IMG/VR virus record: IMGVR_UViG_3300036770_007547
Span: 62,001-126,000 of that record
Length of the DNA: 64,000 bases
Direction: 5' to 3' (one strand)
The notes beneath the pieces were generated by a model. That model saw only the letters and a program-made list of their open reading frames with translations. It was not told where the DNA came from and did no database searches. This document shows, one piece after another, positions 1 through 64,000 of the stretch. The translations under genes were made by a program, and so were the position numbers. The stretch's first letter is position 1. Each line of letters starts with the position of its first letter.

Positions 1-110
1 CCATACATGTCGCCGTGTATCACACAGGCGCAATCGATGCCATTGTTGGGATCGCGCAGTTCGGTGGGCGTCAATCTTTCGAGAGCTTTCCTGCCAGCCT
101 TTTTAGCCAT
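1..110 (-). CDS. Probable glycosyltransferase, N-terminal part only (runs off the window start)
   Basis: Manual translation from ATG at 110: MAKKAGRKALERLTPTELRDPNNGIDCACVIHGDMY..., open to the edge. Resembles N-termini of phage GT-A proteins; sits in the glycan island. Confidence 0.45.
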   Translation of the reverse strand, partial: MAKKAGRKALERLTPTELRDPNNGIDCACVIHGDMY

Positions 111-931
111 AGTCCTTGTCTAATCTCTTCTACTGTGTATTCGGTGTGACTGATCTCGATCAACCATTGATTCCGATCAGGCACTTCGGCATCTTCGATG
201 TCTGCTATACTTATTGATACCGGATGTGCCAGGCTGGACTGATCCACAACAACGGGTGATCCGCGCAATGCAGCCTGTATGCCCACTCCACTGTTGTAAT
301 TTATCACGGCGTGATAGTCAAACTTGAGATCGTAGGTGTCATACGTGGTGGGGAGTCTGCGCGGACTTTCGATGCGAACATCTCCTGCATAATTTATGCG
401 TTTGTGATTGATGCGGCTGCGCGGGTGTGGTCGTATCACCACTGGACGGTCTGTGTATCTTCGCAGCTCTTGTATGGTGGAATTGATCCAGGATTCCTGG
501 CTGACCATGCTGTCGGTCTGCAGACTCTGTTGATGCTGTGAAGCTATCAATATCGCGGGGTTGGTCTGTGATGTTTCAAACAAGGCCAAGCCCAGTTGTT
601 CGGGTCTTTTGGCATCGAGATCTTCGGTGTGTCCATAATAACCATCGGCCGTGATGTTGTTGATGGCCACCTTCCAAGTGGTGCCACGATGCAGAGCGCC
701 CACATCGACCACGATCACAGGACGGCCTTGATCGACATAGTGTTTGTAAACCGATTGATTGGGTTTCATCCTTCCGTGCCACAGCACGCTCCATATCACG
801 GCAGCATCAGCATCATAAGAACCGTCCACGGTTCTGATACCGGCCGCCCGTGCGCTGTCCAACAGAGCTGACATGGCACTGCCGCTGTTCTGTGCGCATT
901 GGAAAGGAAAATAGGCTAAGGTTTCGATCAC
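71..931 (-). CDS. KpsS/KpsC-like (Capsule_synth) glycosyltransferase-family protein
   Basis: Motifs TDRPVVIRPHP, VINYNSGVGIQAALRGSPV, DRNQWL; paralogous to four neighbouring domains. Confidence 0.6.
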   Translation of the reverse strand: MIETLAYFPFQCAQNSGSAMSALLDSARAAGIRTVDGSYDADAAVIWSVLWHGRMKPNQSVYKHYVDQGRPVIVVDVGALHRGTTWKVAINNITADGYYGHTEDLDAKRPEQLGLALFETSQTNPAILIASQHQQSLQTDSMVSQESWINSTIQELRRYTDRPVVIRPHPRSRINHKRINYAGDVRIESPRRLPTTYDTYDLKFDYHAVINYNSGVGIQAALRGSPVVVDQSSLAHPVSISIADIEDAEVPDRNQWLIEISHTEYTVEEIRQGLWLKRLAGKLSKD

Positions 932-937
932 TAAATA
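932..937 (+). promoter_or_regulatory. T4-like late promoter core TAAATA for the plus-strand three-gene block
   Basis: ctaaata in the short divergent intergenic region upstream of 970. Confidence 0.5.
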
Positions 938-969
938 TCCTCGGTGGTATCGTTTAATTATTCATTGTC

Positions 970-1824
970 ATGGCATCTACAGCAATTAACTGGACCTATC
1001 TCAGCAAAAAAGGCGAGGACGAGTACATCAATCGACTGGCGCACAGCGCCGGTGTCGAGCCCACGGCCATCGAAAACTGGAACTATGGTGTCTGTCCCGA
1101 TCACGGATTGGTGTTGCGTGGCATAATGAAACACAAAATCATGAAACAGTGCTGGCATGATCGTAGACCTTTTCGATACATGGACACCGGATATTTTGGC
1201 AATGCCAAGAGCACTCGTAATCCCAGCGGATTCAAGCTGTGGCATCGCATCGTGGACAATGATCTGCAACATGGAAACTTGGTGGTCAAACGTCCGTTGG
1301 ATCGCTGGGAACAGCATGGTATACCTGTACATGCCCGCCGGCATGGCAGTAAAATCTTGGTTGTTGCGCCCGATGAGAAACCATGCTTGTTCTATGACAC
1401 CACCTTGGAAACCTGGTTGGACAACACAGTGTCGCGCATCAAACAACACACCGATCGTCCCATCGAAATCCGACATCGAGCACGCGATGCTGTCAAAAAC
1501 AATCGCACCAAAGACAAGAGCTTTGACGCTGCACTGGAAGATGATGTGGCCGCGGTGGTCACTTTCAATTCCACTGCCGCGGTGCACAGCGTGATCCGCG
1601 GCGTACCAGTGTATGTCACTGCGCCCACCAATGCAGCCGAGCCGGTGGCCAACGGTGATCTGAGCTCGATCGATGCTCCGGGATTTCCCGATCGTGACGA
1701 AATCATGGCCTGGCTGGCGCATCTCGCTTACGGTCAGTTCCATGTACGCGAACTTGAAAATGGCACTGCCATCAGATTGCTGGAAGAAACACAATATCTA
1801 ATCAAAAGAGGACTACAGTCTTGA
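970..1824 (+). CDS. KpsS/KpsC-like glycosyltransferase-family protein
   Basis: YMDTGYFGN, TDRPIEIR, VVTFNSTAAVHSVIRGVPV; close paralog of the C-terminal half of 4092..5741. Confidence 0.6.
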   Translation: MASTAINWTYLSKKGEDEYINRLAHSAGVEPTAIENWNYGVCPDHGLVLRGIMKHKIMKQCWHDRRPFRYMDTGYFGNAKSTRNPSGFKLWHRIVDNDLQHGNLVVKRPLDRWEQHGIPVHARRHGSKILVVAPDEKPCLFYDTTLETWLDNTVSRIKQHTDRPIEIRHRARDAVKNNRTKDKSFDAALEDDVAAVVTFNSTAAVHSVIRGVPVYVTAPTNAAEPVANGDLSSIDAPGFPDRDEIMAWLAHLAYGQFHVRELENGTAIRLLEETQYLIKRGLQS

Positions 1825-2645
1825 CCTATACCATCGTTACCACGTTTCATGAACCCGGCTTGCAAAAATACGCACAACGCATGATCGACACCTTTGATCG
1901 ATATTGGCCACAGGATGTGAAACTGCGTGCCTATGCCGAAGACTGCGATCCCATGTCACCCAGTGATCGTATTGAAATTTTTGATTTGCACGAATGCTGT
2001 CCCAGCCTGGTAGAATTCAAACAGCGACATCGCGACAATCCTGTGGCCAACGGTGAAGTCATGAAGGACACCGGTGTGCCCTACAAAGACAATCATTTCA
2101 AATGGGATGCCGTGAGATTCAGCAACAAGGTATTTGCCGTGATACACGCCTCACTCAGCACCAACACCGATTGGATGATATGGTTGGATGCTGACACGCT
2201 CACGTTCGATCACATTCCGCCGGGATTCCTGGATTCCATATGCGATCCCGCTGCCATGGCCTGTTATTTGGGTCGCCGAGAAAAGTATCACAGCGAGTGT
2301 GGTTGGGTGGCCTACAATCTACGGCATCCCGACATTACTCAATTCATGCAAGACTGGAAGGATCTCTATGTCAATGACACTATTTTTGATCTCCGCGAGT
2401 ATCATGACAGTTTTGTGTTTGATGTTTTGCGCCGGCGCTACAGTGATCGCGGCACTAGATTCCACAATCTCACTCCGGTACAACCCAATGAAAAGGGACC
2501 GGGTCATCCATTTATCGCATCGCCGCTGGGACGGTACATGGATCATCTCAAAGGTGACACACGCAAGGACATGGGCAAGAGCCAACATCGCGGTGATGAC
2601 ACCAGTTACCAAGTACATCAAGGAGTAGGATATTGGCAGAACTAG
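1821..2645 (+). CDS. GT-A fold nucleotide-diphospho-sugar transferase
   Basis: WDAVRFSNKVFA, DxD motif IWLDAD, YHDSFVFD, C-terminal DHLKG. Confidence 0.7.
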   Translation: MTYTIVTTFHEPGLQKYAQRMIDTFDRYWPQDVKLRAYAEDCDPMSPSDRIEIFDLHECCPSLVEFKQRHRDNPVANGEVMKDTGVPYKDNHFKWDAVRFSNKVFAVIHASLSTNTDWMIWLDADTLTFDHIPPGFLDSICDPAAMACYLGRREKYHSECGWVAYNLRHPDITQFMQDWKDLYVNDTIFDLREYHDSFVFDVLRRRYSDRGTRFHNLTPVQPNEKGPGHPFIASPLGRYMDHLKGDTRKDMGKSQHRGDDTSYQVHQGVGYWQN

Positions 2646-3181
2646 CCGAACACCTGGGCGGTCATCTCAACCGCACCCATACCGATCGTGGAATCCTCAG
2701 ATGGTTCCTGGAAAATCACGACATCCGTTCCATGTTGGATGTTGGATGTGGCCCGGGCGGACAAGTCGAACTGGCCCGCGAATGGGGCATAGATGCCTGG
2801 GGCATCGACGGAGATCACACCTTGGACCGCCCCGGGGACCACTACATCATACACGATTACTGTGTGGGACCCAGCACTTTTGATCGGCCGGTAGATTTGG
2901 TGTGGAGCTGTGAGTTTGTGGAACATGTCGACGAGCAGTATGTTCCAAACTTTGTGGCCGACTTTGCTCGTGGTCGATGGTTGTGCATGAGCTACGCGCC
3001 CCCGGGACATGACGGTCATCATCATGTCAATTGTCAGCCCGAAGACTATTGGATCGAGTGTTTACAACAACACGGCTTTCGTTATCGCTCGGATATCACG
3101 GCACAAGTGCGAAGAGCCAGTACTCAGGCCAAAAAATTCATGCGCAAGCGTGGCCTGGTGTTTGAGTCTACGTTAAGGTAG
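2633..3181 (+). CDS. Class I SAM-dependent methyltransferase
   Basis: MLDVGCGPG motif I; DLVWSCEFVEHV; GHHHVNCQ...YW. Confidence 0.85.
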   Translation: MAELAEHLGGHLNRTHTDRGILRWFLENHDIRSMLDVGCGPGGQVELAREWGIDAWGIDGDHTLDRPGDHYIIHDYCVGPSTFDRPVDLVWSCEFVEHVDEQYVPNFVADFARGRWLCMSYAPPGHDGHHHVNCQPEDYWIECLQQHGFRYRSDITAQVRRASTQAKKFMRKRGLVFESTLR

Positions 3182-4084
3182 TCGTGCTCGCATGAACCGC
3201 CAGGCAGTGCCGTCTCTGACTTCGTTCCAGTCAAAATGACACTGTGCCAGGCGGTGATAAAAAGTATTTCGATCTCCCATCACAGGATTTTCCAACATGG
3301 ACAAGTCGGTGTTGGCATCAGGCCAAGACTGGCTGCGTTGTGGAACCGGATCAGTGACCCAGGCCGGTATACCCCACAACATGCTGGCAACACTGGGACT
3401 GCTGTTATAAGTGATGGTGGCCCAGGCACGGTCGAAATCGGCTCGTATGTCTGGCGATTGGCTTATTTCAATGTCGGGCCAGCGTTTTTGTAGCTCGGGT
3501 ATGATTTGCTGATTTCCCGGATGTGCTCGCAACAGTATGGGTCGATCGCTGTTGGCACGGATCTGTGGCAAGATGCTGTCCAACCATTCCATGACACCAA
3601 ATCCGTCCATGCTCCAACCGCCGTCTCGCTGCAAACAGATCAGTATATTGCGTCCGTTGAGGCGCCATGGTCGTTCTTGGAATCCATAGCTTTTCTTGAT
3701 GTGTTCCCAGCGGGCAGCATCCACGTCTCGGTTGAAATAGTACCCCGTGGTGGGGAATATACCATCCAAGCTGTAGCGCAGGAAACGATCTCGATCGTTG
3801 GGCATGAGAAAGCCATAGAGATTGCTGTCCATGACCAGCACACGTTTTCCGGCTCTACTCTGTGCTTTGATCACGGCCTGCCGCACACGGAGGTGCGGGG
3901 CCGATTTCATGCCAATCCAGCCCTGCAACACTGCCACATCAGCATCGATCACGGTTTGCTCGTCCACTACCCATACCTCGTCGCCGGCTGCTTTGGCGCC
4001 GTGCGCAAACGTCATGAGATATTCGCGCTTTTGTTCCATCTTGGCTTTACTGGGCACAGCCGACAGGTAAACAGCTATTTTCAT
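3173..4084 (-). CDS. KpsS/KpsC-like glycosyltransferase-family protein
   Basis: SDRPILLRAHP, ITYNSSPSVASMLWGIP. Confidence 0.6.
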   Translation of the reverse strand: MKIAVYLSAVPSKAKMEQKREYLMTFAHGAKAAGDEVWVVDEQTVIDADVAVLQGWIGMKSAPHLRVRQAVIKAQSRAGKRVLVMDSNLYGFLMPNDRDRFLRYSLDGIFPTTGYYFNRDVDAARWEHIKKSYGFQERPWRLNGRNILICLQRDGGWSMDGFGVMEWLDSILPQIRANSDRPILLRAHPGNQQIIPELQKRWPDIEISQSPDIRADFDRAWATITYNSSPSVASMLWGIPAWVTDPVPQRSQSWPDANTDLSMLENPVMGDRNTFYHRLAQCHFDWNEVRDGTAWRFMRARLP

Positions 4085-4091
4085 TGATTTG

Positions 4092-5741
4092 TCATCCCCG
4101 GCTTACAGATTCCCAAGCGAATCCACTCTGCATCTCCTGCACTGTGAACTGATGATAGCTGAGACAAGCCATGAGCGCACGAACTTCATCGGTGTCCGGA
4201 CATCGTGGATTTTCGATGTCAGCAAGATTGGTGTTGCTGAGATGGTGTGCGGCATTGGGTCCCATGGTAAACACCGGTTTTCCATATATGAGACTTTCCA
4301 CGGCCGCGATCGAATTAAAGGTGACCATGCAGTGTATGTCATTGGCCAAGGCCATTTCCATGGTGTCCACAGTGGCACGCACCGATCTGTTTTGCTTGAG
4401 CCTGACCACGATCTCACGATCGGTGTGTTGCTTGATCTCGGCAATGGTGTTCTCCAACCAAGACTCTTCTTCCAGACCCCAGTAACTCAATGCCTTGGCG
4501 CTGGGCGGACATATCAGTATCTTGCTGCCCGGAGTCATGGGCTTGATTTTGAGACCGATTCGATCTATGCGATCAGTGGGGCGCTTTTCGATGGCACCCA
4601 ACCATTGCATGGCGTTCTTGGTGATGCGATGCCATTCTTTGCGCTTGTTGTTTCCAAAATAACCGGTGTCGATGTAATAAAAGTCTCGTCCGGTGTCCAG
4701 ACATTGCTGCATGATCTTTTTCTTGGCTATGCTGCGCAATGCTATGGGACTGTCATGCCGTTCGATGTCATTCCAGGGCGACATGCTGCCGGCAGCACCT
4801 TGCACAAAAGCATGCACGATAGGATCCCATCTCGCACCTTTGGTCTTCATTTTCTTTGTAACATCCTCTTCCTCGCTGATACCAATCACTGGCCATTTGT
4901 GACGATCATCCAACCATCTTATCAATTGTGCCCGTGTGGCAGTTTCCCCGTACTTACCATTGGGATTTTCCACATATTCTAGAACATTGGTGAAAAAATG
5001 CTTGTATACCCGTGGAAGATCGAGATCTCGAATCGCTGTCACCGAAGTGTCTATGCGAGATTCGGTGACTTGTTGTTCGTAGAATTTCCAGAGATGACTG
5101 TAATCGCAGTTGCGATAGTTGTCGAACCAAGGCCCACCTTCGGTATAGTGCAGGGCGCTGGGTTTACCGTCCCAGGGCTCGTGATACCATCCCACCAACC
5201 AGTTCCAAGCCGGTGCCAAGGATCCAATGTCGCTGTCGTCCAACCATTCGAATCGATGGAGTCGACTGCCCGGCCATTCGGCGACAGCGGTTTCATCGAG
5301 CTGACGATTCTTGGGATGTTCGCAGTTCCAGAGTATCATGCTTGACCAGTTTTTCCTGGGATAATATTCTTGGCGTTGCCCATCCATCTTGGTCTTGTTC
5401 TGCGGGCGATAGTCATGCTTGACCACCATCACAGCGTAGCGATCATCGGCTTGTTCAAACAGTTTTTCTATGTCATCGATCCAGAGAAAATCACAGTCAC
5501 AGAACACAGCCCACCCACGATACTGCATGAGCTTGGGAACCAAGAATCTAGTGAACGTGAATTCGGTGCTGGCTTTTTCATCGGGCAGTCGAGTGTATAT
5601 TTCTTGGGCTCTCAGATCCTGTTGTTTCAGCATCTGTATGTCAAGCACCGATTCGGTGTTTTCTTCGATGCTGTGTTGACACACGTCTGCTGCTATGGCC
5701 TCTCGACTGTCCCACCCAATGAATACGTTTCTTATGGTCAT
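4092..5741 (-). CDS. Two-domain glycosyltransferase: N-terminal GT8-like/CDI-like GT-A domain plus C-terminal KpsS-like domain
   Basis: FIGWDSRE, STEFTFTRFLVP, FCDCDFL, YPRKNWSS, HYTEGGPWF; second half YIDTGYFGN...VTFNSIAAVES. Confidence 0.75.
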   Translation of the reverse strand: MTIRNVFIGWDSREAIAADVCQHSIEENTESVLDIQMLKQQDLRAQEIYTRLPDEKASTEFTFTRFLVPKLMQYRGWAVFCDCDFLWIDDIEKLFEQADDRYAVMVVKHDYRPQNKTKMDGQRQEYYPRKNWSSMILWNCEHPKNRQLDETAVAEWPGSRLHRFEWLDDSDIGSLAPAWNWLVGWYHEPWDGKPSALHYTEGGPWFDNYRNCDYSHLWKFYEQQVTESRIDTSVTAIRDLDLPRVYKHFFTNVLEYVENPNGKYGETATRAQLIRWLDDRHKWPVIGISEEEDVTKKMKTKGARWDPIVHAFVQGAAGSMSPWNDIERHDSPIALRSIAKKKIMQQCLDTGRDFYYIDTGYFGNNKRKEWHRITKNAMQWLGAIEKRPTDRIDRIGLKIKPMTPGSKILICPPSAKALSYWGLEEESWLENTIAEIKQHTDREIVVRLKQNRSVRATVDTMEMALANDIHCMVTFNSIAAVESLIYGKPVFTMGPNAAHHLSNTNLADIENPRCPDTDEVRALMACLSYHQFTVQEMQSGFAWESVSRG

Positions 5742-6520
5742 TATTTCCTCTCTATGTCATCTTCTTGGCAGTCATCGCCGTACTGTATTTCGACTATGCG
5801 CAATTCTTGGGCAGTCTCGTTGCAGAGGCGGTGCCATTGATTACGAGAGATATGTAGATGCTGGAACTCACTGTAATGCCCGAGATGCTCGATGTCTGTG
5901 CTCTTGTCATCAATGGTATAAACCGATGCTTCACCTTTGCTCACAAACCAGAATTCAGATCGGTTGCTGTGTCGCTGCATGCTGAGACATGTTCCGGGCT
6001 CGACTGTGAGTTCTTTGACCTTGACTTGTGGGCCATCTTCGTGCAGCACACGATAATAGCCCCAGGGCCGGTTTGTCTTGGGTGCTTTCCACTCTTCTAG
6101 TATCCAGCTCGAAGAGTTCTTTTTGTCCTCGCCGCCAACACCGAACTTGAAATCGATGTTTGGGTCCTGTATCGACATCTCGGGGATGTTGTCAGAGGTG
6201 CGATCCCCGCCATTGGCAAAGATGATGCGATTTTGTGGGTAACTGGCCCGCACCATCTCGATGGCCCGGCGTGCCGATCCATCGCTGTCATCGAAGTCGA
6301 TGACGAAATCCACGCCTGTGATGTGTTTGAGTATGTTGCCACGCTCTCTCAAGGGCATGAAAGCACGACCTTTCTTGCGTTCCAACCAAGCATCGCTGTT
6401 GACACCCACTACCAAGATATCGCCCATGGCTTTGGCTGCTTGGAGATAACTGATGTGACCGCTGTGTATGGGGTCAAATCCCCCGGTGACCAATACTACG
6501 ACTTTGTCTTTTTCGTACAT
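5741..6520 (-). CDS. Cytidylyltransferase-like (HxGH) domain fused to a type II mannose-6-phosphate isomerase-like cupin
   Basis: TGGFDPIHSGH, GVNSDAWLERKKG, FANGGDR; RPWGYYRVL...LSMQRHSNRSEFW. Start moved to ATG at 6520 (MYEKDKVV) to avoid overlap. Confidence 0.85.
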   Translation of the reverse strand: MYEKDKVVVLVTGGFDPIHSGHISYLQAAKAMGDILVVGVNSDAWLERKKGRAFMPLRERGNILKHITGVDFVIDFDDSDGSARRAIEMVRASYPQNRIIFANGGDRTSDNIPEMSIQDPNIDFKFGVGGEDKKNSSSWILEEWKAPKTNRPWGYYRVLHEDGPQVKVKELTVEPGTCLSMQRHSNRSEFWFVSKGEASVYTIDDKSTDIEHLGHYSEFQHLHISRNQWHRLCNETAQELRIVEIQYGDDCQEDDIERK

Positions 6521-6522
6521 TG

Positions 6523-8184
6523 TTATTGTTCCTGTTCCTGAAGACGAGAATCTCGCAGCACCCGGGGCCACCAATGCATGAGGTGTTCCCAAGGCAATCC
6601 TGCTTCAATCTCGTCGCGCCGCCACTGTGAATAGCCAAGATTGGCCAACCATTGATCGCGTGGTATATTTAAATTGGGTCGTTCGATGTCTAAAATATTG
6701 TTCTGGCTCACAGGCCAGGCCATTGCGCTCTGATGCAAACAGTAGGTGGGCAATCCATAACAAGCCGATTCAGTGAGGCTGTTGCTGTTTCCTCCCACCA
6801 CTGCCCAGGCTGTATCAAAGTCGCGATACAAACTGTCACCGCCAGATACCCAATTGTCGTCGATGGCGCAACTGTGATCGCTGACCCGCACATCTTTGAT
6901 GGTTTGTATGGCCGATTCGATTATGGGCAACTGCTGCGGCAGCCGGCTGGGATGAAGTCGTATGCGTATGGGACGATTGGTTCGATGCCGTATCATCTTC
7001 AAGGCAGTGAGAACCATGTTTTCGTAACTGCCCCACTTGTTTATGAGCGGGACCATGCTGCTGTCTCGCGGTCTTTGCATCATGAACAACACATCGTCAC
7101 CGCGTGGCTGCCAGGGGTGTATCTCGATGTTCTGTTCTTTTTGTATGCGATGCCATCGATCCGCGGGACTGTCCTGACGGAAATGTATGCCATCGTGATA
7201 GAAATAACTGAACCAACTCCAACGATAGTAGACTTGATCTGATTCGGGACGTGCTTGATTGAAACGGAACGTGGGACTTTCTACCACTATCCAAGGTCGT
7301 CGGCTCTGCGTGATATAATTGTAGCAGTCTCGGTAGCGTTTGGTTCTTTTGTTGTCGGTGTTGTTGTGTATGATCCACAAGTCAGGCAAAGGTTGGTCGC
7401 GTATGTCTTCCAAGTTGGCTTCTTGGATGTTGGTGAATTCAGGCAAAGGCAGTCCTTGCCACCAAGGACCCACCAGAGCCACGGCACGCAGTTCGGGCCT
7501 CACAGTGGCCTCACGCCGGCGAGCCAACACTGTGGCCTGCTTGACCTGTGAGTCGTAGATCTGCAGCATGTTGTCTTTGTTTTTCTGTCGACCTTTCAGT
7601 GTCAGGAATACCCCGGTTCCCTTGCCGATGGCCACCCATTCACCGATGTTTGATATGGGTCGTATATCAAACTCTGGGGCCAATTGTCGCAATACCATTT
7701 GATCGTGTCCGTAGATCCACTGGTCTATGGGAGTATCCAAGAGCCGCTGTCTCAGCACTTTCTTGAAGTCACTGTTGCTGCCAAAGGTCACCGCTCCGGC
7801 CAACCAGTTTTGCTGTTTGTCATGCCACAACATGTGCGGATGGGCAGCGATGCTTTCAAATTCTTCCGGGGTAAATGACCTTGTACACACTGTGTCTATG
7901 TCCAGACTCATCACCAGCTGATCATCATCAAACAGCTCGCTGGCCACCAAGAACCTCAAGGCTTGATAGTAGGCAGCACGATTGTCGTCGTGCAATCGAG
8001 GTGCCTTTACATAGTGGTATCTTGCTCCGGGTACTGGATCCACAGCACCACCCGACACCACCACAGTGATGGACAGCCAGTTGTTGTGTGCCTGTAGGCT
8101 GGTGATGAGATTGGCTGCCCATTCATCATGATATACGGGATCGCAGGCTACCAGTATGTTGTATCGATTTTTGATGTCATTCAC
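6523..8184 (-). CDS. Two-domain glycosyltransferase: GT-A domain plus KpsS-like domain
   Basis: N-terminal SLDID (DxD), W..DQ motif, FLTLKG; C-terminal TNRPIRIRLHP, NSNSLTESACYGLP, RDQWLANLGYSQW. Confidence 0.65.
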   Translation of the reverse strand: MNDIKNRYNILVACDPVYHDEWAANLITSLQAHNNWLSITVVVSGGAVDPVPGARYHYVKAPRLHDDNRAAYYQALRFLVASELFDDDQLVMSLDIDTVCTRSFTPEEFESIAAHPHMLWHDKQQNWLAGAVTFGSNSDFKKVLRQRLLDTPIDQWIYGHDQMVLRQLAPEFDIRPISNIGEWVAIGKGTGVFLTLKGRQKNKDNMLQIYDSQVKQATVLARRREATVRPELRAVALVGPWWQGLPLPEFTNIQEANLEDIRDQPLPDLWIIHNNTDNKRTKRYRDCYNYITQSRRPWIVVESPTFRFNQARPESDQVYYRWSWFSYFYHDGIHFRQDSPADRWHRIQKEQNIEIHPWQPRGDDVLFMMQRPRDSSMVPLINKWGSYENMVLTALKMIRHRTNRPIRIRLHPSRLPQQLPIIESAIQTIKDVRVSDHSCAIDDNWVSGGDSLYRDFDTAWAVVGGNSNSLTESACYGLPTYCLHQSAMAWPVSQNNILDIERPNLNIPRDQWLANLGYSQWRRDEIEAGLPWEHLMHWWPRVLRDSRLQEQEQ

Positions 8185-8945
8185 TGTTGGTCATAGTTTC
8201 TCAATGCCCGATCAAGCCAAGGCAGCACCAAGTCTCTTTGGCGCACTTGGCCATGACGTTGGTAGCTCTGTACCGCAGATTCGGGCAAGAGATCTAATTC
8301 GGCAAGATCCAACCATGTGGTGGTGCGTGGATCTTGCGGCAAGTGTTCGCTGCGATAAACTATGGCATGCAACCAAGGGTCGTCTGACTGTTTGAGAAAG
8401 AATCCATCTCGACAGTCAAAGCCAGATACAGCCAGGGCATGCATGAGACTCACCAATGTCCAATTGTAATACACATGGTCTCTCTGATCAAACGCCTGTG
8501 TGTTGTATTCGATGTTGGTGTATTGCGGCAGTATCAGCACCAACATGCCATTGGCATTCATCATCGATCGCCAATTGCGCAAGGTATCCAGGGGTCTCAG
8601 CGCATATTGGAAAGCGTCATGGCACCATATCACATCGTAGTGATGTCGTAGATCGACTATGGGTTGCTCGAAATCATGACATATGAACCCGGTGTTTCGA
8701 TGTCTCACCACTTGTCCGGGCTCTACTGTGAGGTCCACACCGGTACAACGTATGTTCAACGGCGCCGATCTTTCGTCGCGTGTGGTACGAGTAGACCACC
8801 ATCCCAGGTCTAGGCCTGACCCCGATCCCATGTCGCACACAGTACCAATGCTCTCCATGAAATCATCGTACTCGTACAGTGCTTCAAGTGTGCGCAGGCT
8901 GTGTTCGTGGCTTTCTTGCTCGGATGTAAAATACGTTCTCATCAT
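8181..8945 (-). CDS. Class I SAM-dependent methyltransferase
   Basis: VCDMGSGSG; YDVIWCHDAFQY; NGMLVL. Confidence 0.8.
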   Translation of the reverse strand: MMRTYFTSEQESHEHSLRTLEALYEYDDFMESIGTVCDMGSGSGLDLGWWSTRTTRDERSAPLNIRCTGVDLTVEPGQVVRHRNTGFICHDFEQPIVDLRHHYDVIWCHDAFQYALRPLDTLRNWRSMMNANGMLVLILPQYTNIEYNTQAFDQRDHVYYNWTLVSLMHALAVSGFDCRDGFFLKQSDDPWLHAIVYRSEHLPQDPRTTTWLDLAELDLLPESAVQSYQRHGQVRQRDLVLPWLDRALRNYDQQ

Positions 8946-9394
8946 ACCGATGCATCCTCCATGCCAGCAGTCCTCAATCTAACGATGTGACCACTCATCC
9001 ATTGCTTGCTGTCCAGACCCTTCATGATGCCCAACCACCGATTGCGTAGATAGGCCACTTCGTTGATGATGGTTTCAAAGTCAATGACTTCGTCTTCGCC
9101 GTCCACGTATTTCTCAGCATCACGAGCCGTGAGTGCCCGGGCATAGCCTTCCAGATATTTCTGGAAGTGTCGCCTGCGTATCTTCCTGAGCTGTATGTTG
9201 AGATAGTTGAGCACGGCTTCGATCTCTTGGAGTTGATTGAATCTGAACTCGGTGATGCCCGGGAGTTCTTTGATGTTGCGCTCCACCAACCCCCCGATTC
9301 GGCATTCTGCTTTGGCTGACTCAAGCTCGTTTTCATAGTGCGTGATGAAATCAGGGATGGCACCAAGATCGCTGGTGATTCGTCTAAGCCACAT
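8942..9394 (-). CDS. uvsY: Recombination mediator UvsY-like protein
   Basis: YLEGYARALTARDAEKYVDGE...KGLDSKQW...LRTAGMED; near uvsX. Start moved to MWLRR at 9394. Confidence 0.8.
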   Translation of the reverse strand: MWLRRITSDLGAIPDFITHYENELESAKAECRIGGLVERNIKELPGITEFRFNQLQEIEAVLNYLNIQLRKIRRRHFQKYLEGYARALTARDAEKYVDGEDEVIDFETIINEVAYLRNRWLGIMKGLDSKQWMSGHIVRLRTAGMEDASV

Positions 9395-10646
9395 TTTTTG
9401 CCTCGTCGAGATAGGTAGTAAATTGTTCGAGCCATGGAAAAAGTTCTCTCCAATTGGTGCCACGACGTCGGTCTTTCTCGTCGAGGTACACCAATAGATT
9501 CCGTATCTGTTCAGGCACCGGTCCGGTGCTCCGACTCTTTAGGTATATACCATGCATGTTGGCCCAGGCCAAACGATTTTCATCAGTGTCTTGTGGCATG
9601 AGTCCTAGTATTTCTTGCCAGCGATCTTCAAACACATCACCGCCCAAGATGTTGATCTTGAGATACTCGGGATTGGGGCTGGCATCTGAAAACCAGTGCC
9701 CGATGTGCCGTTGTTTCCGCCATTCTGCCAATCGTCGCAGCAACTCGGGCATAGAGGGCAGTGTGAGTGGGGTGATGGTCTGGCTGATGTGCAATTTCAA
9801 CCACGGTTGTTGGCACAGATATTCAAAATTTTCTTGCCATTGTTTGAGATCTATGCCCCATCGCACATATTCTTGTTCAGGCCCCCAACAGTCGATGCTG
9901 GCGCTGACATCGATACGGCGAAGACGCTCGTTCAGGATCAACTGCTTCCATTGTTCCACATAGGATTCCAATCGAGATCTGGGTATCATGAGATTGGTGA
10001 CCACATTGAGATCGCAGTCAGGATTGGGCTGTTGCCAGATACGATCCAGCAGCTCCTGGAACTCGCGCATCAACAACGGTTCCCCGCCCAAGACATGCAG
10101 CCTGCGCAGTTTGGGAAAGCCGGTTTCAAACCATTTCCAGAACGACGGTGCTAAATCCCGATACTGATTTTGATGCGGTTCCAGTCGTACTCCCAGTTTC
10201 TGGAACGCACCGTGTTTGATGTTTTCTTGATTGATGCTGCTGCTGAGCCTGGGACTGCAATACAAGCATGCGAGGTTACAGGTGTTGCTGAACAACACAT
10301 CTATCACTGTGGGGTCGACTTGGGTGGCAGTGGCATCAGCATCCAGCTCGGGTGGACTGATCCTAGGCATGTCTAGATGCCGCATGCGATCACTGACTCC
10401 ACCTTCTTGCTCGATGCCACGACAATATCCACAATTGGTGTCAGGCCAGTCACCACGTAACATGGCCTCACGATCGGTTATTTTCGATTCAGTGTTGTGG
10501 AATTGGTCAAAGTTTTCGGGAGTGATCGTTGACAACGAAGTACGCCAGCAACTGGCTGTGGTGCCCGAATTGAGGTACAGGGTGCTCCAGGCCCATTTGA
10601 GCTGGCAGGCTGTGGCAGTGCGTATCGGGAAAACACGATCTGGCAC
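9384..10646 (-). CDS. Radical SAM protein with an N-terminal Twitch/SPASM-like Cys cluster
   Basis: CNLACLYC (CxxxCxxC), GGEPLL, SIDCWG..EYVRWG; N-terminal C..KW...SC...CGYC. Confidence 0.85.
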   Translation of the reverse strand: MPDRVFPIRTATACQLKWAWSTLYLNSGTTASCWRTSLSTITPENFDQFHNTESKITDREAMLRGDWPDTNCGYCRGIEQEGGVSDRMRHLDMPRISPPELDADATATQVDPTVIDVLFSNTCNLACLYCSPRLSSSINQENIKHGAFQKLGVRLEPHQNQYRDLAPSFWKWFETGFPKLRRLHVLGGEPLLMREFQELLDRIWQQPNPDCDLNVVTNLMIPRSRLESYVEQWKQLILNERLRRIDVSASIDCWGPEQEYVRWGIDLKQWQENFEYLCQQPWLKLHISQTITPLTLPSMPELLRRLAEWRKQRHIGHWFSDASPNPEYLKINILGGDVFEDRWQEILGLMPQDTDENRLAWANMHGIYLKSRSTGPVPEQIRNLLVYLDEKDRRRGTNWRELFPWLEQFTTYLDEAKNVA

Positions 10647-10892
10647 TCAATCTTCCTCGTAATCCTCTTCGTCATAGTCGTAGTCATCGCCATCATCACC
10701 GCCATCATCACCAAATTGATCGAGACTGCGTTTGATGTCGGTGTCGCCACGGAAAGCATCACGAATCTCTTGGCTTGACACATCGTTGTCGATCAGAATA
10801 TTCACCAACGAATCGGCTGCTTCAGTGCGATCAGTGACGATGATAAATCTCTTGAGCTCTTCCCAAGCATCTGCTACTAGATTCAAAGACAT
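10647..10892 (-). CDS. Small acidic hypothetical protein downstream of uvsX
   Basis: 81-aa ORF with SD (GGAG) and a D/E-rich tail; tiles between neighbours. Confidence 0.7.
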   Translation of the reverse strand: MSLNLVADAWEELKRFIIVTDRTEAADSLVNILIDNDVSSQEIRDAFRGDTDIKRSLDQFGDDGGDDGDDYDYDEEDYEED

Positions 10893-10901
10893 TTTTGCTC
10901 C

Positions 10902-11957
10902 TTATTGTTGTTCAGTTTCTTCTTCTTTGTTGGTGGTGGCCGGTTCCTGGAAATCGCGCATGACTTTGTCCAAACAGCCATCCTCGTTGGATTCCCATCC
11001 TTTGCGAAAGTATTTGATGATCTCACCATCTGAGGTCACAAACATCAGCTTGTTGCCATCCTTTTTCAACATGCCTTTCTTTTCAGCAAGATCCACCAAG
11101 CCTGAATAGGGATTCATGCCGGTCTCGTAAGGGATCTTGACCTGCACGCCTTCAAATGGTTTGGCATAGCGTGTTTTCATGACCTTACAAGCCGATCTGA
11201 TGCCCATGACATCGGAGATCTTGTTGCCATCTTCGTCCTCTTTGAGCTTGAGCTTGCGCATGGCTACCACGATGCTTGATGCATAGATAAAGCCCTGGCC
11301 GCCCGAGATCTTGTCATCGGGGTCGAACATGTCTTGGCTGGCATAGGTATGGTTGGTACAAACCATGCCTACTCCATATGCGCCAAACATATTTACACAA
11401 TTTCGCACCAAAGCTGTGAGGCTCTTGGCCTTGCGACCCAGATCACCCTTCATGTCACCGCTCTCAAATTGGTTCACGTCCGTGGGTGTCAGCAACATGC
11501 CCAAGCTGTCGATCACAAACAACACCTTGGGTCGATCTTCTGCGGCCAGGGACTTGTAGTCGCTCATGAACGTGGAGATGGTCTTGGCTACATCATCCAC
11601 CATGGCCATGCTGAGTTTGAGCAGCTTGCCTTCGTCGGTGCTCACTCCTAGAGCATGCAACCATGCTTCGTCGAGAGCATTTTCTGTGTCCACCAACACC
11701 ACGAAGATGCCCTGTTCCTGAGCATTCTTGATGATGTTTCCGCTGCAGATATAGCTCTTGCCTGCACCCGACTCGCCGGCGAACACAGTGACCTTGCCCA
11801 GTGGGATGCCACGATTGAAGTCACCCGAGATCAGGTAGTTGAGTGCGTAGTTGCCGGTGCTGATCCAGTCAGTGGGATCATTGAAGCCGATGCTGAGACC
11901 ATCAATACTTTTGGTGATCTCTTTGCGGAATTTGCTTACATCAAACGGTTTAGCCAT
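10902..11957 (-). CDS. uvsX: RecA-like recombinase UvsX
   Basis: Walker A GESGAGKS, DTENALD, VIDSLG, NHTY, SGGQGFIYASS. Confidence 0.95.
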   Translation of the reverse strand: MAKPFDVSKFRKEITKSIDGLSIGFNDPTDWISTGNYALNYLISGDFNRGIPLGKVTVFAGESGAGKSYICSGNIIKNAQEQGIFVVLVDTENALDEAWLHALGVSTDEGKLLKLSMAMVDDVAKTISTFMSDYKSLAAEDRPKVLFVIDSLGMLLTPTDVNQFESGDMKGDLGRKAKSLTALVRNCVNMFGAYGVGMVCTNHTYASQDMFDPDDKISGGQGFIYASSIVVAMRKLKLKEDEDGNKISDVMGIRSACKVMKTRYAKPFEGVQVKIPYETGMNPYSGLVDLAEKKGMLKKDGNKLMFVTSDGEIIKYFRKGWESNEDGCLDKVMRDFQEPATTNKEEETEQQ

Positions 11958-11999
11958 GATTTGCCTCTTTCTCTAAATTTTAACCACATCAATGATGTT

Positions 12000-12028
12000 A
12001 GTATACTGCATTTATTCCCAGCTGTCAA
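12000..12028 (-). promoter_or_regulatory. Sigma70-type early/middle promoter for uvsX
   Basis: TTGACA-17 nt-TATACT on the minus strand. Confidence 0.85.
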
Positions 12029-13211
12029 TGCCCAACGGATATCTAGGTCGATAGCCAAAAACTTCACAGCATTCGCGCTGTATGTGATCGGGCAAGCTCG
12101 AAAATTCTTGTTCGTTGTCGCAATCTGGCCAACTGGCATCTCGGACGCGATAGTAAAATTCCCACCATTTTTTGCGCCTGAGATACAAGGGTACCAATCT
12201 TTTGGCCGGAGTCGATGTGTCCAATTCGCTGTGTACCTGTTGTATCACTTGCCAATCTCGTTGCATCCAATACTGCAATCTCTGATAGTTGTATTCCACA
12301 TCCTCCCGGACGCGATCGGCTATCACATGCATGTTCTCCAACAACCAAGCTGTGCATTGTACCACAGCATCCAGGCGCTGTTCTAGGTCAGGAATCATGT
12401 CATAGGTCTGTCGGGGCAGATATTCCTCGAAGGTGCGGAATCCGCGTCTTCGCAGATAATCCAGGATTCCGGGACTGCTACCTATCACCAAAAATGGTTG
12501 GCGATTGGCCATGGTCTGCCAGGTTTTCTCTGTCACGATGCCGCGTGTGGATTCATTGGTCTCGCACACGATCCTAAAGGATGTGTCTCGGTACAACCGC
12601 CAATCGAACCAATCACCGTCGCGATGCAGATTCAGCTCAGAATCAAGATCAGCAAAAGCACCATCGGGATCGCGCACATGATTGGCCACGAATTTCTTGT
12701 ATTCGCGATCTGTGAGTTCGGGAATAAACTCACGGGCCTGGGCCAGCTGATCCGGATAACCGGGCAAGCTCCATGTGGCACGATCCAACAACGATGCCTG
12801 TTGCAATTTCCACAACAGTCTCATGCGACTGGCATGGTTGGCTTTGCCCAACAACACCAAGAAACGTCCGGTATGGGCGTTCCAGCTGGGATTGAACTTG
12901 ACCATTCGCCATTCTTCGAGATGCAGGCGCAAAATGTGTAGATCAAAATCCACATAACGTACCTGTTTTCCCAGCAGATGCTTGAGCTCGGCATGGTAAT
13001 CAAACCCGTCCTGCAACAGCCAGATCGCTGAACGATCCGTGTCATACACTTTTACCATGTTCACGATCTCGACCAATGCATGTGGTGTCAGGTACTCGAG
13101 GCTCCAGAGAAGACCGCGACGATTTCTTGGTTTGAGCCGGTACCACTCTTGTATCTTCAACGGATGCGTGCCCAACAAGTGCATCTGATAGGGATAGTAT
13201 GCATCACTCAT
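12012..13211 (-). CDS. Hypothetical protein with a GT10 (fucosyltransferase)-like 'E...TEK' domain
   Basis: TSFRIVCET...IVTEKTWQTMANRQPFLVIG...GFRTF...YD; C-terminal W..FY..VRD.SWPDC module. Confidence 0.5.
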   Translation of the reverse strand: MSDAYYPYQMHLLGTHPLKIQEWYRLKPRNRRGLLWSLEYLTPHALVEIVNMVKVYDTDRSAIWLLQDGFDYHAELKHLLGKQVRYVDFDLHILRLHLEEWRMVKFNPSWNAHTGRFLVLLGKANHASRMRLLWKLQQASLLDRATWSLPGYPDQLAQAREFIPELTDREYKKFVANHVRDPDGAFADLDSELNLHRDGDWFDWRLYRDTSFRIVCETNESTRGIVTEKTWQTMANRQPFLVIGSSPGILDYLRRRGFRTFEEYLPRQTYDMIPDLEQRLDAVVQCTAWLLENMHVIADRVREDVEYNYQRLQYWMQRDWQVIQQVHSELDTSTPAKRLVPLYLRRKKWWEFYYRVRDASWPDCDNEQEFSSLPDHIQRECCEVFGYRPRYPLGIDSWE

Positions 13212-14181
13212 GGTACTGATACCTCAAAGTCATGTGATGTTCGAGGTCCCCGCTGTAAAACCAGTCATAGTTGTGTTCGATGTTGTCAAGCTCGATTTGA
13301 TAGAGATCTCTCCAGTCCGCGGAATCCAAGTTGGAAAATCTAGACAGCATGTCCAACAGCAAAACCAGGCGCTTGACTGGATTGGGCTCGAGATCGAAAC
13401 TGTAGTCAAAAACTCCGCGATAGAGCCGGAATCCCCAATAGCGTTCGAGATAATGATGCCAACCGGGTTGAGCATAGGCCACAAACAATCCACGAGTGGA
13501 GATGCTGTGGAGGAATTTTTCAGTGATGAATGGCTCGTGCGTGGTAGACATGCTCTCGCTGACCACATGCACGAAACTGGTGGTCAAGGCCGATTCCAAC
13601 ACTTGTGCATTGTGCTCATGGCGTCCGCGATCATAGTTCATGGAATTCTGGACTGAAAAAAACTCGGGACTGTTTTTCCCAATGAAAAATTTGCGCCAGT
13701 ATCGATCATCGCTGCCAGTGAAATCTTGTATGTGCCCGTCCACGATGGCAGAGTCAAATGCGAAATTTTTGGTCACTCTCAAGGCATCGTACCAGCCGCG
13801 TCGATGCAAGGCTGCGGTGAGCAACCGACGTCCCACGTGCGGACTACCATTGAAACTGCAAAGAAAAGCCTGGAACTTGTGATCTGGATGCACGCGATAA
13901 CTCAACATGCGTTGCCAGAGGTATTCACGTATGATGTTTACCGGATAAGAAAGGCTGATGTGTGGATAGTTGCACTGTATGTGCGGCAAGGGAAGATATG
14001 GTGTAGACACACAGAGCGTGCGTCCCCGGCGCTGTGCTTCGCCTTCGATGCGATCTAATATGAGATTTCTTCCTCGATGATCGATGCCATCGAGATGATC
14101 GCCCAGCAAAAAGACATCCGGCAGTTGGGCTAGATCTGCCGGAGTCTTGGTTTCATTCCAGGGAGGTTGTATGCAAAGCAT
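13204..14181 (-). CDS. Hypothetical protein with a GT10-like 'E...TEK' domain (paralog of 12012..13211)
   Basis: TSFVHVVSES...FITEKFLHSI...GF..Y..VFDYSFD. Confidence 0.5.
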   Translation of the reverse strand: MLCIQPPWNETKTPADLAQLPDVFLLGDHLDGIDHRGRNLILDRIEGEAQRRGRTLCVSTPYLPLPHIQCNYPHISLSYPVNIIREYLWQRMLSYRVHPDHKFQAFLCSFNGSPHVGRRLLTAALHRRGWYDALRVTKNFAFDSAIVDGHIQDFTGSDDRYWRKFFIGKNSPEFFSVQNSMNYDRGRHEHNAQVLESALTTSFVHVVSESMSTTHEPFITEKFLHSISTRGLFVAYAQPGWHHYLERYWGFRLYRGVFDYSFDLEPNPVKRLVLLLDMLSRFSNLDSADWRDLYQIELDNIEHNYDWFYSGDLEHHMTLRYQYHE

Positions 14182-15554
14182 CAGGCAAGTTTGGGAACAC
14201 TCCGACGATCTAGAATGATGCCCAGGGCCGGCAGTGCTATCATGATGGCACTAAACATCCAACGCTCCAATGGCAGCGCATTGAAGTGTCCAAGCACTCC
14301 CACGACTATGGCGGCCAACACACCCCAAAGCATGAATCGTACTTGTGCCTGATGACGACTGAACACTCCATACAACACCGGCGCGATGGTCAGCAATCGT
14401 GCTGTACCAAACGTGATAAAAATGATCCAGATGTCGATCTTGAACAGAGCGATCACCGTGGTCACTAGAGCGATAAACACCATGGCGATGCGGCTCACCT
14501 TCACAGCATCACGGTCCGGCATGAAGTCGTTGCTGATGATGCTACCAAAACTGTTGTAGGCTGTGTCAATGGTAGATGCCGAGGCTGCCAGGAATGCCAG
14601 GGTGATCAAGACCAGCCCCCATTGCCCGAGCAAGAACTCACTGACCATGGTACCAGCCAGCTTGGGATCTTTGACTTCGAGTCCAAGCGGAACTGCCGAG
14701 CCTGCCATGATGCCAAATCCGATCAGGATCACTAGATAGATGGGGATGCTCAACAAAAAAGCCCGACGTATCTTGGAAACATCATTGGCGGCAAAGATCC
14801 TTTGGTAAAATCCGTTGTCGTTGAGCGAACTGCCTACCAAGATAAAAATGGTCATGATGCCGATGTTGGTCACTGTGGCTGGGTCCCACAGACTCACATT
14901 GGTCTTGGTCTGCACTGCGTCCCACACTGTGCCAAACCCACCGGCTGCTGCCACGGCAGCACCGCCGAGCCCCACTGCGATCAACAGCATCACACCAGTC
15001 TGCAACATGTCGGTCCTGATACTGCTTTTGAGTCCGCCCCACAGCGAGTACAACAACACGATGGCGGCCACACCAATCACCACCGCTTCGTAGGTGATCG
15101 AACTCTTGCCCACGTAAGTGGCGATACCACCAAATGCTGTGAGATTGGCTACCACGGCATTGAGAACACCAAACAACATCACGGCCTGGAATATACGGGT
15201 GAGAGTGGTGCTGCCATAACGCTCTTGTATGAATCCACTCAGCGTGAACTGTCGATTGTTTTGAGCCAGGAGACTGCTTGACACAGCACTCATCATCAAC
15301 AACACTATCACCGTGGGCAAAATGAACCAGAAGAATCCAGCGAAACCTTTGGTAAACACAAAGGCGCTGACCATGACAAACGCGAACAAGTGTATCCAAG
15401 ATGCCACGATGCTGCTGCTGAGTTCGGTGACACCCACGTCGCGGTTGCTGAGTAAGTAGCCCACTTTGCTGTCTCGAAACTGGCTGCCGATGTTCCAGGA
15501 ACTCAACAGCATGAGTCCAGCAAACAAGGCCAGTGCTATCAGGAATGCATCCAT
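14181..15554 (-). CDS. Sodium:solute symporter (SSS, PutP/DUR3-like) family transporter
   Basis: About 13 hydrophobic segments; SIVASW, YSLWGGLKSSIRTDMLQ, YQRIFAA, AASASTID. Confidence 0.9.
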   Translation of the reverse strand: MDAFLIALALFAGLMLLSSWNIGSQFRDSKVGYLLSNRDVGVTELSSSIVASWIHLFAFVMVSAFVFTKGFAGFFWFILPTVIVLLMMSAVSSSLLAQNNRQFTLSGFIQERYGSTTLTRIFQAVMLFGVLNAVVANLTAFGGIATYVGKSSITYEAVVIGVAAIVLLYSLWGGLKSSIRTDMLQTGVMLLIAVGLGGAAVAAAGGFGTVWDAVQTKTNVSLWDPATVTNIGIMTIFILVGSSLNDNGFYQRIFAANDVSKIRRAFLLSIPIYLVILIGFGIMAGSAVPLGLEVKDPKLAGTMVSEFLLGQWGLVLITLAFLAASASTIDTAYNSFGSIISNDFMPDRDAVKVSRIAMVFIALVTTVIALFKIDIWIIFITFGTARLLTIAPVLYGVFSRHQAQVRFMLWGVLAAIVVGVLGHFNALPLERWMFSAIMIALPALGIILDRRSVPKLA

Positions 15555-15578
15555 TTGTAACTCCTATGTTATATCACT

Positions 15579-16556
15579 TCATTTAGCCGCGATGCGTGGC
15601 TTGGCCCGAAATTCATCCACAGTGGCCAGATAACTACCACACTCACAGCGACCTTTGTAGCTGTAAGAGATATAGTCACCGAGATCGTTGTTGAATATGG
15701 GCAACGTCCAGATATTGGTGAAAAACGAGCGACCATCACGATAAGTCATGTGCGTGAAATCTTCGTTGAAATGCTGGTGTCCGTGGCGGCAGGTCCACAT
15801 GATCTGCCCGATTTCACTGCTGCCATATATGTCATAGATATCGTCCACGCCAAACGCATCCATGAGTCGTTGTTTGTCGGTGATATGACCACCGGTGCTG
15901 ATGATGGCACGGGGTTGTCTTGTAAAGTATTTGCGTGGTTCCATGTCGGCCAATCGATGCAGTTTGCTGGGCGTGCTCATGAACACTGTGACACCGTGAT
16001 CGCGTATGCGCTCTAGTTTGCGTTTCAAACTGGAACTGCGCTCGATGATGACTCGGGCACCGATCACCAGTTGTGCTGCTTCCTCCATGACACGGAATCC
16101 GGCTTGCATGGTTCCCAGGGCCGTGGTCAAAAACACATCATCGTGATCCATGCCCAAGGCCAGCATACCACGTGCTGTGCAGGCCAGGGTTTTCCACCAA
16201 TCGTCTTGGCGATAAGGGAACAATTTGACCGGACCAGTGCTGCCGCTAGAGGTCACTAGATATTCACCAGACTCTAACACTCCGTATGGAGGATCCGACA
16301 ATTGATTGTTGAGCCAGCGATCGGTGGTGGTTTCGGGAACCACACCCAGGTGTTCTGGACTCGTGACCGTGTGATCTCCAAACCAGAAATCACGAGTCAC
16401 CGAGTCCAACTTGTCCAGCGTGTGCATCCAGTTTTGGTCGCGTCGTTGCAACACATGTTCTCGACTCACTAGATGCGCTTGTGAGTCCAACAAAAGTCTC
16501 TGTCGTACCAGCCTGGATAGATCAGAGTATGCGATGTTCGAGGCTGGTTCGATCAT
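15579..16556 (-). CDS. Phenylacetate-CoA ligase (PaaK/CapK)-like adenylate-forming enzyme, apparently lacking the C-terminal lid domain
   Basis: TSSGSTGP P-loop, STPS, YDIYGSSEIG, GRCECGS. Start set at MIEP (16556), which has a GGAGG SD. Confidence 0.75.
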   Translation of the reverse strand: MIEPASNIAYSDLSRLVRQRLLLDSQAHLVSREHVLQRRDQNWMHTLDKLDSVTRDFWFGDHTVTSPEHLGVVPETTTDRWLNNQLSDPPYGVLESGEYLVTSSGSTGPVKLFPYRQDDWWKTLACTARGMLALGMDHDDVFLTTALGTMQAGFRVMEEAAQLVIGARVIIERSSSLKRKLERIRDHGVTVFMSTPSKLHRLADMEPRKYFTRQPRAIISTGGHITDKQRLMDAFGVDDIYDIYGSSEIGQIMWTCRHGHQHFNEDFTHMTYRDGRSFFTNIWTLPIFNNDLGDYISYSYKGRCECGSYLATVDEFRAKPRIAAK

Positions 16557-17163
16557 CGATCCTCCGTCGGCCATTGTAGGTACCAGACTCTGAGAGGCTG
16601 TCATATATGGTAGATCCTGATAAGATATTGGTGTAATTGGGTATGATGGTCGTTCCAGTGCGATTCATGATGGAACTGCGCAAACCTATCACTGTGCCTT
16701 GACCGATGCGCGTGTTATTTAAGAAACAATAGGCGCTGACATGGCAAAAGTTTTCCAAAGTCACATAGTGACCAAACTGTATGAATGATGACAGTATCAC
16801 ATGATCCCCGATGTCGATCACTCCACACAATAGATCCACCCAGGAACTCACCAACGTACCACGACCAATTTTCACATCGGGATTGATGGTGTGACTGGTG
16901 TCATGTATGAGACTGAACCAATCCACTCCCTGCGAATCTAGATATTCCACTGCGCTGATCTTGAGAGCGATGTCGCTTCCAAGCATGATGTATTGATATT
17001 GGCTCAGCCAATCTTTGTTTTGTTGCTGTAGTTGTTCCACAGTGTATGAAACGCACGGCCTTGTGGTAGACAACAGTTTCATCATGTGTCTACTCAGCAA
17101 AGCCGTGCCAACAAAGCACAATGGCTTCCCGGTATCATATAGAACCGTGATACCGGGTGTCAT
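16522..17163 (-). CDS. PglD/NeuD-like hexapeptide-repeat (left-handed beta-helix) acyltransferase
   Basis: SLIHD..., VKIGRGTLV, IGDHVIL, GHYVTL, IGQGTVIG. Confidence 0.8.
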   Translation of the reverse strand: MTPGITVLYDTGKPLCFVGTALLSRHMMKLLSTTRPCVSYTVEQLQQQNKDWLSQYQYIMLGSDIALKISAVEYLDSQGVDWFSLIHDTSHTINPDVKIGRGTLVSSWVDLLCGVIDIGDHVILSSFIQFGHYVTLENFCHVSAYCFLNNTRIGQGTVIGLRSSIMNRTGTTIIPNYTNILSGSTIYDSLSESGTYNGRRRIDDRTSLEHRIL

Positions 17164-17164
17164 G

Positions 17165-18154
17165 TCAGCCTTTGTTTTGTCTTGCTCGGATCATGGCCAG
17201 GATGTCCTCGGCTTTGGCATTGGAGGCCTTGGCCGGTTCCGACACCACAGGTGCTGTGGCCACCGGTGTGTCTTCGTCCTCGTCAAACGAGCTAGACACT
17301 GGGGCTGCCTTGGCTGGTGCTTGATGCACATCACCATGTCCATCCACCGAGGGCTTGGACGACGGAGCCGACATTCCAGCCGGACGGAAATACTGTCCCC
17401 AGCGTTCCATGTCAAAGGGCTGGCCGTCCACCGAAGCTTCGAACATCTCTTTCATGACCTTGAGCTCTACATCAGTGGGCTTCTTGGGCAAGAACTCGTT
17501 GAGATCAAACAAGCCGTATTTCTCAAGGGCTGCTTGCTCGTCTTCGGTGAGAGCGCTTTCTTTGCGGGCCCACTTGGATGTGGAATAGTCTGCGTAACCA
17601 CCTTTTGATGTCTTGGTGATACGGAAATCCAGACCACGCAAGAGATCGGTGGGCAGTTCTTCCAACTCGGGATCCATCAGTGCGGATTTGATTGTTTGGA
17701 AGATCTGGGGACCGATGATGAATCTGCGGATGGGATTTTCCGGAGTCTTGTCATCGCTGAGCGGATTTTCGCGAACAAAGCCCTGGAAAATGTAGCTACG
17801 CTTCTTCCAGTATTTGCGACCCATGTCTTCGAGGCTCTTGTCTTTGAACCAAGTGCGCACTTCGGCCAGGATCGGGCAGCTTTCGCCCCACATTTCCACA
17901 CAAGGTACTTGTACTTGTACCTGCTTGGAGTCCATTTCGCTTTTGACGCCGTTGAACGGCAGCTTGATCATGGCTCGCTCGACCCAGAAAAATGTGTTCT
18001 TTGAGTTGCCATCGGGCAGGAACCGAACCACTGCGCTTGCGCCTTCGTCGATGTTCCAATGGGGATAGATTGCATTGTCGCCGCCGGTGCTTTGACCGCC
18101 TTTGCCTGACTCTGCGGCTGCGAGTCGTGCGCGGATTTCTGCTAGAGATGCCAT
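17165..18154 (-). CDS. gp32: T4 gp32-like single-stranded DNA-binding protein
   Basis: MASLAEIRARL, VRFLPDGN, CVEMWGESCPI, YWKKRSY, GYADYSTSKW, acidic tail. Start at 18154 with AAGGA SD. Confidence 0.92.
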   Translation of the reverse strand: MASLAEIRARLAAAESGKGGQSTGGDNAIYPHWNIDEGASAVVRFLPDGNSKNTFFWVERAMIKLPFNGVKSEMDSKQVQVQVPCVEMWGESCPILAEVRTWFKDKSLEDMGRKYWKKRSYIFQGFVRENPLSDDKTPENPIRRFIIGPQIFQTIKSALMDPELEELPTDLLRGLDFRITKTSKGGYADYSTSKWARKESALTEDEQAALEKYGLFDLNEFLPKKPTDVELKVMKEMFEASVDGQPFDMERWGQYFRPAGMSAPSSKPSVDGHGDVHQAPAKAAPVSSSFDEDEDTPVATAPVVSEPAKASNAKAEDILAMIRARQNKG

Positions 18155-18170
18155 AATAGAAGTTTCCTTT

Positions 18171-18214
18171 CGTTTGCCTAAGTTTAGCCTAGTATGTGCC
18201 TTCAAACGCATACT
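18171..18214 (-). promoter_or_regulatory. Candidate pseudoknot in the gene 32 leader (translational operator)
   Basis: mRNA AGUAUG pairs with CAUACU and, interleaved, CGUUUG pairs with CAAACG just before the SD. Confidence 0.5.
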
Positions 18215-18220
18215 GCACTG

Positions 18221-18250
18221 AGTATAGCGTGCTTTTATTTAGTCCGTCAA
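18221..18250 (-). promoter_or_regulatory. Sigma70-type promoter for gene 32 with an embedded late core TAAATA (18236-18241)
   Basis: TTGACG-18 nt-TATACT; TAAATA lies inside the spacer. Confidence 0.75.
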
Positions 18251-18263
18251 GCACTTTCGTTGA

Positions 18264-18290
18264 AATTTGGGCGACCTGGCCGCCCAAATT
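18264..18290 (-). terminator. Stem-loop after the MFS gene (probable terminator)
   Basis: Perfect 10-bp inverted repeat aatttgggcg/cgcccaaatt with a 7-nt loop; weak U tract. Confidence 0.6.
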
Positions 18291-18297
18291 CCCGGTA

Positions 18298-19557
18298 TCA
18301 TGTGCTAGACACAGTGTTTGATCGCGGTATCAAAAAGAAAGTGGACACAAATGCTATGATGCTCAACACCGTGAACACCCAGCCCAACACCGTGATGTCA
18401 TTGTTGTAGCTGGACAATATTTCGGTGTTCATGAGTGGCACCAGCCCTCCGCCCACCATGCCGCCCAGATTCATGCTGACACCGCTGGCAAACTGGCGTA
18501 TGCGAGTGGGATAGATTTCTGTGAGCAGAGCCGAAGCCGGTGCCCAGGACCCACCACCGATCAGTATGGCTCCCAGCAAAAATGGGCCCAGTACCCAGCC
18601 CTCGGCTACCCAACCAAAGATTGGTACACTGAGGAAAATCCCGGCCAGGGTCACGATCTGATACACACGTAGACTGCCCAAGGGGCTGGGACCCAAGCGA
18701 TCGGCCAACCAACCAGCAAACAGCACAAACGCCAGATACACGAAAGTTAGATAAAACCATGTGTCCATGATGGCAGCACGGCTGGCGCCCAGATGTTGTA
18801 CCATCCAGGCCACAGAAAAGAAGATGATGCCGTGATAAAACGCTGCGCCCAATTGATAGACACCAATGGCCACCAGCACTCGTTTCCAATGCTGTGCCAA
18901 CAGTTCGCGCATGCCCGGACCTTCTTCTTTCTGTGCCTGCTGGAAAGCCGGAGTTTCCAGCACCTTGAGCCTAGCATACACACCTATGGCCAAGAGAACC
19001 ACGCTGAAAAGGAACGGGATACGCCATCCACCATCCAGCAAAAAGTTGTCACCGAAACTGGTGAGTGCGGCAAACACCGCGGTGCCCATGATAGTGGCCA
19101 AGGGCAGCCCCGAGGCCAACAATCCGCTGAACAGCCCGCGCCGTTGGCTGTCGAGATTGTATTCGATCATGATGGTGCTGGTGGCAGCCCATTCGCCGCC
19201 CAGTGCCATGGTCTGTATGATCCGCAACACAAACAATCCAACCGCAGCCCACACACCGATCTGTTCAAACGTGGGCATCAGTCCCACCAATGTAGTGGTG
19301 ATACCGGTCATGATCAAGGTCAGCACCAGAGTGGGTTTTCTACCCAGTCGATCACCTAGGTAGCCAAACACTGCGCTGCCCACGGGCCTCGCAAAAAATC
19401 CCACCCCATACACCAATGCAGCGATCCAAAATCCCAGGTCAGGGAAAAATAGATTTTTGAACACCAATGCAGTGGCGATACCAAATATAACAAAATCATA
19501 CCATACTATGGTTGCGCCCAAGACGCAACTCAGCATGGCGTGTTTCCTAACATCCAT
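18298..19557 (-). CDS. MFS transporter, metabolite:H+ symporter (MHS, ShiA/ProP-like) family
   Basis: WYDF..FG, FFARPVG..VFGYLGDRLGRK, LRIIQ..ALGGEW, WRIPFL, EIYPTRIR. Confidence 0.92.
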   Translation of the reverse strand: MDVRKHAMLSCVLGATIVWYDFVIFGIATALVFKNLFFPDLGFWIAALVYGVGFFARPVGSAVFGYLGDRLGRKPTLVLTLIMTGITTTLVGLMPTFEQIGVWAAVGLFVLRIIQTMALGGEWAATSTIMIEYNLDSQRRGLFSGLLASGLPLATIMGTAVFAALTSFGDNFLLDGGWRIPFLFSVVLLAIGVYARLKVLETPAFQQAQKEEGPGMRELLAQHWKRVLVAIGVYQLGAAFYHGIIFFSVAWMVQHLGASRAAIMDTWFYLTFVYLAFVLFAGWLADRLGPSPLGSLRVYQIVTLAGIFLSVPIFGWVAEGWVLGPFLLGAILIGGGSWAPASALLTEIYPTRIRQFASGVSMNLGGMVGGGLVPLMNTEILSSYNNDITVLGWVFTVLSIIAFVSTFFLIPRSNTVSST

Positions 19558-19566
19558 GAGCTTCTC

Positions 19567-20163
19567 CTAGATTTGTGTTGCTCCGGGCACTGCCCGATTT
19601 CCATAATAAGTGCCGGGACTGACCACATCTTTGTGAACCAGGCTGCCCATCATGAATTTGACATCATCGGTCACGTTCACGTAACTCGATATCGTGGACG
19701 AATAGCCCACGAATACATTATGGCCGATGCTGCTGCGGCCTCCCACGGTGACATTGGGACTGAAATACACGTTCCTACCAGTGTGTGTCTCATGCGTGAT
19801 GCTGGAATGCGTGCTGATCACATTGAACTCGCCCAAACGCACACGGAAACACACATAGACTTGACCATAGATCCAAGTACCGCGCTGTAAATTTTCCGGC
19901 TCTTCCACCCAGGCTGCTGGATGGACATAAATGGGCCAGTTCACCCGATCGATGTCATTGGATTCCAAGAACCGTTTTCGTCGATCAATGTTTCCGAACG
20001 CCAACACACAACTTCCGCCCTGGGGCACACGATGCAGTTCGTCATATTCGATGTGATGTACTGCGGTGACTGTGGATTCACGCTCTAATAGGAAACTGTA
20101 TTCTTGTGCCAGTATTCCCGAGCCTACCACCCAAAACTCGCCCAATTCATGTTGATACAACAT
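19567..20163 (-). CDS. PglD/NeuD-like hexapeptide-repeat acyltransferase
   Basis: N-terminal VVGSGILA, YVHPAAWV, ITHET, IGHNVFVG, PGTYYGN. Confidence 0.82.
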   Translation of the reverse strand: MLYQHELGEFWVVGSGILAQEYSFLLERESTVTAVHHIEYDELHRVPQGGSCVLAFGNIDRRKRFLESNDIDRVNWPIYVHPAAWVEEPENLQRGTWIYGQVYVCFRVRLGEFNVISTHSSITHETHTGRNVYFSPNVTVGGRSSIGHNVFVGYSSTISSYVNVTDDVKFMMGSLVHKDVVSPGTYYGNRAVPGATQI

Positions 20164-21568
20164 ATTTTTTCAAAACATCAAAAGATCTAGATTTTTTGTT
20201 GGTATCGGTGATTGGGATGTCGACCACCGAGTATATAGAATCAATGCCGCTGACTTGACTTATGTTGGATACATCGCCTAGAACAAAGGCTGCTAGACCT
20301 TGGTCCACTCGTATCACCACGCTGTCGGTGACTCCGGGCTGCTGATTGATGCGATTTTCCAACTCCAGGCAACTGATCCATCGTCCCTGGTGTTCCATCA
20401 ACTGCTCGCGGCGGCCAGCATAGTAATAATATCCATCGCTGTCCATCCACATGTAGTCACCGGTACGGTATCCCCCATCAACGAAACTGCGTTGTGTGCG
20501 CACAGCATCTCCGACATAGCCCACAGCGATGTTGCTGTGATACACCACTAGCTCACCAATCTCATCAACATCGCAGACACTGCCATCGTCGCGTGTCAAC
20601 AAGCACTTCGCCCCGGGTCCCATGCGTCCCAGACTGCCGCGGCGAAAATCGCCGGGACTGTTGCTGAGCACTGCCCAGGTGCGTATCTCTCCGGCGCCAT
20701 AAGTGTTCAAAACGTCCCGGCCAAATTTTTCCCGGAACGCCGATTCAGTCATGGGCAACAGGGCTTCGCCGGTGCTGTACACTGCCTGTAGCCCGGGATG
20801 GAAATCTCCGATCTTGTGTCTCACCAAGAAGTCAATGATCTTTGGGCTCACCATGGCATTGGTCACGCCCTGTTCATCGATGATGTCGTGTATGCGACGG
20901 AAATCTCTGGGAGTGTCAAGCACTATCAAAGTGTATCCCAGACTAAGGTGTCCCAGTATCGAAATGATCATACCAAACGAACTGGCCAGTTTGACTGATG
21001 TCATGACTCGGCTGGTGTGATCCAGAGCCAATGGATTGGGCTTGGAAAATGTTTGTTCAAGTCCGTGATGTCGATGCGCTATCAACTTGGGATCCGAAGT
21101 GGTGCCCGAACTGGTGATCACTGCCCAAACATCCTGTTCGGTGTAATCGTAGACCAGGTCAATGTCAAGTTCCGTTTGGTCATTGATGTCGTCCATGAGC
21201 ACTGTTGGTAGTCCCGGCGGTATCTCTAGATCATCGAGCATGTTTTTCTGGGTGATTATCCAGCGGCTGGCAGCACGCTGGCTGATGCTGACCACATAGT
21301 CGCGTCCAGCATTGGGCATGACCACCACTGGCACAGCACCGATCACTGTCAGGGCATGGAAAACCTCCAACCATTTGACACCGTCATCAGCGATGAATGT
21401 CACAGCATCGCGGCAGCGTATGCCACGATTCCAGAGATAGTGCGCTGTGCTGAGACAGGACGATTTAAATTGCGCCCAATCACGGACTTGACCATCATAC
21501 ACGATGGCATCATGCTTGGGTCCGGCAGCCCAACGAGTCAGACTGTTGTAGACGATGTTGTTTTTCAT
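20147..21568 (-). CDS. AMP-binding acyl-CoA synthetase, benzoate-CoA ligase-like
   Basis: TSSGTTSDPK, STGEAL...FG.DVLNTYGAGE...LSN.PG..R.GSLG, YRTGD, YAGR, terminal T.TNKK. Confidence 0.85.
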   Translation of the reverse strand: MKNNIVYNSLTRWAAGPKHDAIVYDGQVRDWAQFKSSCLSTAHYLWNRGIRCRDAVTFIADDGVKWLEVFHALTVIGAVPVVVMPNAGRDYVVSISQRAASRWIITQKNMLDDLEIPPGLPTVLMDDINDQTELDIDLVYDYTEQDVWAVITSSGTTSDPKLIAHRHHGLEQTFSKPNPLALDHTSRVMTSVKLASSFGMIISILGHLSLGYTLIVLDTPRDFRRIHDIIDEQGVTNAMVSPKIIDFLVRHKIGDFHPGLQAVYSTGEALLPMTESAFREKFGRDVLNTYGAGEIRTWAVLSNSPGDFRRGSLGRMGPGAKCLLTRDDGSVCDVDEIGELVVYHSNIAVGYVGDAVRTQRSFVDGGYRTGDYMWMDSDGYYYYAGRREQLMEHQGRWISCLELENRINQQPGVTDSVVIRVDQGLAAFVLGDVSNISQVSGIDSIYSVVDIPITDTNKKSRSFDVLKKYVVST

Positions 21569-21618
21569 GTGATTGTGTGGATACTTGAGATGTCTGAGCC
21601 GACATCTTGTTGGTGTCT

Positions 21619-21624
21619 TATTTA
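21619..21624 (-). promoter_or_regulatory. Late promoter core TAAATA upstream of the ligase-acyltransferase-MFS cassette
   Basis: tattta on the plus strand in the 21569-21644 intergenic gap; a 7-bp hairpin (agatgtc/gacatct) follows in the leader. Confidence 0.6.
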
Positions 21625-21644
21625 ATTGACACCGGGGGCAACAA

Positions 21645-23012
21645 CTATTTTTTTGCTAGTTCTAGGAGTCTTGCTAGATGCCGCTCGATGCTTTCGCTGC
21701 TCATGTTGGATGGTCGTGTCATCATGACACCGTCGGTGTCGAGATTTTCATCGGTGGGTTGCTGATTGTCGGGAATGTCAATGTCTATGCCTAGTTCGGA
21801 TAGCCGATCCTGGATCAACGGGCGTGCGTCTGCGTCTGCGTCTTTTTTTGCCAACTCACCGAGGCGATCAAACAACTCATCGTCGCCCAATATCCCGTCT
21901 AGGATGGAAGTGACATTGGATGCATCTGGGCCCACTGGCAAAGGTTGGGCCAGGAGTTCTTCCAATTGTTTCCGGGATTGTGGAGTGTCTGGTAACGCCC
22001 ATGTGCCTTCCAGCATGCGTTGGGTCCAAGAATCAAACTCGTTGACTTCTTCCATGTAGTCGCTGTCACTGACAGCCTGGCCAGACAGTGTGCCAGCCAC
22101 TCTCGCCAACACCGGCAATGCTTCTTCGATGCGATGATCGATGTTTCTCTCTACAAACATGTTGCGTATGTTTTCTACTTCGGGCTGGGTGGAATCGACT
22201 GCGGATGGATCAAATTTTTCTCGTTCTTCGCGATAACCTCTTTGGCCCAGCATTTTCCTGGTCTTGGTTTTCAAGGCCTGATAATGACGTATGGCTGCTT
22301 CACGCACTCGATTGGCTTTTTCATCGTAGTCGCGCTTGTCACTGGCACGCAAAAATCTAGACAGCACCGACAACTCGTTCACCATTTCATTGATGTGATT
22401 GCCGAACAGATCATAGGGGGTACCACCTTCGCTGACGTGTCGGGCCAACAGTTTACCATGGGTGAGATTGCGGCTGGGCACACGAAAACGCTCGCCTTCG
22501 GCTGTTTCAATGAACAAACTTTCGATGGCACGATATCTAGCTTCGCCCTCGCCGAGGTCACGAGAATGCTTGATCATGAGTCGTGTCTGCTTGGGCTGGT
22601 CGCTGTAGCTGATGTTTTTCTTCTTGCCATAATAACCTTCGAACAAACCTTCACGTATGGCGGCCATGCCCTTCATGGTATATTTCAAACGATTGAGATT
22701 GTTGACCCGGAAGTTCAAGAGATTGCGTGTAGAAAACTTTTTGATCTGTTCCAGGAACGCATACCATTGCTGTTTGTCATCGCCTTCCATGCTCTTGCCG
22801 AGATTGTCACCAAAATAAAGCTCGACACTGTTGTTGTTGTCAAACAAGATCACCACTGTGCCGTAGTTCTTGGCCGGAGTTTTCCAATCAAATGACAGCA
22901 ATTCAGCTTCACTGGGATCTTCCACGGGTTTGCCCGAGCTGTCTAGAGTCTCGATGTCTAGATCTCGTGTCACCAATAGATCAAAGAGTTCTTTTTGCGG
23001 CGTGTTTTCCAT
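21645..23012 (-). CDS. Hypothetical (probably head-associated) protein downstream of the terminase
   Basis: 455-aa ORF with its own TAAATA promoter; LFE/MLE sites and C-terminal RLLELAK motif shared with the internal-protein block. Confidence 0.7.
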   Translation of the reverse strand: MENTPQKELFDLLVTRDLDIETLDSSGKPVEDPSEAELLSFDWKTPAKNYGTVVILFDNNNSVELYFGDNLGKSMEGDDKQQWYAFLEQIKKFSTRNLLNFRVNNLNRLKYTMKGMAAIREGLFEGYYGKKKNISYSDQPKQTRLMIKHSRDLGEGEARYRAIESLFIETAEGERFRVPSRNLTHGKLLARHVSEGGTPYDLFGNHINEMVNELSVLSRFLRASDKRDYDEKANRVREAAIRHYQALKTKTRKMLGQRGYREEREKFDPSAVDSTQPEVENIRNMFVERNIDHRIEEALPVLARVAGTLSGQAVSDSDYMEEVNEFDSWTQRMLEGTWALPDTPQSRKQLEELLAQPLPVGPDASNVTSILDGILGDDELFDRLGELAKKDADADARPLIQDRLSELGIDIDIPDNQQPTDENLDTDGVMMTRPSNMSSESIERHLARLLELAKK

Positions 23013-23018
23013 ATGTGT

Positions 23019-23024
23019 TATTTA
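23019..23024 (-). promoter_or_regulatory. Late promoter core TAAATA, 6 nt before the ATG
   Basis: CATAAATA-ACACAT-ATG; no SD. Confidence 0.7.
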
Positions 23025-23026
23025 TG

Positions 23027-24592
23027 CTACATGACAACAACAAAGGGCAAGGGCTCGATGATGCTGTCCTGGTGATCACGCATTTGTGCGTCTAGGTCAG
23101 TGTGGTAACTCTGCAAAACCTGCAACATCCTTATCACGAGGATGGTAGACATGACCAAATCGTCGGTCTCGCCTGCTTTGGCTGCATAACCAGCGCCCGA
23201 TGCCACAAAGTTCTTGAGTTCGCTCACCAAATTCCGGCTGTGTATCTTCATGCGGCCGCTTTCCACGAGATTTTTTAGTTTGGCACATGCAGCGAGTTTG
23301 GGCTTGTTGGTGGTGTTGAATCCTTTGCGGAATCTACGGGAGCCGCCCGCACCGGGTTCGCTGAGGAAGTAGCCCGGAATATTTTCTTCTCCGTATTCAG
23401 CTATGGATATCAAGGCAGCTTCGCCGATGCTGTTGTTTTCTACCGAATAATAGATACCACTGGGATTCTGTACCACATCATTGATATGGACCATGATGTC
23501 TCGCAAGATCCTGATCTGCGTGGGTATGTCAGTGCGATTGTGGCGCCATTCGGCCACCTGCTCGGTGCTGTTGGCTTCATAGACTTGGATGGCTGCAGGA
23601 TCACCGCCAGTGCCCAGGCTGGGATCCAGTCCAATCACGTAGATACGATCTTTTTGCGGTTGCTTGTACCATCGCACTTCACCGGTTTTGTAAATCGGAT
23701 CATGCCCTTCGAGATCCACCAATTTGGCGGGTGCGATCAATGTTTCATCTGCGATGATGAATTCGCAGTCCATTTCGCGACGGAATCGATCCACGCCCAA
23801 TGCTGCCCGTTGTTGCTGTGCCCAAGTTTCATCGCGATCAGGGTGTTCGTTCCAAAAAGCCCGATAAGCACGGAATCCGTTCATGCCAACTTCGGTGGGA
23901 TTTCCGTATTCATCGATGCATCGGTTGGCACCTTTCCACAAGAGGGCGAACTGATCCTCGTCGCTGTTGGGTGTTGATGTGATGATGGCTTTACCGCCTG
24001 TGGCCAATGTGGGCGAGATCGAAGTCCAGAATTCCGTGGCTATGGTGGGTCGCACGAAGGCAAACTCGTCAGCGTAGAGCAGCGAGATACTCATGCCTCG
24101 GCCAGTGTTTTCAGTTGTGGTCTGGCTCACGATCCTGCTGCCGTTGTCAAACTCCAGGCTGCCTTTGTTGTAGCTGGTTACACCTGCACGGATATGATCT
24201 GGACAGTTTTCATAGGCATATCGCACACGTTGCATGATCTCTTGTGCGCCGAGATATTTGTGTGCTGCTACCAGGATGGTAGAGTCGGGTATGAACATAG
24301 CATACCACAAGAGATACCCGGCCGCAGATGTTGACTTACCAGTCTGCCTGGGCATCATGGATATGCTGAATCGATACTGGTGATAGGTGTCTATGAGCCG
24401 ACGTTGATATTCAAACGGATGGTACTGCATGCGTCCCCGGGTGGGATGCTGTATGTAAAAGAAGTTGTCCATGAAGTACATGGGCCCGGTATCGGGATCA
24501 GCACAGGCCGCGAACTCTCGTATCTGCTCGTCGGTGTAGATCGAGCTTTCGTGCGGATTTTTGATGAGGGCGACTTCGGTGTTCTTGGCCAT
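23027..24592 (-). CDS. terL: Terminase large subunit (T4 gp17-like)
   Basis: PRQTGKS Walker A, LLYADEFAFV Walker B, ITSTPN, GLDPSLGTGGD, DDLVMS. Confidence 0.96.
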   Translation of the reverse strand: MAKNTEVALIKNPHESSIYTDEQIREFAACADPDTGPMYFMDNFFYIQHPTRGRMQYHPFEYQRRLIDTYHQYRFSISMMPRQTGKSTSAAGYLLWYAMFIPDSTILVAAHKYLGAQEIMQRVRYAYENCPDHIRAGVTSYNKGSLEFDNGSRIVSQTTTENTGRGMSISLLYADEFAFVRPTIATEFWTSISPTLATGGKAIITSTPNSDEDQFALLWKGANRCIDEYGNPTEVGMNGFRAYRAFWNEHPDRDETWAQQQRAALGVDRFRREMDCEFIIADETLIAPAKLVDLEGHDPIYKTGEVRWYKQPQKDRIYVIGLDPSLGTGGDPAAIQVYEANSTEQVAEWRHNRTDIPTQIRILRDIMVHINDVVQNPSGIYYSVENNSIGEAALISIAEYGEENIPGYFLSEPGAGGSRRFRKGFNTTNKPKLAACAKLKNLVESGRMKIHSRNLVSELKNFVASGAGYAAKAGETDDLVMSTILVIRMLQVLQSYHTDLDAQMRDHQDSIIEPLPFVVVM

Positions 24593-25243
24593 TTACTTGA
24601 CGTCCACGGATCTCCGTCGAGTACACACAAACACAAAAAATTTTTCAGTCCAAGTTTCACTGTCATCCTGGAACTTGAGTGGCATTTGATAATCATACCA
24701 TTCCACGTCAAACCCGGTTCTTTGCAGCAGGCTCAACCACATGGTACGCCCAAACACGCTGTAATGATTCTGATTGTGTTCGTGTGGCCGTTCGTTGTCG
24801 GGCTGCGGGACCTCGATGTAGAGCTTGCCTCCGGGCCTCAGCACTCGATTGAACTCGAGCAAGGTGATGAAGGGGAACGGACTGTGCTCGATGCCGTGGC
24901 GACAAAACAAAAGATCCACGCTTTCGTCGGCTTCTTGCAGGAAGTTGAAATCGGTCATGCGCACTGGCAACTGCTGGGACTGGCAGGTTTCAAAGTCATC
25001 AGGGCTGAGAGTGATTCCCGTGAGATTGGTATACCCTCGCTGTCTCATGTCTTCGAGAAAGTAACCGGGACCACAGCCTAGATCTAGTATTTTGGCATCG
25101 GCTTTGAGTTTCATGGGCTCCACAAATTTGGAAATCACATCTTTGGTGATATGACGATGCGCTGGACTGATGCCTTCGCTGTAAACTTGGGTGAGCACAT
25201 GCTCGTAATAAAATCTCAGTTTGACTAAGTCTAATTGGTTCAT
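24593..25243 (-). CDS. Class I SAM-dependent methyltransferase
   Basis: ILDLGCGPG, DLLFCRHGIEHS, RVLRPGGKLYIEVP; resembles 8181..8945. Confidence 0.88.
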   Translation of the reverse strand: MNQLDLVKLRFYYEHVLTQVYSEGISPAHRHITKDVISKFVEPMKLKADAKILDLGCGPGYFLEDMRQRGYTNLTGITLSPDDFETCQSQQLPVRMTDFNFLQEADESVDLLFCRHGIEHSPFPFITLLEFNRVLRPGGKLYIEVPQPDNERPHEHNQNHYSVFGRTMWLSLLQRTGFDVEWYDYQMPLKFQDDSETWTEKFFVFVCTRRRSVDVK

Positions 25244-25269
25244 TTGGTTCCGCCGTAAAAGTAGTGCGA

Positions 25270-25482
25270 TTATTTAACGGGCCGCTCACCGGTGAGGTAA
25301 GGAAGACTGAACCACAATTGGAACCATTCGGGAGTTCCGGGTTGGATGTTTTGATCTCGCATGATACGAGCTTTTTCAGTGCCGGTGTAGCTGATGTTGC
25401 TACCAGCAGTGGGTCGAGACGGAGGTTGGGAGTAGACCCCTTGGCCTACTCCGCTGAGACGTCGCAGCTCATCCAGTGTCAT
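25270..25482 (-). CDS. Small hypothetical protein
   Basis: MTLDELRRLSG...IQPGTPEWFQLWFSLPYLTGE; ATGA overlap with the nuclease stop. Confidence 0.7.
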   Translation of the reverse strand: MTLDELRRLSGVGQGVYSQPPSRPTAGSNISYTGTEKARIMRDQNIQPGTPEWFQLWFSLPYLTGERPVK

Positions 25483-25904
25483 TGGCACCAGCTGGATTTT
25501 TTCTCGCCGTGGTAAGGGCGCGCCAGGCCGTTGGCTATGAGACCTTGCGTGAGATCCTGTCCGCCCACGCGAACTGCGCCCAGGATACGACCACCATATT
25601 TGTCCCAACCGACGATGTCTATCTCTACCGGCTGACCTGAAGCGATGAGGCTCTTGGTATAAGCCGACGCACGTTCAGCCAAGGCAGCCTCTTGTGGGCA
25701 TTGGGCACGATGTCCTTTTTCCGGCGTATCTACGCCCAAGACTCGTATAGAAAGTTTTTGTTTGAGTTCGGGTGGAAGGAAGCGTGCTTCGATTTCGATG
25801 GTATCACCATCGATCACTCTCAACACTTTGACCGGATAAGGATTGGCCGTCGCCGAGGACATCATTGAAACCGAGATCATTGCTGCTAGAAAAAATTTTT
25901 TCAT
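25479..25904 (-). CDS. Thermonuclease (SNase-like) with an N-terminal signal peptide
   Basis: RVIDGDTI, IRVLGVDTPE, DKYGGRIL, LIANGLA; MKKFFLAAM...ATA signal. Confidence 0.9.
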   Translation of the reverse strand: MKKFFLAAMISVSMMSSATANPYPVKVLRVIDGDTIEIEARFLPPELKQKLSIRVLGVDTPEKGHRAQCPQEAALAERASAYTKSLIASGQPVEIDIVGWDKYGGRILGAVRVGGQDLTQGLIANGLARPYHGEKKSSWCQ

Positions 25905-25919
25905 CGTGATTCCTTTCTG

Positions 25920-27599
25920 TTATTCGATGATTTGGCCATTGACCACGCTGCGCCAGTTGGTACCGTCTGAATAGGCCGGTACTGCTCCGCCGCTGGCATC
26001 GGTGACAAACACCATCTGGCCAGCTGGTGTTACGCCCGGAAGTGTGTTGATCCTGAATGCTGGCAACACAAATTTACTGGGTACTATCACACCTGATAAT
26101 ACCACTCCTCCAAGATTGAGTTGTGTGGCTACTACTTCTAATACTTCGCCTAGATTTTCTATGTTGTTGGCCAACTGTACTACCTCACCAAAATCGCTGC
26201 CGTCGGTCCAGGGATAGTTGTTGGGTTGTGCCAGAGAAAATGTCAATGTGCTGTCGGTGGCAGTGATCTGCATGCCTACGTTTTGATTGGCTGGCCCCAC
26301 TGCTGCAAAGGTCACGGTACTGAGTGGTGCATTGGCGATCACCGAATTGCCGTTGGCCACTGTGATGTTGCCAAAGGAATTTGAGCCCGATATACCAGTG
26401 AGTTGGCTTCCGTTGCCAACAAAAACATTGGCAGTGATAGTGCCCGAAGCAGTGATGTCTGCTGCTTCAACATTGCCGGCCACCACGATGGTATCGCTGT
26501 CAATGGTGGTAGTTGTACCACGCACAGTGAGATTGCCTTCGATGATCACAGTACCGGTGCTGCCGTCAGCAGCGGGATCTATGGTTATGATCGAATTGGC
26601 GCTGGTGATGCGATCACCTTCTATCACCACATTGCCCACGGTTATGACACCGGTGTTGGCAGTGAGGTTTCCGGTCACAATCACATTGGCGAATTCGCTG
26701 TCCTGGGTGGTGGCAGCATTGGCCACAGCATTGGCATTGGCCACTCCGTTTGAAGTGGCTATGGGTATGAATTTGCCGGCTGGGTTGATGAGCACTGCTG
26801 TGGGACTGGGATTGTCGTTGGTTACCGGAGGTATCAATAAAATGCCGGCCGTGGCATCGGTCTTGATCACAGCTCCACCAAGATCTATGGTGTTGCCGGC
26901 CAGGTAAATGCTGTTCCAACGCAGATCAGCAGATCCGAGATTGTAGGTGACATTGGCTGTGGGCACGATGTTGCCGCCCACGGTCATGTTGGCACCATCA
27001 AAGGTGAGATTGCTACTGCCCGATAATTCACCATCGTTGTTGATTTGTATGGCGTTGGATTCGCCACCTGCTACGATGCTAGAAACAGTGACCGTGACGT
27101 CTGTGCCCGATGCTGTGGCTGTCACAGCGTTGCCCACAAAGTTAAAACTGCTCACCGAAGAAGTGAGTTCTACGTTTGAGTTGCTGACAGAGATGTTGGC
27201 CGAGCCTGAGGTCTGAGCTACCCATGACAGATTGCCGGTGCCATCGGTTTTCAGCACATAGTTGGCCGATCCGCCTTGTATTGTGACATTGGATACATCG
27301 CCGAGATTGATGGAACTGGTTACCGTGATGTTGTTGGCAGTTAGGGTGGTGTTGTTTGTATCATACACCAAGTCCGGGCTACCACCAAAGATGCCGGCAT
27401 CGTTGTACTGTATCTGTGTGTTTGACCCACCTGGCGAACTATTGCTGCTGCCACCGGTCACCACTGCTCCACCCGGTGTACCATCGTAGACACGAATGGT
27501 ATTGGTTATGGGGTCGTACCAGAGACGGCCATCTTGACCAATATAGTCAACACTGACTACTTTGTTGTTGCGACTGGTGCGGAATTCTTGGATGGCCAT
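25920..27599 (-). CDS. Virion fibre-like protein with an Mtd_N-like N-terminus
   Basis: YIGQDGRLWYDP.TN.IRVYDG.PGG; PGGSNTQIQYND; YNLGS..LRW..IYL; GNGSQLTG. Confidence 0.65.
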   Translation of the reverse strand: MAIQEFRTSRNNKVVSVDYIGQDGRLWYDPITNTIRVYDGTPGGAVVTGGSSNSSPGGSNTQIQYNDAGIFGGSPDLVYDTNNTTLTANNITVTSSINLGDVSNVTIQGGSANYVLKTDGTGNLSWVAQTSGSANISVSNSNVELTSSVSSFNFVGNAVTATASGTDVTVTVSSIVAGGESNAIQINNDGELSGSSNLTFDGANMTVGGNIVPTANVTYNLGSADLRWNSIYLAGNTIDLGGAVIKTDATAGILLIPPVTNDNPSPTAVLINPAGKFIPIATSNGVANANAVANAATTQDSEFANVIVTGNLTANTGVITVGNVVIEGDRITSANSIITIDPAADGSTGTVIIEGNLTVRGTTTTIDSDTIVVAGNVEAADITASGTITANVFVGNGSQLTGISGSNSFGNITVANGNSVIANAPLSTVTFAAVGPANQNVGMQITATDSTLTFSLAQPNNYPWTDGSDFGEVVQLANNIENLGEVLEVVATQLNLGGVVLSGVIVPSKFVLPAFRINTLPGVTPAGQMVFVTDASGGAVPAYSDGTNWRSVVNGQIIE

Positions 27600-27605
27600 T
27601 GGGGT

Positions 27606-27923
27606 TTAACCCCCTGCTGGCTGTGTGGGCGGAGTAAAGATGGCAGCGAGTTTGCGTAATCGATCAATCTCTTGATCAGATGCTAGTTCTTGGGTTTGTT
27701 CGGGAGTGGGTTCTTCGGTGACATCATCTGTGGTGGGACCCACAGCATCGCGCATGATATCCAGCTGTTGTTGCAAGGGCGTGCTCCAGTTGGCTCGGCC
27801 ATCTTCACCATAGCTGATGCCAGGATTTACAACAGCGGGTTTTTCTTCGGTGGGAGACATCACGATCACATTCATGTTCTGTATGTTTACTGAACCAGAT
27901 CCTAGTATATCTTTGATGTTCAT
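27606..27923 (-). CDS. Small hypothetical virion protein (paralog of 29717..30058)
   Basis: MNIKDIL..., PLQQQLDIMRDAVG, RLRKLA; TAAGTA 6 nt before the ATG. Confidence 0.65.
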   Translation of the reverse strand: MNIKDILGSGSVNIQNMNVIVMSPTEEKPAVVNPGISYGEDGRANWSTPLQQQLDIMRDAVGPTTDDVTEEPTPEQTQELASDQEIDRLRKLAAIFTPPTQPAGG

Positions 27924-27932
27924 TTATTATAC

Positions 27933-29708
27933 TTATGCCCAGTTTCCTATTGAGACATTGGCCCCAGTGGCACCAATAGGCCAAACTTCGATACTGGATC
28001 CGGCAGTGACTAAACTTCCGGCACCGGGCAAGCCGGTGAATCCGATCTGCGGGAACCAGGTGCCGCCTGTGGTGACATTTATCTTGCCCTGTACAGTGAG
28101 ACTGTAATAGCCAGCACCATTGAGTGATGCAGTGACAGTGACCGCAGTGCCAAAATTGGTGGTCAACACATTGCGCACCACGTTGGGCGCGGTGAGAGTA
28201 CCCAAGCCCGCAGCAGCAGTAGTCAGGGTCTCGTAGGTGTGTCTGGCCAGGGTAGCAGTACCACCTAGAGCATACTGCAAGGCGATGTTGTTGGCAGTCT
28301 TGTATACGGTAGATTGAATGCGGTAGGCATATCGGGTGTTTGAACTCAAGGTCACGCTGGCGCCCAGCAGGGTCTGCGGCGCGGTCTGATCCACGATGTT
28401 GTAGTCCGCGTTGATCACGTAGATCTGTTCGGTGACTATGAGACCGCGCTCGCTGTCTTGTGGTGTGGCATAGAACACGCGACCATCATAGTTCATGCCG
28501 CCTGCGATGGGAGAGGTGGTGACCACTCCTGTGGTAAACACCAGAGGTGCTATGTTGGCCGTGCCCGCTGGCAAGGTCACATAAGAGTTTACATTACCAG
28601 CTGAAATGTTGCCAGTGGTGGATATCAAGCCGGTGCTGGATATCAACCCACCATCGCTGAGTATGAGGTTCCCACCTGCGATGTTGCCCGTGGCAGTGAT
28701 GTTGCCAGCAGTATTGAATTGCGTGGCAGTGACACCGTTGGCCACTGTGATATTGGCCACATCTACTCTCGATGTAGCTGCTGATCCCACTGGGGTCACA
28801 GTAAACACAATTTCACTGCCTTGTGCTGTGGCAGTTTGATTTTCTAGAGCCGCCATTGAGATCTGTGCCATGGCCACATTGCCCACATTGCCGCCACCGG
28901 CATTGGTGGCCGCAGTGGCATTGATGCGTAACACATCTTGGCCGGCCAGCACCTGTGTGGGTGCGGTCACATTGCCGTTCCAGCGCCGTGCCACCCATGA
29001 TACATAGTCGCCGTTGCCGTCGTAGTAAAGGCGGCAGGGTGTGTCTAGCTGCCCGGTCACATGCAACATGGTACCCGGTGTGCCCGGAGCGATGGAATTG
29101 CCTGTGGTGGATCCCACGATTTCCACTGCACCCAGTAAGGGATCAGTGTTGGAGACCAAGATACTAATCTGTCCATCATTGGATGCCTGGAAATAACGAT
29201 TGGCCACATTGGGCGGCAAACCGTTGGTTCTATAAAATCCTATGTTGCCGATCAACTGTATTTCTGCCGAACCTTGTGTGGCCAAGATCATGTTCTCATC
29301 TAGATTCACTATGGTCAGCACATTGTTGTTGGCAAAGAAGTTACCAAAGCTCACTGGTAAGTTGGCCGAGTCGATGGTGAGCAGCCCGATGTTGCTGATT
29401 TCAACACCGGGACCGGGTATGATACCACCGATCTTGTTGGTGGATGCAGGTGATATATTGCCGGAAATGACGAGATTGCCTGTGACTGTGATATTGCCTG
29501 ATGTGGATGTTACGGCATTGAGTGTGACTGTGTTAGCCGTGATGTTGGCACCAGTGGCCAGGTCCACAGGAATACCTCCCACAGTGGCGCCGTCTGATGC
29601 ATAAAGGCTGTTGGTGTCGGGATTGTACCACAGGCGGCCCAGCTGGCCTACATAGGTGTTGCCATCAAGGTTGTTGTCACGGCTGGTAAAAAAATTCTGG
29701 ATGGCCAC
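27933..29708 (-). CDS. Virion fibre-like protein with an Mtd_N-like N-terminus
   Basis: MAIQNFFTSR...YVGQLGRLWYNPDTN..Y.SDG.T.GG; G/T/N-rich beta repeats. Confidence 0.65.
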   Translation of the reverse strand: MAIQNFFTSRDNNLDGNTYVGQLGRLWYNPDTNSLYASDGATVGGIPVDLATGANITANTVTLNAVTSTSGNITVTGNLVISGNISPASTNKIGGIIPGPGVEISNIGLLTIDSANLPVSFGNFFANNNVLTIVNLDENMILATQGSAEIQLIGNIGFYRTNGLPPNVANRYFQASNDGQISILVSNTDPLLGAVEIVGSTTGNSIAPGTPGTMLHVTGQLDTPCRLYYDGNGDYVSWVARRWNGNVTAPTQVLAGQDVLRINATAATNAGGGNVGNVAMAQISMAALENQTATAQGSEIVFTVTPVGSAATSRVDVANITVANGVTATQFNTAGNITATGNIAGGNLILSDGGLISSTGLISTTGNISAGNVNSYVTLPAGTANIAPLVFTTGVVTTSPIAGGMNYDGRVFYATPQDSERGLIVTEQIYVINADYNIVDQTAPQTLLGASVTLSSNTRYAYRIQSTVYKTANNIALQYALGGTATLARHTYETLTTAAAGLGTLTAPNVVRNVLTTNFGTAVTVTASLNGAGYYSLTVQGKINVTTGGTWFPQIGFTGLPGAGSLVTAGSSIEVWPIGATGANVSIGNWA

Positions 29709-29716
29709 CGTTTTTC

Positions 29717-30058
29717 CTAGTCGTCGAAAGGTTCGTCATCTACGGCCATCATCATAGGCACTATGCCGGCACGTCGCTGCATGATCGCGATCTCGTCTTC
29801 GCTGTCACCATCTGTGACTTCGTCAGCACGCTCGCCGTCGTACACATTGTCCACGCCCACAGCACGCTTGAGCAGTTCCAGCTTGAGCTGCAAGGGAGGT
29901 ACAAAATTGTCATCACCTTCGGCGGCATCGTTGTTCTTGGGAGCTTCTACCTGATCTCCGGCTGCTGTGCTGGAAAGTTCGGGCACAGGATTGTGATCAC
30001 GCACATCTTCTTGGTCCACTTCGTCGGCCAAGCGTCGCAATATGTCTGCTATCTTCAT
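29717..30058 (-). CDS. Small acidic hypothetical virion protein
   Basis: MKIADIL..., FVPPLQLKLELLKRAVG. Confidence 0.7.
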   Translation of the reverse strand: MKIADILRRLADEVDQEDVRDHNPVPELSSTAAGDQVEAPKNNDAAEGDDNFVPPLQLKLELLKRAVGVDNVYDGERADEVTDGDSEDEIAIMQRRAGIVPMMMAVDDEPFDD

Positions 30059-30420
30059 CTCGGATATCCTTGGAATGATTTTATCGGGCTCTCGGTGTTG
30101 ACGCCGGGCGGTTCGTGACTGTCTTCGCTGCCCACCAGTTCTTCGTATTCACTGTCCACTGTGGCAAACGCTGCCTTCATCATGTTGTGTTCTTCGCGTG
30201 TGTAGGGATGCGCTGAGTTGTAGCGATCCAACCACGAAGCCTGGGGCATGTCTACTGCCGCAGTGCTGCGTCCATCTGCACAGGCAGCAGCCATCATCAC
30301 ACGATTGAGATTGTAGGCTCGATCATTTAGACTGCGGAATCGTATGTTTCCGGTCATGGCTGCTTGAGCGGTGTGTCTCAGCCGACCGTTTCGTTCTGTG
30401 ATGAACTCGCGAGCTCTCAT
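30055..30420 (-). CDS. Probable internal head protein
   Basis: N-terminus MRAREFITE resembles the T4 capsid-targeting sequence; paralog of 30417..30758. Confidence 0.6.
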   Translation of the reverse strand: MRAREFITERNGRLRHTAQAAMTGNIRFRSLNDRAYNLNRVMMAAACADGRSTAAVDMPQASWLDRYNSAHPYTREEHNMMKAAFATVDSEYEELVGSEDSHEPPGVNTESPIKSFQGYPR

Positions 30421-30758
30421 CGTGGATATCCTGCGAAGGGTTTTACGATGCTCTGGATGTTGCCACCTGGTGGTTCCCGGCTGCCCACATCAGTGTGGAC
30501 TGTGGGCGTGACGCCAAACTGTTTGAAAGCAGCCAGCATCTTTTCCTGATCGGCCTTGGTGTAGGTTCCGATAAACATGTTGTCCCCGATCCAACTCACG
30601 TCGCTGTCTCCGACATCGAAACCAGGCGCAGATGCCATGAGCACACCCATCCTATACAATTCATAGTATTTGTCTACACCACCAAAGCCACCAGGTATAG
30701 GGTACTCTTGGTATGGGTGCATTTTTTTGCTTTCAACTATAAACTCACGAGCACGCAT
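30417..30758 (-). CDS. Probable internal head protein
   Basis: MRAREFIVES; shares S.EPPG.N..S..K.F.GYPR with its neighbour. Confidence 0.6.
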   Translation of the reverse strand: MRAREFIVESKKMHPYQEYPIPGGFGGVDKYYELYRMGVLMASAPGFDVGDSDVSWIGDNMFIGTYTKADQEKMLAAFKQFGVTPTVHTDVGSREPPGGNIQSIVKPFAGYPR

Positions 30759-30759
30759 G

Positions 30760-31041
30760 TTAGCCCGCCTTGACTGCGTTTTTGCCCGAGCTCGTGGTTC
30801 CTAGTTCTTCGGCTGTGAAATTGGCGCCGGTGATGGTGAGCTGATTGCCTACGCCCACCCAAACATCGCTGCTCCAATTGGCCGGGATCGACGCAGCATT
30901 GCTGTAGATGTTGCCGGTGGTGGGAGTTCCATAAATCATGTTGACATTGTAGGTCACAGCGGTGTTTCCCGTGGTGATCCTGCATTTGTCAGTGTACCAA
31001 CTCTGGGCGCTCACTGATGTATAGACGTTTGCCTGTGCCAT
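30760..31041 (-). CDS. Small hypothetical virion protein
   Basis: 93-aa T/N/G-rich ORF with AAGGA SD. Confidence 0.7.
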   Translation of the reverse strand: MAQANVYTSVSAQSWYTDKCRITTGNTAVTYNVNMIYGTPTTGNIYSNAASIPANWSSDVWVGVGNQLTITGANFTAEELGTTSSGKNAVKAG

Positions 31042-31058
31042 TTATTATAGTTCCTTTC

Positions 31059-32033
31059 TTACCACTTGCGGCAGCTCCAGTAACGTGCCTTGGTGCGCGG
31101 ACCGGGATTGTCACAATTATGCCGTGCCCGGAAGCTGCGCCGACGTGCTGGATTTGATTTTTTGATGCGCATGGTCTTGTCACCAAAATTGACTTTTTTC
31201 ACATTGCCAGTCTTGGGATCCTTGACATAGACCTTGAACTTTTTGACATCGCCTTGCATGGGTTTGCCCAACTGTACCTTGCGGCCTTGATATTCGGCTT
31301 CGGACATTTCTTCAAAATCAGGATCGCCGCCGTATTCTTCGACTAGCTTGTCCCATAGTATTTCGATCATCCGATCATAGTCGTTGATGACATCGTTCAT
31401 GCCTTTAGATGCTAGTTCGTCTTTGAGTTCTTCCATCATGTGTTGCAAGACATCTGCCGTACCAGGTCCCAGGTCACCTTCGAGAGCAGCGATTAGATCT
31501 TCCTCGTCTCCGCGATTGGCCAGGCTACGCAGATCGATGTCTATGTCACTCATTCGACCTTCGTCCACGGTGGTGGCTTGATTGGGATTGTCCATGGCAT
31601 TCACTGCTGCATCATCTGCGGCCTTGGCGGCAAGAGGGTCATTGTCGTTGGCGTTCTCGGACATGCGGCTTTCTAGGCCAGCACGACTGCGTATGAGATC
31701 TAACACAGCATCAAACGCCGATCCCGCATCGTGTTGTGGGGCAGGTTCGCTGCCGCATTCATCGATCGATTCTTCTTCTAGAGTGTAGCCTTGACCGCGA
31801 CTGGATCCCACCGCGCCATAGCGCCGTACAGTTTCGAGAGTTATACCATACTGCTCCATGAGTTGGATCATACGATCATCGGCCTGTAGCACCACGCCAT
31901 CGGCAGTGGTTTCAACGATGTGGCTTTCGATCAGGCATTCCTCGCGGATGTTGATGGCAAAGCTGTCGCCCACTGCTGGTGTGTCGATCCAAGTCTCGCA
32001 TTCAGAAATATACTCTTTGAGAGTACGCATCAT
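31059..32033 (-). CDS. Probable internal head protein with a basic C-terminal domain
   Basis: MRTLKEYISE start; acidic middle; AEYQGRKV...KVNFGD...SFRARHNC...ARYWSC. Confidence 0.65.
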   Translation of the reverse strand: MMRTLKEYISECETWIDTPAVGDSFAINIREECLIESHIVETTADGVVLQADDRMIQLMEQYGITLETVRRYGAVGSSRGQGYTLEEESIDECGSEPAPQHDAGSAFDAVLDLIRSRAGLESRMSENANDNDPLAAKAADDAAVNAMDNPNQATTVDEGRMSDIDIDLRSLANRGDEEDLIAALEGDLGPGTADVLQHMMEELKDELASKGMNDVINDYDRMIEILWDKLVEEYGGDPDFEEMSEAEYQGRKVQLGKPMQGDVKKFKVYVKDPKTGNVKKVNFGDKTMRIKKSNPARRRSFRARHNCDNPGPRTKARYWSCRKW

Positions 32034-34663
32034 GAAATCCTCTTGTAGAGATCAAGCATGCGCTGATACTGATCTTGTTCCACCTGCTCGGCAATGGCGC
32101 CTAGATTGACCTGACCCGACGGAGCTCGGCCAAGATCACGCATGGCCATGGGGTTGTCACCCATGTTGTTGGGGTTCACTTGCAGCTTGGGACCATTGAC
32201 GCCGCCAGCCAACCCGTAGTCTCGGGTGGCACCCAGTTCAGCATAAGCGGGATCGGGCTTGTTGGCCATCTCTTCTTCCACCATTTCGCCTTGGCTGCAA
32301 CCGGCTTCGTGCATGCCAGCACCACCGCACTCACTGCAGGTGTCTTCGGCATCGATGCGCTGATAACCCGAGCTACCAAACAAACCTGCCAGTTTCAAAA
32401 GCTCGCCCAGCTTGGCAGCATCCTCGCCAGTGGCTGTGACAGTGACCGAGGGATCGCCTTGTGTGCTGGCGTTCATGGTAGCATTGACTTCTTCGCCCAA
32501 GATCTCCGACATCTTGTTCTGGAAACTTTCTTCCAATCGACCCTCGTACACGCCTTTGCCAAACTGCATGCCGCCTTTCTTGCTCTTGGGAGCTTCGTCA
32601 CTGGTGGCCACTGAACCTGCTGTGGTTGTTTCTTCCACGCTTTCGTCCTTCTTGGCCGGTAGATCTTTTTCTTTGGTCTTGGCAAACTTCTTGAGTTCTT
32701 TGGTGGGCATGTCGCTCATCTCTTTTGATGCGCCACGCAGTTCGCTCTTGGGGATGTCACCCTTCTTGGCAGCGTAGGCTATGCCAGCTGCCTTGCGCTG
32801 TGCTTTGCTTACAGCTTTTTCGCTGACAGCTTCTTCATCGAAGAGATCAGGCTGTGTGATCTTTACTTTGTTGGGAGCAAACTTTTGGATGAACTCTGCT
32901 CTCTGCCATTCGCCCTGCTCAAACTTGCTTAATACAGCATCTTTGAGTTCGCGGAAGCTCATGTCTCCCGAGTCCCATTTGTTTTGTATCCTTATGAGAG
33001 CATCACCCAAGTATGGATTGTCGTCGAATACACCGTCGGCATGATATGATAACCAATCAGAAATCTTGCGACCGGTTTTGTCATCAACATCACGGAACGC
33101 ACCTTCCATCTGTATTTCACTGTCGTCCTCGGGGCGATTGGCTTTGAGGTAGTCACGTGCCGAATCGATGTACTCTTGTGCTAGAGTGATCTTCTTCTGC
33201 ACCCACTCTGGCAGGTTCTCGTTGGCATCCAGGATGCTTTGCAGTTCTTCGGCAGCATCTTCGATGCTGCGGGCCTGGCTCTGGGCCATCTCACCTTCTT
33301 CGTCGTACTCGTCTTTGTCGTAGTCTTCGCCCATGGTCTTCTTGGCAGGCAGCTTGGTCTGCTTGGCTTTTTCTAGAGCACGCCGCTCAAGATCGTCGAG
33401 CTTTTTGTGATCTCGGGCCAACTGCTTGCGATCAGCAGCACGCTGTCCTGTGTTTTCAGGATCGCCAATGGCTTCTTCAACTTCTTCTTCACGTATAGCA
33501 GCACCACGGGCTAGTTTGCTGAGTCCAGTGGATTTGGCACCGAGGCGCTTGCCACCACCTGAACCTTTGGGACGTCCACGACCGCGTTTTTCGCCCGGCA
33601 CTACATGCGCAGCCTTCTTCTTGCCGGGTTTGAGGTTGCCCCACTCGTCGTAGTCATCGTCCTCGCCGCCTTCGTCGTCGCGATCGCTGCGATATCCGTA
33701 TTTCTTGTGTATGTTGCGCTCGCTTTCAGGATCCTTGATACCAGGCTTGGCACCTTTCTGCATGGCTTTGACAAGATTGATGTCCAGGGCTTCGTTGACA
33801 AATGCGCTGGCCATCGACACAGCATTGGATTTGTTCTCAGTGAAGTGGCGAGACATCATGCCATCGGCATGCAAACGCACTTGATACTCGTTGTATTCAC
33901 GATCAACAAACACTTCAGCTCGCCGGTCGTTGCCTTCCAGCACTTTTACCAGGGCCATGCTTTCTTTCATCTTCTTCTTTTTGTCTTGGGCAGCTTTCTT
34001 CATGCTTTCTTTCTTGTTGCCGTCCTTGTCAAGGTCGATGTAATCGGGCTTGGCTGCTTCTTTCACCTGATACTTTTTGCCATCCACTTCAAATTCTTGT
34101 TTGCCTGCGGCCTTGGCCTTGGCCAGCTCGCCGGAAAACTCGTTGCCTTCTTCCATGTCGGCTTCATTGACATCTTCTTTTCTCAGCTTGGCTAACACAG
34201 CACCAGCCACTTTCTCGCCGCGCTCTTTTGATCCATATCGCTCACCCGCTGACTTGGCTATCTTGGCAAACTGCTTGCCGGGCTTGCCGATGTCTTTGCC
34301 GGCGCGGGCTTTCTTGGCCGAATAATCACCGGTGCTGCCCTCTTTGACTTGGTCATGATCGGCATTGACCCATGCCAATACCTCATCATAATCGTAGCCC
34401 AATTTTTGTGCAGCCATTTCTTCGGCATCTTCTGGTTCAAGATTGCGATTCAATATCATCAGGTGCCGTTTTTTGCGTGCGATTTTGTCGTAGTCTGCTT
34501 GTGTAAATCCCTCGTCGCCTTCTTTCACCTGTTTGGCCTGTTTCGCGGCCTGTTTCATGGGCTCTGATTTGTCACCATCCTTGTCAAGGTCAATGAAGTC
34601 GGGTTTGCTGCCGCGGCCTTCCAGCAGATTCATTTTTGCGAGTATGTCGTACATGTTATCCAT
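32030..34663 (-). CDS. Large multi-module probable internal head polyprotein
   Basis: Two KPD.IDLDKDG repeats, AT-hook KRGRGRPKG, LPEWVQKKI module, KAVSKAQRKAAG module, many hydrophobic-X-E sites. Confidence 0.65.
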   Translation of the reverse strand: MDNMYDILAKMNLLEGRGSKPDFIDLDKDGDKSEPMKQAAKQAKQVKEGDEGFTQADYDKIARKKRHLMILNRNLEPEDAEEMAAQKLGYDYDEVLAWVNADHDQVKEGSTGDYSAKKARAGKDIGKPGKQFAKIAKSAGERYGSKERGEKVAGAVLAKLRKEDVNEADMEEGNEFSGELAKAKAAGKQEFEVDGKKYQVKEAAKPDYIDLDKDGNKKESMKKAAQDKKKKMKESMALVKVLEGNDRRAEVFVDREYNEYQVRLHADGMMSRHFTENKSNAVSMASAFVNEALDINLVKAMQKGAKPGIKDPESERNIHKKYGYRSDRDDEGGEDDDYDEWGNLKPGKKKAAHVVPGEKRGRGRPKGSGGGKRLGAKSTGLSKLARGAAIREEEVEEAIGDPENTGQRAADRKQLARDHKKLDDLERRALEKAKQTKLPAKKTMGEDYDKDEYDEEGEMAQSQARSIEDAAEELQSILDANENLPEWVQKKITLAQEYIDSARDYLKANRPEDDSEIQMEGAFRDVDDKTGRKISDWLSYHADGVFDDNPYLGDALIRIQNKWDSGDMSFRELKDAVLSKFEQGEWQRAEFIQKFAPNKVKITQPDLFDEEAVSEKAVSKAQRKAAGIAYAAKKGDIPKSELRGASKEMSDMPTKELKKFAKTKEKDLPAKKDESVEETTTAGSVATSDEAPKSKKGGMQFGKGVYEGRLEESFQNKMSEILGEEVNATMNASTQGDPSVTVTATGEDAAKLGELLKLAGLFGSSGYQRIDAEDTCSECGGAGMHEAGCSQGEMVEEEMANKPDPAYAELGATRDYGLAGGVNGPKLQVNPNNMGDNPMAMRDLGRAPSGQVNLGAIAEQVEQDQYQRMLDLYKRIS

Positions 34664-34674
34664 TTTGTGTATCC

Positions 34675-35274
34675 TTATTTCTGAAAGCCAGTGGCTGGAC
34701 GCGGGGGGCGTTTGATAGTGGTCATGGGACTGTTCACACCCATGGGAATATCATTTGTGGTTTCTGCAGGCTTGGTTTTGCCACCAGCAACGACAAACGT
34801 GGCATCAGCTGCTGAATTCTTGATCACTTTTTTGTCTTTGCCCACGGCTGCATAATCGCTGCTGGCTTCTTTTTGTTCTTTGGTGTCAGCAGGATATTCG
34901 GTGGTCAATAGATCTTTCTGACTTTCAATGCCCAACAGTTCACGATCCATGCCATTGGCCCAGTCGCGCTGTTGTATTACCAATCGATCGGGATCCAACC
35001 CCAACAGCTTGGCGATCTCTTGTATCTGTGGCGGTGTGGCTGGATAGCGCAGAGTAACGTCCACGATATTCACTGCTTGGTTGTTGAAGGCAGGAAAATC
35101 TTGTGGCTTGGACATGACCGGTGTTTTCTTGAATTCGCCTACAGTCACTGGATCAAACTTTTTGAGTTGATCTCGGAACTGTGAGGTGAATCCAGCCGGC
35201 ACATCACCCACGATTTTGATGCGATAATCGTGTGTTTTTTGGCTCTCGGTTAGGTATTGTGCGAATGTCTTCAT
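34675..35274 (-). CDS. Probable head-associated protein
   Basis: MKTFAQYLTES, close to T4 MKTYQEFIAE; late promoter at 35293-35298. Confidence 0.65.
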   Translation of the reverse strand: MKTFAQYLTESQKTHDYRIKIVGDVPAGFTSQFRDQLKKFDPVTVGEFKKTPVMSKPQDFPAFNNQAVNIVDVTLRYPATPPQIQEIAKLLGLDPDRLVIQQRDWANGMDRELLGIESQKDLLTTEYPADTKEQKEASSDYAAVGKDKKVIKNSAADATFVVAGGKTKPAETTNDIPMGVNSPMTTIKRPPRPATGFQK

Positions 35275-35291
35275 GATTTATGATCCTATCT

Positions 35292-35813
35292 TTATTTATC
35301 AGAACCGTTGTTTTCGCGATCACCCAATATAGATCTCAACAGTTCGTTGCGATTGAGCACACGCCCTTCGGCGCTTGGCAATGATGCCTTGTCTGATGGT
35401 TCTACCTGATCCAGTCTTGCTTTTTTGAGCTGTAGATCAATCATCTTGAGTTTCTTGTTCATCTTGGCTGTCTTGGCTGTGATGGCATGTCCCAACATGG
35501 TACCGGCCACGGCAAAGATTTCTGATGCGTATCTCGAATCCACCTGCATGCCCAATGTCATGAGCTCGTCAAAACTCTCCTGAGCCTTTTTAGCGAGGTC
35601 GTCCATCTCGTTGTCTGACGATTCCAGACCACGCACCGTGGGCAAGGCTTCTTCGATTTTGTCAAGTGCTTTGAGTGTTTCGGGAAGTATGGGCAGATTG
35701 TTGGCGAGGTCGTCGGCCGGCTCGGCCTGGTCTGAATCTTCGGGTTCGGGATTGTCTGATGATCTTGGAAGATCAAACAGTTCTTCGAGGTTGTGATTAT
35801 TTGCAAGGGCCAT
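35292..35813 (-). CDS. Helical protein, putative terminase small subunit (gp16-like)
   Basis: LEELFDL..., ELMTLGMQVDSRYASEIFAVA..ML, coiled-coil, C-terminal NRNELL. Start set 4 nt after TAAATA. Function is inference. Confidence 0.45.
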   Translation of the reverse strand: MALANNHNLEELFDLPRSSDNPEPEDSDQAEPADDLANNLPILPETLKALDKIEEALPTVRGLESSDNEMDDLAKKAQESFDELMTLGMQVDSRYASEIFAVAGTMLGHAITAKTAKMNKKLKMIDLQLKKARLDQVEPSDKASLPSAEGRVLNRNELLRSILGDRENNGSDK

Positions 35814-35820
35814 GCGGTAT

Positions 35821-36258
35821 TTACCGCTTTTTGGCACCGTTGCGGAACAATGAATCTTCGTTGAGCACTCGGAACACTATGCCAGCACGCCGGCACCAGG
35901 CCTGGGCTGCCTGCCATTTGGCGTGATTTATGGCCACCACCATGCGGTCTCGTTCGCTCATCTTGCCTTCGATGAGACTCTGCTTTCTCGGTTTGATCTC
36001 AATGATCTCGGTGCATATCTTGTTGTTGCGAGTGCGATATCGCATGAACACATCGGGCACATAACTTGACATCTTACCGGTCAAGGGGTTGCGGTACTTG
36101 ATGGCTATGGCTTCGCTGGCCCATTCCAGCACAGCATCGTTGTTGTCGCAGAACTGGAAGAAACTCCACTCCCATCCTGATCGATAACGAGGATTTCCTT
36201 TACCTACATATTTCTGTGGATTCTTTGGCACGAATGTGCCCTGGGCAAAGTTGCTCAT
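35821..36258 (-). CDS. gp4: Head completion nuclease (T4 gp4 / TnsA-N-like)
   Basis: PKNPQKYVG..., YRSGWE..F..FCD.N..VLEWASE, YVPD, EIKP, N.AKWQAA. Confidence 0.9.
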   Translation of the reverse strand: MSNFAQGTFVPKNPQKYVGKGNPRYRSGWEWSFFQFCDNNDAVLEWASEAIAIKYRNPLTGKMSSYVPDVFMRYRTRNNKICTEIIEIKPRKQSLIEGKMSERDRMVVAINHAKWQAAQAWCRRAGIVFRVLNEDSLFRNGAKKR

Positions 36259-36614
36259 ACACGGATGTTACGACTCACGAATGGGTTGCCGTATGTGACT
36301 CCGCCCACGCCCAAGAGGGTGGTCTTGCTGCGCAAAGAGTTCATGTAATAGGCCAGGGTAGCTGACAGTTGTATTCCGGGCTGCGATTCAAGTTGTGCCA
36401 GGATGTCCAATGCGCTGGTTCCAGTGGCAGTGCTGATACGGAACACTGATGTGGTGAAATTCTTGGCTGCTGTTTTGTCTTTGAGACGAGACATAAAAAA
36501 CGACAACACCGCATCGTACTCAGTGGCCGGCACGCTGGCGTCATACTGATAAAATTGATCGTATACCCTGACCGTGGGATCCAACCCCGGATTGGCATTG
36601 TTGACTGAGCCCAT
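36255..36614 (-). CDS. Hypothetical virion-associated protein
   Basis: 119-aa ORF coupled to gp4 by an ATGA overlap. Confidence 0.7.
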   Translation of the reverse strand: MGSVNNANPGLDPTVRVYDQFYQYDASVPATEYDAVLSFFMSRLKDKTAAKNFTTSVFRISTATGTSALDILAQLESQPGIQLSATLAYYMNSLRSKTTLLGVGGVTYGNPFVSRNIRV

Positions 36615-36616
36615 GA

Positions 36617-37822
36617 CTACCCTCCAGAACGTTGACGACCGGCCACAGCAGGATCAGGAATGCAAGGTACAGCGCCCGGTTTAGATGGTGGGAACGGAAA
36701 CTGTGGTGCTTGCAACAATCCACTGCGATTGGTGACCACCGGTGAAGATACCGATCCCACTACTCCGCTGCCAAGCACACCGGTCTGCTGTCCGCGCAAC
36801 ACTGTCTTGGCACAACCTAGAACTTCTTCTTTGATGCTGGGTTTGCTGGTCTTGGTGGTTTCATAAATGCGACCGGCTTTTTGCACAGCACCTACTACCC
36901 CGGCCACAGATCCAGCCTGTACGTCTTGTATGATACCAACACCGGTGTCTAGGATACCGCCACGGCCGATCACACTACGGGTACCGCCAGGACGGCTCAA
37001 TGGACTTGTTTCTTGATCATAGTAGTTGGGATCGCCAAATCCCTGCACATTGGTGTCGGGTCTCACACCACCAATGGCACCGGTGTAGTATTTCACTGTT
37101 TCAAAATTGATGGTCATGGTGTTTTCCATGACACCGTCACCTGAATCGTAGTCGTAGTTGTCGTGCGACCAATCCGTGATCATGGGGTTTATCAACACAT
37201 ATTCAACAAACTTGTGCTGATTGAATCCGTATATAGATATGTCTTTGAAAAAAGGCGGTTTGCCGTTGGTGGTACCGTCGCTGTAGGATTCACCGATGTA
37301 GCCCCAGTCATTGGCCAGCCTATCTGGGGCATATATGTCTCTGCTGTTGTAGTCAAACCCATTGGTTTGGTTTCCACTGACACCCAGGGTACCATTGGTA
37401 GTGGCCTGACCACGATAGGGTTGGCTGGGGTCTTTGTAATAATAGGCAAAATAGTTGTACCACATGGTACGGATCAAATCTCCGCCGTCATCGTGCAATT
37501 TCACAGTGACTGGTTGATATTCGATCTTGCTCTGGACCAAGCGTTTGCGATTGTATTGATTCATGGTGTCCACAGACACCTTGTATTTGGGTAGGTCTAC
37601 TGTTTTTACCAGTAGACCTATCGTGCTTTGATCAGGAGAGGAGAAAATATTTCTCAGACGTGGTATCTGTGAAGTGTTGAGATTGAAGTAGACATGAAAT
37701 AGAAACTTGAAGCGCGGAGCGTTTTCATATCCACCACTGCGAAAAATCTTTGACGCATGGCGATAGTCCTTGACATAGTCATTGCCAAAAAAGGCTTTGA
37801 GAAAGTCCTGACCAAACGCCAT
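36617..37822 (-). CDS. Tail tube-fold protein (gp19/gp48/gp54-like tube initiator)
   Basis: VKTVDLPKY...NQYNRKR..QSKIEYQPVTVKLHDD; directly after the tube gene. Confidence 0.7.
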   Translation of the reverse strand: MAFGQDFLKAFFGNDYVKDYRHASKIFRSGGYENAPRFKFLFHVYFNLNTSQIPRLRNIFSSPDQSTIGLLVKTVDLPKYKVSVDTMNQYNRKRLVQSKIEYQPVTVKLHDDGGDLIRTMWYNYFAYYYKDPSQPYRGQATTNGTLGVSGNQTNGFDYNSRDIYAPDRLANDWGYIGESYSDGTTNGKPPFFKDISIYGFNQHKFVEYVLINPMITDWSHDNYDYDSGDGVMENTMTINFETVKYYTGAIGGVRPDTNVQGFGDPNYYDQETSPLSRPGGTRSVIGRGGILDTGVGIIQDVQAGSVAGVVGAVQKAGRIYETTKTSKPSIKEEVLGCAKTVLRGQQTGVLGSGVVGSVSSPVVTNRSGLLQAPQFPFPPSKPGAVPCIPDPAVAGRQRSGG

Positions 37823-37835
37823 ACGTCAGATCGAC

Positions 37836-38462
37836 TTAAGAGCCTGAGCCAGTTACCGTGGTTCCAGCTGCTCGTCCAACCGATGTACCCACACCAATAC
37901 CAAGCGGTGTTTGCACAGCGTTGTCGAAACGTATGTTCATGGTAATTGTCACTGCTTCACTATTGGCATAGTTGAGTTCGTTGTAGTTGACACTACGCAG
38001 GAAGCAACCATACATCTCCCAGGTCTCTAGGACTGTGGGTGCCGAAGTTCCGTTACCACCATCAAGTATCTCACAGCGTGTGAGGAACTTGTAGTCGATA
38101 CCGGCAGCAGCAGATGCCTGCTCAACGAAATCCAATTGTTTCTGGAGTTGTTCGCCCACCAGTTTGGCCACTTCACCGGAAGCATCGTCACGGAGGTTGA
38201 CCGTGAGTTCTTGCCAGGTGTGTTTGCCAGCCAAATAGAGTCGGCTGTTGTAGATGGGAATCTCGATCTCTTCAAACTCGACTTGTGGGCGAGTAAAATC
38301 GATCACTTGTTTGGTGAGCTCAGTCCTTGGGGTGCTTACTCCAAAGTTTTCGAATACCACTCGGAAGCGGTATTGAAGCTTGGGCATAAGCAGACCTTGA
38401 GTAGTGCTACTCTGGTCACTGGCCAAGGGCACTGTCATTCTTGTCAAAGATGAAACGGCCAT
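37836..38462 (-). CDS. gp19: Tail tube protein (T4 gp19-like)
   Basis: PKLQYRFRV, YLAGKHTW..LTVNLRDD, ETWEMYGCF, IRFDNA; follows the sheath gene. Confidence 0.88.
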   Translation of the reverse strand: MAVSSLTRMTVPLASDQSSTTQGLLMPKLQYRFRVVFENFGVSTPRTELTKQVIDFTRPQVEFEEIEIPIYNSRLYLAGKHTWQELTVNLRDDASGEVAKLVGEQLQKQLDFVEQASAAAGIDYKFLTRCEILDGGNGTSAPTVLETWEMYGCFLRSVNYNELNYANSEAVTITMNIRFDNAVQTPLGIGVGTSVGRAAGTTVTGSGS

Positions 38463-38484
38463 TTGTGTTTTCTCCTGTTCCTTT

Positions 38485-38490
38485 TATTTA
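38485..38490 (-). promoter_or_regulatory. Late promoter core TAAATA for the tail tube gene
   Basis: GATAAATA upstream of the AGGAG SD. Confidence 0.7.
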
Positions 38491-38509
38491 TCACTCAGTC
38501 GGTGTGTCA

Positions 38510-38531
38510 AATCGGGGCCTAGGCCCCGATT
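38510..38531 (-). terminator. Stem-loop between sheath and tube genes
   Basis: Perfect 22-bp palindrome aatcggggcctaggccccgatt. Confidence 0.65.
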
Positions 38532-38542
38532 GTCCTCAGTCA

Positions 38543-41500
38543 TCATACCGCCGAACTTGTAGCAGTTTGACCTGCTGCCAGTTCACCGGTGTTCTTGAGT
38601 CTCACCGGAATGTAGATGAACTCAACAGCCTTGACTGGTTCGATAGCAATGTCTACATAGAGTTCATTGCGGTCGATACGAGCCGGCGTGTTGTTAGACA
38701 GATCACAGACCACCAAGTAGTCATAGATACCACGCTTGGCGATCAAGTCGATCATGAGACCGTCGATCGCATTTGTGATCTCGTTACGAGTGATCTGATC
38801 ATTGGGTTCAAACACAAACTGCTTGGCAATCTCAGTCAATCGTCCACGTATGTAAGCTACCAGACGTGCTACGTTGATCCGATCCAATGCACTGGTCACT
38901 GCACTTTCAGTCTTGTTACCATAGTTGGTGATACCAACACCGGGGATGAACGTGATGGGGTTGATCTTGTTGGTGTAAAGAACATCCCGCAGTCCTTGTC
39001 CAGTCGCGATGCTGACAAACTCACCAGTCTGTGCATTGACATAACCAATGGATGCAGCATTGTCGATCACACCACGACGTACACCTGCCGGGGCCAACCA
39101 AGGGAATCCAACTTCATCGCTGCGAACGATAGTGCGCAACATCATGTGGCTGGCTGGTTGTACCACCACCGATCCCGAAAGATCGTTGGTCAAACAAGCA
39201 GGGTAGAACGTTCCCAGGTAAGGATCGCTGATAGTAAGGCCATCGCCCGAAGGGAAACCAGTACCGTTGTTGTTGGTACTCCAACTCACGATATCAGCAC
39301 CAACTGGTTCCAGTCGCATGGGTGTGTCGCCAATCACGAAACCGGTGTTGTTGCGCTCGTTGTTGAGTGCCACCATGTTGGGGATCAGTTCAGGATAGTT
39401 GGGAGTTGCGATGAGATCAAACACCAACTGTTCTTCACGCAATGTGTCGGAACTGTCGATGGCTGCTTTCATGGCCGCAACCACTACCTGACGCTGGCTC
39501 AATCGACCCATGTAGGGAGATCCGTCAGCGCGATTGCCCACTGTGGTAACCCAAGCATTGCTTTCAAGCACGCTCCAGTAGTTTGAGTCGCTGGGGAGAT
39601 TGCCCTGTGTGGTAGCTGTACAGATGTAAATGATTCCATCGTACTGCACAAGGTCGCCACCAACGTATGTGGTAGGATTGCTGTAACCGTCAACTTCGAA
39701 GTCGCGAGGATTGAAATAGTCAGAACGGAATGTCTTGACATTGAAACCACTACGACGTGTGTTGAACAACAATGTGCCCGAAGGATACAAAGTAGAATCG
39801 GGAGCATCGATGTCAAGATAGTTGCTGGTCAACAGTGTTGTGATGCTGGGGATCGAGTCAGTGACTGGATCTGTGACACCGTTTGGTGCCCAACGAGCAT
39901 CAGCGAACACAATGCCGTCTGATGTGGTTTGATCCGTGTTGTCGATCAACACCCACTGATTGACACCATTGAGCGGCTGCCAACGACGTATCACTGGATA
40001 GTTTTCGAGATCGCTGGTGTCGATCCAGAGATCACCGTTGACCAGATCAGTGTTGTCGCTTTGCTTGGTGGGCGAAGTAGCACTGAAGATCGGACCGGCT
40101 GGGTCGGTGAGAGTGAGGTTGAATCCACGAACGTCGAGATTGACGTTGCGATAACCTTGCCATCCCGAGTCGCCTTTGATCATGATGTCAGCTTGGTTGG
40201 TGGCCGAATAGTACCAACGGCGTCCATCAGCAGGATCCAGGCTTGGAGCATCGGCTGCAGCGGTATAATCAAGCTCTTCCCAAGATGACAGCAACAGAGA
40301 ACCAGTGATGTCTTTGGGTCCTGAACGCACACCGTCGGTGCTGGTAGTGAATCCAGCTGCTGTGAGTGGTGTACCCAGTGTGTTGGCGAGAACGATGTCA
40401 CCACCACGAGCATGTGTAAATGCGATAGCTCCGGTGTCTGTGACCGAAGCCGACACGTTGGCTACACCAGCTGCCGAAACCGCAGCAACGAAATCGGCTG
40501 CTGTGGTACCACTCAAGGTCACTGTCACGGCAGCAGTCAACGAGTCACTGTTGGCTTGGCTGGCACGGATAGTAAAGGTGTTGCCGGAAGTAAAGGTCGG
40601 TGTGAGTTCGTCACCAACAATCACTGTGGGACCAGTGGTGGCACGCACCAACGGCAGGAATGTCACAGTGTTATTGAGCACCGAAGCGCTGGTCAATTCA
40701 GGATCGGCATTGTACTGGATGTACAGTGTGTCGGCCGGAATGTTTTGACCACCACCAACTGGATCGAGAGCCTTGTCGGCGCTCCAGTTGTTTTCGTAGA
40801 TCGGTGTGCTCTGTGTCACAAACGCACCCAGAGCAGAACTGTAACGACGCACCACGATGTCGGCACCGTTGTTCACGGCTGTCAGCATGTTCCATACCGA
40901 GCCAGTGGGGCGCGGGGAAACGTCGGTGCTGCGCCAGCGTGGTACTGTGTAGTTGGGACTCTGCTGGAGAGCAGGGGCGAAATAAGTGCCCGAAGTCATG
41001 CCCAACGCGGTCAACAGTGCTGCGGTACTTTCGCTGGAGATGTTGATGACGCCACCATCAGAACTGGATCCATCGCTGAGAGCCGAGCTGTCAGCGGTCA
41101 ATACCAAGCGATCGCTGCTGTCGACTTCGGCATAGATGCCGGGCAAGTTCACCGAACGCTGATTGTTGATCGCGTTGGCAAGACCTTCCACGGTGTTGTT
41201 GGGGCTGGCAGGTACCGAAACGTACACACCGTTGATCACGATCTGTTGTCCGGCTGTGAGAGCCGCGGTCACTGCTTCTTCGCCTTGAACTGTGGGCCAG
41301 CTGAGTTTCCAGGCATCGCTGCCTACCAGGACCCAGGCGTTGTCGCTGTTTTTGTAATAGATGGGGTTGTATGCGCTGAGAGCATTCACACAATAGTCAC
41401 CAATGTTGCCTATGCTGGCAAGAGGTACGCCGCCAGACACTTGATTGGATGCTGTGATCACCAAAGGAATCTTGGTAGAAAATGCGCCAGTGGTTTGATT

Positions 41501-41947
41501 CCACTCAAAAACACCCCAAGAAGTGCTTTCTGTGTCAAGCCAATAAGTATCATTGGTGGGAGCACCAAGAGGGCGCACCAGTGATGCTGTGAGCTCGGCG
41601 AGGTCGATGTCAGCACGCTGTACATAGGCACGATTAGTGATGCCTAGCACAGAGAACGCTGCCAACAAACCGTATTCGTTGAGTTCATAACCGTTGATCG
41701 GTGTTCCAGCCGAAGTCTTGTAGAAGAAAGGATTTCCAAACGTGGCGGCTAAATCACGTTGGCTTGTGATGAGATAAACACGATCTGCGTTGGCAGCCAA
41801 TGTGCCAGGTGCTACGCCTACTCCAGTTCCCGAAATCTTGTTTTGCGCAGTGGCAATCAAGATGTAAGGCACTGAGTTGGTAGCAGCAGGTACATAGTTC
41901 GACTCATCGATAACTGTAACTTCTACACCGGGGGATACGAGGGCCAT
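38543..41947 (-). CDS. gp18: Contractile tail sheath protein (T4 gp18-like), enlarged
   Basis: MALVSPGVEVTVIDES, WLAPAGVRRG, LYTNKINPI, SALDRINVARL, FEPND..TR, IEPVKAVEFIYI. Confidence 0.96.
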   Translation of the reverse strand: MALVSPGVEVTVIDESNYVPAATNSVPYILIATAQNKISGTGVGVAPGTLAANADRVYLITSQRDLAATFGNPFFYKTSAGTPINGYELNEYGLLAAFSVLGITNRAYVQRADIDLAELTASLVRPLGAPTNDTYWLDTESTSWGVFEWNQTTGAFSTKIPLVITASNQVSGGVPLASIGNIGDYCVNALSAYNPIYYKNSDNAWVLVGSDAWKLSWPTVQGEEAVTAALTAGQQIVINGVYVSVPASPNNTVEGLANAINNQRSVNLPGIYAEVDSSDRLVLTADSSALSDGSSSDGGVINISSESTAALLTALGMTSGTYFAPALQQSPNYTVPRWRSTDVSPRPTGSVWNMLTAVNNGADIVVRRYSSALGAFVTQSTPIYENNWSADKALDPVGGGQNIPADTLYIQYNADPELTSASVLNNTVTFLPLVRATTGPTVIVGDELTPTFTSGNTFTIRASQANSDSLTAAVTVTLSGTTAADFVAAVSAAGVANVSASVTDTGAIAFTHARGGDIVLANTLGTPLTAAGFTTSTDGVRSGPKDITGSLLLSSWEELDYTAAADAPSLDPADGRRWYYSATNQADIMIKGDSGWQGYRNVNLDVRGFNLTLTDPAGPIFSATSPTKQSDNTDLVNGDLWIDTSDLENYPVIRRWQPLNGVNQWVLIDNTDQTTSDGIVFADARWAPNGVTDPVTDSIPSITTLLTSNYLDIDAPDSTLYPSGTLLFNTRRSGFNVKTFRSDYFNPRDFEVDGYSNPTTYVGGDLVQYDGIIYICTATTQGNLPSDSNYWSVLESNAWVTTVGNRADGSPYMGRLSQRQVVVAAMKAAIDSSDTLREEQLVFDLIATPNYPELIPNMVALNNERNNTGFVIGDTPMRLEPVGADIVSWSTNNNGTGFPSGDGLTISDPYLGTFYPACLTNDLSGSVVVQPASHMMLRTIVRSDEVGFPWLAPAGVRRGVIDNAASIGYVNAQTGEFVSIATGQGLRDVLYTNKINPITFIPGVGITNYGNKTESAVTSALDRINVARLVAYIRGRLTEIAKQFVFEPNDQITRNEITNAIDGLMIDLIAKRGIYDYLVVCDLSNNTPARIDRNELYVDIAIEPVKAVEFIYIPVRLKNTGELAAGQTATSSAV

Positions 41948-41979
41948 AGTTGCTTCCTTGTAAAAAAGTTTGTCCTTGA

Positions 41980-41985
41980 TATTTA
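41980..41985 (-). promoter_or_regulatory. Late promoter core TAAATA for the sheath gene
   Basis: CATAAATA in the divergent intergenic region. Confidence 0.75.
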
Positions 41986-42042
41986 TGAAAAGCCGATAAA
42001 ATCAGGCCGTTACGATAGCCTACATATAGGTTTAAATACAAG

Positions 42043-42387
42043 ATGAGACCGTTATGTAGCGTTTGCAACAGCAATTTCCGGGCAGTGGCGTACCACAAGT
42101 ATGACCGCGTCTACTATCGCAGTCGTTGTGATTCATGCATACGCAAAGGAAAGAAACTCAAGAAGGTGCAACCCAGATGGGTTCGTGCTGGATATCAAAA
42201 AAAGAAACAGTGCGACCGCTGCCGTTTCATAGCCCGGCACACATCACAACTGTTGGTGTATCACGTAGATGGTAATCTCAACAACAACGAACTGAGAAAT
42301 CTCAAAACTATTTGCTTGAATTGCTCGGTGGAAATCACTAAGATGGATCTGCCTTGGAAGCGCGGAGATCTTGAACCAGATCATTGA
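42043..42387 (+). CDS. Small Zn-finger/HNH-like protein
   Basis: CSVC, CDSC, CDRC...YHVDGNLNNN..RNLKTICLNC; TAAATA at 42033-42038. Confidence 0.75.
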   Translation: MRPLCSVCNSNFRAVAYHKYDRVYYRSRCDSCIRKGKKLKKVQPRWVRAGYQKKKQCDRCRFIARHTSQLLVYHVDGNLNNNELRNLKTICLNCSVEITKMDLPWKRGDLEPDH

Positions 42388-42979
42388 CTTGGGCATACAA
42401 GTCGTCAAGGCTGCCGTTGTTGTCGATCACACGATCAAAGTCGGTACCAATCCACGAAGTTTCGCTGGCATGTACTCCTAGATTTTGCAAGGCCACGGCG
42501 GCAAATTCTACGCCACTATTGGCCGATTCGGCGATGCTGTACCAGTCAGGATCTGGGCCACGTTTCACACGGATCACAGCACCGCCTTGGGCACGGATGG
42601 CACGGATCTCGTTGGGGAAACGACAGTCCGAGATCACAACATCGTCCTGTGCTGTGCGTAGTTTGTTTTCCAAACTGGCTATCCAGATGTCATCGTGGAA
42701 TCCACGTCGACATACTTCTGTGCCCCAATGTTGTAGGATATAGCGTGGGGTGATCTCGCGACCCAAGCGACGACTCCACCATTCATCGGGCTGTTCTCTC
42801 CATTCCCGACTGCTCTTGGTGCGACCCTCTAGCATGGTACGATCCCAGCCAAACACCGCGGCGCACGCATCTTTCAAAGTGGCTGCAAAACTGTCCCTGC
42901 GGAACTCATGGATATTCACGAGATAATCGGCGATGGTATCTTTTCCAGCCCCGATGAGACCACACACTCCAATGATCAT
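42338..42979 (-). CDS. gp1: Deoxynucleoside monophosphate kinase (T4 gp1-like)
   Basis: MIIGVCGLIGAGKDT, SFAATLKD, TPRYILQHWGTE, ISDCRFPNE, HASE. Confidence 0.92.
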   Translation of the reverse strand: MIIGVCGLIGAGKDTIADYLVNIHEFRRDSFAATLKDACAAVFGWDRTMLEGRTKSSREWREQPDEWWSRRLGREITPRYILQHWGTEVCRRGFHDDIWIASLENKLRTAQDDVVISDCRFPNEIRAIRAQGGAVIRVKRGPDPDWYSIAESANSGVEFAAVALQNLGVHASETSWIGTDFDRVIDNNGSLDDLYAQVNDLVQDLRASKADPS

Positions 42980-43620
42980 TGCAACTTCTCCTGTATGAAT
43001 TTTGCAAAAGCCCAATGGGCTTCGAGTTCGTAATGTTGTTCTATGCGTTTGAATCCGTGAGTGTCACAGAAATCCACCCAGCTGGGCAAAACCAGATTGT
43101 TTTGTTTCAGGCATCGATGCAAAGAGGTATCCCCGGGCACCTGATAGCTGAAACCAAATCTCCAGTCAATGTTTTTGCTGTCAAGATACTGTTGCAAAGC
43201 CAGCATTTGCACCACGCTGTGTTCGCGAAACCATTCGTCATCAAACTGATCACGGAATATGCTTTGTGCCAACACATGCATCAAAGCACCGTTGTTGTTG
43301 AGACGAGGATGCAGCTCTATGGCATTACCGCTGTTCAACGAAAAATAACGAGATTTTAGATCGCGTTCCTGCCAGAATGGTATGGCCAATTCCAAACGAT
43401 CGAAGTGGCTCCATTGAATGTACACAAAATCGTAGTGATGTTCCTCGAGATGTTGCACAGTGCGGCGGCGTATGCTGTCGTTGCTGCTGCCGGCCTGGGC
43501 TATGTTCACGACCTGCCAATCCGCAACATAGTTGGGCCAAGTCAATGTCGGACTCACTTCGGCATCTTCGTGTAATTCGCAACCTTGCACATGGCTGCAT
43601 CCGTTGACCAACACTTTCAT
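42976..43620 (-). CDS. SGNH/GDSL hydrolase-like hypothetical protein
   Basis: NGCSH block I, NIAQAGSSND block II, IQWS, C-terminal HY...AH. Confidence 0.55.
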   Translation of the reverse strand: MKVLVNGCSHVQGCELHEDAEVSPTLTWPNYVADWQVVNIAQAGSSNDSIRRRTVQHLEEHHYDFVYIQWSHFDRLELAIPFWQERDLKSRYFSLNSGNAIELHPRLNNNGALMHVLAQSIFRDQFDDEWFREHSVVQMLALQQYLDSKNIDWRFGFSYQVPGDTSLHRCLKQNNLVLPSWVDFCDTHGFKRIEQHYELEAHWAFAKFIQEKLQ

Positions 43621-44150
43621 GTGAGTTCACGTATGTTGAGATGTTCGAGGGTATCATGCAACATCACAATCTGTCGCCGACAGTCTTCGAGGGCATTGTG
43701 AGTGGCCGGTGGTTTTGGCACTCCCGGCCATAGGCTGTAAACTGTTCGAGCATCGCGCACACGGTAATATTTCCAAGGCAGGGCCATGCCAGCTTCTTTG
43801 TAAGCATGCTCGAGTATGTTGGCATCAAAAGTGGGACCATTGGCCCAGAACCTATTGCTGTGCCAGATCATCCGGCCCAGTTCTTCCAGACTTTGTTTCA
43901 ACGAAATACGATCGTGGTCTCCAAACGCTTCGTCTTGTATGTGTTTGGGTTGTTGGCTCCACCAGGCCAAGGTGTCGTCCTGTACTCGCCGAGAAGGCTG
44001 GCTTTCGGGATCAATCCTGGCATAGTAGCTGATCCAGTTTTCCCAATCGCAATGCCGATTGAGGGGATCAAATGTCTGCGCTGCGATTGTGATTATGCAG
44101 GCCTCGGGTCCTGTGCCCAAGGTTTCGATGTCGATCATGATATCAGCCAT
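43617..44150 (-). CDS. DEDDh 3'-5' exonuclease (RNase AS-like)
   Basis: IMIDIETLG, WANGPTFD, PWKYY.VRDART, HNALED. Confidence 0.88.
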   Translation of the reverse strand: MADIMIDIETLGTGPEACIITIAAQTFDPLNRHCDWENWISYYARIDPESQPSRRVQDDTLAWWSQQPKHIQDEAFGDHDRISLKQSLEELGRMIWHSNRFWANGPTFDANILEHAYKEAGMALPWKYYRVRDARTVYSLWPGVPKPPATHNALEDCRRQIVMLHDTLEHLNIRELT

Positions 44151-44156
44151 GCTGGG

Positions 44157-44185
44157 ATTATAGCATGACTTGGGAAGCCAGTCTA
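44157..44185 (-). promoter_or_regulatory. Sigma70-type early promoter, leaderless transcript
   Basis: TAGACT-17 nt-TATAAT with TG extension; ATG 6 nt after the -10 box. Confidence 0.75.
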
Positions 44186-44464
44186 GCGATAAAGGTTGAG
44201 TAGTTTGAGCAGTTTGGCCTTGGGATTTATCCGCTTGGTACGCTTGGCCTTGCGTGCCTGTCGAACCTTGGTGCGCTGGCGTGTTTTTTTCATGCGTTGT
44301 GCTTGGGCAACATCTGGCGCCGACGAACAGTCGGACACCTTGGGCACTGTACGGTTGCGCCTAGGACCAGATTCACAGCGCCAACGCAGGGTCACTTTGC
44401 CGGTCTTGGGATTCCGCCGCCACACCATGCGATGCTCGTCCAAGATGAATTCGCTGGCTCTCAC
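44183..44464 (-). CDS. Small very basic probable internal head protein
   Basis: MRASEFILDE N-terminus (GTG start), R/K-rich, RC.SGPR..R.V. Confidence 0.65.
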   Translation of the reverse strand: MRASEFILDEHRMVWRRNPKTGKVTLRWRCESGPRRNRTVPKVSDCSSAPDVAQAQRMKKTRQRTKVRQARKAKRTKRINPKAKLLKLLNLYR

Positions 44465-44467
44465 AAA

Positions 44468-45229
44468 CTATCCTATCACAAAAGTCAGTGGTTGGCTGCC
44501 ATCCACATAGAGTTTGAGATCTTCTATGCACCGGTCCATCATGGCCTGGCCTTCGCTCTTCATGGCAGCACCATTGAGCGCTGTACCACCCTGTGGGCCT
44601 GCGATGCTGGCAAATTTTTCGCGAGCTTCGCCGATGATGTATTTGGCTGCACCCACCATGTAATCACGAAACCACTGCGAGATCTGATAGTCGCTCAACA
44701 GCGTGATTTCGGGCTTGAGATTGTAGGTCCACAACAACACCACTTCGTCGTTGCCGCGCGGATCGCGTATGAGTTGCAGCTTCTTGGTCACCGGATTCCA
44801 GGTATAGTTGATGTAACCTCCAAACATCCTGGCAGCCAGTTCCACATATTGCTGATAAAAGTCATATGTGGCCATTCCGCCCGATGCTTGGTTGAAATTG
44901 AGTAGATACACGTTGAGTGTGGCTGCGCCAAATGGGTCGAAACTGTAGCCACCTACACCAGTGATACCAATGGTTCTACGGAAAATCTGGCGCACTTGAG
45001 TGACTTCTTGTGGCAATGTGTACACGTTCACGTCATCCTGCAACTGCAAGAAACTGTAGCTCTCTTCGTAGGCGTTTTGAGCTCGTTGGCGATATGTGCC
45101 TAGGGTTTTCTGATAGGCTGCTTCGAGGTGTGCTGGGTCTAGCTCGATGTCGATGATGCCATCACCCAGTTCGAGTCTCACATACTCGAGCAGTTGGCTT
45201 TTGAGGGGTTCTAGTGTTTGATCTGCCAT
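44468..45229 (-). CDS. gp13: Neck protein (T4 gp13-like)
   Basis: LGDGIIDIELD, YTLPQEV..V, GEAREKF.SIAGPQGGTALNG, P..FVIG. Confidence 0.88.
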   Translation of the reverse strand: MADQTLEPLKSQLLEYVRLELGDGIIDIELDPAHLEAAYQKTLGTYRQRAQNAYEESYSFLQLQDDVNVYTLPQEVTQVRQIFRRTIGITGVGGYSFDPFGAATLNVYLLNFNQASGGMATYDFYQQYVELAARMFGGYINYTWNPVTKKLQLIRDPRGNDEVVLLWTYNLKPEITLLSDYQISQWFRDYMVGAAKYIIGEAREKFASIAGPQGGTALNGAAMKSEGQAMMDRCIEDLKLYVDGSQPLTFVIG

Positions 45230-45230
45230 A

Positions 45231-45264
45231 GTGGGCTCCGTGTGGTATTTAGCACGGAGCCCAC
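45231..45264 (-). promoter_or_regulatory. RBS-sequestering hairpin with a late promoter in the loop
   Basis: Perfect 12-bp stem gtgggctccgtg/cacggagcccac; loop reads CTAAATACCA on the minus strand; the mRNA 3' arm contains the GGAG SD and ends 1 nt before the gp13 ATG. Confidence 0.8.
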
Positions 45265-45269
45265 ACGGA

Positions 45270-45491
45270 TTAACCCTGGCTTACAAACTTGTTGAGTTTT
45301 TCAGCTTCGGCCAGCACACTGTCAGTGCTGGGAAAATCCGGCAAGGCAGGAAATGGTGCCTGTTTGTCGGTTTCAAACCGGCAGTGATATTCCTGTATCA
45401 AGGCCTCTCGGCGTTGGAATACTGGCGTTGTGAGTACTTCGTTGGCCAGCTTGAGGAGTTCGAGACGGATCTCGTAGGGTGTTTTGCTCAT
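45270..45491 (-). CDS. Small phage protein of the 'PYEIRLELL' type
   Basis: MSKTPYEIRLELLKLA...AEKLNKFVS; AAGGAG SD preceded by a CA-rich leader. Confidence 0.75.
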   Translation of the reverse strand: MSKTPYEIRLELLKLANEVLTTPVFQRREALIQEYHCRFETDKQAPFPALPDFPSTDSVLAEAEKLNKFVSQG

Positions 45492-45544
45492 GGTAGTCTC
45501 CTTTCTGTGAGTGTGTGTATGTGCTACACGAGCATGTTTAGTTA

Positions 45545-46693
45545 TCATTTGACTCGCAGGATCACTAAATTTTCGTTGCCACGACCATTCCATTTGATCT
45601 CGGTGGCTTTGATGTCCTTGAAGAACTTGCGAGCATTGGGCACCGATGCTGCCATGAGAGTCTTGAGCTGTTCAGCGGGTTTCCTCAGTGTTTTTTGCAG
45701 TGTTTGTGCGGTATCAAGTCCAATGAGGCCCGAACCTTTTACTGTGAAACTGCCCACATGAGAATCTGCCACAGCATGTATCAGCTTGCGTTTTTTGACA
45801 TCATACAACCAGGCTTCGCTGGCACCCACCAAGCGAGCGGCTGTCTCACTGCGCAATTTGAGCTCGGCATCTTCCACCAAGATTTTGAACCCGCGTGCTA
45901 TGACCTCGGGAGGTTTGGCCTTCTTGGCTCTGGGTTTGCGTTCCACTTTCTTGAGTTGTCGATAACTGTTGCAATCGGCGATCACTTGTTCCACGAACTT
46001 GATCATGCCGCGTATCTGCAATTTTCCAAAATTTCCGTAGCCCTCGACCAGTTGCGCATCTCGACCTTCGGCCACGGCTTCGAGTTCTTCCAGCCGTTGT
46101 TGCCAAAGTCCAGCGATGTCTCCCACCATCTGCGGTGACACATTCATGCCGCGCAATACTGTGATGGGTTTGAAGTCGGCCGACATCTTGCAGCCAGCCC
46201 GTAACATGTCATCAAACATGCCTTCTAGCTCGCCTGCGGCCTCCATCATCTTTTCACGCAAACGATCCTGGATAGTGATCTTGGGTACGATGGGTTCGTC
46301 CACGGCTTTGGTGACTTCTTTTACGGATAACGCGGCCTGGCACTGTTGAGAAACATGATCGTTGACATAGAGCAGTTCGCGATCCGAGAGGGCAAGGCCC
46401 ATGAGACTCATGCGACTCAGCCAAGCAGCCTGCAAGCTCACCGAACTGTCAGGTACACGATGATAGTTGCGGGCATCTTTCTGGCGATCGTTGCGTGTGA
46501 GCCAATCAATCAAAAAATTCTTGGCATCCTTTTTACCATAGTGGTAGTTGTACCAAGTGAACGCTCCGATGACCTGGCTCATGCGCTGTTCGGCTTCGGG
46601 TTGTGCTCGCCACTGTGGTTCCCCGCCAGTGTATTTGGTTTCGTGCGATTTGGGCTGTAAAGGTTTCACGGGTTTGAGTGCAGTCGCAGTCAT
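45545..46693 (-). CDS. Hypothetical early protein
   Basis: 382-aa ORF; WYNYHY, QLVEGY, KTLRKP, NGR.NEN motifs as seen in large T4-like phage proteins. Confidence 0.75.
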   Translation of the reverse strand: MTATALKPVKPLQPKSHETKYTGGEPQWRAQPEAEQRMSQVIGAFTWYNYHYGKKDAKNFLIDWLTRNDRQKDARNYHRVPDSSVSLQAAWLSRMSLMGLALSDRELLYVNDHVSQQCQAALSVKEVTKAVDEPIVPKITIQDRLREKMMEAAGELEGMFDDMLRAGCKMSADFKPITVLRGMNVSPQMVGDIAGLWQQRLEELEAVAEGRDAQLVEGYGNFGKLQIRGMIKFVEQVIADCNSYRQLKKVERKPRAKKAKPPEVIARGFKILVEDAELKLRSETAARLVGASEAWLYDVKKRKLIHAVADSHVGSFTVKGSGLIGLDTAQTLQKTLRKPAEQLKTLMAASVPNARKFFKDIKATEIKWNGRGNENLVILRVK

Positions 46694-46962
46694 CTTGGCT
46701 CCTTGTTCATTAGTTTAGCCATCAATATGTGTCCTTCGAAATTCTTCAGGGCTTCGTCGGCTTGGGCGAGAAGATCGTTGAAGCGCGGGCTTCCGGTGCC
46801 TCGCCGTCGGCAATTGACCCATTCGGCATTGGCCTGGTTCAGCATTTTTGAGATCGCTCGATGCCAGATCCAGAATTCTCTGACACCTATTCTCATGCCA
46901 ACACAGTTGCGATGAGCTTGGTCCAAACGATCATGCAATTTTTGCCAATCTTCCAGGTCCAT
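46690..46962 (-). CDS. Hypothetical early protein
   Basis: 90-aa ORF directly behind a sigma70 promoter; ATGA overlap with the next gene. Confidence 0.7.
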   Translation of the reverse strand: MDLEDWQKLHDRLDQAHRNCVGMRIGVREFWIWHRAISKMLNQANAEWVNCRRRGTGSPRFNDLLAQADEALKNFEGHILMAKLMNKEPR

Positions 46963-46967
46963 GTGCT

Positions 46968-46996
46968 ATTTTAGCATGATCATCGTTTCCGGTCAA
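46968..46996 (-). promoter_or_regulatory. Sigma70-type early promoter, leaderless transcript
   Basis: TTGACC-17 nt-TAAAAT with TG extension; ATG 5 nt after the -10 box. Confidence 0.8.
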
Positions 46997-47004
46997 GCCG
47001 TCCA

Positions 47005-47010
47005 TAAATA
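47005..47010 (+). promoter_or_regulatory. Late promoter core TAAATA, 7 nt before the gp14 ATG
   Basis: CATAAATA-CAGAACT-ATG; no SD. Confidence 0.75.
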
Positions 47011-47017
47011 CAGAACT

Positions 47018-48343
47018 ATGCCCAGACTCAGTCTTTATCGTCCCAATCGCACCAATGATTACCGATTTTTGGATAGAACTATTTCGGAAATGTACACAGT
47101 GGGCGGAGTGGACATCTACGTCCACAAATACATGGGACCAAAAACCGGCGGCGAAGATTCTGCCGAAAGCGGCAACTACGATGCCACGCAGCCGATTTAC
47201 AGCAACGAAAACCCCTTGTTCATACAGGATCTCTTGTTGCTGGAAAATCGAGACCGAGCCTACGATCCCGATGTCTATCGCTTGCGCGGGGTTTACAATA
47301 CCCAAGACATAGATTTCAACCTCAGCCAGTTTGGCCTGTTCTTGCAGAATGATACCTTGTTTATCACGTTCCACTACAATGACATGATCGACACCATCGG
47401 CCGCAAGCTCATGAGCGGTGATGTGTTAGAAGTGCCCAACCTGCGCGACATGCATCCGCTTGACACCACTATCGCAAAAGCCATACCCAGATACTACGTG
47501 ATACAAGAAGCCAATTATGGCAGTGAAGGATTCAGCCAGACTTGGTTGCCGCACCTGTGGCGTGTGAAAGCCACACCCATGGTCAATGCACAAGAATACC
47601 AGGATGTGCTCAACAAACCGTTCGTGCAGGATCAAATCTGGGATCCGGGCAATTTTTATCCTGCAGGTTCCATAGTCAACTACGGCGATGTTTACTATCA
47701 AGCTCGAGTGGACGTGCCCGTTGACACCGAAATCACTGACACCAACTATTGGCGAGAGATTGATCCTCCCACGCAAGAAGAAAAAGTCACTACCAGACCC
47801 AAAGATCTTGAAATCAACGATGCCATCTTGGCACAAGCCGAGATCGAAGTCCCGCTTTCGGGCTACGACACAGTAAAGTTTTACATCTATCCCACGTTGG
47901 AAGATGGTACTCCGGCACCGCCCCAGGCCCTGTCTGTGGATGATTCACAGGTCACTATTGACAGCAGTGGCACCAACGTCACCCAAGCATCTGCCACGCC
48001 ACAGAGCGATGGCTATACCATGGGCTATCTCACTGGAGATGGCATCGCTCCCAACGGCTTGCCGGTGACGCCGGGAGTGAGCTTCCCTTCCAACCCTTAC
48101 GAAGGCGACTATTGTTTGCGGCTGGACTATTTCCCCAACCGACTGTTCCGATTCAACGGCAAAGGATGGATCAAGATCGAGGACAATGTACGCACTGACC
48201 TCACCAACGGTCCGGCCAATCAGACCCTGCGCTCGAGCTTTGTCAACAACGACAACACGGTGCCGACCACGGATCGCGGCGACATACCCAGCCGTCAGAG
48301 TCTCAGCGAGATTCTCAAACCACGAGCCGACAACGGAGGCTAA
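47018..48343 (+). CDS. gp14: Neck / head-closure protein (T4 gp14-like) with insertions
   Basis: GGVDIYVHKY, IQDLLLLENRDR.Y, LSQFGLFL..D.LFITFH, GDVLEVP; upstream of the gp15-like gene. Start MPRLSLYRP. Confidence 0.75.
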   Translation: MPRLSLYRPNRTNDYRFLDRTISEMYTVGGVDIYVHKYMGPKTGGEDSAESGNYDATQPIYSNENPLFIQDLLLLENRDRAYDPDVYRLRGVYNTQDIDFNLSQFGLFLQNDTLFITFHYNDMIDTIGRKLMSGDVLEVPNLRDMHPLDTTIAKAIPRYYVIQEANYGSEGFSQTWLPHLWRVKATPMVNAQEYQDVLNKPFVQDQIWDPGNFYPAGSIVNYGDVYYQARVDVPVDTEITDTNYWREIDPPTQEEKVTTRPKDLEINDAILAQAEIEVPLSGYDTVKFYIYPTLEDGTPAPPQALSVDDSQVTIDSSGTNVTQASATPQSDGYTMGYLTGDGIAPNGLPVTPGVSFPSNPYEGDYCLRLDYFPNRLFRFNGKGWIKIEDNVRTDLTNGPANQTLRSSFVNNDNTVPTTDRGDIPSRQSLSEILKPRADNGG

Positions 48344-48346
48344 CAA

Positions 48347-49729
48347 ATGCAGTCCTTCTTTTACGATGAACAAATACGCAGATTCCTCCTGCAGTTTGCT
48401 AGGATCTTCAGCAACTTCCAGGTCGAATACGGTCGAGACGAAGAAGGCAATCCCACTCTGTTGCGTGTACCAGTTCGCTATGGTGATTCCAGCCGCCAAG
48501 TGCAAACAGTGATCCAAAACAATTCACCCAACTCCATGCCTAGCACACCAATGATCACTTTTTACATCACTGGCATGGACTATGATCGCCCTCGCATGCA
48601 AGATCCCTATTTTGTTGATCGGGTATCAGTGCGTCAACGCACCTACGATTCCGACACCGACAGCTACGAGACCACGCAAGGCAATGCATTCACCATTGAA
48701 CGCTTGATGCCGGTTCCCTACAAGATGACCATCAACTGCGACATCTGGACTTCGAACACCAATCAAAAATTCCAGATATTCGAGCAGATATCAACCTTGT
48801 TCAATCCTGCACTGGAAATACAAAGCACCGACAACTATCTGGACTGGACCAGCCTCTCGGTGGTGGAACTGGATCAAGTCACATGGAGCAGTCGTACCGT
48901 GCCCGTGGGCACCGAAGATCCCATAGACATCATGACCATGAGATTTTCCCTGCCCATATGGATATCTTCACCAGCTAAGGTCAAGAAGCTGGGAGTGGTT
49001 GAAAAAATCATTGCATCAGTGTACGATGCTCAGGGCGATGCTGTAGAGGCCGTGACCAACAATGACCTGTTGTTGGGCACTCGACAAAAAATCACTCCGT
49101 TTGGCTATCAAGTCCTGCTCATCGGCAACAAACTGCAGGCACTGAAACAAAGCGCAGTGGTAGATCAAAGCAACCGAAGTCTAGATCCTCCCACATCGCC
49201 GCCCAGCAACGAGCTGTGGAATACCATAATCAACATGTATGGAGTGATCCGTCCGGGCATAAGCCAGATACGACTTGACAGCCAATGGGGTGACGAATCA
49301 CAGGTGATTGGATACATCAGCCAAGATCCCACTGACGATCGTTTCCTGCTGTTTGATGTTGACATCGATACCATCCCCCAGAATACCCTGTCACCATTGG
49401 ATGCTGTGGTCAATCCTTTGTTGAGCGGTCCTGGAGCTGGATTACCTGCGGCGGCCGCTGGACAACGATATCTTCTCGTTGAACCGATCAATACCACTCA
49501 AAATGTTGGACCAGCCACGGCCTGGGGCTTGATCGAAGGCGATGCCAACGACATCATCGAATACGACGGTCAGGGATGGGTAGTAAGTTTTGACGCTACG
49601 CAATCGCGTGATAATATACAATTTGTTACCAACATAACCACCAACATACAATATCGTTGGACTGGTACTACATGGGTCAAGAGTTATCAAGGTCTGTATC
49701 CGGGAGGAGAATGGAGCATCGTATTTTAA
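48347..49729 (+). CDS. gp15: Tail sheath stabiliser / tail terminator (T4 gp15-like)
   Basis: FFYDEQIRRFLLQF..IFS, VPVRYG, MPVPY, QIFEQI..LFNP. Confidence 0.85.
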   Translation: MQSFFYDEQIRRFLLQFARIFSNFQVEYGRDEEGNPTLLRVPVRYGDSSRQVQTVIQNNSPNSMPSTPMITFYITGMDYDRPRMQDPYFVDRVSVRQRTYDSDTDSYETTQGNAFTIERLMPVPYKMTINCDIWTSNTNQKFQIFEQISTLFNPALEIQSTDNYLDWTSLSVVELDQVTWSSRTVPVGTEDPIDIMTMRFSLPIWISSPAKVKKLGVVEKIIASVYDAQGDAVEAVTNNDLLLGTRQKITPFGYQVLLIGNKLQALKQSAVVDQSNRSLDPPTSPPSNELWNTIINMYGVIRPGISQIRLDSQWGDESQVIGYISQDPTDDRFLLFDVDIDTIPQNTLSPLDAVVNPLLSGPGAGLPAAAAGQRYLLVEPINTTQNVGPATAWGLIEGDANDIIEYDGQGWVVSFDATQSRDNIQFVTNITTNIQYRWTGTTWVKSYQGLYPGGEWSIVF

Positions 49730-50169
49730 ACGCTGTGGGTGTTTGGTTTTACAGTATCAACACTGATAGATACCTTTATCTCATGCGAGACGACTCTCGA
49801 CATCCCATGACATGGGGTCTACCTGGCGGCAAATGTGATGCCAACGAAGCATTGCTGGATGCTATCAATCGAGAATGTCAAGAAGAACTGGGCAGCATGC
49901 CCGAATACGTGAAGTTACTGCCCATAGAAAAATTCACCAGCGATGATGGCAAGTTTGTGTATCACACTTTTTTCGCTGGTGTTGCCGACGAGTTCAGACC
50001 CCGTCTCAACGACGAGCACCTTGGGTATGCCTGGATCGACAGCGGAGTCCTGCCCAAACCATTGCACCCCGGACTTTGGAACACCGTGAATTTTGACGTG
50101 GTGCAAAACAAGATATCGCTGATACGCGATGACTTTCAGATGTCACAGTGCGTGACAAATTTTCGATGA
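49711..50169 (+). CDS. NUDIX hydrolase
   Basis: WGLPGGK...E....A..RE..EELG Nudix box; LNDEHLGYAW. Start at 49711 with a GGAGG SD. Confidence 0.88.
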   Translation: MEHRILNAVGVWFYSINTDRYLYLMRDDSRHPMTWGLPGGKCDANEALLDAINRECQEELGSMPEYVKLLPIEKFTSDDGKFVYHTFFAGVADEFRPRLNDEHLGYAWIDSGVLPKPLHPGLWNTVNFDVVQNKISLIRDDFQMSQCVTNFR

Positions 50170-50840
50170 GTCATGCAACGAACATTGGCCAGCTTTTTCC
50201 AATCTTCGGGCATGTTACTGGCTGCGCCCACTAGAGTAAACTGCACACCGCTGTAGGCACGCATGACATTTTCGATGTCCTGCATCCAAGAGCGTTCGTA
50301 GTGCGTGAGTTCTTGATTGTAGCCCAGCATGTAGATCTCTTGGTGCCCATCAAAAGCCGCGATATAAAGCGGCAGTGCTAGGTTGCTCATGGGCACTGAA
50401 TGTGGGATGAGATAAAATTTTCCGGGATTGGCCAAAACTTTGGGAGCCGTGGTATACACTGCGGTCATCTCATGATACATGACTCGACGTGTGAAGAATG
50501 GAGTGATATCGTAGTGTACTTTTTTTGATAGACTGTCCAGTTCTTCTGATATCGTAGTGGCATAAAAATCCAATCGCATGTCACGCCAGGTATCCAAAGC
50601 ACCGTAAGTCTGTAAACGCTTACGACCATGCAGTCCACCACGATGACGTTGTAAACGAGTGTGATCAAACATGCTTCGATCGCTGTTTGATCCAATCACT
50701 GCGGCACGCCCTGAGATCCAGTGATTCTGGATCTGATTTGGGATCCATTCGCGTTGTTGTATCTTGACACCATCACGCCATGTGGTGTCGGATATAACAA
50801 ATTCTCCGGTGTACTCGCTGCGATACCGCTCGGATATCAT
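50136..50840 (-). CDS. Hypothetical protein, possibly Maf/GT29-like Rossmann fold
   Basis: AAVIG...R, QTYG, LYIAAFDGHQEIYMLGY. Confidence 0.5.
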   Translation of the reverse strand: MISERYRSEYTGEFVISDTTWRDGVKIQQREWIPNQIQNHWISGRAAVIGSNSDRSMFDHTRLQRHRGGLHGRKRLQTYGALDTWRDMRLDFYATTISEELDSLSKKVHYDITPFFTRRVMYHEMTAVYTTAPKVLANPGKFYLIPHSVPMSNLALPLYIAAFDGHQEIYMLGYNQELTHYERSWMQDIENVMRAYSGVQFTLVGAASNMPEDWKKLANVRCMTHRKFVTHCDI

Positions 50841-53800
50841 AGACGTCCCACTACCACTTCGATCACACCCAAGCCTTCACTGTCGTGATCTTCCAAGGCT
50901 TTTCCTATCACTGATCCATACACAAACACGGTGTGATCTATGGCAGTGGCCACACCCGGTGAATCACTGCTGATCAAGAGATCTCCGCGACGTATACGTC
51001 CTTTCACCAAGCAAGGCACACGTCCAGTCAGTGCCACTGACACTGCTGCGGTATCATCTAGACCGGTATTCATCAAGAAAGCAGGATCGGTAGATACCAC
51101 GCCAATCACACGACTGCTGGCGGGAGTAGTGGTCTGCGTGACTTCGGCTGTACCACCAATTTCCACCACGGTGCCCGGGGGGTAGGATTGATCAGCCAGA
51201 TATTTTTCTGCCAAGTCAGCGTAAAGTGCGCTGGTTGCTCGAGCGTAAACTGTGTTGAAATAGTTGCTGCTTGATCCAATATTGCCCACACCGTTGGAAC
51301 CGGTCTTGATGATCTCGATGGTGCTGACTGCACCAGCTGTGACTAGATTACCGCCGGTGATGTTGCCTGTGGCCACCACTTGTGCGCCGGTGTTCAGATT
51401 GCCACCGGTGATGTTGCCAGTAAACTGTCCCAGGCCTCCCACATGTAGGTTACCAACCACACCCGCACCCCCGGCCACTTGAAGTGCACCAGTAGTGGTG
51501 GAAGTGGCTGCCGTGGTTGAAGTCACGTTGGCCAATGCAGAAATGATTATGTTGGCCGCGCTGAGAGTGGCCGAAGTGCTGAAATTACCGGCATTGACGT
51601 TGCCAGTCACAGTGGCATTGGCAGCGATGGCCAGGTTGCCACCTGATATGTTTCCAGTGACTGCTGCTGCACCGGCTGTGACCAAGTTACCACCTATGAC
51701 GTTGCCCGTGGATTGTACCACACCAGCTGTGGTCAGATTGCCACCTATGACGTTGCCTGTAGACTGTACCACACCACCTGTGACCAAGTTGCCACCGCCT
51801 ACGTTTCCAGTAGCAGACACTAGACCACCAGTGACGAGATTGCCGCCTGACACGTTTCCGGTAGCGATCACTTGCCCACCCACATAGGTTTCACCACCTA
51901 TGCCCACACCGCCGGCCACGATCAACGCACCAGTGGTGGTGGAAGTAGATGTTGTTGACGCTGTGAGATTGGCTGATCCGGCTTTGATGCCTGGATAGAC
52001 CAAGTTGGCATCAGAAAAATCAACTTCGGTGTTGGGTCGATTGGCTATGTTGGCAAAAAATTTGAACACACCGTCGGTGGCATCACGCACCAGACCGTTG
52101 TAGAGATTGCCACCGGCATTGTATTGACCCACGAAACCCAGATCCAGGAGGTCTGCGGCATTGTTGGCTCCCAAGAAGATCAAGGGATCATCAACCACCA
52201 GGGCCGACACGTCAATGGTGTTGCCTGAACCGCCCAGGGTGATGTTACCAACGATGTTGACGTCACCGCCCACGTTGAGGTTACCCGTGAGTCCCAAACC
52301 ACCATCAATCACCAAAGCACCGGTGGTTGTCGATGTGGAATCTGTGGGGATCACGATCTCGACCTTTTGGTCGGGGAAGATGATCATCTGTGTGTTACCA
52401 GTGCCAAAGCCGCCGGCACCAAACTTGATGGCATTGACATTGCCGTTGCTGCCCGTGGCGATGATGAGGTTACCGCCTGACGCCACATCAGTGGGAGCTT
52501 CAAACAAGAGATAACCGTCGCTGGCCTGGGTGAGCAGGAAAGCAGGGTCGTCGTATAGACTGGAGTTGATACCCATGGAAATCCAGCCCTGCTCGATGTT
52601 GCCCACGTCGTTGATGGCGATGAATTCACCATAGGCCAAGTTGCCCGAGCTTTCGTTGACTGAGGCGATCTCCGCTGCGCCAGCGATGTTGGCCACAGCG
52701 ATGATACGTCGCCCTTCCTCGCTTTCGCCCTGTGCTGTGAGCCAAGCGTTGACTTCGCCTGAATGCACCCAGTTGTTGGCTGTGATGTTGTTGGCTGTGA
52801 TATAGCTGGTTTCGCTGGCTGTGAGGTTACCGCCCATGTTAAGGTTGCCAGTGAGTCCCATGCCACCTGCCACACGCAATGCGCCAGTGGTGGTAGATGT
52901 AGATGTGGTTGGAATCTCGATGTGCACCTGCAGATCAGGTATGATCACCATCTGTGTGTTACCAGTGGCAAATCCGCCAGCACCAAACACGATGGAGTTG
53001 TTGCTGCCATTGCCGCCCGTGGCGATCACCAAGTTGCCTGAACCAGAAGTGTTGGCCGGGGCTTCAAACAGGATGTAGCCCTCGTCGGCCATCGTGAGCT
53101 GGAAGCTGGGATCATCGTAAGTGGAACTGTTGATGCCCATGCTGATCCAACCCTGGCTTACATTGCCCACGTCGTTGATGGCCAAAAATTCCGAGTAACT
53201 TAGATTGCCAGCATTTTGATTGACTGTGAGTATTTCGGCTGCGCCTGCGATGTTGGCCACAGCAGCGATGCGTCGGCCAGTGTCTGCTTCACTTTGATCT
53301 GTGAGCCACTGTTCCACTGGTCCCGAGTACACATGATTGTTGGCCAAGAAATTGTTGGCCAGCACTGTACTGGTATCGCCCACGGTGATATTACCAGCCA
53401 CATTGAGCTGGCCGCCCATGTTGAGGTTACCGGTAAGGCCCATGCCGCCGCCCACTCGCAAAGCACCAGTGGCGGTGTTGGTAGACACCGTGGGTATTTC
53501 GATGTGCACCTGCTCGTCAGGCATGATCAGCATCTGCACGTTACCAGTGGCAAATCCACCAGCGCCAAACACGATGTAGTTGTTGGCGCCATTGGTGCCG
53601 GTACCTATAACGAGGTTACCACCAGCAGTGGTTCCTGCTGGTGCTTCATACAAGAGATATCCACCATCAGCTTTGGTGATAGGGAAAGAAGGATCATCAT
53701 AGGTGCTGGAGTTGATGCCCATGCTGATCCAGCCCTGGTCGATGTTGCCAACATCGTTCATAGCAATGAATTCTGAATAGGCAAGATTGGCTGCACTTTC

Positions 53801-54715
53801 ATTGACCACAGCAATCTCAACCGGTCCTGCGATGTTGGCAACGGCCATGATGCGCCGATCTTCGGCAGAAACACCTTCGTCAGACAACCATCCATCCACA
53901 TTGCCCGAGAACAAGTGATCGGTGGCAGAAACATTGGCAGCTACGATGTTGCCATCAACTGTGAGTGTGCCGGCTGTGAGATTCCCCGACACATCAAGCG
54001 AGGCCATGTCCAGCACTGTGTTGGCCGCACTGTTGCCGGACAGCACGAATTCAGCACCTTCAGGTCCGGTGATGATCACACTGGTGGTATTGGCACTGAA
54101 AGTGGCATTGGCCAAGAATATGGAATTGCCGGCTAGATAAAGATCGTTCCAACGATTGGTGGTATTGCCCAGGCTGTAAGTGACATTGGCGCTGGGATTG
54201 AGGTTTCCTGCCACCGAAAAAGGCACAAGAGTGTCGTTCAATGTCAACACACCGTCGATGTTTACATTGGCCGATGCTTCGAGTTCTCCGGCCACCGAAA
54301 CTCCATTGGCAAAAATAGCTTCTGGGGTGATTGTGATTCCACTGCTGCCATCTTGAGTGTCAATGAGATTGGTGTAGACATTTCCGTGTAGATTATCTGC
54401 AGTGACATTGGCCACTACTGTGATTCCGTTGGGCAGCACTTCAACTATGCGTGTTCCGCCAACATTGATGTTGACGTTGCCACCCGAGCTTAAAATTTTG
54501 ACGTTGCTGGTACCATTGTAAATTTCGCTGGTGCTGAACGGAGATACCAGGTTTTCCACCCAGGGTTCGGTGGCTAGAGTGGTGCCCCCGGCTGTGGTAC
54601 CGTCGTGTACCCGCAGCGTACCGTTAGTGGTGTCAACCGTGATTTCGCCCAACGCTCCAGTGAAAGCGTCATTTTCTTGTTCAGTTCCTCGTCGATATTG
54701 TATCTGTACAGCCAT
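50837..54715 (-). CDS. Long tail fibre/spike protein: Mtd_N-like N-terminus, three internal repeats, C-terminal intramolecular-chaperone (peptidase G2-like) domain
   Basis: IQYRRGT...FTGALGEITVDT..TLRVHDG.TAGG; YADLAEKY...GVVSTDPA...VALTGRVPC...GKALE. Confidence 0.8.
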   Translation of the reverse strand: MAVQIQYRRGTEQENDAFTGALGEITVDTTNGTLRVHDGTTAGGTTLATEPWVENLVSPFSTSEIYNGTSNVKILSSGGNVNINVGGTRIVEVLPNGITVVANVTADNLHGNVYTNLIDTQDGSSGITITPEAIFANGVSVAGELEASANVNIDGVLTLNDTLVPFSVAGNLNPSANVTYSLGNTTNRWNDLYLAGNSIFLANATFSANTTSVIITGPEGAEFVLSGNSAANTVLDMASLDVSGNLTAGTLTVDGNIVAANVSATDHLFSGNVDGWLSDEGVSAEDRRIMAVANIAGPVEIAVVNESAANLAYSEFIAMNDVGNIDQGWISMGINSSTYDDPSFPITKADGGYLLYEAPAGTTAGGNLVIGTGTNGANNYIVFGAGGFATGNVQMLIMPDEQVHIEIPTVSTNTATGALRVGGGMGLTGNLNMGGQLNVAGNITVGDTSTVLANNFLANNHVYSGPVEQWLTDQSEADTGRRIAAVANIAGAAEILTVNQNAGNLSYSEFLAINDVGNVSQGWISMGINSSTYDDPSFQLTMADEGYILFEAPANTSGSGNLVIATGGNGSNNSIVFGAGGFATGNTQMVIIPDLQVHIEIPTTSTSTTTGALRVAGGMGLTGNLNMGGNLTASETSYITANNITANNWVHSGEVNAWLTAQGESEEGRRIIAVANIAGAAEIASVNESSGNLAYGEFIAINDVGNIEQGWISMGINSSLYDDPAFLLTQASDGYLLFEAPTDVASGGNLIIATGSNGNVNAIKFGAGGFGTGNTQMIIFPDQKVEIVIPTDSTSTTTGALVIDGGLGLTGNLNVGGDVNIVGNITLGGSGNTIDVSALVVDDPLIFLGANNAADLLDLGFVGQYNAGGNLYNGLVRDATDGVFKFFANIANRPNTEVDFSDANLVYPGIKAGSANLTASTTSTSTTTGALIVAGGVGIGGETYVGGQVIATGNVSGGNLVTGGLVSATGNVGGGNLVTGGVVQSTGNVIGGNLTTAGVVQSTGNVIGGNLVTAGAAAVTGNISGGNLAIAANATVTGNVNAGNFSTSATLSAANIIISALANVTSTTAATSTTTGALQVAGGAGVVGNLHVGGLGQFTGNITGGNLNTGAQVVATGNITGGNLVTAGAVSTIEIIKTGSNGVGNIGSSSNYFNTVYARATSALYADLAEKYLADQSYPPGTVVEIGGTAEVTQTTTPASSRVIGVVSTDPAFLMNTGLDDTAAVSVALTGRVPCLVKGRIRRGDLLISSDSPGVATAIDHTVFVYGSVIGKALEDHDSEGLGVIEVVVGRL
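52260..53920 (-). repeat. Three tandem ~190-aa domain repeats in the fibre gene (approximate bounds)
   Basis: GWISMGINSS.YDDP.F and FGAGGF.TGN.QM each occur three times, about 570-580 nt apart. Confidence 0.85.
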
Positions 54716-54735
54716 GTCAGTTGTCTCCGTCCCGG

Positions 54736-54791
54736 TATTTATGGTTATGAACTAACAGACTGAGTCTGCGTCCGGTGTTTGATGTTATTTA
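54736..54791 (-). promoter_or_regulatory. Two late promoter cores TAAATA (54786-54791 and 54736-54741)
   Basis: GATAAATA and CATAAATA in the intergenic region, then a GGAG SD. Confidence 0.7.
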
Positions 54792-54799
54792 TCGATGAT

Positions 54800-55606
54800 T
54801 CAGCTGGCATCAGTGGTGTACGTTATAGCTACAGATCCCCCGCTGGGTACCGAAATATTGTAAGTAGTGCTGGGCAACACCGATGAATTGGTGTAAGATG
54901 TGGGTGTTGCTGGATATCCAGTACCGGCCTCGTAGGCTCCGCCCGGGAACGAGTAAGACGCAAAAGCCGTGGCCGAAGTGCCCGCAGTCCCGGCGAAATA
55001 TTGGGTGGCAAACACCGCTGAACCGTAACGACGACTCTGTCTCGCACCAGTGTCGGGGTTGAATCCATACTCGCTGATGCTGATGGGTATGTCATCGTTG
55101 GGCAATGGGGCTATCGAGTTAAAGGTTCCGCCTTGGGCGATGTAAGCAGTTCCGCCCACGACTTGATAGGTAGGCTGCCCCCCATAAGGACCGGCCACTG
55201 TGGCTCGTTGTGTCCATCCTCGACCATCATTGTCTGTGACTGGACCGTACACTGATCCATAATAGTTGGTGGTCTCCACTGTGTTCACTCCGCTCAGTCC
55301 GTTGATTTCGTTGCGCTTTTGTTCAAGCAAGTCATAGAATTGCTGCATGGTGGCCACACCTGGGTCGTACTGGAGCACGATGTCAGCTATGCTAAATCCT
55401 ATGCTGACCCACATCACATAATCGATTCCGGTGCTGTCACTGACTCCGTTTGACCCTTGCCCGGTCATGGAATTGATGGAAAAAATGCCCCAAGGCACAG
55501 TGAAAGTACCACTGGATGTGTAGGTCACTGTGGTGGTAGTGAGTCGACGGGCTCGGAATCCCAGAGCCCGAGCACTGGCCGATCCCAGACTGTTGATCAT
55601 GGGCAT
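54800..55606 (-). CDS. Fibre tip / adhesin-like protein
   Basis: MPMINSLGSASARALG start; TYTSSGTFTVP; TAATG overlap with the upstream fibre gene. Confidence 0.6.
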   Translation of the reverse strand: MPMINSLGSASARALGFRARRLTTTTVTYTSSGTFTVPWGIFSINSMTGQGSNGVSDSTGIDYVMWVSIGFSIADIVLQYDPGVATMQQFYDLLEQKRNEINGLSGVNTVETTNYYGSVYGPVTDNDGRGWTQRATVAGPYGGQPTYQVVGGTAYIAQGGTFNSIAPLPNDDIPISISEYGFNPDTGARQSRRYGSAVFATQYFAGTAGTSATAFASYSFPGGAYEAGTGYPATPTSYTNSSVLPSTTYNISVPSGGSVAITYTTDAS

Positions 55607-57090
55607 TATGCGAATCTCGTTTGCGAAGCAAACACGGTGAAAGTGGCTGATCCAGTCTTGAATATCGAAAGCGTGTACATGTCAATACCGTTGGCATTTC
55701 CGCCCGTGGGCGCTACACCACCTTGCCACTTGGGTGTAACGCTGACACCATCGATGGTGGTAGCAGACTGATAATAAGCCGTGGAACCTTGCGTGGCCAA
55801 AAAAGCCAGTGTCAATGTTTGTCCAGTCTCCATGACCGAGTCCAGAGTGGTCGAAGAATTTCCACGCACATTCAATGTCCAGTTTGCTGATGCGTTGGTG
55901 GTATAATACACCACCGACTGTGTGAGAGCATCATAGTCAATGGTTCCTGTGGCTGCTGTGGCCGACACTGCGCAATCTTCCAACACGATACGAGTGTTCA
56001 CAGGTCCAGAAAACACCGCCGCAGCGCCGTTGAGTGTGCCCGACACGTTGGCACCACCAGTCACTGCCAGCGTGGTACCGTTCCAGGTGAGATTGGCGCT
56101 GCCTGCAAATGCGCCCGAATTGTTGTACTGTATCTGCGTGTCGCTGCCGCCGGCCGAGGTTGACACGCCGGTGAGTTGGCTTCCGTTGCCCAGAAAATAA
56201 TTGGCTGTGACGTTGCCGGTGGCTGCGATCGTGCCTGTGGCAGAGATGTTGCCAGCAGTGACGTTTGCAGTCACCGATGCGTTGCCGCTTGACACAGTTC
56301 CGGTCACAGTGAGCGATGCTGCCGACACTGCAGATGTTATACTGGCATTGCCCGCATTTAGATTTCCCGAAAACGTAGCCGATGCTCCGGTTATGCTACC
56401 GGTGTTGCCAATACTGGCCACATCATTGACATTGATGGTGGTGGCGGTGAACCAAGTGTTGGGGGCTGCGCGATATAGCAGGGCAGCATATTCTGCGCCC
56501 ACTGGTCCCACTTCGAGTCCGCCATTGTTGGCTTCGCTGGCTGTGGCAGCATTGTTGGCCACGTTGATGGTGATGTCATTGATGGTAGAAGTCTGGCTAT
56601 CTACGGTGGTAGTGGTACCGTTGACTTGCAGATTTCCAGTAATGATCACAGTACCGTTGCCGCTGGCCAAAGGTATGATATCGATGTTTCCGTTGGTGCT
56701 GACTATAGAATCCGAGCTCACTGTGATGTTGGCTGATCTGAGATTTCCGCCAGTGATGTTGCTGGTGGTCACGATCTCGCCCGAGGTAGTGATGTTTCCA
56801 CCCGTGACATTGCCGGTGGCCACGACCTGGGCTGCGGTCTCTACGTTGCCTGTGGCAATGAGTTTGCCTGATGCTGTGACGTTGCCACTCGTGAGGTTTC
56901 CCGATACCACGGATGTAGTGGCAGCTAGATTGGTAAAAGTTCCGTTGGATGCAGTAGTGTTCCCGATAACGATGTTGTTGATGGCACCGGTTCGTTGCAA
57001 CTGCCAGCCGCCACCATTCCATACCCAGGTTTTATCACCAAAGGTATAGGTCTCATCTAGTACAGGGTTGGCTGGAAATTGTAATGGCAT
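55606..57090 (-). CDS. Fibre-like protein with the shared 'MPL.FP..P' N-terminal module
   Basis: Start MPLQFPANP (57090, GGAG SD, TAAGTA at 57108-57113); GGSDTQIQYN; C-terminal KWQGG.AP..G.ANGID.YT. Confidence 0.7.
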   Translation of the reverse strand: MPLQFPANPVLDETYTFGDKTWVWNGGGWQLQRTGAINNIVIGNTTASNGTFTNLAATTSVVSGNLTSGNVTASGKLIATGNVETAAQVVATGNVTGGNITTSGEIVTTSNITGGNLRSANITVSSDSIVSTNGNIDIIPLASGNGTVIITGNLQVNGTTTTVDSQTSTINDITINVANNAATASEANNGGLEVGPVGAEYAALLYRAAPNTWFTATTINVNDVASIGNTGSITGASATFSGNLNAGNASITSAVSAASLTVTGTVSSGNASVTANVTAGNISATGTIAATGNVTANYFLGNGSQLTGVSTSAGGSDTQIQYNNSGAFAGSANLTWNGTTLAVTGGANVSGTLNGAAAVFSGPVNTRIVLEDCAVSATAATGTIDYDALTQSVVYYTTNASANWTLNVRGNSSTTLDSVMETGQTLTLAFLATQGSTAYYQSATTIDGVSVTPKWQGGVAPTGGNANGIDMYTLSIFKTGSATFTVFASQTRFA

Positions 57091-57113
57091 TTTTGGCTCC
57101 GATCCTGTACTTA

Positions 57114-57596
57114 TCAGTTGTTCCAACCATAACGATCTGGGGCTTGCTGCCCGGTATCATCGGCCATGCACCCTGAACAGCAGAATTTTGGGTACAGAAC
57201 CGGGTTATCCCGGAGATCAACAAGTTTGTCCAAGAATTCTTGCCGTTGTTCTGGAGTAAGATCGCGTGCTTCGTGTATGGTATCGATGTTGTTGATGTAA
57301 AATGTGGCTGCTCTCACACATTCGTCTAGCATGGCTTGGCGCTGGATTTCAGCTTCTTGTTGTGTCATGAATCTCGTGTCCCAAACATCGTACACACGAC
57401 CGTTGTTGAGTTCGTAATGAAATCCGGTTATCACTAACCAGTCATCGATCACGGGCTTGTCACTGCGGTCAAACGGCACATAATCATGCGGATTGTTGTT
57501 GGCATCAAAGTCGGGAAAGGCTGTCCGTAGATTGTCCTCCAGGACTGGGTGATCATAGATCACACCATCTTTGTATCGTATATACAGGTTCATCAC
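57114..57596 (-). CDS. Putative tail fibre assembly/accessory protein
   Basis: LYIR...IYDHPV..DNL..AFP; follows the glycine-rich adhesin gene. Confidence 0.55.
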   Translation of the reverse strand: MMNLYIRYKDGVIYDHPVLEDNLRTAFPDFDANNNPHDYVPFDRSDKPVIDDWLVITGFHYELNNGRVYDVWDTRFMTQQEAEIQRQAMLDECVRAATFYINNIDTIHEARDLTPEQRQEFLDKLVDLRDNPVLYPKFCCSGCMADDTGQQAPDRYGWNN

Positions 57597-58468
57597 ACGT
57601 TTCCAGTGTTGGTGCTAGGGAACGCACGCCCTTCGCCCCAAATTATACGCACTGCACCGCCAGATCCGCTGCCCCCGACGCCATCACCGCCAGATCCTCC
57701 ACCGCCACCGCCACCATAGGCTCCGCCGGGACCGCCCGGTCCTCCGGCTGGACCTGAACCATTGGTTCCATTGCCGCCACTGGATCCGCCTCCACCACCG
57801 CCACCACCTTGGAAGCTAGATCCAAATCCGCCGCCACCGTTGCTGCCTTGACCTAGTATACCTACACCACCACCGCCACCACCGCCACCTTCGGCATTTG
57901 TATCTGGTGGCCAACCACGGCCTGCACCACCACCACCACCGGCTCCGCCGCTGCCCGAAGATCCCGGATTACCATCTGACTCCACGACTCCACTGCCGCC
58001 ATTGCCGCCTGTTCCGCTGTAGCCGCCAGCACCACCAGCACCAGCACCACCGCCACCACCAGCTTGGCATGATCCACCGCTGCCGCCATTTCCCCCACCA
58101 TCACCGGTGTAAGAGCCGCCACCTCCACCGCCTCCACCGTTGTTGCCGCCGTTGCTACCACCGCCACCTCGCACAGTACCAGTGTCAATGAAATAACTGG
58201 CGCCGCCTGCTCCACCAACCACCACCGTGTAACTGGTTCCGGGCGAGACCGAAATATTGTTTTTGTAACCTAAACCACCACCGCCACCGCCTCCGGCGCA
58301 GTTTGTTCCGCCCGATCCCCCACCACCTACTGCTACCACTGACACGGAAAAAACACCGGCTGGACACAGCCAGCTGTAAGTGCCGGCCGAAGTGTAGGCT
58401 TGTTGTCCGGGTGGTGCTATGTATCGACCTTTGCCAAACCCACTGGCCATCAAGGTGTAGATAGTCAC
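57593..58468 (-). CDS. Glycine-rich adhesin-like protein (T-even gp38-like polyglycine architecture)
   Basis: YTSAGTYSWLCPAGV.SVSVVAVGGGG, long GG runs, GSGGAVRIIWG..RAFP. Confidence 0.7.
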   Translation of the reverse strand: MTIYTLMASGFGKGRYIAPPGQQAYTSAGTYSWLCPAGVFSVSVVAVGGGGSGGTNCAGGGGGGGLGYKNNISVSPGTSYTVVVGGAGGASYFIDTGTVRGGGGSNGGNNGGGGGGGGSYTGDGGGNGGSGGSCQAGGGGGAGAGGAGGYSGTGGNGGSGVVESDGNPGSSGSGGAGGGGGAGRGWPPDTNAEGGGGGGGGVGILGQGSNGGGGFGSSFQGGGGGGGGSSGGNGTNGSGPAGGPGGPGGAYGGGGGGGSGGDGVGGSGSGGAVRIIWGEGRAFPSTNTGNV

Positions 58469-58953
58469 TAACTGACTCCTCCTCCACCCACTACAAAAGT
58501 ATTGGCACCCACACAGAATATAGTGGCGATACCGCGTTGTGCTAGAGTGCGATTGCCGGTGTCGGATGTACCAATGTTGTACATGGTCACGCCGGTGTCT
58601 TGAACCAAAGTGATATTGCCCGTGCTGTTGTTGTAAACTGCCACCGATTGACCCGAAGTGAACACGCTGTTAGGCACAGTGACGCTGGAGTTGCTGCTGA
58701 TGTATTTTCCAGCGTCGCTGTCTATCAATGTGTAACTTGCGGTCTTGGCATTTTCAGGCACAGTGCGCAGTTCTCCCAAAGAATCAGACACCGTAGTAAA
58801 TGTACCTGTGCTAGGAGTCACATTGCCAATGGGGATACCATTGATGGCCCCAGTGCTTTGTAGTTCCCAGGCAGATCCATTCCATACCCATGTTTTATTG
58901 TTAAAACTGTAGGTATCGTTGAGATTAGGGCTGGCGGGAAAATCTAAAGGCAT
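58468..58953 (-). CDS. Short fibre adaptor protein
   Basis: MPLDFPASP N-module; C-terminal domain (..GNRTLAQ.G.AT.FC..ANTFV..GGG.S) shared with the 62209 gene. Confidence 0.65.
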   Translation of the reverse strand: MPLDFPASPNLNDTYSFNNKTWVWNGSAWELQSTGAINGIPIGNVTPSTGTFTTVSDSLGELRTVPENAKTASYTLIDSDAGKYISSNSSVTVPNSVFTSGQSVAVYNNSTGNITLVQDTGVTMYNIGTSDTGNRTLAQRGIATIFCVGANTFVVGGGGVS

Positions 58954-58967
58954 ATCATTTGTTCCAG

Positions 58968-59285
58968 TTATTGATAAGGATATCTATCTCGTATGGCTTG
59001 CACCGCGTCCAACCATTCTTGTTGGGTGGCTTCACCGCGTTGTACTTTGAAAAAGAGTGGGTCAGCCTCGACTTCGAATGCTCGCTGGCGATTTGATCGA
59101 GCTTGTCGGTTGGGTTCCTCGGCGGTGAGTCTCGTCAATTCGGCCTCGGCCTCGGCCTGAGTAGGTTGCACTCCTTGATGGTCGGGCTGCCAGACAATGG
59201 TGGCATAATCATTGTCTTCCATGGTGAATCGAGCAAGCGGATTCAACGAAAGTATGGCACGACCGAGATTTATTCTCCTCGTCAT
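58968..59285 (-). CDS. Tail fibre assembly chaperone-like (XkdW-like) protein
   Basis: AILSLNP.A.F..., PT..E.EAE, R..AF..EADPLFFK.QRGE, I..RYPY; ATGA overlap. Confidence 0.65.
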   Translation of the reverse strand: MTRRINLGRAILSLNPLARFTMEDNDYATIVWQPDHQGVQPTQAEAEAELTRLTAEEPNRQARSNRQRAFEVEADPLFFKVQRGEATQQEWLDAVQAIRDRYPYQ

Positions 59286-61198
59286 GGTGCTATTTCCTCC
59301 AGCATTATATATGTCCATCCCTGGTAAGGCAGTTCAAGAAGCGTGCCAGAGAGACCTACTGCCGCCTGGAAGTTAAAACTGCGAGTTCCGCTGCCAGCAG
59401 AGGAAAAACCTACCATGGTTATGGGAACCAGCAATACTTCGGTGTTGGTAGCGTCATTGGTACTGAGTATTATATAATAAACCTCACCAAGATTTGTGCT
59501 GCCTTCGCGTAGCTGGAAATAGCCCGAAGGAAAACTCTGGGCATTGCCATCAATGTATACACAGGTAGTCACTGTCATCTTGACTATGCTGGTGCTACGC
59601 TCGGCCGGGATAGTGATCTGTGGTGTGGCGTTGAAGCCTGTGACTTCGGTGAGGCTGGTAGATGTGGTGCTGAAGGAACTTGACTTGTAAAAATACTTGC
59701 TCTGAACTACGCCGCTGGTACTACCACCAGATGCAGCTTGGCTGATCCAGGCCGATCCATTTGATGTCAGCACATTGCCACTGGTTCCCGGTGCTAGTTG
59801 GCGCACAGCGCTGGTACTATTGCCTAGCAGCACATAGTTGCTGGTAAGGCTGGCGGCACCGGTACCACCTTGGCTCACTGATACAGTGCCAACCACGTTG
59901 GCCACGGCAATGTTGCCCAAGAAATTCAAACCTGACACATTGGCGCTGGCTATGAGATTGCCGCCTGACACATTGCCTGTAGCAGCTACAACTCCAGCAG
60001 TTACTAGATTGCCACCAGTGATGTTGCCAGTGGCCACCACTTGTGCACCGGTTTCAATATTGCCACCCGACACATTGCCTGTAGCAGCTACAACTCCAGC
60101 AGTTACTAGATTGCCACCAGTGATGTTGCCAGTGGCCGATACTAAGCCTGCAGTATTGAGATTAGCGCCTGACACGTTTCCAGTGAAACTGGGTGCATCT
60201 GACACAGCAAATGTAGCCGTGTCACTGGCAGCATTGCCAGTGATAGTGAGATTGTTGCCCGCGGTCAACGTCAGTGTTTCGGTACTGCTGGTAGCAATTA
60301 AACTGGTGCCATTGGCATCAATGGTGCTAAATGAATTGGCTGCGCCGCCGCCTCCAGTACTAGTAAAACTCTGCGACGCCTCCATTTCGGCCCATTGGCT
60401 GCTGTTTCCATCATTGAAATAAATGAACTGTTTGCCAGTGTCAGTGTCAATCCACACATCTCCTTGGCTGGGAGAGCTTGGGGCCGATCCAGAGACCGTG
60501 GTCTTGGCACCAGCCAACTGGCTGCCGTTGCCCAAGAAATAGCTGGCAGTGATGTTTCCGGTCACGTCCAAAGGACTGTCACTGACCCACTTGTCGCCAG
60601 TGCTGGCATAAGTCAAAGCAGCATATTCGCTGCCCACAGGACCCACTTTGATACCACCGCCGTTGGCTTCTGATGCTGTGCTGGCGTTGTTGGCCACGTT
60701 GATGGCTAGATCATTGATGGTGACTGTGGTACTATCCACTGTGGTAGTAGTGCCCGTGACCTGCAGATTGCCAGCAATCACCACTGTGCCACCAGCACCG
60801 GTAGTACTGGGATCAATGGTCAATGTGGTGTTGGCACTGACGATGGTGTCAGACCCAACTGTGATATTGCCTATCGTGAGATTTCCGCCGGCAAGATTAC
60901 CAGTATAAGTCGGTAGATAGGCTCCAACATTGGCATTACCATAGCTTTCGGGCAAACCAGTGAGCTGGCTACCATTGCCGATAAAGTAGTTGCCAGTGAC
61001 GTTACCGGTCGCACTGACATTTCCAGTGGCAGTTATTGTGGTAAAAGCCCCGGTGTTGGGGGTGACGTTACCAATAGGGATGTTGTTGATAGACCCTGCT
61101 GAATTCAGGCGCCAAGCTGACCCATTGTAGATCCAGGTCTTACCACCAAACGAGTAAGTGTCATTCAACGAAGGATTGGCAGGAAAATCTAAAGGCAT
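59282..61198 (-). CDS. Tail fibre-like protein
   Basis: MPLDFPANP N-module; 17-aa ATGN.GGN repeats; GGTGA, APGTSGNVLTSNG. Confidence 0.72.
   Translation of the reverse strand: MPLDFPANPSLNDTYSFGGKTWIYNGSAWRLNSAGSINNIPIGNVTPNTGAFTTITATGNVSATGNVTGNYFIGNGSQLTGLPESYGNANVGAYLPTYTGNLAGGNLTIGNITVGSDTIVSANTTLTIDPSTTGAGGTVVIAGNLQVTGTTTTVDSTTVTINDLAINVANNASTASEANGGGIKVGPVGSEYAALTYASTGDKWVSDSPLDVTGNITASYFLGNGSQLAGAKTTVSGSAPSSPSQGDVWIDTDTGKQFIYFNDGNSSQWAEMEASQSFTSTGGGGAANSFSTIDANGTSLIATSSTETLTLTAGNNLTITGNAASDTATFAVSDAPSFTGNVSGANLNTAGLVSATGNITGGNLVTAGVVAATGNVSGGNIETGAQVVATGNITGGNLVTAGVVAATGNVSGGNLIASANVSGLNFLGNIAVANVVGTVSVSQGGTGAASLTSNYVLLGNSTSAVRQLAPGTSGNVLTSNGSAWISQAASGGSTSGVVQSKYFYKSSSFSTTSTSLTEVTGFNATPQITIPAERSTSIVKMTVTTCVYIDGNAQSFPSGYFQLREGSTNLGEVYYIILSTNDATNTEVLLVPITMVGFSSAGSGTRSFNFQAAVGLSGTLLELPYQGWTYIMLEEIAP
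59967..60137. repeat. Exact 69-bp direct repeat (59967-60035 and 60069-60137), period 102 bp
   Basis: gacacattgcctgtagcagc...gttgccagtggcc occurs twice. Confidence 0.85.
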
Positions 61199-61223
61199 GT
61201 CTGGTCTCGGTGTATTTGACTCG

Positions 61224-61231
61224 TATTTATA
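61224..61231 (-). promoter_or_regulatory. Canonical T4 late promoter TATAAATA
   Basis: tatttata on the plus strand, upstream of 61198. Confidence 0.8.
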
Positions 61232-61237
61232 GTGATT

Positions 61238-62209
61238 TTATGGGGCCCATCTATACACCTGGCCATCAGCGCCTATGAGATACACATAATTTTCACCGTC
61301 GCTGCGAGCATCGCGTATATTAGTGACACCTGAAATCAGTGTTGGTGCCGAGCCCGAAGTGTTCACGCTCCATACCCCGGTAGTCATAGGAACTATGATA
61401 GTACCGCCCGGGGATATACAAGGTTGTCCGGTGCGCAGAGTGCCCATTCCAGTGACATTGGCGTTAGAATAGCTAGTACCAGGATATGTGGCATAGAGAA
61501 CACCAAATGTAGCAGATCCTTCAGGTGCAGATACTATGGCATTGAATCCTGTGACCGGATTTGATGCCACATAGTTTTGATTTCCAGTGACAGAGATAGG
61601 ACCCACAGCACTGCCACCGACATTGGTGGCTATGTAAGCCGCTGCCGGCGATGAGCTGCTGCCAAGTCCCGCATGCAAGAACCGGTTGCTGCCGTTGTTG
61701 GTCACAGTCACAGTGGCCATACATCTTCCAAATGGCAGCCCAGCCGCGGAGGCCGAAACCCAGTTATTAGAGGTCACCATGTTTTGATCATACCCACCAC
61801 ACACTCCATAGGTTCCATCGGTGGTGGGTCTGAAGAAATTGTTTTGGCCGCCCGAAGTATTGAGGATACTGCTGAATGTCACGCCGCCGTTGGTGCTGCG
61901 GAACATGGAACCTCGATGCTGAGCAATCACGATCGAGCTAGAGATGGCCAGCAGTCCAAAACCGTATGCCGAGCCGGTTCCCACCATGCTGCCTCGCTGT
62001 GTCCAATTGGCTCCTAGATCAGCGCTGTAATATATGGTACCGGTGCCGCCGGGCTCGGCCGATTGTGCCATGGCAAACATGGCACCATCAGAGGTGATGT
62101 CTAGTTGCCAACCGCCAGCTGGTGAACTGTTCAATGATCCTACTAGAACAAAGCCGCTGACTATGCCTGTGCCTGGACTATATCCTGCCAAAAGATTATA
62201 GATGCTCAT
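61238..62209 (-). CDS. Beta-propeller-like (BNR/Asp-box) fibre tip protein
   Basis: YSADLGANW and RSTNGGVTF Asp-box motifs; start MSIYNLLAG in a TAATG overlap. Confidence 0.6.
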   Translation of the reverse strand: MSIYNLLAGYSPGTGIVSGFVLVGSLNSSPAGGWQLDITSDGAMFAMAQSAEPGGTGTIYYSADLGANWTQRGSMVGTGSAYGFGLLAISSSIVIAQHRGSMFRSTNGGVTFSSILNTSGGQNNFFRPTTDGTYGVCGGYDQNMVTSNNWVSASAAGLPFGRCMATVTVTNNGSNRFLHAGLGSSSSPAAAYIATNVGGSAVGPISVTGNQNYVASNPVTGFNAIVSAPEGSATFGVLYATYPGTSYSNANVTGMGTLRTGQPCISPGGTIIVPMTTGVWSVNTSGSAPTLISGVTNIRDARSDGENYVYLIGADGQVYRWAP

Positions 62210-64000
62210 TAACTGAGCCCGCCGCCCGTGATCACAAAAGTGTTGGCGTCGGTACAAAACACTGTGGCCAATCCGTTTTGTGCCAGTGTGCGATTTCCTG
62301 AGTTTGTGGTGCCCACTTGATACATGGTCACTCCTGCGTCTGAGATCAACAAAATGTTGCCTTCGCTGCGATTGAATATGGTCACGCTCTGTCCGGCCGA
62401 AAACACGCCATTGGGCACCGTGATGTTGGCATTGCTGTTGATGTAGAGACCTGCATCGTTCAAGGTCAAGGTATAATCTTCGTTTTTAGTGGCTGCAGGA
62501 ACTGTGCGCAAATCGCCTTTGCTGTCACTGACTGTGTTACCAGTGACTTGCGAGGCTGAAATGTTTCCTGCCGTGATGTTGCTAGTTGCAGCTATGGCAC
62601 CTGTTGTGTTGAAGTTGGCAGCGTCTATGTTTCCTGTAAACACACCAATGCCACTGCCAATGTTGCCAATGTTCGCATTACCGGTCACAGTCAGTATACC
62701 TGCAGTTGAAACATTGCCAGCAGAGATGTTTGCAGTGGCTTGTATCCCCAAGGTGGTGATCCAAGAGTTGCTGCTGTTGTCAAACAACCAGGTGGCATAT
62801 TCTGAGCCCACCGGGCCTACTTTGATTCCTCCGCCGTCGGCCTGGCTGGCGTTGGCTGCATTGTTGGCGAGATTGAAGTCTTTGTCATTGATGGTGACTG
62901 TGACTGAATCCACAGTGGTAGTGGTTCCGGTGACCTGCAGATTTCCGGCCACTATCACCAAACCGCTTGACCCTGCTGCGGCTGGATCAATTGTTATGGT
63001 GCCGTCGGCGCTGGTGATGCTGTCACTTGATATAGAGATATTTCCCACTGTGACTGTGTTGGCTTCAACCAAGTTGGCTGCCACATTGGTTGATGTGACA
63101 TTTCCGATCACCGAAGTAAAGTTTCCAAGGTTGGCGTTGACATTGACTGCGATAACAGTGTTTGAGTCAATGGTGGTGGCTTCAATCACTTCGGGCAGTG
63201 CTAGGTTGCCCGAACTGGCATCCAATGTGGTGTTTCCGATTTGTATCACATCGGGCAAAATTAGATTGCCGCCTGAAGCCGAGATGTTGGCCTCGCCCAA
63301 GAAAATTGTAGAATTTGATAGATAGAGATCTCGCCAGCGATTGGTGGCGTTTCCGAGGTCGTAAGTGATATCGCTGCTGGGTATCACATTGCCACTGATG
63401 TTGGCTAGATTGGGCGTTTCTGTGACACTGATACTGGTGGCAGCCTCCATCTCAGCCCATTGATTGGAATCTCCGTCGCTGAAATAGATGAATTGAACAC
63501 CTGTGGCAGTATCAATCCAAATGTCACCCTGACTGGGGCTGGCTGGGGCGGTGCCTGACACAGTGACATTGGCACCAAACTGTATGCCAGTGAGCTGGCT
63601 ACCATTACCAATAAAATAAGACGCGTCAACATTGGCTGTGGTAGTGATGTTGCCAGTGAGGCTGTTGAGATTTCCAGTATACGTGGGTAGATACGCGGCC
63701 ACGTTGGCATTGGAGTAGTTGCTCTCACCACCGCCACCTGCCGAGAATGCCTGGAACGCCTCCATTTCGGCCCATTGGCTCGTGACCCCATCATTGAAAT
63801 AGAGATATTGGATGGCAGTATCACTGTCAATCCATATGTCCCCGATCACAGCATTGGCTGGATATTCGCTCTGCACATAGACGTTGCCTACGTTGATTCC
63901 TGTGAGCTGGCTACCGTTGCCCAGGAAATAGTTGGCAGTGATGTTGCCGGTGGCTGATACCGCACCAAATTCACCGGTAGTGTTTCCTGCACTGTTTCCG
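62209..64000 (-). CDS. Tail fibre-like protein, 5' end outside the window
   Basis: Frame is open from the window end (...ATGNITANYFLGNGSQLTG...); two GDIWID...QWAEMEA modules; C-terminal adaptor domain. Confidence 0.75.
   Translation of the reverse strand, partial: GNSAGNTTGEFGAVSATGNITANYFLGNGSQLTGINVGNVYVQSEYPANAVIGDIWIDSDTAIQYLYFNDGVTSQWAEMEAFQAFSAGGGGESNYSNANVAAYLPTYTGNLNSLTGNITTTANVDASYFIGNGSQLTGIQFGANVTVSGTAPASPSQGDIWIDTATGVQFIYFSDGDSNQWAEMEAATSISVTETPNLANISGNVIPSSDITYDLGNATNRWRDLYLSNSTIFLGEANISASGGNLILPDVIQIGNTTLDASSGNLALPEVIEATTIDSNTVIAVNVNANLGNFTSVIGNVTSTNVAANLVEANTVTVGNISISSDSITSADGTITIDPAAAGSSGLVIVAGNLQVTGTTTTVDSVTVTINDKDFNLANNAANASQADGGGIKVGPVGSEYATWLFDNSSNSWITTLGIQATANISAGNVSTAGILTVTGNANIGNIGSGIGVFTGNIDAANFNTTGAIAATSNITAGNISASQVTGNTVSDSKGDLRTVPAATKNEDYTLTLNDAGLYINSNANITVPNGVFSAGQSVTIFNRSEGNILLISDAGVTMYQVGTTNSGNRTLAQNGLATVFCTDANTFVITGGGLS

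What the first reader, a model, noticed from the sequence alone, without database searches (positions are those of the whole stretch)
54800..64000. Combinatorial fibre array: common docking N-terminus, swappable adaptors and coupled tip genes
Three genes start with the same module, MPL(D/Q)FP..P.L..TY(S/T)F..KTW..NG..W.L...G.IN.I.IGN (57090, 58953, 61198). Three fibre genes overlap a downstream tip gene by exactly 1 nt (TAATG at 55606 and 62209; TAGTG at 58468). The two fibres sharing the ...GGG(V/L)S C-terminal domain are followed by tips with matching starts (MTIYTLMA, MSIYNLLA) but unrelated bodies (polyglycine versus Asp-box propeller). This resembles T-even gp37/gp38 pairing expanded into a plug-and-socket library for several receptors.
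Basis: partly seen in the sequence, partly recalled or inferred. Interest (0 to 1): 0.6.

Follow-up and report, generated by a model that had tools for sequence, protein, structure and literature searches.

The report
Plug-and-socket tail-fibre tips in a phage
A large phage carries several tail-fibre genes that end in a "socket" domain, each followed by a gene starting with a short matching "plug" peptide and then an interchangeable receptor-binding head; the same design recurs in hundreds of aquatic phage contigs and resembles the branching-domain/docking-peptide system known from Klebsiella and E. coli phages.

Summary
Three minus-strand genes share a 50-residue N-terminal module, found nowhere else in the 222,775-bp genome. 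Three fibre genes overlap the next gene by 1 nt. Two fibres share a C-terminal domain, and their downstream genes share only their first ~9 residues.

Comparative data generalise this. "Socket A" (P0003, fibre A) is always the extreme C-terminus in 84 phage loci. The next gene nearly always starts M-[ST]-I-x-Q-[LM]-L-x-G, followed by unrelated bodies. "Socket B" (the knob of P0001) is followed by genes starting MP..x[RK]GAASA[RQ]GFG, as P0002 does. A third pair occurs in close relatives, where the same propeller body carries a different plug behind a different socket. Six body families occur with both plug types. Plug conservation is at the protein level.

The socket A model is a T4 gp10/gp9-like beta-sandwich. 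That is the fold used as a docking domain in CBA120, G7C, K1-5 and KP32.

The likeliest mechanism is non-covalent docking of swappable receptor-binding heads. Binding itself is not shown: the one complex prediction gave no answer. The 1-nt overlap is ordinary translational coupling. I rate this a new variant of a known kind.

The parts
62209..64000 (-). 3' part of fibre A (1312 aa; the gene continues beyond the window to genome 128147). Its N-terminus is MGLTKIRAGQ.., not the N-module.
62212..62529 (-). Socket A: the C-terminal ~106-aa beta-sandwich domain of fibre A (ends ..GGGLS).
   Evidence: 61% identical to the P0003 domain. Modelled at pLDDT 92. T4 gp10/gp9-like fold, Z 8-11.7.
61238..62209 (-). 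Tip P0006 (323 aa): plug A, a floppy linker, then a beta-propeller with Asp-box-like motifs.
62183..62209 (-). Plug A of P0006 (MSIYNLLAG).
   Evidence: Ranks first of 4476 candidate starts in the genome with a PSSM built only from other phages. Residues 1-16 have pLDDT < 50.
59282..61198 (-). Fibre P0005 (638 aa): N-module, shaft with 17-aa repeats, and its own C-terminal head. No socket. A TATAAATA late-promoter-like site lies at 61231.
61049..61198 (-). N-module of P0005 (first 50 aa).
58968..59285 (-). Small gene (105 aa from the ATG at 59285, a 4-nt overlap with P0005; 116 aa from 59318). Candidate fibre-assembly chaperone; matches phrog_9114/2432.
   Evidence: The chaperone role is inference only.
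58468..58953 (-). Adaptor P0003 (161 aa): N-module, short linker, socket A.
58804..58953 (-). N-module of P0003.
58471..58788 (-). Socket A of P0003 (residues 56-161, ends ..GGGGVS).
57593..58468 (-). Tip P0004 (291 aa, GTG start): plug A followed by a Gly_rich_2-type glycine-rich head.
   Evidence: phrog_4474 at 2e-41. Homologues hit Pfam PF21722. The family profile hits Pam3 fibre gp24 at E 0.006.
58442..58468 (-). Plug A of P0004 (MTIYTLMAS).
   Evidence: Ranks 6th of 4476 candidate starts.
57114..57596 (-). 160-aa gene overlapping the end of P0004 by 4 nt (or 1 nt from the ATG at 57593). Candidate chaperone of the glycine-rich head.
   Evidence: No family or PDB match. The role is inference only.
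55606..57090 (-). Fibre P0001 (494 aa): N-module, shaft, socket B (knob).
56941..57090 (-). N-module of P0001. The true start is taken as the ATG at 57090, not the TTG at 57126.
55609..55983 (-). Socket B: the C-terminal knob domain (phrog_5906; ..TPKWQGG..ASQTRFA).
   Evidence: 585 relatives in IMG/VR, always at the extreme C-terminus.
54800..55606 (-). Tip P0002 (268 aa): plug B followed by a small beta-rich body. Its family has at least 57 clusters at 50% identity.
55556..55606 (-). Plug B of P0002 (MPMINSLGSASARALGF).
   Evidence: Fits the consensus found behind knob domains in 80 loci and at the N-terminus of its own homologues.
50837..54715 (-). Neighbouring 1292-aa fibre: Mtd_N N-terminus, three ~215-aa internal repeats and a C-terminal tail-fibre-type domain. 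It has no socket and no plug partner.

Best explanation
The array encodes a modular receptor-binding apparatus built from non-covalent connectors.

Stalk proteins end in a dedicated docking domain (socket). The gene immediately downstream encodes a head protein. Its first 9-17 residues form a cognate docking peptide (plug), followed by a flexible Gly/Ser-rich linker and an exchangeable receptor-binding or glycan-binding body.

The window holds two orthogonal pairs.
- Socket A is a T4 gp10/gp9-like beta-sandwich. It sits on the 161-aa adaptor P0003 and on the 1312-aa fibre A. Its plug is M-[ST]-I-x-Q/N-[LM]-L-x-G, carried by the glycine-rich head P0004 and the beta-propeller P0006.
- Socket B is the knob at the end of P0001. 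Its plug is MP..x[RK]GAASA[RQ]GFG, carried by P0002.

Three stalks (P0001, P0003, P0005) share a 50-aa N-terminal anchor. They therefore probably occupy the same kind of site on the virion. P0005 carries its own head instead of a socket.

Tight start/stop coupling keeps stalk and head co-expressed.

Shown here: domain architecture, co-variation of plug with socket, shuffling of bodies, protein-level constraint on the plug, and the fold of socket A and of P0006.

Inferred: that plug binds socket, that the heads are virion components that bind host receptors, that the N-module is an anchor, and that the two small genes are chaperones.
For: Socket A
- It is the extreme C-terminus in all 84 loci examined.
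- 74 of those loci have an adjacent downstream gene, and 68 of these overlap by 1 or 4 nt.
- Residues 2-8 of the downstream protein carry 1.3-3.0 bits of information each; residues 10-20 carry 0.3-0.8.
- A PSSM built without this genome ranks the P0006 start 1st and the P0004 start 6th of 4476 candidate starts.

Socket B
- It has 585 IMG/VR relatives and is always C-terminal.
- The next gene starts with a ~17-aa conserved peptide that P0002 fits.
- P0002's own homologues all start with that peptide.

Co-variation and shuffling
- Socket type predicts plug type in 38/38 and 57/62 distinct N-termini.
- Six body families occur behind both plug types.
- Natural swap: in syntenic relatives the P0006-type propeller (58-65% identity) follows a third socket and starts M[SG]GMLLN.Y. 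That plug recurs behind that socket in 42 loci with other bodies.
- Third-codon-position entropy in the plugs is 1.7-1.8 bits, against 0.9-1.5 at positions 1-2. About 65% of codon pairs encoding the same residue are synonymous variants.

Folds
- Socket A model: pLDDT 92.
- Its best structural matches are Pa223 spike (Z 11.7), KP1 baseplate (11.3), CBA120 TSP4 residues 50-183 (9.0-9.2), T4 gp9 (8.6) and T4 gp10 (8.0). No other phage domain scores above 6 (StcE 6.9; cupredoxins about 3.5).
- T4gp10-like domains are documented docking sites for N-terminal peptides of 7-29 aa on second receptor-binding proteins (PMC6872550). This has been validated experimentally in KP32, K11 and KP34 (PMC13352976).
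- P0006 model: propeller at pLDDT 91 with residues 1-16 disordered.

Head identity and virion location
- The P0004 family is Pfam Gly_rich_2. It weakly matches the receptor-recognising domain of Pam3 fibre gp24.
- In cyanophage S-SCSM1 the knob fibre and the gene after it (which starts MPLIG..) are both annotated as virion proteins from mass spectrometry.
Against: - No direct evidence of binding. The one complex prediction (socket A x3 with P0004 residues 1-100) scored 0.04, which the tool rates as no answer.
- No proteomics exists for this phage.
- Four or five socket A loci have no plug-bearing gene within 3 kb. The socket can therefore stand alone, or its partner can be encoded elsewhere.
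- The socket B fold is undetermined. It has no detectable relation to socket A or to any solved structure.
- The S-SCSM1 plug is divergent.
- Linkage alone makes neighbouring segments co-vary. The argument therefore rests on bodies being shuffled while the plug stays with the socket.
Confidence: 0.68

Rival explanations
1. The downstream genes encode fibre-assembly chaperones (like T4 gp38/gp57, lambda or Mu Tfa, or Pam3 gp25). They bind the fibre end transiently and are not in the virion. The conserved N-terminal peptide would be the chaperone's handle on the domain it folds.
For: - Chaperone genes typically lie just downstream of fibre genes and are translationally coupled to them.
- The Pam3 chaperone gp25 binds the distal fibre end at 3:3 stoichiometry.
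- One structural match of socket A is a Mu-type fibre/chaperone complex, 6o38, at Z 8.7.
Against: - Bodies range from 167 to more than 1000 aa.
- The bodies have folds typical of receptor-binding heads: a beta-propeller, Gly_rich_2 (as in the Pam3 and S16 distal tips), and LamG in relatives.
- Only 9-17 residues co-vary with the fibre domain, whereas the rest of the protein is freely exchanged.
- Socket A folds confidently on its own as a compact gp10-like domain.
- Separate small chaperone-like genes follow P0004 and P0005.
- The S-SCSM1 downstream protein is annotated as a virion protein.
Confidence: 0.14
2. Stalk and head are made as one polypeptide by programmed -1 frameshifting or stop read-through at the overlap. 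The conserved peptide would then be an internal linker.
For: Nearly all socket A junctions place the downstream gene in the same relative frame (-1 or -4 overlap).
Against: - Every downstream frame begins with its own ATG/GTG/TTG exactly at the conserved Met.
- The window's junctions (..CAGTTAGTG....CAGTTAATG..) show no slippery heptamer.
- Socket B and C junctions have gaps of -4 to +16 nt in all three relative frames.
- In close relatives the propeller gene lies 10-11 nt after the fibre.
- The same overlaps are common between unrelated genes in this genome.
Confidence: 0.03
3. The conserved junction is a DNA-level recombination linker: a homology patch that lets cassettes be exchanged, with no role as a protein-protein connector.
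For: Mosaic boundaries in phages often coincide with short conserved sequences, and bodies are clearly exchanged exactly at this boundary.
Against: - Conservation is at the amino-acid level. Third codon positions are almost saturated (1.7-1.8 bits).
- About two thirds of codon pairs encoding identical residues differ synonymously.
- Each plug type is tied to one socket fold across myo-, sipho- and podovirus contexts.

This rival is compatible with the main model as an additional benefit.
Confidence: 0.05
4. The sockets are themselves the terminal receptor-binding domains. The downstream proteins act independently, for example as separately attached fibres or non-structural proteins. Their conserved N-termini would serve some other common purpose, such as attachment elsewhere on the virion.
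For: - Some socket A fibres have no adjacent plug gene.
- The socket B knob resembles a distal head in size and position.
- No binding evidence was obtained.
Against: - If the plugs docked elsewhere, plug type would follow the virion type rather than the preceding C-terminal domain. Instead it tracks the socket in 95 of 100 distinct cases across unrelated phage backbones.
- Within one lineage the plug changes together with the socket.
- Socket A has the fold of known docking domains rather than of known receptor-binding tips.
Confidence: 0.1

Closest known systems
Anchor-branch and adapter receptor-binding-protein systems: a T4 gp10-like branching domain plus a conserved N-terminal docking peptide. 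Examples are K1-5/K1E/SP6 adapter gp37 with two tailspikes, G7C gp66/gp63.1, CBA120 TSP1-4, and Klebsiella KP32/KP34/K11.
   Same: - A gp10-like beta-sandwich on the first protein.
- A short conserved N-terminal peptide on the second protein, followed by a freely exchanged body. Those systems use 7-29 aa; this one uses 9-17 aa.
- An N-terminal anchor shared by the proteins that attach to the virion.
- Pure adaptors with no head of their own exist there too: K1-5 gp37 and the first receptor-binding protein of phage 2044-307w, comparable to P0003.
- The domain-peptide interaction has been validated experimentally in KP32, K11 and KP34.
   Different: - Here the socket is the extreme C-terminus of a stalk, sometimes a long one (1312 aa). 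The head therefore sits at the distal end rather than as a side branch near the tail.
- The plug sequences are new.
- At least two further sockets (the knob B, and type C) show no detectable relation to gp10.
- The hosts are aquatic bacteria, and the cassette crosses myo-, sipho- and podoviruses.
- The heads are mostly glycine-rich, propeller or LamG-type binders rather than beta-helix depolymerases.
T2/T6/S16-type gp37-gp38 (long tail fibre plus a separate distal adhesin).
   Same: - A separate protein encoded directly after the fibre gene caps the distal end and determines receptor specificity.
- The adhesin has a glycine-rich (polyglycine-II) head. According to PMC9608196 the Pam3 Gly-rich domain, which the P0004 family weakly matches, resembles S16 gp38.
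- One pipeline annotated a relative's plug B glycine-rich gene as 'tail fiber adhesin gp38'.
   Different: - gp38 attaches through a folded N-terminal domain of three short helices onto the gp37 tip. It does not use a 9-17-aa peptide on a gp10-like or knob domain.
- No sequence similarity to gp37 or gp38 was detected.
- Here the same connector carries many unrelated head folds.
Pam3 cyanophage fibre gp24 with chaperone gp25.
   Same: - A TNF-like plus glycine-rich distal receptor-binding domain of the Gly_rich_2 type.
- A ~160-aa gene follows the glycine-rich protein. Here it is the 160-aa ORF at 57114-57596; in Pam3 it is gp25 (162 aa).
   Different: - In Pam3 the glycine-rich domain is fused to its own baseplate-docking helix. 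Here it is a separate protein with a plug.
- The 160-aa ORF shows no detectable similarity to gp25.
Arrays of fibre genes with a common M-x-[LI]-x-F-P-x-x-P N-terminus in T4-like cyanophages (for example S-N03 and ACG-2014i).
   Same: - The same N-terminal module (45-58% identity over 30-50 aa), always at residue 1 of proteins annotated as tail fibres.
- Up to seven consecutive genes carry it in S-N03.
   Different: - No function is assigned to the module in those records.
- This phage has a PA5oct-like T4-type capsid protein (66% identity), not a Kyanoviridae one.

Membership tests
T4 gp10-like branching domain / conserved docking peptide RBP systems | The first protein carries a T4 gp10 (D2/D3)-like beta-sandwich domain. 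| tested here: met
   For socket A only. AlphaFold model at pLDDT 92. Foldseek and VIA matches: CBA120 TSP4 residues 50-183 (Z 9.0-9.2), T4 gp9 (8.6), T4 gp10 (8.0), KP1 baseplate (11.3). Among other phage domains none exceeds Z 6. This rests on fold similarity of a predicted model, not on sequence homology.
T4 gp10-like branching domain / conserved docking peptide RBP systems | The second protein has a short N-terminal peptide that is conserved while the rest of the protein varies. | tested here: met
   47 distinct plug A N-termini and 62 distinct plug B N-termini precede more than 30 body families. Information content drops after residue 9 (A) or about residue 17 (B).
T4 gp10-like branching domain / conserved docking peptide RBP systems | The peptide physically binds the branching domain and is required for incorporation of the second protein. 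| tested here: inconclusive
   The complex prediction scored 0.04, a 'no answer'. Only indirect support exists: plug/socket co-variation.
T4 gp10-like branching domain / conserved docking peptide RBP systems | Both proteins are virion components. | not testable with these tools
   No proteome exists for this phage. The S-SCSM1 record marks a knob fibre and its downstream gene as virion proteins.
T4 gp10-like branching domain / conserved docking peptide RBP systems | The same applies to socket B (knob) and socket C. | tested here: not met
   The knob profile shows no relation to socket A (hhalign probability 0.3%) or to PDB sequences. Its fold was not modelled. These pairs work like the family but cannot be filed in it.
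T2/S16-type gp38 adhesin | A folded N-terminal attachment domain binds the gp37 tip, followed by a polyglycine-II sandwich head. | tested here: not met
   No similarity to gp38 or gp37 was found in Pfam, PHROGs or PDB. Attachment here would be through a 9-aa peptide. The glycine-rich head is related only at the level of Gly_rich_2 / Pam3 gp24.
Pfam Gly_rich_2 (PF21722) | A match to the family model. | tested here: inconclusive
   P0004 itself has no hit at E <= 1. Three of its four aligned homologues do hit (best 1.5e-9). phrog_4474 matches at 2e-41.
BNR/Asp-box beta-propeller (sialidase-like) | A propeller fold with Asp-box repeats; catalytic residues if it is an enzyme. | tested here: inconclusive
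   The propeller fold is met (pLDDT 91, generic propeller matches with TM 0.65-0.70). The BNR repeat hit is below the cut-off (18.7 vs 27 bits). Catalytic residues were not examined.
Tail-fibre assembly chaperones (Tfa / T4 gp38 / Pam3 gp25) | A small protein encoded after the fibre gene, related to known chaperone families. | tested here: inconclusive
   The 160-aa and 105/116-aa ORFs have the right size and position. They match only PHROGs of unknown function or nothing at all. The tip proteins P0002, P0004 and P0006 do not fit this family by size or fold.

The most novel reading that the evidence does not exclude
Aquatic phages share a small set of mutually orthogonal connector pairs. There are at least three: a gp10-like socket A, a knob socket B and a socket C, each with its own 9-17-residue plug. 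Together these would work as a cross-morphotype 'connector code'. Any receptor-binding head could then be moved between myo-, sipho- and podoviruses by swapping a few N-terminal codons. Sockets B and C would be docking folds not previously recognised. One phage could mount several orthogonal heads at once without mis-pairing.
Probability: 0.45. Interest if true: 0.72.

Novelty: new variant of a known kind. Interest (0 to 1): 0.6.

Why it matters
Host range in marine and freshwater phages (cyanophages, roseophages, Limnohabitans phages) is poorly understood. Their fibre genes are mostly annotated 'hypothetical', 'PE_PGRS' or 'sericin-like'.

A simple rule would locate the true receptor-binding genes in hundreds of uncultured phage genomes: a socket at the end of a stalk, a plug at the start of the next gene, then an exchangeable head. 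The same rule would correct start-codon calls. For example, the database call for P0002 omits its plug.

The rule would also explain how heads move between unrelated phages. It would extend the branching-domain/docking-peptide principle, so far established for Klebsiella and E. coli phages, to new connector families that could serve as orthogonal parts for fibre engineering.

Tried and rejected
- Megablast of the 9.2-kb region against 50,697 phage records: no match.
- Complex prediction, socket A x3 (56-row alignment) with P0004 residues 1-100: score 0.04, 'no answer'. Not used as evidence either way.
- Pairwise BLASTP between tips (P0002/P0004, P0006/P0004): nothing significant.
- NCBIfam scan: nothing useful.
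- PDB sequence searches with P0004, P0006, P0001, the socket A profile, the knob profile and the 160-aa ORF: no significant hit.
- hhalign of the knob profile against the socket A profile: unrelated.
- First attempt at search for related loci with a six-sequence alignment failed because no stretch was conserved enough. It was repeated with three sequences.
- tblastn of P0002 against phages, and the word-index protein search, found only P0002 itself. Exhaustive HMMER then found its family.
- Frameshift or read-through fusion was considered and rejected (see rivals).
- The idea that the exact 1-nt overlap is diagnostic was rejected: overlaps are common genome-wide and gaps differ in relatives.
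- Signal-peptide reading of the plugs was considered and rejected on inspection. They lack a charged n-region and have only 6-7 hydrophobic residues, and their type follows the upstream domain. This is my own reading; no predictor was run.
- The read-mapping tools were not used.

Full report
**Context**

The window is positions 62001-126000 of a single 222,775-bp contig with 51% G+C. The contig encodes a T4-type major capsid protein that is 66% identical to those of PA5oct, Vibrio phage 2.275.O and Sinorhizobium phage Phosso, and it also encodes a portal protein. It is therefore a large myovirus-like phage. No near-identical record exists among 50,697 phage genomes.

**Anatomy**

All genes in 50.8-64 kb lie on the minus strand. 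In order of transcription they are:
- Fibre A: 1312 aa. Only its last 596 residues are in the window. Its N-terminus, MGLTKIRAGQ.., lies at genome 128147.
- P0006: 323 aa.
- P0005: 638 aa.
- A 105/116-aa ORF.
- P0003: 161 aa.
- P0004: 291 aa, GTG start.
- A 160-aa ORF.
- P0001: 494 aa.
- P0002: 268 aa.
- A 1292-aa fibre with an Mtd_N N-terminus.

**Checking the observation**

*N-module.* P0001, P0003 and P0005 share 30-38 of their first 50 residues, against 4-10 of the next 50. A regex scan and an HMM scan over all six frames of the genome find this module in those three genes only.

*Overlaps.* The three 1-nt overlaps are present exactly as described. They are not distinctive, however. The genome has about 45 candidate -1/-4 junctions, including two more inside this array.

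*Shared C-terminal domain.* P0003 and fibre A share a ~106-residue C-terminal domain at 61% identity. The domain is unique to these two genes in the genome.

*Downstream genes.* They share 5 of their first 8 residues and nothing else. P0004 is 44% glycine. P0006 folds as a beta-propeller at pLDDT 91.

**Socket A and plug A are a widespread cassette**

tblastn found the P0003/fibre A C-terminal domain at the ends of fibres in four cultured phages: a cyanosiphovirus (S-CBS2), a cyanopodovirus (S-B28), a Limnohabitans podovirus and a Sphaerotilus podovirus. In each, the next gene overlaps by 1 or 4 nt.

A scan of IMG/VR gave 252 relatives, of which 80 loci were examined. The results were:
- The domain is always the extreme C-terminus.
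- Across all 84 loci, 74 have an adjacent downstream gene, and 68 of these overlap by 1 or 4 nt.
- The downstream protein starts with M-[ST]-I-x-Q/N-[LM]-L-x-G.
- Information content is 1.3-3.0 bits per position for residues 2-8 and falls to 0.3-0.8 for residues 10-20.
- After the peptide the proteins diverge into many families, 167 to more than 1000 aa long, both glycine-rich and not.

A PSSM built from these loci, excluding this genome, ranks the P0006 start first and the P0004 start sixth among 4476 possible starts in the genome.

**Socket B and plug B**

The C-terminal knob of P0001 (phrog_5906) occurs in cyanophage and roseophage fibres. It has 585 IMG/VR relatives. In the 80 loci examined it is always C-terminal.

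The next gene usually starts 9 nt downstream. It begins with a ~17-residue peptide, MP-x-[IL]-x-[TS]-[RK]-G-A-A-S-A-[RQK]-G-F-G, which is again followed by diverse bodies. P0002 (MPMINSLGSASARALGF) fits this peptide.

Exhaustive HMMER shows that P0002 belongs to a family of at least 57 clusters of ~230-250-aa proteins. All nine members that I read begin with this peptide.

The database's own gene call for P0002 starts at Val27 and so misses the plug.

**Socket C, and a natural swap**

Homologues of the P0006 propeller (36-65% identity) carry other N-termini. Two contigs are syntenic with this phage, sharing the order Mtd_N fibre, NUDIX, gp15-like. In them the propeller follows a fibre with a third C-terminal domain and starts M[SG]GMLLN.Y instead of MSIYNLLAG. 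One of those fibres begins with the same N-module as P0001, P0003 and P0005.

That third domain has 42 IMG/VR relatives. In these it is again C-terminal and is followed by the same plug with varied bodies. Those bodies include P0004-like glycine-rich heads.

**Co-variation and shuffling**

With leave-one-out scoring, every one of 38 distinct N-termini behind socket A scores higher with the plug A matrix. Of 62 distinct N-termini behind socket B, 57 score higher with the plug B matrix. The exceptions are register shifts, wrong start calls or genes without a plug.

Six body families contain members with plug A and members with plug B. The plug therefore stays with the socket, not with the body.

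The constraint is on the peptide, not the DNA. Third codon positions are nearly saturated (1.7-1.8 bits), against 0.9-1.5 bits at positions 1 and 2. About 65% of codon pairs encoding the same residue differ synonymously.

**Folds**

The socket A model (56-sequence alignment, pLDDT 92) is a beta-sandwich. Its structural matches form a distinct group:

| Match | Z |
|---|---|
| Pa223 capsid spike | 11.7 |
| Klebsiella phage KP1 baseplate protein | 11.3 |
| Acinetobacter phage Solidus tailspike | 10.1 |
| CBA120 TSP4, residues 50-183 | 9.0-9.2 |
| Mu-type fibre in 6o38 | 8.7 |
| T4 gp9 | 8.6 |
| T4 gp10 | 8.0 |

The rows below this group are StcE (6.9), two cyanophage tail/portal proteins (5.5-5.9) and cupredoxins (about 3.5).

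T4 gp10-like domains are the documented attachment sites for other receptor-binding proteins in T4, G7C, CBA120, K1-5 and Klebsiella phages. There the partner carries a conserved N-terminal peptide of 7-29 residues (PMC6872550). The domain-peptide pair was shown experimentally to be necessary for incorporation of the second protein in KP32, K11 and KP34 (PMC13352976).

In the P0006 model the first 16 residues have pLDDT below 50 and precede a confident propeller. That is what one expects of a docking peptide on a flexible linker.

The P0004 family matches Pfam Gly_rich_2. Its profile weakly matches Pam3 fibre gp24 (E 0.006). [quoted passage not shown]

The knob (socket B) has no detectable relation to socket A or to solved structures.

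**The N-module**

In 25 of 26 IMG/VR loci scanned (one had no hit), and in cyanophages S-N03 and ACG-2014i, the module always begins at the first residue of the ORF. It occurs in one to seven genes per locus and precedes varied C-termini. Those C-termini include socket A, socket B (P0001) and socket C (in L175).

This fits an N-terminal anchor shared by alternative stalks. Its docking partner is unknown.

**Mechanism proposed**

Stalks attach to the virion by their N-terminal anchor. Stalks that end in a socket capture a head protein through its plug. Orthogonal socket/plug pairs keep heads on the right stalks. Heads are exchanged by recombination just after the plug. Start/stop coupling co-expresses the partners. 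P0005 carries its own head. The 105-aa and 160-aa ORFs are candidate chaperones, by position and size only.

*Shown here:* architecture, co-variation, shuffling, protein-level constraint, and the folds of socket A and P0006.

*Inferred:* binding, virion location, receptor binding, and the anchor and chaperone roles.

The only outside evidence on virion location is the S-SCSM1 record. It marks a knob fibre and the gene after it (which starts MPLIG..) as virion proteins found by mass spectrometry.

**Caveats**

- The one complex prediction gave no answer.
- Four or five socket A loci have no plug gene nearby.
- Linkage inflates co-variation. The weight of the argument therefore lies on body shuffling and on the natural swap within one lineage.

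**Comparison and verdict**

The system works like the branching-domain/docking-peptide systems of enterobacterial phages. For socket A it also shares their docking fold. It differs in several ways:
- The socket is at the distal C-terminus of the stalk.
- The plug sequences are different.
- There are at least two further socket types without detectable gp10 similarity.
- The cassette is spread across aquatic phages of all three tail morphologies.

It is only loosely like T-even gp37/gp38. I rate it a new variant of a known kind: of moderate to good interest and readily testable.

Noticed in passing
window 50837-54715 (-): The 1292-aa fibre has an Mtd_N N-terminal domain, three tandem ~215-aa repeats (each ..GRRI.AVANIAG..GWISMGINSS.YDDP..) and a C-terminal ~140-aa domain matched by tail-fibre PHROGs. 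Relatives carry much shorter versions (346-352 aa) with the same two ends.
   Followed up: partly
L005 (genome 124001-142000): genes at genome 124209-128147, 128153-131140 and 131194-131937: Fibre A and the two fibre genes upstream of it (995 aa and 247 aa) share a second N-terminal motif (M-x-[LVI]-[TN]-[KR]-I-x-x-[GN]-[QN]-I). This may be a second anchor class, just beyond the window. The 247-aa and 135-aa proteins also resemble parts of the 995-aa one.
   Followed up: no
window 54800-55606 (-): The public database's gene call for P0002 is 242 aa and starts at Val27. It therefore omits the conserved plug B peptide. The ATG at 55606 is the better start.
   Followed up: yes
L172, L175, L210-L251: A third socket (..GLKV.LYYRR..L) with plug M[SG][GY][FM]L[LV]N[SP]Y occurs in 42 IMG/VR loci and in close relatives of this phage. 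This genome itself lacks it.
   Followed up: yes
window 61231 (-): This is the only exact T4-type late-promoter motif (TATAAATA) in 50-64 kb. It starts 33 nt upstream of the P0005 start, which suggests that P0005 begins a transcription unit.
   Followed up: no
window 51631-51880 and 59953-60175: 51-nt (17-aa) tandem repeats of the type TGN[VI][ST]GGNL[VI]T[AG]G.. lie in the shafts of the 1292-aa fibre and of P0005. The motif NYF[LI]GNGSQLTG recurs in several fibres and gives weak 'Chlorovirus glycoprotein repeat' hits.
   Followed up: no
L175:1087-4020: A relative encodes a 977-aa Gly_rich_2 + Laminin_G_3 protein starting MAQFPSTTNASDIW... The same kind of N-terminus (MAQFPS..AYGVW..) is found on some P0006-type propellers. 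It may be a fourth connector type.
   Followed up: no
L010, L029, L051, L071, L048/L049: These socket A fibres have no plug-bearing gene within 3 kb on either strand. The socket may be unused here, or its partner may be encoded elsewhere.
   Followed up: partly
genome 169188 onward (+), outside the window: An open frame of about 4986 codons follows an 1184-codon frame with a 1/4-nt overlap. It was not examined.
   Followed up: no
window 49657-50169 (+) and the relatives L172/L175: A NUDIX-type gene and a T4 gp15-like gene lie next to the Mtd_N fibre in this phage and in its relatives. This synteny was used to recognise the relatives.
   Followed up: no
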